From contig OZ024746.1 in assembly GCA_964016885.1 (NCBI GenBank), forward strand, positions 18,042,001 to 18,106,000: a DNA stretch of 64,000 nucleotides, written 5' to 3'. Shown here piece by piece: positions 1 to 64,000 of the stretch. Below the pieces are notes generated by a model. The model was not told where the DNA came from and did not search any database. It worked only from the letters and a program-made list of their open reading frames with translations. A program made the translations under genes and the position numbers. Numbering within the stretch: the first letter of the stretch is position 1; the number at the start of each line of letters is the position of its first letter. Origin of the DNA: Eledone cirrhosa (lineage: Eukaryota).

Positions 1-19508: not shown

Positions 19509-22500
19509 TCGTGGAAGCTATATATATATATATCTCCGTTATATATGGAAGCTATATATTATATATATATATATATGCAAAAGTTCTATTTAAATTGTTG
19601 GGATACAACAAGCAAATATTTTTATAACTGATATAAAGCACTCGACAAGTATTTGGAGTAAATATACGATATTAACAAATGGAAACTATATTTATAAAAC
19701 CATATTTATCCTTGATGTCTTCCAAAAGTAACGGTTGCATTTTCAAAAGGGTACGTCAAGCCAAAATCAGTTCTGTGTGAACAAAACAGTCCTCCAACCT
19801 GGCTTGTCTAACCCATGTTAACATGGAAAATGTACTTTAAATGATGTTGATGATGATATATAGCAATGATATTGCTTTCTATTAAAAGTTTTTATTTTTT
19901 TTATTTTTATAGATTTTCACAAAGAAGAACATGTAGATGATGGTAATCTACAAAATATATCTCATTATATGGGGTAAGTAATTTGTACAAAAGTCAAATA
20001 TATAATTCTTGTAAAAAACAGCAACAAAAAACACCCATCGAAAGCACTATGTATCTGATTGTTTCAAGCTGCTAAATTGGTAGAATTCCCAAATGTCACT
20101 ATACAGGTTTTCTATCAAAATATTGTGTATTATTGTGTTGTGGGAAAGCTGTTGAAACGACTCCTGCCAACATAAAGCAGTAATGGGAGTAATTTTCAAT
20201 CAATATAGTCATGTTACAGGAACTCATATTATTTGTATAGTGTGTGTGTGTGTGTGTGTGTGTTAAGTGGAAACATTTTGTCATTGTGTATTATAAAGAA
20301 AAGCAGACTATTAACACCACTTGACATGATTTGCTCACACACTTTGTTTTGCTGACCTGAAATATCATACCTTACTTTTGTCCACCAATCTCATCCATCA
20401 CACCCACTCTCAAACTTGACCCTTATATATAAAGTGTCAAGTCTTTATTTTTGTGTTACAATAGGGGTTATATAGTCAAGTAGTAACAATAACTTTGTCT
20501 TTAATGTGATTGTATCAGAGATAGAGATAAAGTTAAGTTGAGAGAGAAAGTTGCAGCTTGCTTCCTGGTCTCAGTGTTTTCTGTTCATATCACATCTAGG
20601 CTGACTTAATTCATGTTTAGTTGACTTTAAAGACATCTTTGTATTGCTTACACTGCCCACCCAGTGACCGCTCCCCCTTGACCAGGTGGCTGAATAAGAC
20701 AGCCTTGGAGATACACTCATTACCCATAAACAACACATATCCATCCCAATGCAGCTGTGCTCACAGGGTGATGGCCTTGATGCAGGTGATGTTGCATCAT
20801 CACAGGATCTTCTTCCAGGTTATATTACTGATGATCTTCCTGAGGCAGTAGTTTATTGTTAATAGTGTATCTAGGACTATACAATTGAATGAGGCTATGT
20901 AAAATATTGTGGGTGTTGCCCTATCTCCTCTAACATATTACTGTACTATCCTCTCACCATAGACTAAGCTAAAGACTGCCCTGTCTCTAACACATTACTG
21001 TACTGTCCTATCTCTAACATATTACTGTACTATCCTGTCTCCATTGACTAAGCTATTAAAAAAGGGAAATTAAAAAAACAAAACATTTTAAAGTTCTGTA
21101 TTTTTTTCTGCAAATTATTGGAAACTCTTTCTAATGTCCACAATTCAATTGTGTAGAGTGCACCTCCTCCTCATCTTCTTTTCTCTACTAAGTAGAATGT
21201 TGATTAGCCTCAAGACAGCTTTGCTGAATCAGAACAATGATTAAAGGAATATAAGCCATAGCAAATCCCACCACCTCTTCCTGGAATCACATTACCATCC
21301 AATGAGCCCTGTTTTTATAGGCTGCTATTTCTAGAAGGTAATAGCTTCCTCATTGGTTTAAGTCAGTTGACGTAGATGTATTATGTAACTTGCTCAGGGA
21401 TATAATGTAATGCCGGTAGCATATTGTTTTGCTTTTCTTTAACTCCATATCTTAATATTTAATCAGTTAGTTTGGAAAGTATAAAGTTTAGAAAGAAGAC
21501 TACAGTACAGACGTTATATTTTTCACATATCTATAGTAAGAACTGGCACAAGTCCAATATGACTTCTACATATTTTAGAAATGCTATTTGTTAAAATAAA
21601 ATGGTGTTGCTTGCTTGATTTTCTAATATATTTCACTGTTGTAAATGTAGTTTGTGTAGTTATGAATTTATGCAATTCTCTACTAATTTTACTATTATGT
21701 TTTTAACAGACAATTGGAAAAGCTCCCCCCAAAGTTTTTAGAATGTGATCATCTAGTCAAATTTTTTGCTCCATTAGATTCCAATGGATCTACTTTCCGG
21801 TCAACTGATTTTCATTCAGGTTTGTCCACATATTGAAAAATATATTTTTGGAGCATGTTTTCTTAAAGCTTTTTTTTTTAAATTAGAAATAAGAATCAAT
21901 TTTGATTGGTTTAATATGTATTTTAATTAGTTTAACATGTATTATTCCATGATGGCACCTTTGGACTAGTTTACTGTAGAGTAAAAGAAGAAAAAAAGGC
22001 CAGATGAACTCCTCAGAGTCAACAGCCATCCACCTCAACTTTGAGTTGAATAGCCTTACTAACCCACAAGTGGCCAAGTGTGGTGTGTATGGCTACACTC
22101 CTGACATCACCAAAACTAAACAGAAAGCAGTGGAGGTCAACCAGGGAGGGGTTCTTCCAACATGACTGAGAAGGCTATGGATTGAGTTGCACTATAGAGC
22201 ACTGGCTCTCAAACTTATTTTGTTGTGAAACCATTATATAATAATTTTCCAAAAATCGCAGAACCCTTACCTATATTTTATAGCCAATCCCTTACCACCT
22301 TAATTTTAATAAAGCATTTAATGAAACAAACCTTTTTATAAAGAGAGAATTCACTCATAAAAATACACACAAAAATACATTAAACCTTCAATTTAACAGA
22401 CTAATGGAAGGAATGAGAAGCTTAATTACAATTTACATGAAAACTATATAAAATTATTCAATTATAAGGAATATGTAATTTTTACTTCTAGTTGAAAAAT

Positions 22501-25500
22501 ATTGTCACAACAGTAGTAGTAGTACAGTGTTGTAACAGTTATTTGGTCCGTTAACAAATTACAGTAATATAACAATAAGCCCACCAAAGTTAGCTTTGCC
22601 TTTCATCCTTATGGGGCCAATAAAATGTTGATAAAATAAAGCGCCAGTAATGCACTGGGATCGATTTAAAGGACCCCCCCCCCCCCCAAATAATAATAAA
22701 GAAAAAGAAATTGTTGGCATTGTGCCTAAACCAACCAGAAACTGTTATTTGGTCTGTTAAATTGGTATCCATTTTTTTCCCGGTAATAAATATTCATATA
22801 AAATGTTATTAAAAGATATTTATGGTATGGAACCAACTAACCACTAACTAAAGCAATAGAAATATATCCAATAACAAAACAGTAATTAATGCTGACAACA
22901 AACAAAAACACAACCATTGGCATCAATTGAATGGTGAGAATAATAAAAGCTCCAATCACATGTATAAGGGTGAATGTAAACAAATAGTAAGTGGGATGGA
23001 TGATCACTCTGGTCATCTTCATCTCAAGCCATGTCAAAGACACATCAATATACAGTGCTGCAATAGAAGAAAGGTCATTTTGAAAACTCCACTTCAAAAA
23101 TTTTTTAATGGGACCTGAAGAGAAATACAGTGTGAACTGGATACATTCTCTTGTGCCATCTGCATTAGAGTTGTTGTTAGAATCAGGACTAAAGAGTAAA
23201 GAGACCCCTTTATACAGTATTGATGAGGCACATGGCTTAGTGGTAAGCGTGTTAGATTTATGAACATGATGTGGGTTTGATTCCTGGACTGGGTTGTATG
23301 TTGTGTTCTTGAACAAAACACTTCATTCACATTACTCCAGTATACTTAGCTGAAAATGAGTACCAGCAGCAATAGCTGGGAGTTTAACTCTGTGATGGAC
23401 TGGCATCCTGTCCAAAGGAGAGTCTTGTATTCTCAGTCCCTTCATGCCATGGAAACTGGGGTAAGCACTGGCCTGATGAGTCTCTGGGCTCAGGACAGAT
23501 TTCATACTTTCTACAGGATTAGTTTATATTTAGTTAGATGAGGTGTCTGGGTTGTGACTTGCAGAATCCCCGTTTTGAGAAATGGATTAGCAGCATTTTA
23601 TAATAACACTGATTGAATAATATTTTAGCCAGTAAATGTTGCTTTTTAAAAATAATTTTATCATTAATTATATTTTTTTAATTCCAGCTAATGAACAACC
23701 TGTGATATCTCCATACAATCAGAAGTCTTTCAATACTGCATCTCCCTCAGGTAAATAATAAGTTTTCTCTTTTGAATATTATATATTTTGAATAGTTTTT
23801 GATCTATATACGAGTTAAAATATTAATTTTACTGTTGGTACAGAATAGTTATATGAAGCCTTTGACTCATTTCTCACACACAACATTTAGAATTAGTTGT
23901 AATTAAAATAATTTGATGACTTTCTGTTGCTGTGTTACGAACTGTCCAACCCCTGCTAGCAAAGAAAAGGAAAAACCCCAGATGTAAAATAAAGGATGAT
24001 ATCAATATAATTATGAAGTGGTGTGACAGCAGTAGAGGGCCTATGGAGTGTTGTGACAGCAGTAGAGTGCCTATGGAATGGTGTGATAGCAGTAGAGTGT
24101 CTATGGAGTGGTGTGACAGCAGTAGAGGGCCTATCATGTACTCTTTAGTTACATCCCTTGATTTTCTCAGTATAACTGTCACTGAGGTTAAAACTGTATA
24201 ACATGACCAAAACCATACAGAAAGTGGCAGAGATCAACCAGGGAGGGCTTCTTCCAATAGGAGTGAGAATGCCCTGGATTAGATTGGATGTCGGTCAACC
24301 AGGAAGGGGTTCTTCCAACACGAGCGAGAAGTCCCTTTCATGTTACAAATTCATTTATTTGGTGTTATTGAGATACTTTGATAAATGATTTTTAGGAAAA
24401 TGTAGAGGAGAGAAAGTGGGGAAACTATGCATACCCTTTTAATATCAAACCACCTGAAACCGACCCTGTTTCTACAATGCAAGGCTTGATAAGCTATACT
24501 CCAAACACCAGCTTAATAATGAGAAATTACAAAATCCTTCCAAATTCATGATTATTTTCAAAATTATTTGAGAATCATAGGCAATGTCTTTCATTAGAGA
24601 TATGATGATGAAAGGGTTAAGTTGGTATAAGGGAATATTTCTGAAAATCTTTTATTATTCCTTTTATGTTCTGAGATCAAATAATATTTTAAAATAATTA
24701 TTATTTCTTAGTGATAATATGAAATATGTACCTGTCACTTTTTCAGGGGAAATCAGCAATCGACAACACCATCAATCTACATATTACAATCCACATCATT
24801 CTCAATTATCATCAAATAATTACAGGTAAATGCTTATTTCTCATATGTCTATTCTACTTTTTAATACTGTTGTTACCTATCTTTCTATTTTTCTTCTTCC
24901 TGCAATCCACTCAGTTGTGAAATAAACATGAAAGCTATCAATGATACATAATTTTCTCCAGAGTATAACACACTGGTTGAAATACAGTTTGAACTGCTGA
25001 TCTTGTTGTCAATAGTCCAGCCTTTGTCCCTTTCCAGAAAAGATCTATAAATCAAGCCAGTGTATATTGAGTTAATACCTTTGAAACAGGATTTACACTT
25101 TATCTCAATTATTTTGCTTTTCTTGAGAATCTTTCCTTGAATTTCAGCCATATATTTGCCCATATCTTTCCCCCAAAACAAAATAAAATTTACATTAAGA
25201 TTAGATATAATTGTAGGGTGTAGGATGATGATACTTGTTATAGAGTGTAATTAAAGAAAATATTTGAACTTAATGATATGGAGAATAATAGTACATTTTA
25301 ACCTCAAATCCATTAGTCAGAGTTATTGTATTTATAAGTATTGAAGAGGAATGAAGTTATCTGGACCCAAATCCAAACCTGTTATGGTGAATACACATAA
25401 TTTCAATGAAGGGCTAAAACGTTATGTGAGATGGTGTTATTACATTCTAAATTTTAGTAGTACACATGGAGTTATTTAGATGATCTAATTAGTGCTGGAA

Positions 25501-28500
25501 ATAATTATAGTATAAGAATAGTGAACTCTTCTGATTTTAAACTGCTTGGAACTGTCCCTGGCTCTATAAATCAAAGCTGTTTATTTTAAAGTATTTATGT
25601 GCTATGTCCTTGAGCAAGACACTTCATTTCACATTGCTTCTTCTGCCAGTAGTTGTGACTAGTATATAGCAATGGAAACATTGTTTCCTTGGTCTAATTT
25701 GACGAGCTCTCCCTCAGTGAATAAGGTCTGTGATCTTGTCAATTGATTCCTTCCTCTTTATATTTATCTCAAAACCTTTCATTATAATTTTACCTCAAAA
25801 CCTTTAAGTTTTGTTTTAAACACTTTGCTTACATGGAAGAAAAATGTGGAAGAGTTTCAAAAATCTTGGTTTTAATACAGATTTCTGTTATGTGTTGAAA
25901 CTATTAATGATGAAAATGTCTCTATTTTTTGCTACATATGTATTAATGTTTAATTCAATTATATTTATTGCAGTAACAATAACAATAAAACTATGTTGGT
26001 GAATAACCAGCTGAATGCTCCCTGCCACGGTATCTCTCCAATGTATTCCCCTTCGTCATCACCTCCGCCTGTGGTTGCATCATCATTGCACTCATCATTG
26101 CAGCAGTCCAACAGCCGGTCTGGTTCTCCTGCTAGTGTAGATGGTAGTTCTTCAATAAACTCCAAACACACAAATTTTGAGCCGGAGGTAAGTGTTCGTT
26201 ATATTCTTCTCCTTCCACTTATTCCTGAGAGGGTCATGGGGAGCAGAGTCCTCCAGCAGGTCCTGTCATAAACTACCAACTCCAATTGATCTGGTTGGGT
26301 CCTCAAGTGAAATCAGTCGAGCTCATGGATGTTATCCAACTATCTTGGTCGGGGTCTACCCCTGGGTCTCCTGCTTGTTGGGTTTGCCCATAAAATCAGC
26401 CTAGTAATTCTATCCTGATACATTCTATTATATTGAAAGTAATAATTTTCAGTTACAGTACTGTCATCATATAAATAAATCTTTATAAATGCTTATTTTA
26501 TAGGTTTCTGTTATAAACATTCTGGACCACATGAAACCACATTAGCAAGACATTCTTGTCAAGTACAAAAAAAATAGTATTACTGCACACATTAAAAATT
26601 GAAATTTTTACTTCAGTTTACTGATTTAAACATACAATAAATCACAGACTTTATATGTTCATGAAGAGTAATTGTTTAGTTTTAAGTTCACTAAAAGTAT
26701 CGACTTTTCATATAATCTTTATAAATAAATGTTAAATATAATTATAGATTTTCACCTTCCTTAAATAAAATTTGAAAAAAAAAAAGGATTTTTGTTAAAA
26801 CAATGTGATTTACAATTTTGAATTCCTTTTCTTCTACTGTTATATGATTCCTTCTCTTCTCTCCACTCTCTGTGTCTCTATATATAAAAGGATATAAACC
26901 CCCTTCGGTTTCGAATGACCATAGGCTTTGCACCTAGAAAGTTCCCCTCCAATGCACAAGTCCATGTAAGGTTTTTTTGTGGAAGACCACCTGTCTCCCC
27001 TCTCCACACCACCTATGTTGTCCAAGGGAAAGGCAAAAGCCAATACAGCTTGGCACCAGTGACATCACAACTCATTTCTATGGTTGAGTGAACTTGAGTA
27101 ACATGAAATAGTGTCTTGCTCAAGGACACAACATATTGCCCGGTCTGGGAATCGAACTCACATCTTCATGATTGCAAGCCCAATGCTCTAACAACCAAGC
27201 CATGTGTTCCCTTTTTGTATATATATCCACACACACATACACACACACAGAGTATATAAAGAATAGTGGTATTTTAGTGAGAGACTGAGAGAAAAATTGC
27301 CTTAGTTTATAAATAAGAACTTGAAAGATTCTGTCAGATTGGAAGCTATCCATTTAGGTGTACACTAACTCAGAATGAATGATAATGTTTGTCGATATCT
27401 ATCTATGTACAAGCTATTTCCATGTTATTTCTCTCTTGATTTCTCTTTTTTTTTATCATTTCTGTGGTGAGTTTCATTTTTTAACCCTTTACCATTTACA
27501 TTACTCTATATATATACTATTGTATTTTCACAGTAGTTCTCACATAATATGGAATCTATGAGATTTTGATATTTATTTTGAGAACAATACCTTAACATCA
27601 GTATGAGTGGCTAGTTACAGCCAGTTTGTACAGAAAGAGATGAGAGAATTCTGGCTGGATACGACGGGTATAAATGCTAAAGGGTTAAGGAACATTTCCC
27701 TCTGATTTATCTAGACAAATGTTAAACATTTATTTGTAATATCTCTTCAAACATTTCTGAGTGTACATGGTACAGATCACGCATATTTTTTAGGAAATCC
27801 TGTTAAAATCTATATTAACTTTTATTTCTTACAGTCCAAGGATGAAGAGAAGCTTTATTATCAGGAAATTCCTAAGAACAGTCGGTGAGTATATCAAGGA
27901 TTTATATGTGTGTTCTTACTGAAGGTTTATTGATGACAATACATTTCATTTCAATTAATCTTTTTATGTTTATGTCCCTCCTCAGTGGATAGATTATCAT
28001 AACTAAACTTCTCTGACAGATTAATATCTAAATGAATAAACATAGTTGCCTCTGTTTTTTTAGCAGGTTGCTGTATTTAAGTAGAATTAATTGTGGACAA
28101 TGGAGCTTCAGTATTTTACTTTCATCTGTCTAAAATGTTGGTGTAGTAGTGCTGTCATCATTCTCACAGCCACTTTTTTAGGCAGGCATAACTTGGGTGA
28201 TAGGTGTATGTGAACTGTGATGCTGCATGTAAATGGGACTTGAATACAGAGGTTCTACAACCACTGGAAAGAAATGAGCCGAGCATGCTGTAATAGTAAA
28301 CTAAGAGAAAAGCTGAGCCTAAGACAGATTAGATGGCAATGTACAATAGAGAAGACCTACATTGGTATGGGCATGTGATGCATATGGAAGATGACAGCTG
28401 CTTTAAAATGTACAGGGAACTCCAAGTTTGTGGAAATTCTAGAAATAGACTAAGGAAATTTTGGGATGATGTGATAAGAGCTGACCTCACAAAGCTGAGC

Positions 28501-31500
28501 CTTGACAGCTTCTGAAAGTTATGACTGATGCTAAGTTTCCTAATTTCTGATGATGTCTCATGGTAATCTCAGATATGGAACATTGTCAAGCTACAACCCA
28601 AACACCAGGCTTATGTTTTAAAGCCATAAAATACTTAATGTCTGATCAATTGTTTACATTATATAAAGCTGATGTTTGAGCCACATTAGAGCACTGCTCA
28701 TATAACTGGCACAGAGCAGTTTGAAGACAAATCGCTATGTTTGATTAACAAGGACTCACCAACATGCTATAATCAATCACTCATAAGATGCACTATTTCT
28801 TGCCGTCTCTTCTATTACTATGACTTCTACTTCTCTGATTTCAAAGGTGGATAAACACCACCACTTCCCATATACCTGCTTCTGCTCATTTTCTCATCCA
28901 TTTGTGTCTTCCTACCATCAAACCCTGAATAAAATAATACTCTACTAAATCATTCTGACTCAGAACTTTGATAGTCTGTTATTCCTTTCACAACCATTTT
29001 TTTTTTTACACCCTCGACACCATGCTACAGAGGTTTCAATTAGACAATGACTTCTTACCGGTCAAAGAAGGCTTGCTTAAAGTCCATGAGTGCTGCCTCT
29101 TCTGAATTAAAACCATAATTCTGTTCAGAACTCTGTAACACTGAATAGTTAAATATTGACATTATCCATTTAACTATTTGTAATTTCTCCATGTCTTTTT
29201 TTCAACAATGATGAATTTATAGAAATAACCAATCACATACCTTATTGATTGTATGAAACAGCAAATGTTCAAATTTATTCAAATTTAATTATTGTTATGA
29301 ATATTTCTTTTCATCTAAAGTTTTGTAAAACTAAATATAGAATTTTTTATGCTTTTTTTATCAAATTAATTTTTCCATTTTCTAGTGACAAACGCCATTT
29401 AAATGGTCTAATTGATTATGGTAACCTGCCAGGAATTCCACCGACATTGCAACCTCCACCTGTGTGTTCAGCCAATGCGGGTCTTTCTCATCCCTCTATG
29501 ACCTGGCACCCTCATTTAGCATTGAAGAATTCATATCAGATAGCTTTAACAGGAACAACTGCACATCAGCATCAACACCAGCAGCAACAGCACCATCACC
29601 ATCATCATCACCATCATCATCCACAGCAGCAGGGTCCTCGTGCAGGAATAACACCTCAGTCTGTAGCTGCCAATAACTCTTATTTTATTTTACCATATAT
29701 ACCCCATGCCCCAAATGTTCTTCCTCCAGTATCATCATGTACTGCTGACAGTTCACCTGTTGGTTCTGACTACTGTAGTCAACCACCAAGCCCTGGGGCT
29801 CCATCAGTGACAAACATCACTGCAGTTCCGGCTTCTTCATCTTCAGTTGCATCAGATGATAGTGATAGAGGTAAAAGCTAATTTTTTACTTACAACTATT
29901 CTTTTATGGAATGTAATTTTTTTGGTTGCTATTTTTACTTATCTGTTCACATTTTTTATGAAATATTTTAAGGTTTTATACTTTGTTAGTTTTTCTTTTT
30001 AAAGTATTAAAGATAGTTTGTATTGTTAATTTGTCAAATGAGAAGCCAATAGTAAAGTTGTGATTAAATTTGTGTTAATATCATTTTTCATCTTCTAAAT
30101 TGGAGCTTTCCAAACTTTTCACATTAGAGACAGTTTTTTTAAATAAAATGTTTTGTGACACATTATCCTTTGTTAGGAACACAAAATTAATGAAATTATA
30201 AAAAACTTTTATTAGATTTTTCAGCTCAGTGGCATATTCTTCACTTCACTCTAGTATAGAGATCATCAGAAGCCTAACTTAATAAACAAACAATTACATA
30301 TGTTATGTGTCATTAGTAACATATAATTAATAGATATTTGTAAAAATTCATCAGATTTAACTTAATTTTACATGTGTTTTAGAAACCACTATTTTAAATG
30401 ATGCATACGTTTGGATGGATTTAGAAATATAATTAAATGTCTCATTATTAAGTTGCTGTTTAGAACATAGCAAAGGTTCTTACATACAATTATGATAGAA
30501 GGTTTTTAGATAAGTATAAACACTTTAAAACAAAGTTAAATATTGTTGAACCAGAAGTGGTTTCAAGTGGTTTAATATCAACAGGCAGGGGTTAGTTTTG
30601 CAGGCCCCATAATTTAAAGCTAAAATGAAGGAATATTCTTGGACATGAAAATGAAGTGTTAAAAAAAGAAAAAAAAAAAAAAAAGAAAATGTTTTCTTAT
30701 ATAAATAATTCTTAGAAATTATTTATCTAAGAAAGAATGTGAAAACATTTGTGTTTTACTTTGAATTTTCATATCCAAGAGTATTTGTATTATGTATTGA
30801 ACTATTTTCATGTCAGTATGAGTTGACTGGAAGGTGTGTTGCCTAGTGGTAATGGTGTTGGACTTAGGATCATAATGTCATGGGTTCGATTCCTGCACTG
30901 GGCTATGTGTTGTGTTCTTGAGCAAAACACATCATTTCACGTTCTCCAGTATACTCATCTGAAAATGAGTACTAGCAATAGTTATGGGTTTAACTCGGCA
31001 ATGGACTGCTTCATGCCACTGAAACTGGGATAAACACTGGCCAGATGAGTCTCTTGAGCTCATCACAGATTTTAGATGAGTTGACTGAGTCTACGAATTG
31101 ATAAGGAAATTGTTTTACAAGTTGCATTAACGTTATTTACTGATTATTAACACTACTCACTCGAGTCTGTATGATTGTTCATATATCTGGTAATCCTGTT
31201 AGATATAACATACCAATCATGAACTCCAAAAATTAAATATGGTTAATCCTGTTGCTGTCATTATTGATGGTACTGGTCCACTCCACTAGTAGCAAATAAG
31301 AAAACTAAAACATCCTATTAAAAGTACAATACCATTCTTTGTGGCAACTGATGGTTGGGTACCTTTTTTTATATCTGGATATAATTATAAATGGACATCC
31401 TGAATTTCCTGCAATCCACCAGACTAGTTAATTTATGTTTGGTGGTTTGGAGGTTACTATGTGGCATTGGATTAAATTTTAAATATTTGCACCTCCATAT

Positions 31501-33536
31501 TATTATAGTTGACAAGTAGTGAGAGTGCTTCTGACTTCATAATGTTTCTAGTAAATTATTATATGGTATGGTATGGTCCTGTAACTCCTCTGCAAGTCTG
31601 ATCACAGCAGATTTCTTCAGAGAAGGATAGCGAGTGAGAGAGAGGAAATGAGAAAGATATAAAGGAAGAATCAACGCATCAAAAGACTGGTGTAGCAGTT
31701 CTGAGAACAATGTGGCTTTGCAGATGATCAATGCAAATTGACAGTGGAAAGGCACTCCTGCTCAAGTTTGAAGAGAACTATTGACCTTCAGGAGAAGCAA
31801 TGACCCCTGATTGTATTCAGCAACCAAAACAAATAAGAAGTACACCAAATCCAATGCTCCTAGGGGTGGCCCTGGTTCTTCTTATTTGCGAGTGTAAACT
31901 TGGTTAGATTAGATAGAAATGGATAATTTGGCAAAGATGCCAGAAAATCGATGTTGTACTTTCAGTAGTTTATGGTCTTCCTGGATGACATTTTATAAAT
32001 ATTTTGTTGTCTTCACATTTGGTTTTCAATCATTGTTCTCAGTTTGTTTTGTTTTCTTTTCAGTCAAGACTAATAAGGAGAGTGAACAGTGCTATGATCA
32101 GGACTATAGGAAAAAAGAACATGTGAAATCCAACTTGAAATTACCACAACATCTCTTAAAATCCACAGCTAGAGGTCAAGTGGATGATCAGACGAAAGGA
32201 AATATACAACAAATTTACCTTGACCATCAACAGTTACCTGTTGCTAACGTAACTGGTGGTTATAACACTGTCTCTGATAATTTATCAACTGTAGCACCAC
32301 ACCGTAATCCTCTGATTCAAGGTCGACCCGCATACAAGGCACAGCCTGCACACACAAATTTAGGAATTAACCCCAAAAATATGATTAACATGCCTCCTGA
32401 TGGCAAATCTACCGCTCCAATTGTGCCTTCAATGTTTAATCACAACTCTGACTTGACTAATTTGAGTACAACTGTTATGAATTCAACTACTCAAACTTCT
32501 GTTTTAGTGACTGCAGACAACACTGCACCGCTTTCTGTCTATGCCAATAATTCAATGGGTGCCTGGACTCGGAGTATGCACCCTGTATGCACACGGACTG
32601 TTGTTGCATGCTCAAATAATACTCTAGTTTCGACAGGCTCTTCAAATTCCAGTCCACCACCAAGACATAATCTAGGCAATATGAAGAATAGTAACATATG
32701 TTCCAATTCAATACCTCAGTCCCCATCTAGTGCTGCTCCTGATTCAACCTGTTCATCCTCATCTGACCAAGCTGCTGGCTTGGCCACACCGAACTTCCTT
32801 GCACAATGCTCAAACCAAAGTAGTGTCATTACGAATACCATCGTTTATTCATCTCAGACTTTGAACTCAAGTTCTCCGAGCCAAGTTTCTACAGGCCGGT
32901 CAGGAATGTGCAAAACATGTGGCTGTGATGGCTACCACCAATTCAGTGTGATTTCCTCTCCTGTGGCTCCACCAGCTAATAATATCCCTCCTAACCATTG
33001 GCCATCCTTTGCAGGGAACATGGGCTACATGCCACAAAATTCTAATGGTTTGATACCAGTTCACTACCCAATGCACTTGGTTAGTGCGATCCCTCCTGAT
33101 CATGTCTATAGCAACCCGACTAACATAAATTTGGTACATATGAACTCTTCAAATCAAGCAGCTGTATCATCATCATGTTCCTCTACATCGTCATCGTGTA
33201 TGCTGAGCCAGATCTGTAACTATGGATCATTTAGTCATCATGCCACACCACCACAACTGCCGTTTGCAATGATTAACAAACACTACCGGTCATGTTTTAA
33301 TTGTGGAGGATCAGATCATGTTGCCAGTGATTGTAAAGAAACATCTATGGAAGCTATGACAGGTAACATATTTTATTTCAAATATTCCTTGTTTTTTTCA
33401 CCATTTATTTATTCATTTAATTAAATTTAATTTTTTAGTTTCAACTTCTGTAAACTGTTTTTAATGTCTTGTTTGTATTTTATATTTTTCAGGCCAGTAT
33501 CGGTTGAATTTCAAGAGCAAAACTGCGGCAGACTGA
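12775..33536 (+). CDS. ZCCHC14: ZCCHC14/ZCCHC2-family zinc-knuckle protein, 5'-partial; join(12775-12846,19079-19142,19913-19973,21710-21819,23688-23750,24747-24825,25974-26187,27835-27884,29386-29870,32064-33362,33493-33536)
   Basis: Eleven AG/GT-bounded exons chain with consistent phase into 2541 nt (846 aa + stop). PX-like segment (VSWSNGETTEVYKT...LEKLPPKFLECDHLVKFF), CKTCGC motif, and C-terminal CFNCGGSDHVASDCKETSM...GQYRLNF, which resembles the vertebrate ZCCHC14/2 terminus. Confidence 0.82.
14521..14685. mobile_element. piggyBac-type MITE (family 1)
   Basis: TTAA|CCCTTTGGCATTTA ... TAAATGCTAAAGGG|TTAA: terminal inverted repeats with a TTAA target. Confidence 0.75.
16225..16440 (+). 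mobile_element. degraded DNA-transposon terminus (Tc1-mariner/pogo-like), partly triplicated
   Basis: TACCGTAAATACTCATATAAGCTGAGAAATATGTGACAAAA at ~16337, partial copies at ~16228 and ~16290, and an inverted relative at ~49810-49848. Confidence 0.45.
16444..18466. repeat. ~2-kb minisatellite, ~65 units of 29/32 bp (TTTGGTGGKGAATATTA[TTA]CACTGGTTTCAH)
   Basis: Directly visible tandem array with no unique spacers. Confidence 0.97.
18681..18871. mobile_element. piggyBac-type MITE (family 1), opposite orientation
   Basis: CTAACCTTTTAGCATTTA ... TAAATGCTAATGGGTTAA, with internal GAGAGAATTCTGGC shared with the other copies. Confidence 0.7.
19079..19142 (+). CDS. ZCCHC14: ZCCHC14-like exon (FARTFDDVNVYKQDRRTPYLL)
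   Basis: Polypyrimidine tract + cag acceptor, gtaag donor, phase 0-1. Confidence 0.7.
19196..19294. repeat. 31-bp tandem repeat x3
   Basis: TATAATATTGAGCTGYTRATATCATT repeated three times. Confidence 0.85.
19913..19973 (+). CDS. ZCCHC14: ZCCHC14-like exon (NFHKEEHVDDGNLQNISHYMG)
   Basis: tttttatag acceptor, gtaagt donor, phase 1-2. Confidence 0.72.
21710..21819 (+). CDS. ZCCHC14: ZCCHC14-like exon (QLEKLPPKFLECDHLVKFF...), end of PX-like domain
   Basis: aacag acceptor, gtttgt donor, phase 2-1. Confidence 0.75.
23225..23510 (+). mobile_element. tRNA-derived SINE with CORE-like central motif
   Basis: A box TGGCTTAGTGG, B-box-like GGTTTGATTCC, then TGTTCTTGAACAAAACACTT. Confidence 0.75.
23688..23750 (+). 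CDS. ZCCHC14: ZCCHC14-like exon (ANEQPVISPYNQKSFNTASPS)
   Basis: ttccag acceptor, gtaaat donor, phase 1-1. Confidence 0.7.
24012..24134. repeat. 30-bp tandem repeat x4
   Basis: ATGGAGTGGTGTGACAGCAGTAGAGKGCCT units. Confidence 0.85.
24431..24620. mobile_element. piggyBac-type MITE (family 2)
   Basis: CCCTTTTAATATCAAACCACCTGAAACC ... GAAAGGG|TTAA, with relatives at ~14250-14505 and ~30440-30595. Confidence 0.55.
24747..24825 (+). CDS. ZCCHC14: ZCCHC14-like exon (GEISNRQHHQSTYYNPHHSQLSSNNY)
   Basis: tttttcag acceptor, gtaaat donor, phase 1-2. Confidence 0.7.
25974..26187 (+). CDS. ZCCHC14: ZCCHC14-like Ser/Pro-rich exon
   Basis: Same frame as ORF 25993-26271. ttgcag acceptor, gtaagt donor, phase 2-0. 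Confidence 0.8.
26200..26425 (-). mobile_element. degraded RTE-type LINE 3' fragment
   Basis: The minus strand encodes the RRPRGRPRPR motif typical of RTE C-termini. Confidence 0.5.
26880..27210 (-). mobile_element. tRNA-derived SINE
   Basis: On the minus strand: TGGCTTGGTTG A box, GAGTTCGATTCC B box, TGTGTCCTTGAGCAAGACACT. Confidence 0.75.
27481..27688. mobile_element. piggyBac-type MITE (family 1)
   Basis: TTAACCCTTTACCATTTA ... TAAATGCTAAAGGGTTAA. Confidence 0.75.
27835..27884 (+). CDS. ZCCHC14: ZCCHC14-like exon (SKDEEKLYYQEIPKNSR)
   Basis: ttacag acceptor, gtgagt donor, phase 0-2. Confidence 0.72.
28200..28512 (+). mobile_element. degraded RTE LINE C-terminal fragment
   Basis: LHWYGHVMHMEDDSC...WDDVIRADLTKL is homologous to copies A-D. 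Confidence 0.75.
29386..29870 (+). CDS. ZCCHC14: ZCCHC14-like exon with poly-Gln/His tract
   Basis: Same frame as ORF 29249-29881. tctag acceptor, gtaaaa donor, phase 2-1. Confidence 0.85.
30830..31075 (+). mobile_element. tRNA-derived SINE (same family as 23225)
   Basis: TTGCCTAGTGG, GGTTCGATTCC, TGTTCTTGAGCAAAACAC. Confidence 0.72.
32064..33362 (+). CDS. ZCCHC14: ZCCHC14-like large exon with CCHC zinc knuckle (33293-33334)
   Basis: Within the 501-aa ORF. CX2CX4HX4C motif, ttttcag acceptor, gtaac donor. Confidence 0.9.
33493..33536 (+). CDS. ZCCHC14: ZCCHC14-like terminal coding exon (GQYRLNFKSKTAAD*)
   Basis: tttttcag acceptor, phase 1, TGA at 33534-33536. Confidence 0.8.
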
Positions 33537-33949
33537 CAGATATAATTTGTCAACCATTTTACATGCACCTTTTCTTGACGTAATGTCAGCCACACCAATA
33601 TCTACTGTTGCATATCAGCACAAACGTTGGATTTGGCTGTTTTTGCACTCTCTAAAACTATTGGTCTGCATGTGTCACATGCCTGATATCTCCCAATAGA
33701 TATGCAGTCTGCAATGATGTCATAGTTAAGTGGAAAGCTGACAATATTATCATGCACAAGTCAGTCTTTATTTCAATTCATGTGTGTATGCACATAAGCA
33801 CACATAGTACACAATCTCTCTTTAAGACAATTCAGACCTGTGTACTCAATTGATTTTCATGCAATCCATTACTTCTCCTTCAAAATGCCAACTTCTCTCT
33901 ACATGCTGCATTTTTATCATTAATACATTTGTTCCACTGTTCAGTGTTC

Positions 33950-34089
33950 ATATATAAATATATATATATATATAATATATTTATGTATATATAATATGTA
34001 TATATATATAATATATTTATGTATATGTGTATATATGTATATGTGGAGATATAATATTTATGTATATATATATATATATATACATAATG

Positions 34090-34138
<49 letters not shown>

Positions 34139-34346
34139 ATATATATAGGTATATATAGTATATATATATTGGTATATATAGTATATATATATAGGCATAT
34201 AATATAAATGATATATGTATATATGATATATATATATATATCATATATATATATATCATATATATATATGTATATATGATATATATATATAGATATGTAT
34301 ATATGTTATATATATATATATATATATATATAGATATGTATATATG

Positions 34347-34388
<42 letters not shown>

Positions 34389-34760
34389 GTTATATATGTA
34401 TATATGTTTTATATATGTTTTATATATGTATATATGTTTTATATATGTATATATGTTATATATATGTATATATGTTATATATATGTATATATGTCATATA
34501 TATATATGTATATATGATATATATATATATGTATATATGATATATATATATATATGTATATATGATATATATATATATATATGTATATATGATATATATA
34601 TATATGTATATATGATATATATATATATGTATATATGATATATATGTATATATGATATATATATGTATATATGTATATATGATATATATATGTATATATG
34701 ATATATATATATATATGTATATATGATATGTATATATATATATGTATATATAACATATAC

Positions 34761-34801
<41 letters not shown>

Positions 34802-35249
34802 ACATATATACATATATATATATATATGTATATATATAACATATATACATATATATATATATATATAACATATATATATATAACATATATACATATATAT
34901 ATATATACATATAACATATATACATATATATTACATATATATATGTATATGTTATATATATATATATATGTATATATGTTATATATATATATATATATGT
35001 TATGTATATATGTTATTTATATATATATGTATATATGTTATATATATGTATATATGTTATATGTATATATATATATATATTTTATATATATATATGTATA
35101 TATTTTATATATGTATATATGTTATATATGTATATATGTATATATGTTATATGTTATATATGTATATGTATATATGTTATATATATATATGCATATATGT
35201 TATATGTTATATATATATGTATATATGTTATATATATATGTATATATGT

Positions 35250-35280
<31 letters not shown>

Positions 35281-35976
35281 GTTATATATATATATATGTT
35301 ATATATATATATATGTTATATATATATATGATATATGATATATGTTATATATGTTATATGTTATATATGTTATATGTTATATATATATGTTATATATATG
35401 TATATATGTTATATATATGTATATATGTTATATATATGTATATATGTTATATATATGTATATATGTTATATATATGTTATATATGTATATATGTTATATA
35501 TGTTATATATGTATATATGTTATATATGTTATATATATATATATATGTATATATGTTATATATATATATGTATATATGTTATATATATATATGTATATAT
35601 GTTATATATATATATGTATATATGTTGTATATATGTTATATATATGTTATATATATGTTATATATATGTATATATGTTATATATGTATATGTTATATATG
35701 TATATGTTATATATGTATATGTTATATATGTATATGTTATATATGTATATGTTATATATATGTATATGTTATATATATGTATATGTTATATATGTATATA
35801 TGTTATATATGTATATATGATATATATATATATGTATATATGTATATATGTTATATATATGTATATATGATATATATATATATATATATATATGATATAT
35901 ATATATATATATGTATATATGATATATATATATGTATATATGATATGTATATATGATATATATATATGTATATATG

Positions 35977-36008
<32 letters not shown>

Positions 36009-36313
36009 GATATATATATATATATATATGTATATATGATATATATATATGTATATATGATATATATATATATATATATGTATATATTATATATATATAT
36101 ATATGTATATATGATATATATATATATGATATATATGATATGTATATATGATATATATATATATGATATATATATGTATATATGATATATATATATATGA
36201 TATATATGATATGTATATATGATATATATATATATATATATATATGATATATATGATATGTATATATGATATATATATATATATATATGATATATATATA
36301 TTATATATATATA

Positions 36314-36366
<53 letters not shown>

Positions 36367-36375
36367 AGATATATG

Positions 36376-36411
<36 letters not shown>

Positions 36412-36413
36412 AT
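33950..36413. repeat. ~2.5-kb compound TA-rich microsatellite in the probable ZCCHC14-like 3' UTR
   Basis: Directly visible; starts ~415 nt after the stop codon. Confidence 0.95.
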
Positions 36414-39074
36414 ATTATACATTACTCAGATAATACTCTATAACGAGTTTATATCTCCTTCACTATCCACACATCAGGTTGCAAATGTCTGGATCATTTA
36501 GTGAAGAATTCTGAAAGATGAACAATGTGAATTTACTATGAAACAATCAGTACTGCTTACTGCTATATCATTGTGGCATTGTGACACATAATCACATGGA
36601 CTATTCAGAAGAGACATTAGCCATTTAGACAAACAACTGAAATTGCTTGTTAGTTACAAAGTATTGTGGAGTGTATAGTCTTGGCTCTATATATCTTCTT
36701 CTGTTGCAACACTGATTACTTGATGTATTACAAATGAAGAGAAACAAGAGCAAAAGTCTCAGCTATGTCCTGGCTCTCTACTAAATACTATGGCAACTTA
36801 TTAATATTAACCAAAGTCTCTGAATATTTGTTTTGATCAGTGACTACCCTGACAGTAATCATATAAAACATCAAATAATATTATTATAAGCACTAATTTG
36901 AGAGAGAAAGGAGTAACCTACTCAGTGACATGGACCTGGTTTCATTTTTCTGTCTTAGCAGTGAATTCATTCATAAACAATTAATGAATTTTTTTTAAAT
37001 AGTTGATGATGTGTTTTAAATATTTAGGATAAGAAGTTTGATATGTTATCAACTTCTTTCCCCACTCTTCATCTGTTGCTTGGTCGAAGAATTCACTGTC
37101 TTCACTAGACTCTTACACACAACACTGACCAAGAAATCTTTACATTGAAGCTAAATCATCAATAAATATATTCCAACTCTTGGCCAAATGTGGAAAAGTA
37201 TATACAAATTCAGGTATTAGCCTTCCTGAGAGAATTTAACTTGTGTTTTTGTTCTGGCTGGCTGACTTTGAAGATTAGGGATTCTCCAATTTCAGTTAAA
37301 TGTGAAACATGATCAGTCATAGAATTGATGTCTACATGTCTGCCTACCAAAAGATAAAAAAAAAAGAAGAAACTTGATTAATGTGGCATGGTTCTAAGAA
37401 GTGATGCCATATCGATGGAAACATTTTTGAGACTGCTAAAACCATAATTTCAGATAATCAGGTAACAGACAAAAGTAAGCAATGCAGGAGAGTGGTGATA
37501 TGTCTAGTTCATGGGACACTTGTGTTTGTCTTAAAATGTGGACTTTGCATATTCAATCATATTGAATATAATCTTACATACTGAGGCTACCTGGTGTTCT
37601 TAAAAAGGTCATCAATAAAAGATCTTCCCAAACAAGGTAGTAACTAATATTCACTGGTTTCATTCTTCTTGGAATTATTGAGCAAATTTCTACTTTGTAT
37701 TTACAATTATATTGGTGGCTATCAGTACTACAAATATAGTCAACATATTTGACAGCACAAACTTCAGTACAAGTTTGAGGGACAATGGTGCAGATGTCTA
37801 TCTAAACTTATAAAGAAACATTGGTCAAGAAAAAATGTTAATAATTTACCATCTCACTTTCTTCAACCTATGAATATTTACTGGTAACTTTCTTTAACAT
37901 TTAAGATTTCATTCACAGAGAACATCTAGTCTCCAGCTTCCTTCCATTGCCTTCACTTCAGTTATTACCACAATTGTTTTCTCCTTTAGAAACCCCCATA
38001 ACCTATATCCATCAAATTATGCCTTGCCATTCCTGTTGCCTCCCCCTGTATTCTGTGTACTAAATAACTTGGCAATTTCTCCTACTGTAACACTGCCTCA
38101 GTCCGTTTTTCTTCGTTACACTAAACCTCCAACTTCATTTAATTCAAGGAAACTATTAATTGTACCAAATTTATTTTCCTTTTATTCTCCTTCTCAACCA
38201 AGAAGACTAAAGCCGTTTGTAGGCCCAGCTCATCTTTGGTTCAATGTTAAATTAGTCAATGAAGAAATAAACTCAAAAGAACTGTTATGTTGGGGAAGAC
38301 TACATTCAGTTGGTTGATTGAATTCATTTTCTCAATTTCATTGTTACTCAACATTAGGTTTTTTTTTGTTTTCCATTTAAACTTTATCACAAAATGTGTA
38401 TATTTAAATTGTAAACCAAAGTCTGTATGTCTAGGATTTCACGCTGTAATAGAAACTTTTAATTTTACTATTACCAAAGAGCATATTTAAGCACTCAATT
38501 TATCTTCTATCACTGGTATTATCTTCCAAATATATTACCAGTTGAGTGAAAGGTATGACAGAGTATTTCACTTGAGTTTTTGGGCCAAGCATGTGTTTGC
38601 ATTATAAACATTGATGAAATTTACTATTCAACAAAAGCACTGATTTATATACACATACATATTCAATCATAAACAAACATACACACACACTTTCCAACAC
38701 TGCACATCTTATACCAATGTTCACAAAATTAAAAACTATAATTGCTTCTTAGAATTTGTTTAAACCCTATATATACTTGGTTTAAAAAATATGTTTTAAA
38801 CTTTACATTGAACATTTTTACTTGTAAAAAATATTTAAGATTACAAAATATTGAAAATTATTCCTTGTATGTGCACAAAGAATACACACGTGTGTGTATG
38901 TGTGTATATACACACACACACACACACACGTGTGTGTGTGTGTATATATGTATAACCTGTTGACTTACACTTGTTTTTAAATTACTCCGGAGTAAACAGA
39001 CCCACATGCGCACTTCGTTGAGTGCTCTACCCTGCATACTGAAGTGTTGGTAATTAACATACTCAAACTTATAC

Positions 39075-39130
<56 letters not shown>

Positions 39131-42100
39131 CCTGGTAGTCTTAAATGTTTCTTGAGTACTGCCTAAATAAGCTTACAACATTTTATTTGGAAGGATTTTT
39201 TGTTGTTTTGCTTTGTTGTCTGTGAGTTTGATTTGTTTATTTTATGGAGTGCTTAGAGTTGTGAGTGGCTTGCTGTCTGTATATGACAAAGTCACAAGAC
39301 AAGTTGTCTATGTATGTGTATATATGTGCTATAATTGATCAGGTACTATTTGATATCTGTTTTACAATAGTTCCCAAGAAATAACACTTGTCAGCTTAGC
39401 TGTCTGGAAGGAGTGAATGAAATAAGTTCCTATAAAGACAAAAAGTCGAAAGAAAAGAAAGCTGTGATGTCTTCTGTCTTTAGATTGTATTTGTCTGTGA
39501 TGTGATGTCACACCAGTTTATATTTCACCTGATGGGTTTTCTTCAATTAACTAAAAGACAATGACAGTCTATTTACTTCAATTAGATTTCTATAGGGCTG
39601 TTCTGCCTGGATACTATACACCTTGACTTAATAAGGAGCTGGCATTGTAGATACTATATATATATATATATATATATTGGGTTAAACTGATCACCAGTGA
39701 AGTAACACCTAACCCCAATATTTCTAAAATTGGATTTACCAACTACTTCCATATTATCTTTGGCTCCTTCTGGTCTTTGCAATCAGTTTATACTGTTAAA
39801 GGCCTTGGCTCTTATATAAAACATAATTTGATGTTTTCTGTACTTTTGTCTGTTGAAAGAAAGAAACATTTAAAACTATGTCTTCAAATTTTTGTTCAAA
39901 GTTTTCTCATCTCTTTCAGCTTTTTGTGTCAGCAATCTATTCCATTATTCCATTTCAATGTAATTATTTTTGCATGTTCACTACTACTAGCCTATCATTT
40001 AGAATCGGTTGGTTCTATTTTCTTCTTCGCTGCCATCATGCTAGCCTGGCTGCTCCTCACAGACAGAAGTTTGTACATAATTCTTTGCCATAATGAATGC
40101 AGAATGAGAAGCACAACAAATTAAGTACATAAACATAAAAAACAACAAAACAAAAAAAAACTTGAATAAATTTTTAACTTGTTTTTTTGATTTGTAAAAT
40201 CAAAGAGGAAAAAAAAAATACTGATTCCCTTAAAATGGTTTTGTTTTCTTATCACATTTGTTGACTAACATTGGCTAAAGTTATTGATATTGTTTATATT
40301 ATTATTTCAAACATATTCTTTTTCTGGTTGAGTATTCTCAGTGATGAAGATTGGTTGGCAAAAAAACCCATGGTTTGATCAAAGATTTTGTAAGGCTAGC
40401 ATAGTGTTTATTCCTCAAAATTATTGCACCTTACACTGGCCATGTCTCTTTTACATATCTCCATCTGAGACATTTAGTTCCATCTTTTGTTTTTTTGACT
40501 AAATTCCCTGAAGTCTTTCTTTTTCTTTTTAAATATATACATATATTTTTAAATTGTTTTCTTTCTTTAATTTCTCCCCCCCCCCCTCCATCTCTCTAAA
40601 ACTCCCCAGCTGTTGACCAAAATAACTGCTTGGGTTTACCTCTGGTTTGAAGTCAGCAACAATTCACTACAATGTTACATCATTAGCTGTCTCATACCTG
40701 GAGGCCAATGCTAATTCTACTTCTCTTATCAGTTGTCTATGGTTCCAGCAATCAACTGCTGTTTCTAATAGTTTTCTCTCTTCTGTTGCCAGAAAGCAGC
40801 AGTTATCTTCATCAAATGTTGGCCTTCATTAATATTTCTTGAAAAAAAAAATGAGAAAAAAAGGAATGAAAATCAAAAATTAAAAAAAAGCGTCTGACAG
40901 AATTTTACCAGCAAAGAGTTGTGCATTAAATTAGATTTATATTTTATGAAGATATTTATTTTAATGTCTGTTTTCTCTATTTATTTATAATACTAGATCT
41001 CAATGAGTCTTGATATCTGGTTTTTGTTATGCTTTCTGCTGGTGTCTGTTGTTTTCATTAAACATCTGAGTGATTGATTGTTATAAAATATATTCTATCC
41101 AGTTTGATGCCCTTATTGATATTTGTAATATAATTCCTCCGCCTATTCACAATCTGCTGTTAAATTGGCTTTCTGGTTTGGAGACTGGCAGTAAAAGATT
41201 GAAAAACTGAAAAAAAAAACTACTAAAAAAATTTAAAAAAAGAAGCCTTTGAGAGTGTTTTCCCAACTCAAGGTTTGTTGCCTGAATAATATGGAAAATA
41301 ATATGGAAAATGTTTGTTTCCAATTCCTTGTTAATTTTCAACACTTCCCATATCTCTTGTTACTTAGATTTATATTGATAGCCCCAATGCAATACCTTAT
41401 AAGAAGATTTGAAACAATGTAAATACTTCTTTATTGGATTCCACTCCTATCCCCACCAGTGACATTATTCACGCCTGCATTTCCTATCTGTGGTAGTCTC
41501 GGCACCTTTAGTGCTATAGTAAATGGTGGCAAAATAATAATAATAATAATAATAATCATAATAAAACTGAAAGTGACAGATGACTGTGAAATCTGATGGA
41601 GGTTCTTCTCATAAGACTGACATCAGGATTCTCTCTGCAGCAATCAGTGTTGCAATTATATGATCGACTATGATGAGGGTTTTTTCTTCTCTACATTTCA
41701 GAGCTCTTAAATGGTTTAATTTGGCATCTAACTGCTCTCAGACAATTGATGGGACTTGTTACTTTAATAATTGAACCAATCTTTTTATACCTAATTTCAA
41801 AAAAAAAAAAAAAAAAGAAAAACAAAAACAAAAAAAAAAACTATGCAATAATTGTTGCAAAAAAAAAATTAAATAAATAAAAGGTTAAAACACACACAAA
41901 ATATAAATAAATGAAAAACATTAAAATTTTATATTCATTTCCTTTAAAGCAAATCTAGCCTTTAGTATTTCTAAATAACCATTTAATACTTTTTTTTTGT
42001 ATTTTAGAGAGATATATTCTTCTTAGATAGGTGTTCAATTTGCCAACCTAGTGTCTTTAACTGTATTTTCCCCCCCATCTTTATTTATTTTGTCTGCTCC

Positions 42101-43194
42101 CTGCTGCAGCTTTTTCTTCCTAGGGGGTTCTACAAAGCTTTGCAATACAAGAATTCCTTCGGAGGTAGAGATTACTGCTCCTTCCGAAAATCTTTTGGTG
42201 ATAGCAGTCCTTATCTTTTTTAGCAATTTTTTTTTTGTCGTCCAAGTACTACACTTTGGACAGCCAACAATTGGAATTAAAAGCTCCTTTTTTTTTTTTT
42301 TTTTTTTTTTAAATAAAAACCAACAAATATAAATATTATTATTTTTTAAATCTCTTTACTATTTCTAAGTATTAAAACTTCCTTTTCTCTACCATCATTT
42401 GTCGATGGTCTACATTGATCCCTGATAATTATGAAATATTAATCAGTTCATGTCAGTGAAATATGGTCCAACAATGTAGAAAAATGATTTAAAAATAAAA
42501 AAAAATTTGCAGCCATAACTTTATGGAACTTTCTGTGGGGGATGAAGCTCCATCTTGGCTGCTCTTAATGGTTGTTTTTTTAGAAAGTCTTTATATTTGA
42601 AATAAAGGCTTCTAAACCCAGCTTTGTTATTTTGTTTTTTGTTATTTTTTTTCTTTGCAAATTATATGTGGATAAAATGTGTTTTTATTTGCTGTCACAT
42701 TGGTGAGATGCTGTTGAACAACAGTGTGTGGTGTGACAGTAAGAGAAAGAATAAAATTGGTGTTCAGGAATTGCAGTAAGAATGTTGAGATTGGTGAAAT
42801 GTGTTGTGATTGAATGGAAAGTGCAGACACATGTTATACAAGATAGTTTTATCTTTGATTTAAAAAGTAAGGAAAGAATTTAATTTCACATACTCCCATC
42901 ACTGCCTCTTCCTGTCCACTTGAGGACATAATTGACCCAGTGTTGATACAATAAAATGTAGCCAGTACACTCTGTGTTACAGATGACACTACCACTTTAC
43001 AAACTTGAGAAAATCAGCCACCAAGAGTTTCAAAGACAAAACGACTATATCATCACTAAGAAACAAGCTTGATAAATGTTCATAAATGCCAAGTTGTTTC
43101 CTGTGAAGTATGTATTTCCCAACACCAATTAATCACCAGTGATGTTGGAGTAGGAATTAGACAGACTGAGACAATAATGAATCTGGAGAAGGAA

Positions 43195-44165
43195 GAAATA
43201 GAAACATTTGGAACATTCAGTTAACAAATTCAGAGAACTACTTGATGCTTACAACAGTAAGGAAGACCATAGACCATATTTCTAAACCCAATTGAGGTAT
43301 CAGCTATAAAAGTTGATAGTAGTGTGGTAGACAAAACAAGGGTATGAAGACAGCTAGACCATTCGGCATAATGGATTCTAAAAACCTCTGCCATTGTAGG
43401 TTATAAGCTAGTCAGATGCATAATTAAAGAAGTAATGCAGTTCGATGTCATACTCAATGACTAAGAGCACTATCATTGTAAACTGCTATGAGGGGGCAAA
43501 GGAGTTACACTGGAGATGGAGAGAGGTAACTACAGAGACATCAAGTTGATGGACAAGATCATGAATGTTTCTGAATGAGTTATAACACACCTAATTAGGC
43601 AAAGAATCAAGCTAGACAAGATACAGTTTGGCTTTGTGCCAGGTAGGGATACTACCGATGCCTGTTTCCTTGTGCAACAGCAGGAAAAGTACTTAGCTAA
43701 AATTAAGCCTCTGGAAATGGCCTTTGACAGGGACTTGTGAACTAAAATCTTGTGGGCTTTAAGGTAGCTTGGTGTAGACAAATGGCTTGTGAGGGTTGGC
43801 CAAGCTATTTACAAATAGCTAGCTCACCACATGTTGACAACTTTTGTTATCTAGGGGACATAATCAGCAGTGGAGGAGGGTGCTATGAAAATGTGGTAAC
43901 CCAGGTAAGAACAGGCTGGAAGATGTTTAAGGAGCTGGTATTCTGCTAACAATAAAAGTCTTCTCAAGGGGGAGGATGCTATGAAAATGTTGGGAGAAGT
44001 TTAGGGGGCTGGTAACTCTGTTAACATAGTCATAAGAGGAATTGGATGTAGTGTGCAAGAGATAAGACTGCACTGGTATGGACGTGTGATGTATATGGAA
44101 CATGACAGCTGTATGAAAACATCTCAGGATATGGGACTGGTGGAAGAGGTAGACTCAGAAAGAGT
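43195..44165 (+). mobile_element. old, internally deleted RTE LINE
   Basis: Remnants [37 protein letters not shown] and LHWYGRV. Confidence 0.8.
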
Positions 44166-45169
44166 AAGTATATTTTCAAATATTAAAATAGTTCTCTATG
44201 ACCGATAAATCTACCATCATGGGTGTACTATCTCTTTTTTGTCTTAATAAATCATTTGGTTAAGTTTTTTTTTAAAAACTATACTGCTGTGGTACCTTGA
44301 AAGTTTGCTTCTAATTGATTAGGTGTTACAAGACTCAGATTTACAACACTAATTTATTAATGTGGAAAACACACCTAATCAGTTGTAAGGGTCTGCAAAT
44401 ATCAGGTCATATTACTAGCCAGAAGGGAGGCAACTCCATAAATGGCCGTAACTCTGGTGAACTGAGCCATTCCTAGAAAGTCTAGTTTTTATTTTCTTAA
44501 GGTTGATATAATTGACTGAAACTCTTGTCTTGTCTAATGACCGAAACCAGTAAAATAACTGTTTCTTTCTTAAATTGATTCAATTAACTACTTGGTCAAC
44601 AATGGTTATATATTTATAAACCAAGGGAGACATGAGAACCAAAATTAAGCATGGAAAATATATCTGAAATGGGTGGTATTGAATTAAATATTCTAAATCA
44701 TTTGCCTAGATATGTGGTCTTGTATTATTACCAGAGCAACTAATGTCTTATTTGCCAGATATTTTCATTATTTCAATAATTATTTTCCTTGCCTTCATAA
44801 CACCAAATTCTACAGCAGTCCACTAGCTAGCACTATCTACTTTTCAGTTTCTCTCGGTGCTCTATATATATTTGACACCTAGCTTCTCTTCTAACCTTAT
44901 ATTATCCTCCTAACTATTCCACCAACATGTAACCTTCCATCTTGCTCCATTTATTGTTGTTTTCTGACCTCTAATCTCCTTCACATCTCATATGTCAACT
45001 AGTATTTCTTTGAACCTACCTACTTTTCTTCTCAAAATTGTTGTGTGTGTCTGAGCCTATCCAACCCATGACACCATGGAAATCTTTTAATATTATCTCT
45101 TGTGTAACAATGGAGTTTCAGCTTCAAATATGAACAGAGGCATTTTCAGGTGAGTGGTTGTTTAAATAG

Positions 45170-45229
45170 TGAAAAAGCAAAAACAAAAACAAAAAACACA
45201 AAGAAAATAACTAACAAGACAGTTTTATT
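45170..45229 (-). terminator. candidate NOB1 polyadenylation signal
   Basis: AATAAA at 45229-45224 overlaps the stop codon and is followed by a GU/U-rich tract. Confidence 0.55.
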
Positions 45230-45501
45230 TATCTTCTTTTCTTTTTCGAAAATTTCCTAACTCCTTCATTGGGGTTTCTTCTATTCCATGGTTTAACCTC
45301 CTGCCCTTTAATTCCCAGCTGAGCAGCTCGACTAGTTAAGTCATGAATTCGAAAAGGAGACTGGCCAACAACATAGTTTTCATCAAAGACATTTAATCTC
45401 TGCAAAGCTTTCTTAGTTGCTCTCTGTTGTGGTACTCTTTGGTCTTCAAATAGGATAGGATTGTTAGAGTGTTTCCCACCTTGAGGAAGTGGAAGTGAAT
45501 A
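45229..45501 (-). CDS. NOB1: NOB1 exon 8 (terminal)
   Basis: [21 protein letters not shown]...SPF...RRNPN...KKKRR*. Confidence 0.93.
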   Translation of the reverse strand, partial: YSLPLPQGGKHSNNPILFEDQRVPQQRATKKALQRLNVFDENYVVGQSPFRIHDLTSRAAQLGIKGQEVKPWNRRNPNEGVRKFSKKKRR

Positions 45502-48500
45502 CTGAAAAAAAAAAATTAAGTTATAAAAATCAGCAAGAACAAGACTGAGGAAATATATGCTGTAGAAATTTTGTATAAAAAAAAATAAGTAAGTCTAATG
45601 ATGGATCCTCCACAGTTATTTGACATTCGCAATAAATTTATTTCATAGACATGTGTACTCTTAATCCATCCAACAGGGTTACAAGTAATTTCTGTTGACA
45701 CAATTTTAATGACCATCTCAATAAAATATAAACAAATAAATATTCTTGATGTTTGAAAAAAAAGTAAATCCACATCCAGACATGGTAAAACATTCCTGGA
45801 GAAGCAGAGTAGATGATTTTCATCCATGTTTTATAAAGAAACAATGTCCCAGACCTGAACTGACTTCTCATCTTGTTAGTGTTAAAAGTTATAAGAGTGT
45901 AACTTACTTTAAGACCACGTCGATTCAGAAGACGCCTGGAACTAAAATGGTATTGAACACTTCCATCATCTTTAACTGTCATAGAAATTTTTCTTAATGT
46001 TTTGTTTCCACACCAAGGACAAAACATTTTTGTAAGAACTGTACAGATTCTACAAGAACAATATAAGGAGGTGATTAGGAGTATATGCAGTGAAGTGCCA
46101 TTTTAAATGTTAAAAAAAAAAAAAATCTCATATTTTCTATGTTGCAAGAGTGAAGATGACAGCTGATATGCCACCAAAGATGTAGAATACTAGTTTCAAT
46201 TAGGAAGATATTTTTTGTGGTCAGTAGTTAAAGAATGATTTATATTAAAAAAAAAGAAATAAAAGTATTTACTGTTTAGTAAGGGAATGAAGGGCAGTGA
46301 CCATGGACCGTTTTCATGGCCTCTGAGACTGGTAAGAGAAAGGGAGTCAGTGAGACCAGAGATCTGGTCTGAAATTTTGCAACAATGTGTACTTCATTAA
46401 AGGTATCCAAGAGTGAGGAGTGTTAATAACAGGTGATTGGTTAAGTTTACTACACAAGTAGGCCACTGACAGATTTGAAGTGGGAATGCAAAGAGCTGGA
46501 ACTACTGCAAGGTATCTTGTCTGAATTTGCCACTAACAATTATACCAATCCACTACCTTCGACTGGTTATCAGCTCTGAAAAGATGAAAGCCAAATTTCA
46601 CCAGAGATTTGGAACAAATACAGCTAGGTATTCTCCAGGATAAGGGTAATGACATAAGATTTCAGTTATATAGTGGAGTAGAATGAGACCATCTGACATA
46701 CAAGAGCACAAGTGATGTGAATTATCTTTGACTAACAACCAAAACCAGATCATAGACTTGGGTCACTAACAACTTATTCTTTGCTCTATGATAAGATAAT
46801 TGTTTCTACTTTTTGGCACAAGGCCAGCAATTACCCCAGTGTATTACTGGTACTTTATTTTATCGACCCTGTAAGGATGAAAGGCAAAGTTAACCTCGGC
46901 AGGATTTGAACTGTCCGTAAAGGGACGTAACTGTGCTGCAAAGCATGGCGTCCGACCCTCTACTGATACTGCCAATCCACAACTAAGATAATGTTTCTGA
47001 TTAAGGCCAACAATATTTGGCGAGAGAGGAAAGTCAATTAAACCGACCCCTGTGCCTTACTGGTACTTAATTTTATCGGCTACATAAGGACATAAGGCAA
47101 AGTTAACTTTGGTGACATTTGAACTCAGAATGTAAAGAAACAACTATGCTGCAAAGCATGGTGTCCGATGCTCTATTGATTCTAGGTTAATCATCATCAT
47201 CAGGTTTAGCGTCCGTGTTCCACGCTTGCATGGGTTTGGACGGGGGTTTTCCCACTTGAGGCAAGAGTGGTTGTCTTGCTCGCATAGGACTGTCTGGCGG
47301 GTTTTCTACAGTTGGATGCCCTTCCTAACACCAACCACATTTACAGTGTGGGGCTGGGAGGTTTTTACCGTGTTGCCTACACGGCCACATTACAGCGTGG
47401 ACTGTCTGGCGGGTTTTCTACAGCTGGATGCCCTTCCTAACACCAACCACATTTACAGTGTGGGGCTGGGAGGTTTTTACCGTGTTGCCTACACGGCCAC
47501 ATTTACAGCGTGGACTGTGTGTTTTTTGTCGTGACACCTACAATAAATTTTTCATAATTGTAAAACTTACTTCATACAAGCTGAACACCTTAGTACATAA
47601 CTCTTGGCTTGTTTGATGAGAAGACCTTCGACTGAGAGAACATTCAAACCCATTTGGATAAGGACATTCTGAAAAATAAAAATCTCAAAATGTACACAAG
47701 ATATATACACACACATTAACATTCATACTAACCCTTATGTAAGCACTAGATATATGCACACATTAACATACTAGCCTCTACATAAACATATTAACATTCA
47801 TACTGACCCCTACATAAACACTATGTATACAAGATGAGTAGAAAGTTTTTGTGTAATTTTGTATCGACACAGGCATGAACTTTTGTAACCACGTGGTTCT
47901 AGGTTCAGTTACACTGTGGGACACCTTAGGCAGTGTGCCATCCATTACAGCATATAATATATCGACCAATGAAATTTGGTAGATGAAAACTGTGTAGAAG
48001 CCTGTTGTGTGTGTGTATATCTATGTACATACACACACATATATATTGATGATATATATATATTATATATATGTATGTGTGTGTTTGTGTTCCATAACCT
48101 AGTAGTTCAACAAAAAGAGATCAATAAAATAAGAATATAAAGAGATTTTAAAGCCTTAGATTAAACACTGTGAGAAAGAGAGAGATGAAATAAAGCCATT
48201 ATAGATAAATGTAATAACCACATTTTAATCATGAAAGTGGTTGAGCAAGTTTTGAGGAAGTTATTAATAACCATAACAAAGAAACATGTGGAGCTACAAG
48301 TTAATAAGAAAAAATAAAAACCTTTTGTTTAGCTATTGTTACACTTTCCACCTATACATATATTTAAATAAAATAACCTGTTAACATCACAGAATTGATA
48401 TATCTCAGATAGTTAATAAGATTTACTTGCTCAAGATTGTAGAGATAAACTGTATAACAGTTTCTAAAAGGAAACTCTTAAATATATTTTCTTATTGCCA

Positions 48501-49185
48501 TTATCATCATTTAATGCCTGGTCTCTTGATAGCAAGTGTTGGATAGGTTATCATAGACGAAGTCAGTACTTAACCAGAGATATTGACCACAGATGGGCTA
48601 GGACCTCATGTCACTTACACATGTTCCCACACACACTCACTCTTTCTTTTTCTATCCTCTTAGATGATTCATGTTTCATTTTTAGCATGACCTCTATGGC
48701 CAGATACCTTTCCTAATACCAATCACTTGGTTCATAGCTAAAAGTTAAAGCCTTACTTGAGCCTAGACGCTCATCAGGCAGGAGCTTATCCCGGTTTCAT
48801 GTGGTGTACAAGGCTTCCGACTGTGTTGTTGTTTGTTTACTTTTTGCATATATATATCATCATTTCATTTTACATCCGCTTTTCCCTGCTTGCAAGGGTG
48901 GGACAGGAACTGATTCTGGCTTGATTTCTACAGCTGGATGCCCTTCCTAACACCAACCTCATTTACAGTGAGTGCTGGGTGCTTTTTTGCCGTGGCACCT
49001 CCACGACCACTTTGCAGTGGAATGATATGGACCCCAGTCCCTATCATCTCATTTCTACAGCTGAATAAACTGGAGCAATGTGAAATAAAGTGTCTTGCTC
49101 AAGGAAACAACACAGAAAAAGTCTGAGAACTGAACTCACAACCTTTCGATTGCAAGGCCAATGCTCTAACCACTAAGCCATGTGC

Positions 49186-49255
<70 letters not shown>

Positions 49256-49301
49256 TCATCATCATCATCATTTCATTTTACGTCCGCTTTTTCCCTGCTT
49301 G

Positions 49302-49333
<32 letters not shown>

Positions 49334-52300
49334 TTATGTGGTTGTAAGTGTATGTCAGTGTCTATGATCATAAATGTGTGTTTCTGTGTATATGTCAATG
49401 TTTCAGTGTATTTATAAAACTACGTTTGTAAGTTTCTGTTTAATGTAGCAGTGTTTCAATGGACAAGATATCATTATCATCATCGTTTAACGTCCACTTT
49501 CCATGCTAGCATATACATATATGTATGTGCGCAAGTTCATAACTAGTGTATTGTTCCCACCTCAATTTGTTTCCTCCTTAAATTTCATATTTTGCAGATA
49601 TATTTGTCAAATATGTGCATTATAAATATGATGACAAATGTTTCGTCATTTAAAATGTTATAATTTTCAGTCACAGAAATTACCAGAAGTATCCGTATGT
49701 GTCATTCCAGATATTTTGGTGTATTTTTTACACAAATGTTGAAGCTGGGGAAAATTGCCAAAATATTAACTTTAAAAATAAGCCAACACCTCGTTATAAC
49801 ATCAATATTTTTTGTCACATATTTCTCATCTTATACACAATTATGGTAACTCTTAAAGAATAGTGATAAGAAAACTAAATCTAAGAGATAGATTGATAGA
49901 GGGAGAAATTTAAGAATGATAAGTATCAACATAGATTAAAAGAGTGACAAACCTGCATTGCAAAATCTGATGTTAAACAACCCACTGTTACACTAACAGG
50001 GTCTATTTTCTCAGGTTCCATTTTCTGTTTTAGTGAACCAATGTTCTCTGGTGTAATCCACCCCTCATCATCATCATCTTCCTCCTCATAATCATCAATT
50101 TCCTCCTCCTCACCACTCTCATCATCTCTACCACATTCACCATCATCATCGTCATCATTAGAAACTGGCTCAATGCATTGTTCAGAAAGTATGTTTCCAT
50201 GTCCTAATCTTTTAGTTGATATTAAATCATTTTCAGACACATTCAAATTTTTCTCCTCATCTTGCTGTTCCTGAAAAAAAAGTATAAATATATATATATA
50301 TATATATATGAAGGCACATGGCTTAGTGGTTAGAGCATTGGCCTTGCAATCGAATGGTTGTGAGTTCAATTCTCAGACTGGGTGATGTGTTGTTTCCTTG
50401 AGCAAGACACTTTATTTCCCATTGCTCCAGTTTACTCAGCTGTAGAAGTGGTCGTGGAGGTGCCACGGCAAAAAAGCACCCAGCATTCACTGTAAATGAG
50501 GTTGGTGTTAGGAAGGGCATCCAGCTGTAGAAATCAAGCCAGAATCAGTTCCTAGCCCACCCTTGCAAGCAGGGAAAAGCGGACGTAAAGTGATGATGAT
50601 GATATATATATATACATACATACTTACATATATACGTGTGTGTGTCCATGTGTCCAACTCATGCCAGTCTCACTGTAGCGTCCACTTTCAACAGACTATC
50701 TTCTCATGCATTCTCCCCATTCACCAGTCTCTAATAATTGTTTCTACTTTTAGCACAAGGCCAGCAATTATCCAGTGCATCGACCCCGTAAGGATGAAAG
50801 GCAAAGTTAACCTTGGCGGGATTTGAACTCAGTCCGTAAAGGGACGTAACTATGCTGCAAAGCACTTCCATGCTACTTTCTTTTCAGCATCAGTGAAGGC
50901 AAATGCACCATTATTATTATCATCATCATCATCACCGTTTTCTTCCATGCTAGCATGGGTTAGACAGGTTGTCCTGTTGTGGGCAGTGTCTGGTCGGTTG
51001 ACCATGCCTTGCTCATAGAGGAACTGATTTTGGCTTGATTTCTACAGCTGAACGCCCTTCGTAACACCAACTTCATTTACAGTGAGTGCTGGGTGTTTTT
51101 CGTGGCCTACACATCCACTTTACAGTGTGGGCTGGGTGCTTTTTTGCCATGGCACCTCCACGACCACCTTGCAGTGGGAGGGTGTGGGGGCATATTGTCT
51201 ATATGCTTCAGCTTGTACCCATGGGAGGTCGGATACTCTGTATTACTGCGTGACGCCAGAGGTCACGGTCGTGTGTCATCACCTTTGAGAGGTGTAATTG
51301 GGTAAGGTCGGCTTTTATCACCTCATCCCAGGTCTTCTTGGGTTTCCCCACTCCGCGGTTTCCATTTACTTCTAGTGCTCTGCACCTTTTTATGCAGCTG
51401 TCATCCTTCATACGCATCACATGTCCATACCAACGCAACCGCCTCTCCTGCACATAGCATTTGATTCCTCTTATGCTCAGTCTCTCTCTCAATTCATTTA
51501 TGCTTTGCCGTTCGCGTATATTACTATTACACATCCATCGGAGCACGCAGGCTTCGTTTCTTTCTAATCTACGTAAGTCTTCCACAGACAGCGCCCAGGT
51601 CTCACTACCATGTAACATTGCTGTTCGGATACATGCATCATACAGTCTGCCTTTCATTTTGAGGGAGAAGCCGTTTGCAGCTAGCAGTGGTAGTAGTTCC
51701 CTGAACTTCTTCCATCTCGTTCTTACCCTAGTTATTGTACTTTCTGAACACCCACCTCCGCTGCTAATTCGGTCACCTAGGTAGCAGAAGCTGTCTACTG
51801 TTTCTACAGAGCCCTCCCCGAGATTGGTGGTACTTGTTTCCTGTGGCTGTTTGCTGTCCCAGCACAGCTGCTACATGTGAACCCTACATTCTTAATTAAG
51901 CTTCGTGAGATTCCGCTATATCTCTTGTGTACCCATTGTTTGCATTTGGGGCAGAGAATGGAGTTCCTACCTACACCTTTCCTACATACTGAGCAAGGCT
52001 ATTTCCCTGAGGTGATCTGGGTTCTGTTTTCTCGTCTACTTACAAGGACATTAGTCTTTGTCGTGTTGACTTTGAGACCCTTTCTTTCTAGTCCCTGCTT
52101 CCAAGTTTGGAATTTCTTCTCTAGTTCTACCATAGATTCAGCTATAAGTGTGAGGTCATCAGCATACAGGAGTTCCCATAGGCATCCGGTCTTATACTCT
52201 TCCGTTATTGCCTGCAGGACTATGATGAACAGGAGAGGGCTAAGAACAGAGCCCTGCTGGACACCAACCTGTACGCTAAATTCCTCGCTATACTCATTGC

Positions 52301-54133
52301 TAATCCTAACTTTGCTGACTGCTCCCCTATACATGGCTTGTACAGCTTTCACAAGCCATTAATCTACTCCTAGTTTTCTAAGAGTCCACCAGATTGCAGC
52401 ACGTGGAACTCTGTCAAAGGCTTTCTCGAGATCGATGAATGCCAGGTAGAGTGGCTTACTTTTAGCTAGATGCTTTTCCTGTAACTGCCTCACAAGGAAG
52501 AGGGCATCAGTGGGGCCTCTTCCTGGTACAAACCCAAATTGCATCTCATCTAGTTTCATCCGGTCCCTAATCAACTGTGCTGTAACTCTTTCTGTTACTT
52601 TTATGACCTGGTCCATCAGCTTCATACCTCTATAGTTTCCTCTATCTAGTGCATCACCTTTACCTTTGTAGCAGTTGACAATGATGCTACTGCACCAATC
52701 TTTTGGTATGACACCTTCTAGTATTACCTGGTTAACAATACGTGTGGTTATAGTGTGACCTACAGACCCAGATGCCTTCAGCATCTCGGCAGCTATACCC
52801 AATGGACCGGTTGCCTTCCCCATCTTCATATCTTTGATTGCCTTACTTACTACGCTGCTGCTGACTTGTACTGCTGGCCCCTCTATAGGGTCTACTTGGG
52901 GTAGGGTCTCTTCTTCCCATGCATTCTCCTCATTTAGTAATCTATCTCGGACACATTTTCCCCACAACAATGTTTCAATTTTTCTAGACACACTGCCTCA
53001 CAATCCCGACCACTCCAGGTTGTAAAACATGAAAAATTTATTTTTTTCCACTTCTCTCTTTGCAAAATATACTCACCGCCTAGCTTCTTGGTAATGTTCT
53101 CTGATACCCCAATTCTGCCAGTCTTTCTTGGCCTTAATTGTTTTATTCACCCCCAAGTCACCCTTATTCTCCCTGGAACCCTGCTCTGTATCCTTAAGCA
53201 GATTATCTTTCAGTATCTTCCACTGCTCCTGTACATTGCATGTCTCTATTTCTTCTTCCTTACTGTTAAAAGCATCAAGCAAGATACTTCTAAATGTGTT
53301 ACTGGTTGAGGTTCTCTCAACTTCCATTGTACTTGGAAGGAATTTTTGATATGTTAGTTTTAATGGCTTGAACTTATTTGGAGTTTCATCAGTTTTTGTC
53401 AAAAAAAATGAATAATGTAGACAAAAATAAAAACAGAGTCAGTTTTGTTTTAGCCACCCTGTATGTTATTAATTAGAATCCCCATTTTGGATTATAGCTT
53501 GCATGATCAAGTGTTCAAATCCTAGTAAAGCTATTATAAGTAGCCATGAAGTGAGGCCTATTACACTGCTGGCAAAGTGGTCTGATATTGAATTCAAACT
53601 GGTGTGGTTAGCACTAAAACAGAATATCTTGTTGTACAAAGACTTTTCTGACAATTTTTAAGTAAATAGCAAAGGAAAACACAACAAAACAACAACTATA
53701 CCTGTTTAGATTCTAAATAAAAACCAGCAATATCGGTTACTTTTCCAAGTAGATTCCTAGAATTGACCCAGTTGACCTAGAAATAAAAAAAGGGAAATAT
53801 AAATGTATTGCTTTAAATAGTTGTTATAAGATATCCTCTCATCTATAGTATTATCTGTGAGGTAACTAAGTTGACATGGACCATAAACCAGCAAAAATTA
53901 TAAAAAATTGAAAATGGCTATAGTACTTAAGTTATTTTATGAAAAATTAAACTGATGCAGGGTGTAATACAATATCTTAGTTCTGAGATGGCAAGGTGTA
54001 GAAGTCTTAGCTGTAAAGTGGAAAGAAGTTGTTTTGGCTTTAAGATGGTAAGGATTGTGCCACAGAGAGGAACAGAACCCAGACTCATGCAGTTGCAAAG
54101 AATACTTCTTAACCACAGATATGCCAGCATCAC

Positions 54134-54170
<37 letters not shown>

Positions 54171-57100
54171 GGTTGTGTTGGTGACACAATAAAAAGCACC
54201 CAGTTCATATTGTAAGTGTGGTTGGAGTTCAGAAGTGCTTCCAACCATAGAAACTAAGCCAGAATCAGTTCTGTATGCGCAAGACATGCTGACCTGATCT
54301 GACTTGTCTCACAATAGGACAATTCATCTGACACATGCTAGCGTGGAAAATGGACGTTAAACAATGATGATGATGATATATATCTATTAAATGTAAACAG
54401 TAATTTAAAAAAAAAAAAACTTACTTTCTTTACTGGCTCTGTTTTAATATGAGCCTCACCATTATGTTCTTTCTCTAGTTGGTAAGTTAAAGCAATGAGA
54501 CGGATATCTACAGCAGATAAACTACGGTAATCACCAGTTTTCTTAGAAAATTCAGTGACTGTATGAATAAAGAAAAAACAAATCTGTCAATTTGGAAAGA
54601 TTAAAAACATGTGGTGGAAAAAAAACTATACAAAGCAATACTAGTTTAATTTAAAGTTTCAGCTAAACTTTTATTTTGATGTTGTTGGTGTGGCTGTGTG
54701 GTTGAGTGTTTTGTTTTGTAACCATATGGTTTCAGAATTGATCCCACTGCATGGTATTTTGGGCAAGTGTATTCTACTATAGTTTGGAGCTGACCAATGC
54801 TTTAGGAGTAAAAATGGTAGATGTAAATAGAAACCTGTTTTGTGTGTGTTTGTCTAAGCATGGCATAACTTCACATTTTTGACACTGTGTGATGCTTCTT
54901 TGCCCTGCATAAACAACATGGCATACAGCTCAGTGGTTTGATGTGTGAAGATCAATACTTTAATTAAAAAGTAAATGTTAGCACCAGGAATGGCAAACAA
55001 TGTTGGAAGACTTTGGTGATGGTGGGTACATGGTTCTATGCCATTAAGAAAATGTAAAACATTTGCTATAATTTATGTTTGTGTGCTTGTATTTGAGAGA
55101 GTGTATGTGTGTGCGTAACTCTGATTGAGGTGTGTGTATGACTGTGTTTGAGAGAAAGCAAGATAGATAGATAGATAGAGATTGTTTTGCATATCTAGAC
55201 ATTTGCATGAATTATTTTGGAGTTCCAGAATTACTTGAGAGTAAGACACTAACTAAGTGGTATTTAACCATTTTGATACCAAACAGCTTGAAAGTGTTCC
55301 TATTTCTGCTAATTCTAAGGTGTTTATATTTATCTCAGTCCATCTCTCCAGATTTTAATACAACAGACTTCTTCCAGAGAAGGATAGAGAGAATGAGAAA
55401 GAAATATAGAAGAATTGCCTCCAGTATTAGACTAGTACTTTTTTTTTGTCGACCTCAAAGGATGAAAGGCAAAGTTGACTTCAGGATTTGAACTCAGAGA
55501 GCAAAGAACCAGATCGAATAATGCAAAGCACTCTCTCCAATGTTCTAACAACTCAGCCAATTCGTTGCCTTATAATAAGAAGGGTTAAATATAAGAAATT
55601 TTGGTGATTGCAATAAAATCATCTCTTGAGTAAATAAAAAACGCACCTATCTAAAGAAACTGGAAATAAGATAAGGAAAAAAATAAGATAAAAACCAATC
55701 TACCTGTATGAATAGCTTCATTGTTTGGTTCTCGAAATAATATTTCATAAGGTAAAACCTGCAGTCTTTCTCTGGTGTTTTTATCTAACACTTCAGAAAC
55801 AACTTCTTTGATAGTGTAAATATTTTCTCCAATATGCTGGATAAATAAAATAGAATACAAATATTTTAGTTCTGAAGAAAAGTAATATAAACTGAACCAT
55901 TTTAAAAACAAAACATTAGAAAGTAAATTTGGTTGGCAGAGACTGAATGGAATCCCTGTGATTCAGCTATCTAATTTAAGATGGTAAGAGTTGTCAGTCC
56001 CTTGGCTTAATGGTTTAAAGCACCTAGCTGGTACCCAGGAGATATGGAGTTTGATTCCTCATAGCAACTTCTTTTTCCATCTTTAATCCTTTAGCATTTA
56101 AACCGGCCAGAATTCTCTCACCTCTTTCTGTTCAAACCAGCTGTAACTGGCTGCTCATACTGATATTAAGGTATTATATCAAAATTTCATAGATTCAATA
56201 TTGTGAGGTAAAGCTTTTACCATGAAAATACAATAGTAAAAATATAGAGTAATGTAAATGCTAAAGGGTTCAGGGTCTTCAGCCTACTATATAGCATCTC
56301 TCTGCACAAGCACTCCATTCTTTATATTATATATATGCATTTGTTTATGCTCTGTGTAAACAGAGGTCCCATTGCTTAGCAGTTAGACATGTTAAGATTC
56401 ACAGCTTATTTTTTAAAAAAGCCAAGTGATAGCTGACACACAAGCAGAAAGGTGAAATGATTTTTTAAGGTCTCTATGCTCCTTTGCTTACTATTTAACC
56501 CAGGAGCCTTAAACTCAAGGACTCAAAAGAGCCATTATGTCCTGTGAGAGGGCCACAGGAAACCAAAAGTGAGATCGGGGTGGAGTTCCACCAGCTATAA
56601 TGCTAATCTACAATACAGCTGATAGACTGCTATTTATTTCCATCAAAATGAATCTGCATATGGAATATGAATTACTACAAAATCTAAGCGAGCAAATATT
56701 CCTTAATTCTATTTTCATTTTTTATAAATTTCGATTTTTCCATTTTATTGTATTTCATGGGTAAATCGCAATAGTATGGATGGGGCAAGCAGCAAAGTAC
56801 CAAGTTTTAAGAAAATGTTAGTCACAAGGTACTGCATGTTTGAGACCCCTCCACGGTCTTCCTTCATTCACATCTCTTATCTTTTTCCTTTCCCACTCAA
56901 CTCATTCTAGCATGGAAAAACGGATGCAAGCACACTCTGCAGTGTACTGCTTGGGGTCACTTGCTCACTTCAAGGCTACCCCTGTGACCACTCCCACTCC
57001 TGATACCTACATCCTCGTCCAACCATGCACGGAAATACAGATGACCCCCACCTCATATCACCCACTCTCTTTTAGGTTACCTTTCTCTGTCATCTCCTCC

Positions 57101-57770
57101 TTTGGCAAGCAACATGCGGCCTGATCATGCCACCATTCACAACCCTGACTGAGGACGACACCATTATACCAAGAACAGGAGCTTGATGTACATCGCTATA
57201 AATTTTTATTAAATTCACTGTCGACCCAGCCTTTTGTTTACAGTACCCTTATCTATGGTCCTACTCATTTTCATGAACCATTCATCCATCCATAACTTTC
57301 TCAGTGTCCACCATGCTGAATATTGGATTTTCAAATGTTTTTTTACAGATTAACAAGTGCTACTCCTTTGCTAATTACTTTCGATATACAAATACCTGGC
57401 GCATTTACTTAGAATGTAATTTCTAAACACATTTAGATAAAGAAAATGTTTTCTGAATAAATCGGTTTCACTTCTCTTAAATGAAATGAAAGTTTTAATC
57501 ATCAAACGGTTCGCAACACTTCGCAAAAATATTCTAGTTTTGGTGCTAGCTATTAGTTACACAGCATGCAAGTAGTGACATACACGTGGAACAAATCAGC
57601 CAACAAAAAACATTTTAAACGTATGTAAATGAACTTCAGACATTTTATTATGTAATTTCATGAAATATTAAAAAACAACGACTCACTTCTATAGGAGCAT
57701 TCTTGATAAAAGCTGCAGAGTCAACAATAACAAACTTCACTTTCTTGCGACTTAATTGATCAGACGCCAT
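45229..57770 (-). CDS. NOB1: RNA-binding protein NOB1 (18S rRNA 3'-end PIN endonuclease), complete, 418 aa; complement(join(45229-45501,45908-46049,47571-47668,49953-50270,53702-53776,54425-54558,55704-55836,57687-57770))
   Basis: Eight GT-AG exons total 1257 nt in phase. PIN motifs [17 protein letters not shown] and [24 protein letters not shown]; acidic region + GWITPEN; [17 protein letters not shown]; Zn ribbon LRCSAC...[10 protein letters not shown]; [11 protein letters not shown]...RRNPN. Confidence 0.96.
45908..46049 (-). CDS. NOB1: NOB1 exon 7
   Basis: [23 protein letters not shown]...RGLK. Confidence 0.93.
46795..47185 (-). mobile_element. two adjacent tRNA-derived SINEs of a second family (CCTTTCATCCTT...GGTCGATAAAATAAGTACCAG domain)
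   Basis: Further copies at ~50735-50865, ~55430-55570 and ~62500-62715. B-box-like GTTCAAATCC on the minus strand. Confidence 0.7.
47190..47540 (-). mobile_element. RTE-tail-related element with a ~113-bp internal tandem duplication
   Basis: (CAT)n tail; GGATGCCCTTCCTAACACCAACC block present twice. Confidence 0.7.
47571..47668 (-). CDS. NOB1: NOB1 exon 6
   Basis: [32 protein letters not shown], 98 nt. Confidence 0.93.
48857..49188 (-). mobile_element. tRNA-head/RTE-tail SINE
   Basis: Reverse complement of 50310-50603, with (GAT)n tail. Confidence 0.85.
49953..50270 (-). CDS. NOB1: NOB1 exon 5 (acidic region, WITPEN, TSDFAMQ)
   Basis: Within ORF 49926-50369, 318 nt, phase 0-0. Confidence 0.93.
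50310..50603 (+). mobile_element. tRNA-head/RTE-tail SINE
   Basis: TGGCTTAGTGG A box, GAGTTCAATTC B box, CCTTGAGCAAGACACTT, then sequence matching the RTE 3' UTR and (GAT)n. Confidence 0.87.
50919..52945 (-). mobile_element. 5'-truncated RTE LINE (copy D) in NOB1 intron 4
   Basis: ORFs 52359-52991, 51999-52352 and 51208-51657 contain [25 protein letters not shown] and RRLRWYGHV, broken by stops. Same 3' UTR as copy A. An older fragment lies at ~53070-53310. Confidence 0.93.
53702..53776 (-). CDS. NOB1: NOB1 exon 4
   Basis: [25 protein letters not shown], tttctag/gtatag boundaries. Confidence 0.8.
54425..54558 (-). CDS. NOB1: NOB1 exon 3
   Basis: [30 protein letters not shown]. Confidence 0.93.
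55704..55836 (-). CDS. NOB1: NOB1 exon 2
   Basis: [37 protein letters not shown], 133 nt. Confidence 0.92.
56083..56272. mobile_element. piggyBac-type MITE (family 1)
   Basis: TTAATCCTTTAGCATTTA ... TAAATGCTAAAGGGTTCA. Confidence 0.72.
57687..57770 (-). CDS. NOB1: NOB1 exon 1 ([28 protein letters not shown])
   Basis: AAAATGGCG start context, gtgagt donor. Confidence 0.9.
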
Positions 57771-58090
57771 TTTCGAGATCTCGTGTAAACTTTAAAGACG
57801 GACGTAATTTTATTCCGGAACACGTACAACTCAAACCGGATATGACGTCAACAACCCTCCGCCTCTAACTTTTTAACCTCAACTTTTTGTTAACACATTT
57901 CAATTAAAGATTCTTCCCGTTAGGTAAAGAAAAAATACCCCAACAAATGTGGAATTCCTAAGAGGGATTATAATTAATATTTACAATAGTTAAAATTATA
58001 GAATTAGTATAATATTTATTAACCGTGTGAAAAAAACAGCCAAACTATTTCCTTTGAAAGTAATGACGTAATTAATCACATGACCGTCAG
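57765..58090. promoter_or_regulatory. NOB1 promoter region
   Basis: Local CpG enrichment. YY1-like CGCCATTTT at the ATG, TTCCGGAA (ETS-like) at 57813-57820, TGACGTCA (CRE) at 57843-57850, TCACATGAC (E-box) at 58076-58084. Confidence 0.6.
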
Positions 58091-59505
58091 CGATGGAGAA
58101 GTAGAAGTAGTTTAACTGCAACACAGTCTCTCATGTACTTAGTGGAAATGTCAGCTTTAATTCTTCCACAGAACATTTAGCGGAACTTGATTTCTAAATT
58201 ACAACTATTAACGCTCTTAGAATCGTGGAAAATATAGTCGGCAGCTATTATATTTACAGAAAGCTGTGATTCATAAAAATCTTTCCACCAGCAAGTTGCT
58301 TGCACACACATTTATGTACCATACTCGTTGAATTCTTTTTTAGACAAACAAGATTTTAAACGAAACTATAAATATATATACATATATAAATATATATTAT
58401 AAAAAGAGAAATAAAAACAAACCAATATCCACTGGCACCTGTATGAGTACAGAAACAGCTGGATAGATCGTTGTGGACAACTTTACCTTATTACCAATTT
58501 TAATGCGACAGGTCTTCCCTTACAAACACTGAACCTTATACATTGAAATCTCAGGTTTGAACTTTTTATCATCATTATTATTATTGTTATTATTTTACAT
58601 GATATTGTCAATGCCCTGTGAAAATGGGGTGACACGATTGACGACAGCAGCCTGTGATCATGAGCAAATATTTCTTAACATTGCTTTAACCTCTATCATT
58701 TCTGTTCGTTATAAAGTGTTTGATAATTATCAAATATATATCGGTAACATGTACTAACCATTCCCCCTTACAGCATTTTAATTCGACATAGCTGTCTCAC
58801 CACAGATCTTGCGTCTTTCTTGTCTGTAAATGTAAAGTTTCGTTGCTGTTTTCCTTTTTAGAGGATTCTGATTTAATTTGCTAAGTTGTATAGAACTTGG
58901 GTCAAACGAATTTTAGTTAGCTGGTGATGTATATATATATTTGTCAATTTAAAGTCAAATTGAGAAATACTTCGTGTTGAGAATGACTAGAAAAAAACAA
59001 ACTTTTTTTAAGTGTAGGCTAATATTAATTAATTGAAATGACGCAATCAGTTGGTAGTTATGAGAGTGTTGGTGTTGGATTTTTACTTTTAAATATTCAG
59101 ATTCAATTATAAATATATAATGCATTTTAATTTTCAAGTGTATCTCATATCTCTGTCCACACACAGACACACAATCCAGAGCTATATAAGAGAGTATATA
59201 ATTGCCAAATAGTTTATATAGTTATAGGTGGAAGATATGTGAGATATTCTTAAGGTAAAAACATTTAATGAGATCAGATTTTTATTCTATCATGATCTTT
59301 GGGTATATATGTGTGTGTGTGTGTTTGTGGTTGTATGTTAAGTGTAACGTGTTTCTGTGTTGAACTATCGATAAACATCTACAGATCTAAGCAAAACTCA
59401 CTTATTCTGAGCTCAATCACCTGAAATCAGCGATCATAACTGACCTGGAGGTAGTCTTTTTCACCTGAGATTATAGTGATCAGATTAGCAATTAACAACT
59501 AATTA

Positions 59506-59589
<84 letters not shown>

Positions 59590-59796
59590 CGAAGACGCGT
59601 GGCTGAGTGGTTAGAGAATTGTATTCGTAATCGTAAGGTTGTGAGTTCGATTCCCTAACCGGGCGATGCGTTATGTCCTTGAGCAAGACACTTTATTTTA
59701 CGTTGCTCCTTCTATCTCGAGTTGCGATAGATAATATTAGCAATTGGAAAGACCAATGGAAACATTGTTTCCTCAATCCGATTTGACGAAAGTTGA

Positions 59797-59851
59797 CATA
59801 TACCAGTGGTTTCTTGAAAGCAAACAAATGTTGCTTTCAATCATCAGAATG
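59797..59851 (-). ncRNA. minimal type I hammerhead ribozyme motif A
   Basis: CAUU-CUGAUGA-UUGAAAGCAA(CAUUUGU)UUGCUUUCAA-GAAA-CCACUGG-UA/UAUG: complete core, 10-bp stem II, GUA cleavage triplet, weak stem I. Confidence 0.6.
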
Positions 59852-59921
59852 AAAGTTGACATATATATATAATGTCAACTTTCGTCTGACTGCTGTCGAT
59901 ATATATATATATATATATATA

Positions 59922-60079
59922 TAGAAGTGGTTACACAACAGTTAGTTCACCATACCGAGAACAATTGTTTCACCTTAGCGGATCCTCAGCTCGTAAATTT
60001 AAGATTACGAGCTGAGGATCCGCTAAGGTGAAACAATTGTTCTCGGTATGGTGAACTAACTGTTGTGTAACCACTTCTA
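59922..60079. repeat. perfect 75-bp inverted repeat with 8-nt loop
   Basis: 59922-59996 is the exact reverse complement of 60005-60079. Confidence 0.97.
60008..60045 (+). ncRNA. minimal type I hammerhead ribozyme motif B (mirror copy on - strand at 59956-59993)
   Basis: CGAG-CUGAGGA-U-CC(GCUAA)GG-U-GAAA-CAAUUG-UU/CUCG: 4-bp stem I and palindromic stem III ACAAUUGU, as in Penelope-type minimal hammerheads. Confidence 0.55.
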
Positions 60080-61100
60080 CCTAACTCGTCCCATGGACTG
60101 AGTGCTCTACCACTACGGATATTACCTTCCAGCGTTCTACCACTGTGGAGAAGTTCAAGTATCTTGGGGCGGTGTTCATGAGTGATGGAAGGCTGGAGAC
60201 TGAATTAATATATATATATATCGATAGTCATACGAAAGTTGACATATATATAATGTCAACTTTCGTCTGACTGTCGATATCGATAGTCATACGAAAGTTG
60301 ACATATGTCAACTTTCGTCAAATCGGACCGAGGAAACAACGTTTCCATTGGTCTTTCCAGTTGCTAATATTATCTATCGCAATAGAAGGAGCAGCGTGAA
60401 ATAAAGTGTCCTGCTCAAGGACATAACGCATATATATATAGATATATGCAGATATATATATACAAATAATGAATCAAAACATCAAATATGTTTAGAATTT
60501 TGTGTTTCTCAATAAGCAAGCTCAATAGATTTCATCTATATACATATATCTTTTCATTTCATTTGGTTACATATATAAGTGGGCGTGAAACACTACTCGA
60601 TCAGGGATATCTGGAGATATGGTTAATATTAAACGGTGAAACCTTAGGTAGAGCATTTGTTCCGTGTATGAACATAAATAATGTATACACACATATACAC
60701 ACGCACATATTTATATAACGTTGAACCTTTATTTTTCTGTTGATCATGTATTTTTTTAACGATCACTTGTGTTTGGTAATATTGTTGGAGATTCAATAGT
60801 CTTAATTACATAATATGAAATTCTGTAAGATTGCTTTTTAGAAAAAATAACTTAAAGACTTAAACAAAAAGGCAACTAAATTTATTATATTTTACTGAAT
60901 CTAAGGATTGTGGATGTCTGTAGTTGGTTCGCTGTTGAGATGGTTAAAATTTCTGGCATCCAGATTTAATGTGGGTAAGCAAGGTTTGCCTATTACGATT
61001 CCTCATACCAAAAATGCACGCACACAATATTATATATATATATAACGTATACATATATATGAGTGTATATTAAAATATGTAAGTTAAATTCTTTATATTT

Positions 61101-61285
61101 GTCTCTGATGAGCTATTCTTACTGGAATGAACTAATTGTTGTTAGTCTAGCGAAATGCGCGTAAGTTTGTTAAATGTTTTAATAATAATAATCCTTTCTA
61201 AACTTTCGATTGAGCCCTGCCCTTCAATGTTTCTAATTTCTCATTCTTTCTTCTGATGAAGGACTAGCATCTGAAATGTTAACTC
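61101..61285 (+). mobile_element. probable Penelope-like element relic(s) with two degenerate hammerhead motifs
   Basis: CTGATGA-GCTA...TAGC-GAAA-TGCGCGTA (61105-61163) and CTGATGA-AGGA...TCT-GAAATGTTA (61253-61281). Confidence 0.45.
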
Positions 61286-64000
61286 TTTTCCTGCTATTTC
61301 AAGCGTTAAACTGATATATTCCATCCATATACTGTACCGACTGTTGTTATTTCTGTTTACCTTTTACACACACACACACATATATATATATTCATTTCAC
61401 TTTATTAAAGTAACTATTCATTTATTCGTTAGTCTATTAACAGGGTGGTTGTTTAATTGTCAAAGCTCTCTCGTCACACATTCTGTTCGCTACATATATG
61501 TCTGAGTGTGTACAACTTTTATCGAGTCCTCTCTGGATTTTGGTCTTTGTATTTATCATTATTTCTATATATATATATATATATAATGTGTGTGTGTTTA
61601 TTGCTTTATGTGTACTAGACGATAGGCTTGCAATGATATTTTTCTATCACCTCGATTATCATATGAAATAGAAATATTTAGATTCCACTGACCATTTTAC
61701 GGATTTTTCACCTTGACTCATGCATGCTCTCTTTCAAACACCCACGCGCGTATCTAGCATTTAGTGAACTACCACCCTGTCTATGTATGTCTACACATGT
61801 ATATGTGTGTGTGTGTGTGTATTTATATTTATATATATACACACACAATACTAATGATTATTGTATGTGTGAGTTGTTTTTACTTACAAAAGAAAATATT
61901 TAAATACCTTGTATCTATCCACATAAAACGTGGGTGAAGTGCTTGATCTATATAGGTAGTGTTCTTAATTGTTATAGCACTTACAAATATACATTTCTAT
62001 TGTATAATACATTGCTAATGAGGGTAATTAGTGAAGTGAATTTTGGTTTTTTATTTGTTTTTATCTAAGTGCTAATTAATATATCCCAGAATATTCGTGG
62101 ATGATGAATGCAAAATAGACGCCAACCTTGGATACTATAAATCGTTAAGCAAAGCTAAAATTATTTCTTACACGTCAAGTTGTGACGTTCATGCAAAGAC
62201 TATTTAGTGAAATCGTAAATTGAGGTAAATATAAACTAATATACACTCACATTACTCATCAAACTTCCTTTACAACAAGGATTTCTGATTTCTAAAATCT
62301 ATATTTCTTTAATAACAACAGTCAATAATATTTTAATATAGGCACACGGCCACACACGTGAAGGAAATGAGTGTGCTATTCATATTTTTCCCCCAAGAAA
62401 AAAAAAAAAAGGTTTATTCGGGAATCAAAACCTGACCTGCTAACCCTTGGAGCTTTCCACTACTGTATATGGCACTAGTCAACTTGATAGTCCTAGTAAT
62501 AATGATTTGGAACTTAGGTATATGACCAGAGATGGGGGGGGGGGCTATTAAATTGATTCCATATCGTTACTGGGACTTTATTTTATCTACTCCCTACCTC
62601 CATAAAGAATGGCAGAGCTATCCTTGGCGGGATTTGAACTCAGAACGTAATGGGGCGTAACTATATGCCGCAAAACATTCGACGCTCTACCGATTCTGCC
62701 AATCCACCGCCCGTAATAGTCGTAGTAATAATGATTTTGAAGTTAGGTACATGGTCAGAGATTTGGATGGGGGTGGTTATTTAATAAAGTATCAACGTAA
62801 ATGTATTATAATCTTGTGGTGTTTGACACATGCTGATGACACACCTCGTCTTTACCAGCCTTGACTGGAACATTAAAATGGTGACCACACTCACACTTAC
62901 AATATATTGTTTTCACAGAGATCGTTTCTTGTGTTTCTTTTCATGTTATTGTATTTGCTACTGTGATGTTAATATATGGCAGTAAGTTATTCACTGCAAT
63001 ACATTTATCATCTTGACTTAATTATTTCTATTCAGTCCCTTTCTTTAAGGGGGTACATATGATAATGATTATTATTTTGACAGCTTTTAACATTATTAGC
63101 CCCTTTTAAAAAAAATATTATTTTCCTTCCTTAACTTATTTTCATGAGACGCCAGACGGAAATATATTTTGTAAGAAATGTGAAATTTATATTGGTTAAG
63201 ATAACTAAAAAAAGACGAAGTGATTTAACAGTTATCGTTATTGTACAAAATAATTTTATGAGAACGGGGTCCAGGAGTCTACAATAGAAGGAATTTTAAC
63301 TGCGAATATGTCAACGAACGGTATTTATGACCGAATGAATGGATAATACTTTCTTATTCCTGGCTAGTAGAAGGAAAAGCAGTTTTAATTAACCTTTAAA
63401 AATCAGTAATAAAAAAGTGTAGAATAAAGTTGTTCGTCCACGCGAAAATTTAGCTTCATTTACTAACAGAATTTCCAACTCCCGCAGTTGAATACAAAAC
63501 AATCCACATGCCAAATATACGAACACTATTGTAGTCGATAGAATCGACCTTGTATATAATTAATACGGTTTCAGAACAAGACCAAGTACGTATATCTCAC
63601 ATTACTTTCTCGGCCATCTCCAACGCTGAAAGGTTGCTGCGATTAACATTCTACAATATTCTGCTTGCCAATGTGTTCTGGTTAGGCTAGGGCAAAAAAA
63701 AACAATTGGGATGTTTTCTTTGAGCTTAAAAAGTTTAGAGAGAGAGAGTCCAATTAGATCCGAAATTCGATTAAAAGTATATATCATATTCTCAATTTAC
63801 AGGGAAATTCATATTTTCTTGCATGTTTACACACCTACATATTAGATATATCTATACATTTATACACATTGGTGCATTCTTGGTTACACACACACACACT
63901 CTCTCGTGTGTAACCCAGAATACACCAACGTGTTTAAATGTATAGACATATCTAATATGTGAGCGTGTAAACATGCCAAAAAATACGAATTTCCCTGTAA

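Follow-up and report, generated by a model that had tools for sequence, protein, structure and literature searches.

The Sm-alpha repeats of Schistosoma carry Pol III boxes. According to the available text of PMC6155905, these repeats also have a type I hammerhead ribozyme (HHR), and animal retrozymes are described, in the accessible part of the source (10.64898/2026.07.22.740005), as tandem repeats with one HHR per unit. Among Penelope-like elements (PLEs), the Hydra clade is defined by ORF motifs and insertion features in the available portion of Craig et al. (2021, PMC8557442), where the traits given for PLEs include tails, (TA)n targets and copies that are inverted and 5'-truncated, and what the PLE hammerhead does is called unclear. 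The accessible part of its supplement includes Hydra-1_Obim from Octopus bimaculoides, which prefers (TA)n and has hammerheads of the same build. PAc, a Poseidon element of Anolis, belongs to another PLE clade; in the available text of Frangieh et al. (2024, PMC11167929), two reverse transcriptase (RT) start sites define its tail, and its hammerhead, which overlaps the ORF start, cleaves only with protein. Here, we analysed a locus of 844 bp in a 64-kb stretch of Eledone cirrhosa DNA (the window, whose positions are used throughout). The features that an earlier note had drawn from the letters of this locus, namely A and B boxes, inverted SINE arms, palindromes, a hairpin, hammerheads and an RT scrap, were confirmed at about the same positions. 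The note had offered two explanations, an undescribed SINE/retrozyme-like mobile RNA or a hotspot of serial fold-back insertions.

Very probably, the 844-bp stretch is a single-copy pile-up, in which pieces of four multicopy retroelement families lie in a (TA)n microsatellite and both hammerheads are passengers predicted not to cut. With 40 candidates scored per query in the DNA similarity searches, which a diverged second composite copy could escape, the full architecture had itself as its sole full match (40 scored of 8,315 candidates in the 3.0-Gb genome), and the other scored matches covered 59899-60144 or SINE pieces only. Exact scans of the whole genome placed all four matches of a palindrome-unit marker, and both matches of a SINE-end junction marker, at this locus. 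The module families are independently abundant, with 3,730 exact genome matches for a SINE 3' 29-mer, 6,721 for a 27-mer of hammerhead A (HHR A) and 2,546 for a 30-mer of hammerhead B (HHR B). At 205 other loci, some of them overlapping, no SINE 3' marker had an HHR A or HHR B marker within 400 bp; at three of these loci A and B markers were that close to each other, which indicates that pile-ups in (TA)n recur. The mobile RNA is contradicted by these results, as the SINE and HHR markers do not co-occur at the other loci examined, the junctions are unique and the architecture, which would be present in more than one copy in a mobile family, matches only itself. The second explanation, the insertion hotspot, is supported. 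Most likely, the locus has no function and is not mobile; it is probably genomic debris of an ordinary kind and not a new mobile RNA. Being debris of known element types, it is of little importance in itself. It cautions that a hammerhead near Pol III boxes in a microsatellite-rich genome is not necessarily a retrozyme. In the literature, covered as titles and abstract openings with subscription papers outside the scope, there was no SINE-hammerhead chimera of this kind and no PLE-mobilised SINE.

The left flank of the locus, and its likely insertion target, is a (CA)n(TA)n microsatellite [59509-59588]. It is followed on the plus strand by SINE copy 1 [59589-59801], a full-length copy with an intact tRNA-type head, as had been claimed, which has its A box at [59600-59610] and its B box at [59645-59654]; ARAGORN made no tRNA call on this head. 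The family is tRNA-headed, about 215 bp long, and stands alone as dispersed copies, and stand-alone copies with unique flanks have target duplications of 10-15 bp (e.g. L044, L045, L050, L069 and L074). With A and B boxes, dispersed copies and target-site duplications, it is a tRNA-derived SINE, and it is like the tRNA-derived SINEs of molluscs in its A/B-box head, its length of ~215 bp, its target duplications and its thousands of copies. It carries no hammerhead of its own. The first ~120 bp are common to other SINEs in the window. The family ends with GATCG(T/A)TCCT or GATCGACTGTCGAT(AT)n, an end that is partly self-complementary. In copy 1 the native 3' end is replaced after GAAAGTTGA, and a near-private TTTT is found at [59696-59699]. 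For a partner LINE, the 3' ends of L137 and L138 were compared by eye with the SINE and showed no likeness. For the 3' half of another SINE copy, L051 (the equivalent of window 59715-59799), the predicted fold is three-way and comprises two hairpins and an end that is palindromic.

SINE copy 2 [60303-60431] is on the minus strand, 5'-truncated and without A or B box, and it converges on copy 1. An inverted SINE arm of ~135 bp had been described and is present, [59666-59801] against [60303-60431], with 55 nt at 91% and 80 nt at 95%, or 93.8% identity over 128 aligned columns; however, the real inverted arm extends over ~247 bp, [59666-59912] against [60208-60431], at 80% identity. The two arms have in common an end that is unique genome-wide and three minor variants (found in 7, 4 and 9 of 58 other copies), which are possibly linked in one subfamily. 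Comparison of the copies suggests that the two arms arose by local duplication. They may also be two insertions, because they diverge by ~6% and the best unrelated copy is equally close to the left arm (94.1%). The palindromes between the arms repeat the final 12-25 nt of the SINE exactly, in direct and inverted orientation, together with a piece of its tail, and stretches of 30 nt are identical in the left and the right half. One such fold-back copy of the SINE 3' end with a tail piece is in segment [59851-59898]; an (AT)n run and three more are in segment [60208-60318], where reads give no confirmation. Both segments are found only at this locus, and the palindromes were ruled out as MITE terminal repeats for that reason.

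Scanning all 64 kb of the window for the motif gave three type I hammerhead cores and no more, each of them at this locus, one on the plus strand [60012-60041] and two on the minus strand, [59989-59960] and [59847-59801]. Their computed H17 positions are 59801, 59960 and 60041, in agreement with the cleavage sites at 59801 and 59960 that had been proposed. Rfam gave no matches at gathering score, and none of its 73 matches at E<=10 was a hammerhead family. The miRNA matches of the hairpin that holds two of the cores fall short of the gathering score and are put down to its perfect stem.

Both HHRs are apparently parts of the 3' pseudo-LTRs (pLTRs) of two Hydra-clade PLE families, here called A and B; they are assigned to PLEs because longer copies run into RT/GIY-YIG-type ORFs with CxCX5C and, in family B, DKT and RW[KR]. 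The earlier note was therefore right to link the hammerheads to PLEs, but they derive from two autonomous families and not from a SINE. The family A fragment [59797-59854], of 54-58 nt, is on the minus strand and includes the core [59847-59801]. The core reported there is present; most of its stem I is gone, mainly the 3' strand, and a microhomology of 4 nt, GAAA, lies at [59851-59854]. Only 4 of 7 stem I pairs are left, 3 of them contiguous, whereas 27 of 29 family copies have at least 6 of 7.

Family A is characterised by a stem I of 7 bp, by (TA)n on its flanks and by inverted partner copies. Its copies have two 3' ends ~65 nt apart (10 long, 16 short and 3 other, n=29), and 15 divergent pairs within 1 kb were counted by eye among the first 100 markers listed. 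A Hydra-type ORF end is colinear upstream of HHR A in 3 of 10 extended loci and in L172, and the proteins of families A and B are 53% identical over 194 aa. As read from copies covering the C-terminal part of the ORF, family A has CxCX5C, a C-terminal endonuclease and a CxH upstream of the HHR, along with the (TA)n target, inverted copies and tail of the Hydra clade. The ORF and the hammerhead are separated by a long 3' region that is rich in microsatellites and holds other, nested elements (L179:4200-6600, L181:3350-6600 and L187:1650-6750). Further PLE ORF fragments were seen in L176, L180, L103, L082 and L184, with what we take to be other Hydra-type and Neptune/Naiad-like motifs.

Family B occupies the centre of the locus. 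An (AT)n run [59899-59921] forms its 5' flank. Then comes an inverted, 5'-truncated pLTR copy without tail [59922-59996] on the minus strand, with core [59989-59960], and on the plus strand the 3' end of the element [60005-60144], composed of the pLTR with core [60012-60041] and a 65-nt tail [60080-60144]. The arms [59922-59996] and [60005-60079] make a perfect hairpin of 75 bp with an 8-nt loop. The hairpin had been reported as containing hammerhead B; this motif is on both strands, one per arm. The whole segment [59922-60144] recurs in the genome, at 89-98% identity, in the order (TA)n, inverted 75-nt arm, junction, forward pLTR, 65-nt tail and (TA)n. The 29 best hairpin copies have 27 different junctions, the junction of the window not among them, which argues that the hairpin forms anew at insertion, although part of this diversity may come from later mutation. 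A marker of the inverted copy was found in 30 of 91 family B copies. In the hairpin, an inverted 5'-truncated copy is combined with a tail in the usual way, and this is an insertion form that recurs in family B. At L073:1200-1580, the pLTR hairpin of a diverged B-like copy is joined directly to a 5'-truncated member of the SINE family found in this locus. The HHR B marker also occurs six times with a spacing of 47-60 kb at G000:C1:143338132-143621340, likely a tandem segmental duplication.

Copies of family B selected by their tail alone reach upstream into an ORF, over a distance of up to at least 1.37 kb. A near-full-length natural copy of ~2.6 kb, L181, is interrupted by stops and frameshifts and has the layout pLTR-HHR-tail followed by an ORF with DKT, YRDDG, CxCX5C and a C-terminal endonuclease ending LN..E..C. 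An RRLRWRA motif is found in L171, and L173 has 342 open codons that end ~200 nt before HHR B. Homologues of the ORF in databases have 667-718 aa, 39-42% identity and the same motifs; Atlas clusters carry HTH_animal, and one cluster has GIY-YIG in 18% of its members. Direct Pfam scans of the ORF pieces gave nothing significant. Family B can be described as a Hydra-clade element, with a single ORF in less than 3 kb that has the RT first, followed by a C-terminal GIY-YIG-type endonuclease, with DKT, RW[KR], a CxCX5C linker, CxxC and CxH, without CCHH (by eye), and with a canonical HHR in the pLTR, a (TA)n target, an inverted 5'-truncated copy and a tail. A short non-autonomous form of family B was considered and discarded as a query artefact, since copies selected by tail or anchor run on towards the ORF; 32 of 91 anchored copies reach the end of the 300-nt yardstick. 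At L181:150-2950 the order is pLTR-ORF-partial pLTR, with a family A copy directly after.

Families A and B share with the Hydra clade a canonical type I HHR near the 3' end, a palindromic stem III and an A or U at the cut, as well as a C-terminal endonuclease, CxxC and CxH around E and N residues, and a tail at either end. Their HHR sequences differ, by eye, from that of Hydra-1_Obim, which makes them other families. Their tails are of ~65 nt, against the 30-40 nt quoted for PLEs in the accessible text, and the microsatellite-rich 3' region of family A, of ~1.7 kb or more, is unlike the Hydra-clade description available there. The window holds only fragments of these elements. Apparently, A and B are further members of the known Hydra clade, and they may already be catalogued (Repbase and Dfam were outside the scope of this work). 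PAc is alike in its AT-rich targets and in the extension of both target strands (PMC11167929, available text).

The family B tail directly adjoins a 64-nt internal scrap of a LINE RT ORF [60145-60208] on the plus strand. The scrap translates as VEKFKYLGAVFMSDGRLETEL and has a multicopy source, with 51 matches from 40 scored candidates in the genome search. Pfam was blank on its ORF, which we assume to be RTE-like. A ~100-bp tandem array of the same RT stretch was seen in L128-L136 (G000:C26:13662042-13663190) and has nearly the same 3' break as the scrap in the window.

In the pile-up reading, the origins of the modules, the uniqueness of the junctions and the insertion form of family B were observed directly, and the order of events is a proposal; no empty allele was seen. 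The tRNA-SINE would first have inserted into (TA)n. A break beside its self-complementary 3' end may then have been repaired by several rounds of snap-back synthesis with ATAT as the priming site, from which the GAAAGTTGACAT palindromes and the second, inverted SINE arm would have come; snap-back synthesis yields inverted repeats at repair junctions in the available text of PMC5728401. The 54-58-nt family A piece and the 64-nt LINE piece would have been captured through microhomologies of 1-5 nt. Finally, family B would have entered the central (AT)n, with RT starting, in line with the prediction from the PAc work (PMC11167929, accessible part), at two sites 65 nt apart on opposite target strands, after which the two short cDNAs would have been linked head to head. 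The locus resembles the insertions of synthesis-dependent MMEJ and polymerase theta (PMC5728401, accessible part) in its short direct and inverted flank copies and microhomology joins. It differs from the junctions described there in that distant repeats supplied some of the inserts, and in the greater length of its inverted arm, ~130-250 bp.

An unlikely alternative is one complex retrotransposition, in which the RT of a Hydra PLE or a LINE would have switched templates between SINE, PLE-A, LINE and PLE-B at one (TA)n break, in an event that would still be a one-off. Both scraps are of ~60 nt and retroelement-derived, the junction microhomologies are short, and the A fragment ends 0-4 nt from its GUA cut site. 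The B tail is joined directly to the LINE scrap, while in the other 29 tail-selected copies the tail is followed by (TA)n or (CT)n, and this fits a joint B-plus-LINE event. The fusion of a B-like pLTR to a truncated SINE at L073, and SINEs with an inverted 5'-truncated copy at 2 of 57 loci (L033 and L077), also agree with a single event. However, the B arms are 100% identical and the SINE arms 94%, which points to different ages; family A copies that end at the cut are rare and without clear excess; and SINE inverted pairs within 1 kb numbered 0 among the first 100 markers listed (by eye), against 15 for family A. A PLE-mobilised SINE is not supported, as inverted 5'-truncated partners are not frequent. 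The PLE-like arrangement of a SINE with an inverted 5'-truncated partner or in tandem was seen in a small minority (L033:1496-1754, L077:1497-2038 and L070:1138-1584).

The 5' ends of copies were compared with the position of the ribozyme cut. For family B, the sample was 91 of the 1,730 copies that have their anchor immediately 3' of the cut, the first listed and all on C1, with one of the first 92 skipped (L219-L308, G000:C1). Only 1 of 91 begins at the cut (within -3..+2), and 25 of 91 have their start at the hammerhead's 5' edge, 29-42 nt upstream of the cut; the copy in the window belongs to this class. The peak of 25, in an interval set after the data were seen, compares with 13 in the 32 nt below (binomial p 7e-6) and 9 in the 32 nt above (3e-7), and two pairs outside it look duplicated. 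It may reflect RT stalling at the hammerhead or run-off at the transcript start. For family A, 72 overlapping matches ending near the cut were reduced by eye to 35 places, where T right after the cut occurs in 9, against 5 each at +3, +7 and +10/11; 1 of 3 such loci examined was truly family A. Ribozyme-cut RNA as a regular template was discarded on these counts, with no clear excess at the cut for family A and 1/91 for family B. PAc is alike in having uncleaved RNA as its main template; among the family B copies, 90 of 91 continue past the cut. The available text of PMC11167929 reports no 5'-end peak at the hammerhead 5' edge.

In a further reading, which we regard as unlikely, a Hydra PLE RT would have jumped in one event across four RNAs, including a family A RNA ending at its own cut, and the ~140-nt family B piece would be a defined class of product, a strong-stop-like cDNA. 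For this product, RT would start in the tail of the upstream pLTR and run off at an RNA 5' end just before the hammerhead, in about a quarter of insertions. If true, this would account for solo pLTRs, and the PLE promoter could be mapped with nothing but the genome. Families A and B, which have thousands of young copies, make possible a genomic test of what the PLE hammerhead does; in the first family B sample, templates are uncleaved and 5' ends gather at the hammerhead 5' edge.

That the interior [60218-60318] is partly an assembly or library artefact of palindromic, AT-rich sequence is very improbable. Depth was zero at [60269-60302] in 4 of 4 short-read runs, it was almost nil at [60235-60268], and the locus is not bridged by any single piece, although such holes prove nothing and the runs may come from another individual. 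The right-hand palindromes have no independent read confirmation. On the left, a 69-nt short-read contig in X1 spans the SINE-HHR A junction with no differences, and X1-X3 are one sample, possibly the assembled one. Moreover, the palindrome units show point differences that are consistent (GTCTGACTG against GTATGACTA), and between the arms 6% of sites differ, both unlike read fold-backs.

The pile-up reading has both hammerheads as passengers, and constrained folding is consistent with it. The probability of the hammerhead fold was 2e-4 for the bare HHR A fragment, 3e-10 with its flanks and 4e-3 for an intact family copy, and for HHR B it was 4e-56 with the hairpin and 6.5e-9 for an isolated monomer; nearest-neighbour folding leaves out tertiary contacts, dimers and protein help, and the comparison rather than the absolute value is the evidence. 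Both are predicted not to work here, and the proposed 160-nt circle is unlikely. The earlier note had envisaged a Pol III-driven SINE/retrozyme-like RNA, in which tandem hammerheads excise and circularise ~160 nt, and the intact A and B boxes and two minus-strand cores 159 nt apart agree with it. It is nevertheless extremely unlikely, since the composite is single copy; the plus strand is the one read from the Pol III head, and on it HHR A lies in antisense and the complement of B comes before B itself; a T4 run [59696-59699], a Pol III termination signal, precedes every hammerhead there (of 40 other copies, one has a T at this site); the minus strand has no A or B box, and RNA begun upstream on it is predicted to fold B into the 75-bp hairpin; and HHR A has lost most of stem I. 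The locus is like non-LTR retrozymes and Sm-alpha in having PLE-type type I hammerheads in a short non-coding stretch. In contrast to them, it has no tandem units with a complete type I HHR in each (HHR A is truncated), no second copy, two unrelated HHRs with identified autonomous parents, and promoter and ribozymes on unmatched strands, so that no sense transcript of a repeat family joins Pol III boxes to an intact HHR. Animal retrozymes, with their tandem repeats and one HHR per unit (10.64898/2026.07.22.740005, accessible part), are likewise different.

Elsewhere in the window, an ARAGORN tRNA-SeC call at [18185-18265] is false and sits in a minisatellite of ~33 bp. Low-GC, G-skewed blocks are found at [2001-10000] and [34001-36000], and three sampled spots are long compound (TA)n/TATG arrays.

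Follow-up and report, generated by a model that had tools for sequence, protein, structure and literature searches.

On balance, we favor the reading that a 48-nt segment in the tail of a SINE of Eledone cirrhosa is a fragment of type I hammerhead RNA of the Penelope or retrozyme kind, reverse-transcribed into the AT-rich hairpin tail with duplication of 15 bp and predicted to be inactive. The motif carried by this segment is likely of hammerhead ancestry, judging from its sequence, since it lies far above chance expectation and has the architecture of Penelope minimal hammerheads (a long helix II, a palindromic helix III, H = A and a helix I that is short or absent). Coordinates (Table 1) count from the first base of the window, by which we mean the whole 64,000-nt stretch that was analyzed (contig OZ024746.1, positions 18,042,001–18,106,000).

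Table 1. Coordinates of the hammerhead motif, its host SINE and neighboring features in the window
Feature	Position	Strand	Description
tRNA-type SINE	59589–59787	+	Head, central domain and subfamily body (59712–59787); T4 run at 59696–59699; starts after a microsatellite
Direct repeat, copy 1	59788–59802	+	Also the end of the SINE body; same junction in the paralog
U16.1-A17	59801–59802	−	Predicted cut 3′ of 59801; both bases inside the direct repeat
Helix III	59802–59810	−	9 nt, self-complementary; monomer 3 bp with 3-nt loop; dimer 8 bp with central C.C
48-nt segment without counterpart in the paralog	59803–59850	−	3 nt of helix I 5′ strand, core box, helix II, GAAA, helix III to G16.2
G12-A13-A14-A15.1	59810–59813	−	From sequence; G12 = 59813
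Helix II and loop	59814–59840	−	10 Watson–Crick pairs (59840–59831 with 59823–59814), 7-nt loop
Hammerhead core box, C3–A9	59841–59847	−	From sequence; CUGAUGA at 59847–59841, C3 = 59847
Direct repeat, copy 2	59851–59865	+	Left arm of a 12-bp hairpin with (AT)n center
Hairpin tail unit	59851–59898	+	Outer arm predicted to sequester the core box in minus-strand RNA
Perfect 75-bp inverted repeat, 8-nt spacer	59922–60079		Between two SINE copies
5′-truncated inverted SINE paralog	60208–60431	−	Without the 48-nt segment; ~500 bp from the motif-bearing SINE
29-nt insert of the paralog	between 60218–60247 and 60277–60306		Between 30-bp direct repeats, at the same AT center
Second hammerhead-like motif	61098–61166	+	G10.1-C11.1, branched helix II, palindromic helix III, 2-bp helix I; ~0.1 per window by chance
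Third, decayed minimal-hammerhead-like motif	61246–61283	+	Weak alone; ~1.2 per window by chance at 2 Watson–Crick bp

The minus strand carries a complete hammerhead core

A preliminary description had placed a hammerhead motif on the minus strand at 59797–59851. We checked each letter and coordinate of that description, and the full core (CUGAUGA...GAAA...U-A, with H = A) lies where it had been placed. All defining nucleotides of a type I core are present (C3-U4-G5-A6-N7-G8-A9 and G12-A13-A14); the cleavage triplet, GUA at 59803–59801, is of the NUH form, with A15.1-U16.1 as a pair and A at position 17. Helix II had been called perfect, and its 10 pairs are indeed all Watson–Crick; it opens with U10.1-A11.1, and no extra base separates A9 from position 10.1. 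Helix I has U.U at position 2.1/1.1, with three further pairs beyond it. These two departures, U.U closing stem I and U-A as the first pair of stem II, had been named as the weak points of the motif, and both are real. Helix III had been thought near-palindromic and suited to dimers. In a predicted co-fold, two copies of the motif do pair through it, forming 8 bp around C.C at −8.2 kcal/mol; the window contains no second copy.

The motif is far above chance expectation

We scored the window with a descriptor made up of the core, helix II, GAAA, helix III and UH, taking as background 600 order-4 Markov simulations of the 53,156 non-microsatellite bases. None of the 600 simulations gave a helix II with at least 10 Watson–Crick pairs; there was one instance with at least eight pairs and three with at least 10 when G-U pairs were allowed. 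The window itself has 28 core-box sites and four core-plus-GAAA motifs with at least two helix II pairs, among which only the motif at 59.8 kb exceeds four pairs. Folding energy alone is unremarkable, with a z-score of only −1.6 for the 55-mer (16 of 200 shuffles folded equally well).

No homologue of the motif was found in the window, or in GTDB, phage and plasmid records and predicted proteins, which counts against the fragment reading. Within the window, the best candidate for a second copy of the 48-nt segment scored 30, compared with 24–33 for ten shuffles. In GTDB, neither the helix II cassette nor the SINE-body end, each searched as an exact pattern, gave a hit, and blastn against phage and plasmid records returned no match. 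Two reading frames across the junction, compared with predicted proteins in search of spurious ORFs of sister copies, yielded nothing; these are weak negatives. The Rfam hammerhead models did not match the motif at the gathering threshold or at E-values up to 10 (96-nt stretch; four Rfam scans). They also missed two more typical-looking motifs at 61.1–61.3 kb, which makes them a weak test for minimal forms. The miRNA matches returned by the same scans are the perfect palindromes of the region.

These blank searches would suit a chance mimic, in which fold-back or template switching created a hairpin that core boxes flank by accident, without ribozyme ancestry. Such an origin would also suit the U10.1-A11.1 pair, the U.U at helix I and the many windows that a genome-wide scan covers. 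Six of the 11 perfect hairpins of the window fall within 500 bp, at 59.8–60.3 kb, a palindrome hot spot that counts against the significance of the motif. Helix II, moreover, is closer to the local tail hairpin than are random hairpins (post hoc P = 0.013), which speaks for a mimic and against a ribozyme fragment. Even given 11 non-microsatellite hairpins of at least 10 bp, however, a perfect hairpin flanked by both core boxes is expected only ~1e-4 times per window, in line with its absence from the simulations. The segment holding the core is not a patchwork of local DNA either: its longest exact match to a local template is 7 nt, and its coverage is no better than that of 2000 random 48-mers (P = 0.34, 0.47 and 1.0 for k = 6, 7 and 8), which rules that origin out. 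We also rejected homology of the segment's end to the tail unit, the similarity being nonsignificant (P = 0.16–0.45). Both ends of the segment, finally, coincide with the limits of the core, and we regard a chance mimic as unlikely.

When helix II (59814–59840) is set beside the SINE tail hairpin at 60291–60318, the two have their outer arms and loop pattern in common, with three bases swapped between the arms.

The core occupies a segment missing from a SINE paralog

The motif resides in the tail of a SINE, antisense to the SINE head and past the T4 run. This head shares 69%–80% identity with five others in the window and contains what we take to be an A-box-like motif (59600–59610) and a B-box-like motif (59645–59654); the central domain presumably resembles the CORE type. 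By alignment, the tRNA-like head and central domain are common to eight copies in the window, and the subfamily body to three. One of these three, the inverted paralog, is identical to the motif-bearing copy at 122 of 129 positions, with one 7-nt gap, and runs from the SINE body into the same repeat unit and on into the fold-back without 59803–59850. The third subfamily copy, at 25.6 kb, has already diverged ahead of the repeat and says nothing about the segment.

Read on the minus strand, the 48 nt lacking from the paralog extend from 3 nt before C3 to G16.2, and include the core only that far. The downstream repeat begins with the remaining U16.1 and A17 and supplies all of the helix I 3′ strand; from the other repeat comes 59851, the outermost base of the helix I 5′ strand. 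One end of the segment thus lies within 2 nt of the predicted scissile bond. The motif had been described as bracketed by 15-bp direct repeats. The repeats are exact (59788–59802 and 59851–59865 are identical and extendable on neither side), but the motif does not lie wholly between them, with U16.1, A17 and the helix I 3′ strand inside one and 59851 inside the other.

The repeats had been proposed to represent either a target duplication or a monomer boundary. The 12-mer core of the repeat occurs seven times, always within 59788–60316, and five occurrences flank no hammerhead; the paralog, in addition, has the same junction without the 48-nt segment. These observations favor the duplication over the monomer boundary, and the direct repeat is most simply a target duplication. 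The locus presents both direct repeats and, in the paralog, an empty site, as a retro-insertion should. A single paralog nonetheless fits insertion into one copy and deletion between repeats in the other alike, which counts against the fragment reading.

Predicted folds argue against activity in place

Nearest-neighbor predictions gave a stable helix II, with a mean pair probability of 0.88–0.89 in all four contexts. Helix III was predicted with a pair probability of 0.24–0.61, and helix I essentially failed to close (0.009 for the motif alone, 0.0 in each of three longer contexts). The active fold is predicted to lie 5.0 kcal/mol uphill for the motif alone and 11.3–12.1 kcal/mol uphill in context; in the longer contexts, the core box or the 3′ repeat is taken up by an upstream hairpin arm. 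Alternative registers were considered and rejected. A type III register with the tail hairpin as helix I (GUC cut at 59888) and a type I register with a GUC cut at 59795 would be 10.9–18.1 kcal/mol uphill, and a long helix I built from the inverted pair of 15-nt arms does appear in one fold, but it is shifted relative to the core, with no active junction left.

Because helix I is predicted not to form and the active fold is 11–12 kcal/mol uphill in context, the copy is predicted to be inactive at this locus. The motif most likely does nothing, since it runs antisense to the SINE promoter and lacks a partner copy, and since a neighboring hairpin is predicted to pair with its core box. Of the original hammerhead reading, the likely origin stands, on the strength of the chance expectation and a Penelope-like architecture, but the predicted folds do not support a working ribozyme at the locus.

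Comparison with known hammerhead elements

Minimal hammerheads are described in the pLTRs of metazoan Penelope elements, where they number thousands per genome and are mostly solitary (Cervera and De la Pena 2014; PMC4209133). According to that study, they have a long helix II, a short helix I and a palindromic helix III, G10.1-C11.1 and an extra base after A9 are typical, the monomer tested did not cleave, and dimers cleaved weakly. Our motif resembles them in its full core, its long helix II, its palindromic helix III able to dimerize, its U-rich 5′ flank, its solitary occurrence and its AT-rich setting. H = A and U10.1-A11.1 have precedents in Figure S3 of the same paper, read by eye: U10.1-A11.1 occurs in two of 56 rows, and a Saccoglossus row combines H = A with an 8-bp helix II, a long palindromic helix III and no extra base. 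Natural hammerhead cores have been reported even with U.U at 10.1/11.1 (PMC3088659).

The motif differs from Penelope hammerheads in lacking G10.1-C11.1 and the extra base after A9, both of which count against a Penelope fragment, and in lacking a paired 2.1-1.1, which is present in all rows of that figure examined; its 10-bp helix II is also longer than in the rows examined by eye. It sits in a SINE tail between 15-bp repeats, with no pLTR or Penelope ORF found nearby. A Pfam search of 37 frames from 57.6–63.9 kb (45 frames in all) detected no Penelope RT or GIY-YIG domain, which counts against the Penelope reading, although most published motifs are solitary as well; in the full set of 45 frames, RVT_1 was found only in a LINE at 11–12 kb.

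Non-LTR retrozymes are a second point of comparison (PMC7229834; bioRxiv 10.64898/2026.07.22.740005). As described there, they share with our motif a type I hammerhead with a weak palindromic helix III in a non-coding, repeat-bounded unit, but they need tandem units, whereas the locus has one core, no tandem array, a 63-nt spacing, and a repeat common to ribozyme-free paralogs. We asked how far a native mini-retrozyme could account for the locus: the unit would be the 63 nt at 59788–59850, with its own 4-bp helix I in which one base has mutated, the 15-bp repeat would be a terminal redundancy, and the paralog would have lost the unit by deletion. The three helix I pairs beyond U.U would then be genuine, the unit boundary would coincide with the cut site as observed, dimer pairing through helix III is predicted to be feasible, and retrozyme consensus lengths down to 51 bp have been reported (bioRxiv 10.64898/2026.07.22.740005). 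Typical animal retrozyme units, however, are 150–450 bp long (PMC7229834), and the locus amounts to only 1.24 units. The repeat unit, moreover, is found five more times without a core and in both copies runs on from the SINE body without a break, and helix I is predicted not to form, so that we find this account quite improbable. Built like a Penelope-type type I hammerhead, the motif lacks both a closed helix I and tandem units, and it is not classed as a functional member.

Hammerheads are also known from SINE-like repeats. The Sm-alpha element of Schistosoma is a tRNA-derived repeat of this sort that bears a hammerhead. As there, our hammerhead motif belongs to a tRNA-derived repeat; here, in contrast, it is antisense to the Pol III head, lies past the T4 run and is missing from sister copies. 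The host SINE in turn shares its tRNA-like head, A- and B-box-like motifs and central domain with octopus CORE-type SINEs such as OR1, an assignment that we presume from resemblance, and it differs from OR1 in that its subfamily has its own body and hairpin tail. OR1 itself is named as a CORE-SINE in the octopus (PMC4824008).

A proposed route of insertion into the SINE tail

The AT center of the hairpin tail is likely a repeated target of insertion with duplication, since the motif-bearing copy and the paralog each have an insert flanked by direct repeats there. Under the reading that we favor, a donor element elsewhere in the octopod genome would carry an intact ribozyme that acts as a dimer through its self-complementary helix III. 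An endonuclease or a break would open the (TA)n center of the tail hairpin, and an RNA whose end lies at the scissile bond, or no more than 2 nt from it, would anneal to this center via a 2-nt TA microhomology. Target-primed reverse transcription would then stop after ~50 nt, 3 nt beyond C3, and a second nick 13–15 nt away would yield a duplication of 13–15 bp. Because such an insert would end at the scissile site, the donor's helix I 3′ strand would be missing, and the apparent U.U mismatch would simply be target DNA. The preference of a Penelope endonuclease for AT-rich DNA (PMC11167929), the Penelope-like content of the O. vulgaris genome and the two further hammerhead-like motifs of the window count in favor of this reading, and PLE insertions are described as often carrying inverted pieces and favoring microsatellites (PMC8557442). 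A point against the fragment reading is that the three helix I pairs next to U.U would have arisen by coincidence, for which we estimate a chance of ~3% from base frequencies.

The same ribozyme donor might instead have been captured as DNA during break repair at the extruded AT hairpin, without an RNA intermediate, TA microhomology helping and the end at the cut site being coincidental. The locus offers a parallel: the first 24 nt of the paralog's 29-nt insert are found exactly at 59867, in the tail of the motif-bearing copy, a match to local DNA by an insert that lies at the same center and between direct repeats, and the perfect 75-bp fold-back adjoins. The 48-nt segment, on the other hand, has no local template, and nothing would lead a random DNA fragment to stop within 2 nt of the scissile bond and to start 3 nt before C3. 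Capture as DNA strikes us as distinctly unlikely.

As a tentative possibility, the insert may be a fossil of cleavage in vivo, namely the 5′ product of a Penelope-type hammerhead with an unusual U10.1-A11.1 and a 10-bp helix II, retro-inserted at a (TA)n target with priming from the cleaved 3′ end. For the Anolis Poseidon element, the only Penelope studied in vitro, reverse transcription is reported to start internally on the RNA and to proceed without any need for cleavage, and none of the RNA-seq reads stops at the cut site (PMC11167929); these data count against the favored route, and a cleavage product in particular, and fit capture as DNA.

Neighboring features of the window

Rich in A and T, the animal DNA of the window is crowded with (TA)n and (CA)n arrays. 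Between the two SINE copies, the 75-bp inverted repeat, which looks like a recent fold-back, is followed by a short RT-like frame (60085–60210) between (TA)n runs. The peptide at 60.1–60.2 kb, which we take to be RT-like, matched neither Pfam nor the LINE ORF of the window. The inverted SINE copies around the palindrome (59666–60431) could form a long dsRNA ~2 kb upstream of the coding start of NOB1, a possible substrate for A-to-I editing. The first coding exon of NOB1 likely starts at 57770, ~2 kb downstream of the motif and on the same strand.

The two other hammerhead-like motifs are 148 nt apart, have U-rich flanks and lie 1.3–1.4 kb from the main motif. The one at 61098–61166, whose helix III duplex is predicted at −9.7 kcal/mol, is likely a separate Penelope-type remnant; the one at 61246–61283 looks CpG-decayed. 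Together they are likely the remnant of a Penelope pLTR.

Elsewhere, several related LINE copies (5574–12445 and 50918–52638) encode RT and PHD-like domains and are broken by long (TA)n runs, with a 439-aa open frame at 11094–12413. Two convergent genes were recognized, one ZCCHC2-like (exons at 25954–33424, plus strand) and one NOB1-like (exons at 45229–57791, minus strand). Pfam matches in the window comprised RVT_1, zf-CCHC, PIN_6 and Zn_ribbon_NOB1, and the zinc-knuckle exon shares 86% identity with a ZCCHC2-like protein of Argonauta hians and 85% with one of Octopus vulgaris, which marks the host as an octopod, apparently neither of these two species. A minisatellite at 16444–18466 (65 copies of ~32-bp units) contains an ARAGORN tRNA-SeC call at 18185–18265 that is likely spurious.

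Implications for Penelope-type hammerheads in octopods

Penelope-like elements make up 6.83% of the O. vulgaris genome, in 190 families, according to a supplement that holds no sequences matching the repeat and does not mention ribozymes (PMC13282606). The giant squid genome has 235 annotated hammerhead loci (PMC6962438). In the literature searched, which was mostly open-access, we came across neither a Penelope hammerhead family from an octopod nor inserts that stop at the cut site.

The motif is likely a single dead copy of a known kind, unusual only in that the segment ends at the predicted cut site. By itself such a copy matters little, Penelope-type hammerheads numbering thousands in animal genomes (PMC4209133). 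Whether these ribozymes cleave in vivo, and what role cleavage has in transposition, has been described as an open question (PMC8557442; PMC11167929). If truncated octopod copies commonly end at position 17, they would provide a cheap, genome-only test of that question. A class of inserts ending there would, if the fossil reading is true, mean that weakly active ribozymes cut in vivo and that their cut ends serve as templates.

Follow-up and report, generated by a model that had tools for sequence, protein, structure and literature searches.

A perfect 75-bp hairpin bearing a hammerhead motif in octopod DNA: probably a young, heavily truncated Penelope-like element insertion

In the stretch of octopod DNA analysed here (64,000 nucleotides, hereafter the window), positions 59922-59996 pair with 60005-60079 as a perfect hairpin of 75 bp, 100% complementary, around an 8-nt loop, just as the initial annotation had described. 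We consider it probable that this hairpin is a young and heavily 5′-truncated insertion of a Penelope-like element (PLE) in a (TA)n run. With comparable confidence, our analysis suggests that the PLE would have cut the (TA)n run, that reverse transcription would have started from two internal sites 65 nt apart, and that both copies, having stopped early, would have been joined head to head. The host was placed among octopods on the strength of a 503-codon frame (31913-33421) whose product shows 86% identity to a ZCCHC2-like protein of Argonauta hians and 85% to one of Octopus vulgaris. The features of the insertion and its surroundings are as follows.

59589..59801, plus strand: host context, SINE-like head and left arm of an older imperfect inverted repeat
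59800..59853, minus strand: host context, second high-copy repeat with a degenerate hammerhead-like core and no matching stem I
59899..59923, no strand: left (TA)n target run, its last 2 bp common to the left arm
59922..59996, minus strand: left arm, a 5′-truncated repeat copy that points outward and terminates at the first of the family's prominent 3′ ends (mirror of 60079)
59956..59993, minus strand: minimal type I hammerhead, mirror copy (descriptor match)
59997..60004, no strand: loop, 8 nt, unlike the family's upstream sequence save its last base
60005..60079, plus strand: right arm, a 5′-truncated repeat copy with the same sequence as the left arm
60008..60045, plus strand: minimal type I hammerhead (descriptor match, core consensus from PMC3088659)
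60008-60011/60042-60045, plus strand: stem I, 4 bp
60012-60018, plus strand: C3 to A9
60019-60029, plus strand: U10.1-U11.1 mismatch and 2-bp stem II
60030-60033, plus strand: G12 to A15.1
60033-60040, plus strand: palindromic stem III, 8 nt
60041, plus strand: H17 = U (cleavage position)
60080..60144, plus strand: one-sided 65-nt tail of the same repeat family as the arms, ending at the family's second prominent 3′ end
60145..60208, plus strand: 64-nt piece of a different high-copy repeat, captured with the insertion
60209..60221, no strand: right (TA)n target run
60303..60431, minus strand: host context, older inverted repeat, right arm, about 90% like 59668-59801

The hairpin is the only perfect inverted repeat of at least 18 bp in the 64-kb window when loops of up to 200 nt are allowed and low-complexity arms are excluded. 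Its minus strand folds at −143.1 kcal/mol against a shuffle mean of −32.7 kcal/mol, and none of 200 shuffles was as stable. The outer 2 bp (TA) of the 75 also belong to the flanking (TA)n run, and the whole insert (59922-60208) is flanked by a (TA)n run on either side and nested in an older imperfect inverted structure. Elsewhere in the window, an imperfect palindrome of at least 204 bp (77%) at 63797-64000 reaches the window end and contains no match to our hammerhead descriptor. Decayed LINE-type reverse-transcriptase (RT) frames lie at 5911-7524, 11094-12410 and 51211-52997; in 11094-12410, the one frame scanned, a PHD-like zinc finger follows the RT core. A tRNA-SeC predicted by ARAGORN at 18185-18265 was rejected as spurious, lying inside a 32-bp tandem array (16444-18466).

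Positions 59800-60320 were compared at 80% likeness with four of the 15 listed public sequencing runs (X1, X4, X5 and X13). This comparison revealed that 60004-60144 is a very abundant repeat, with a summed contig depth in X1 that peaks at 8.2e5 over the arm and is about 6e5 over the tail, the listed single contigs having depths of 3.9-10. The summed depth, which is itself no copy number, suggests tens of thousands of copies or more. Relatives of the repeat were also detected in a second organism (X4) and in the raw reads of another study (X13). The 64-kb window held no further copy of the family, and exact-pattern scans found no match in metagenome contigs (two scans) or viral contigs (one scan). 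In the mapping of 59800-60320, X1 depth was absent at 60268-60320. Read-end pile-ups in X13 at 59963, 60035 and 60206 fall at AATT sites and were taken as RAD library restriction cuts, and a lone opposite-strand joint in X13, with one start only, was set aside.

Family copies have two prominent 3′ ends, at 60079 and 60144, which are 65 nt apart and both joined to (TA)n. Behind 60079, (TA)n loose ends were found in 1334 X13 reads and 53 X1 contigs; behind 60144, (AT)n loose ends were found in 1362 X13 reads, 51 X1 contigs and 6 X5 contigs (both among the best 24 of 680 loose ends). At the present locus the left arm ends at the first family end and the right arm copy runs on to the second, which leaves the one-sided tail. 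The right arm had previously been described as continuing into unique sequence. This description was wrong: beyond it lie the tail of the same repeat and then 64 nt of another repeat. Other copies of that second repeat (60145-60208) continue past both ends with shared flanks in the public runs, at a depth about 15-fold below that of the tail in X1. A frame within it reads VEKFKYLG, and its translation shares 8 of 16 residues with a LINE RT piece elsewhere in the window. From this resemblance we take it to be likely a stretch of LINE reverse transcriptase. A Pfam protein search with 60145-60208 returned no families, with none among 50 candidates either, and phmmer gave three matches, all to repetitive or unrelated proteins (one of them aligned). 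Within the tail, 60096-60144 holds two short copies of an AC-rich motif (60101-60119 and 60131-60149, 79% alike), which on the minus strand resemble a tRNA A-box. In X4 and X5 many copies diverge past 60122, yet close with a similar motif ahead of (TA)n.

Other head-to-head copies of the family were present in the public runs. The centre of the hairpin was skipped in 14 of the best 15 of 26 joints (X1, X4 and X5), with junctions and fillers different from those seen here and with contig depths of 5.5 to 94 across the three runs. Both arms were spanned, with 14-16 other letters between them, in three of the best 24 of 8371 pieces. The loop itself had a depth of 458 in X1, against 8.2e5 in the arm (0.06%), and therefore the hairpin has not been multiplied as a unit. 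This bears on the idea of a non-autonomous, MITE-like or retrozyme-like element that multiplies as a whole hairpin. Such an element would fit the very high copy number and the lack of a nearby ORF, and hammerhead-bearing non-autonomous derivatives of PLEs are described (bioRxiv 10.64898/2026.07.22.740005). The non-LTR retrozymes reported there are, like the octopod family, non-coding, equipped with a type I hammerhead and probably of PLE origin, but they form head-to-tail tandem units each with a hammerhead, whereas the octopod hairpin is a head-to-head pair. The low loop depth, the differing centres and fillers of other copies, the absence of a tandem array at the locus, and the 3389 X13 reads in which family sequence goes on past 60004 on the upstream side (the visible consensus there spanning 30 nt) all make this explanation improbable.

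The features expected of a PLE insertion are, in comparison, well represented. The initial annotation had pointed to inverted partial repeats as a PLE insertion signature, and this was borne out by a high-copy family, two 3′ ends on (TA)n, a one-sided tail, a minimal hammerhead and further head-to-head copies. The PLE traits found thus comprise an interspersed 5′-truncated family, an inverted head-to-head copy, a one-sided tail and a microsatellite or AT-rich target; a direct partial-tandem pseudo-LTR is absent at this truncated copy. Inverted 5′-truncated copies, a one-sided tail of 30-40 bp and microsatellite targets are reported as standard for EN-bearing PLEs (PMC8557442, PMC8969392), the inverted truncated copy, one-sided tail and microsatellite bias being documented also in PMC3846280 together with PMC8557442, and rotifer Penelope elements are described with head-to-head junctions that carry palindromes (PMC3846280). 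The octopod insertion resembles EN+ PLE insertions in its 5′ truncation, its head-to-head inverted copy, its one-sided tail and its (TA)n target without a discernible target-site duplication. It departs from the usual form in that both copies are shorter than 150 nt, no ORF is left and 64 nt of a foreign repeat lie inside, and its tail measures 65 nt against the usual 30-40. PLEs are reported as abundant and partly recent in O. vulgaris (PMC13282606), where they make up 6.83% of the genome according to the supplement of that paper. The family is connected to an autonomous PLE gene by inference from its architecture. No PLE RT or GIY-YIG gene was found linked to the family within the 30 nt of upstream consensus in view, inspection by eye of the six frames of 60600-61400 showed no remnant of a PLE ORF, and three short family motifs were not present in the PLE supplement of PMC8557442.

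The insertion can be pictured as a series of steps. The PLE enzyme would cut the (TA)n target on both strands, the two cut ends would prime reverse transcription, each at one of the two internal start sites, both cDNA copies would stop after less than 150 nt, and the free cDNA ends would be joined with a few filler bases; the extra 64-nt piece would likely enter by template switch or repair. Under this scheme the arms would be identical because both were made in one event. The 8-nt loop is likely filler at the head-to-head junction, because other copies carry family sequence upstream of 60004 that is unlike the loop. The closest parallel is PAc, the Poseidon element of Anolis carolinensis, which is reported to cut and extend both target strands in vitro, to use two adjacent internal RT start sites that define its tail, and to be active in vitro independently of ribozyme cleavage (PMC11167929). 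The octopod family shares with PAc, as described there, the two RT start points that set the tail, AC-richness at both ends and AT-rich targets; the PAc ORF begins inside the hammerhead, whereas no start codon was seen there in the octopod copy (PMC11167929).

Within a PLE origin, the arms could instead have arisen by snap-back, in which a cDNA primed at 60144 folds back after a few untemplated bases, copies itself, and is cut or joined at 60079. Both arms begin at exactly the same base, a symmetry that one cDNA snapping back would explain no less well than two cDNAs being joined. Self-priming has been proposed for head-to-head PLE palindromes (PMC3846280). Among the best 15 of 26 joints, four of the 14 that skip the centre are likewise symmetric within 1 nt, but the other ten are asymmetric. 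Copying would also have to halt exactly at a prominent family end, and the extension of both target strands by PAc in vitro (PMC11167929) speaks for two cDNAs. We hold snap-back to be a serious possibility that is nonetheless somewhat improbable, and the second arm may be either a second cDNA or such a snap-back copy.

The arms without mismatches had been taken as a sign of a very recent or homogenised origin. A young origin stood, in that, of the 16 variable sites listed for 60005-60144, the copy carries the family-majority letter at 15 (X1, best 40 of 60 variant rows), the sole listed exception being 60133; the need for homogenisation fell away. If sites had changed by about 0.7% since the insertion, the chance of two arms of 75 nt still being identical would be 0.35. 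A young insertion is thus enough to account for the perfect arms, homogenisation being unnecessary; judged from its letters, the hairpin copy is simply young.

A perfect inverted repeat may also reflect an assembly or fold-back read artefact, a reading to which the zero mismatches lend themselves. The sequence of the locus rests on the assembly, and no listed piece of the public runs spans the exact hairpin copy. Such an artefact is very unlikely, because the mirror breaks off precisely where the family has a prominent natural end and passes into the (TA)n run instead of going on, and because the flanks beyond the hairpin are only about 90% mirror images, with an indel. The other head-to-head copies in contigs of three runs, at the depths given above, likewise argue against it.

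We then consider the hammerhead motif. Its core is complete (C3 U4 G5 A6 N7 G8 A9, G12 A13 A14, A15.1-U16.1 and H17), and N7 was the only core position that varied among family copies (best 40 of 60 variants). A strict descriptor matched twice in the window, once in each arm, and in none of 200 shuffled windows, and a loose one matched in 13 of 200 shuffled windows, both descriptors having been composed after the motif had been seen. Rfam covariance models gave no match at the gathering score in the whole window, and 73 matches in 59400-60600 at E values of up to 10, none of them a hammerhead. The microRNA matches in that interval lay below gathering scores and were dismissed as reflecting the long stem only. 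The motif resembles PLE minimal hammerheads in being of type I with a full core, a 4-bp stem I, a U after A9 and a palindromic stem III that implies a dimer; it differs from them in its U10.1-U11.1, its 2-bp stem II and its GUU cleavage triplet. A G10.1-C11.1 pair is reported as highly conserved in PLE hammerheads (PMC4209133). This pair, which opens stem II, is absent here, and since a U-U takes its place, the motif is, to judge by sequence, a variant of the PLE minimal hammerhead and not the consensus form. U10.1-U11.1 is described as occurring in natural hammerheads and as the best tolerated mispair, and 2-bp stems II occur in them as well (PMC3088659). The 8-nt palindrome of stem III could form a dimer with a predicted duplex energy of −6.4 kcal/mol, and the predicted probability of the monomer hammerhead fold in an isolated 46-mer is 5e-7. 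Changes in stem III at 60036 and 60037 touch 5% and 0.4% of X1 depth; in X13 the 60036 variant is inflated by RAD library restriction cuts. Minimal hammerheads of Schistosoma are reported in pairs on opposite strands, 100-700 bp apart (PMC4209133), whereas the two cores here are adjacent, 22 nt apart. Three more hammerhead-like cores (59847 on the minus strand, 61105 and 61253) failed the descriptor. The latter two are degenerate cores on the plus strand with 148 nt between them, and the one at 61105 matches the hairpin arm in 14 of 15 nt (61128-61142, E 0.47), a likeness that is probably due to chance or to an old relative.

On both strands the antisense arm precedes the hammerhead, and the expectation that read-through RNA would sequester the ribozyme held in prediction, with a mean pairing probability of at least 0.99 for either strand. 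A read-through hairpin of about −142 kcal/mol would thus block the hammerhead. This block would be of little consequence, because PLE-type minimal hammerheads are reported to require dimers and to cleave poorly nonetheless (PMC4209133, PMC6765202). Dicer or ADAR may possibly act on the hairpin RNA. None of the runs listed for this sequence is annotated as RNA, which says nothing about expression. Taken further, the locus could be a selected source of hairpin RNA (endo-siRNAs or an editing substrate) that regulates the family or NOB1, given the 75-bp duplex predicted for read-through RNA, whichever strand is transcribed, and the nearness of the locus to this gene. NOB1 occupies the minus strand and starts with the codon at 57770; some 2.15 kb separate this codon from the hairpin, which lies upstream of it, outside the coding span and its introns, though NOB1 may possess an untranslated upstream exon. 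Rotifer Penelope copies are reported to yield small RNAs, but mostly piRNA-like ones and not hairpin siRNAs (PMC3846280). The hairpin copy is also young, is one of many alike and shows no sign of conservation of this insertion. A selected function is accordingly very improbable, and the hairpin is most likely functionless debris. An inverted SINE-like pair (48858-49188 and 50311-50601, 83%) surrounds a probable NOB1 exon within 49929-50372 and, being inside the NOB1 gene, is more plausible than the hairpin as a source of double-stranded RNA and a substrate for editing.

The older structure that hosts the insertion (59589-59853 and 60303-60431) is itself inverted. Its arms are about 90% alike with (TA)n at both outer ends, and one is 77 nt longer and includes the whole SINE-like head, which we presume to be tRNA-derived. 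The second hammerhead-like repeat (59800-59853, minus strand) points outward in this structure. This host structure may have arisen by an earlier insertion of much the same form, in which case a PLE-like process would have brought in a SINE piece in antisense. A short self-complementary unit occurs around the insertion in three to four repeats (59851-59892 and 60218-60319), and was found nowhere else in the window and at low depth in the runs.

A further proposal, which we put forward as speculative and rather doubtful, is that the main job of the hammerhead in this family is joining and not cutting. Two antisense cDNAs, one per start site, would come from the two ends of the cut target, and they would pair only through self-complementary segments, which the ribozyme helices would supply. 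If this were true, most insertions would take the form of head-to-head hairpins that pair one end type with the other, with junctions lying on stems I, II and III. The two family ends occur at about 1:1 in two data sets (1334:1362 reads and 53:51 contigs, among the best 24 of 680 loose ends). Arm starts fell on the three hammerhead helices in 22 of 28 cases (best 15 of 26 joints), a count to be read with the reference itself being palindromic, junctions upstream of it being invisible and the helices covering much of the region. The arms of the present copy stop just 5′ of stem I of the ribozyme, and this junction just outside the helix counts against the joining proposal. In the literature surveyed, which left most subscription papers and repeat databases uncovered, we found no description of the octopod family or of junctions on hammerhead helices. 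If correct, the proposal would account both for the retention of a nearly inactive ribozyme by PLEs and for the frequency of head-to-head units among them.

The locus alone carries little weight, being one of many similar scars. The family, by contrast, offers a test bed: its young copies probably number tens of thousands, its two 3′ ends are sharp, and its head-to-head junctions are many. Counting these in one good assembly could address both how inverted units form and what purpose the hammerhead serves in the PLE cycle. The octopod lineage is noted for heavy A-to-I editing, and if many perfect hairpins of this kind lie in transcribed regions, they would add to its load of double-stranded RNA.
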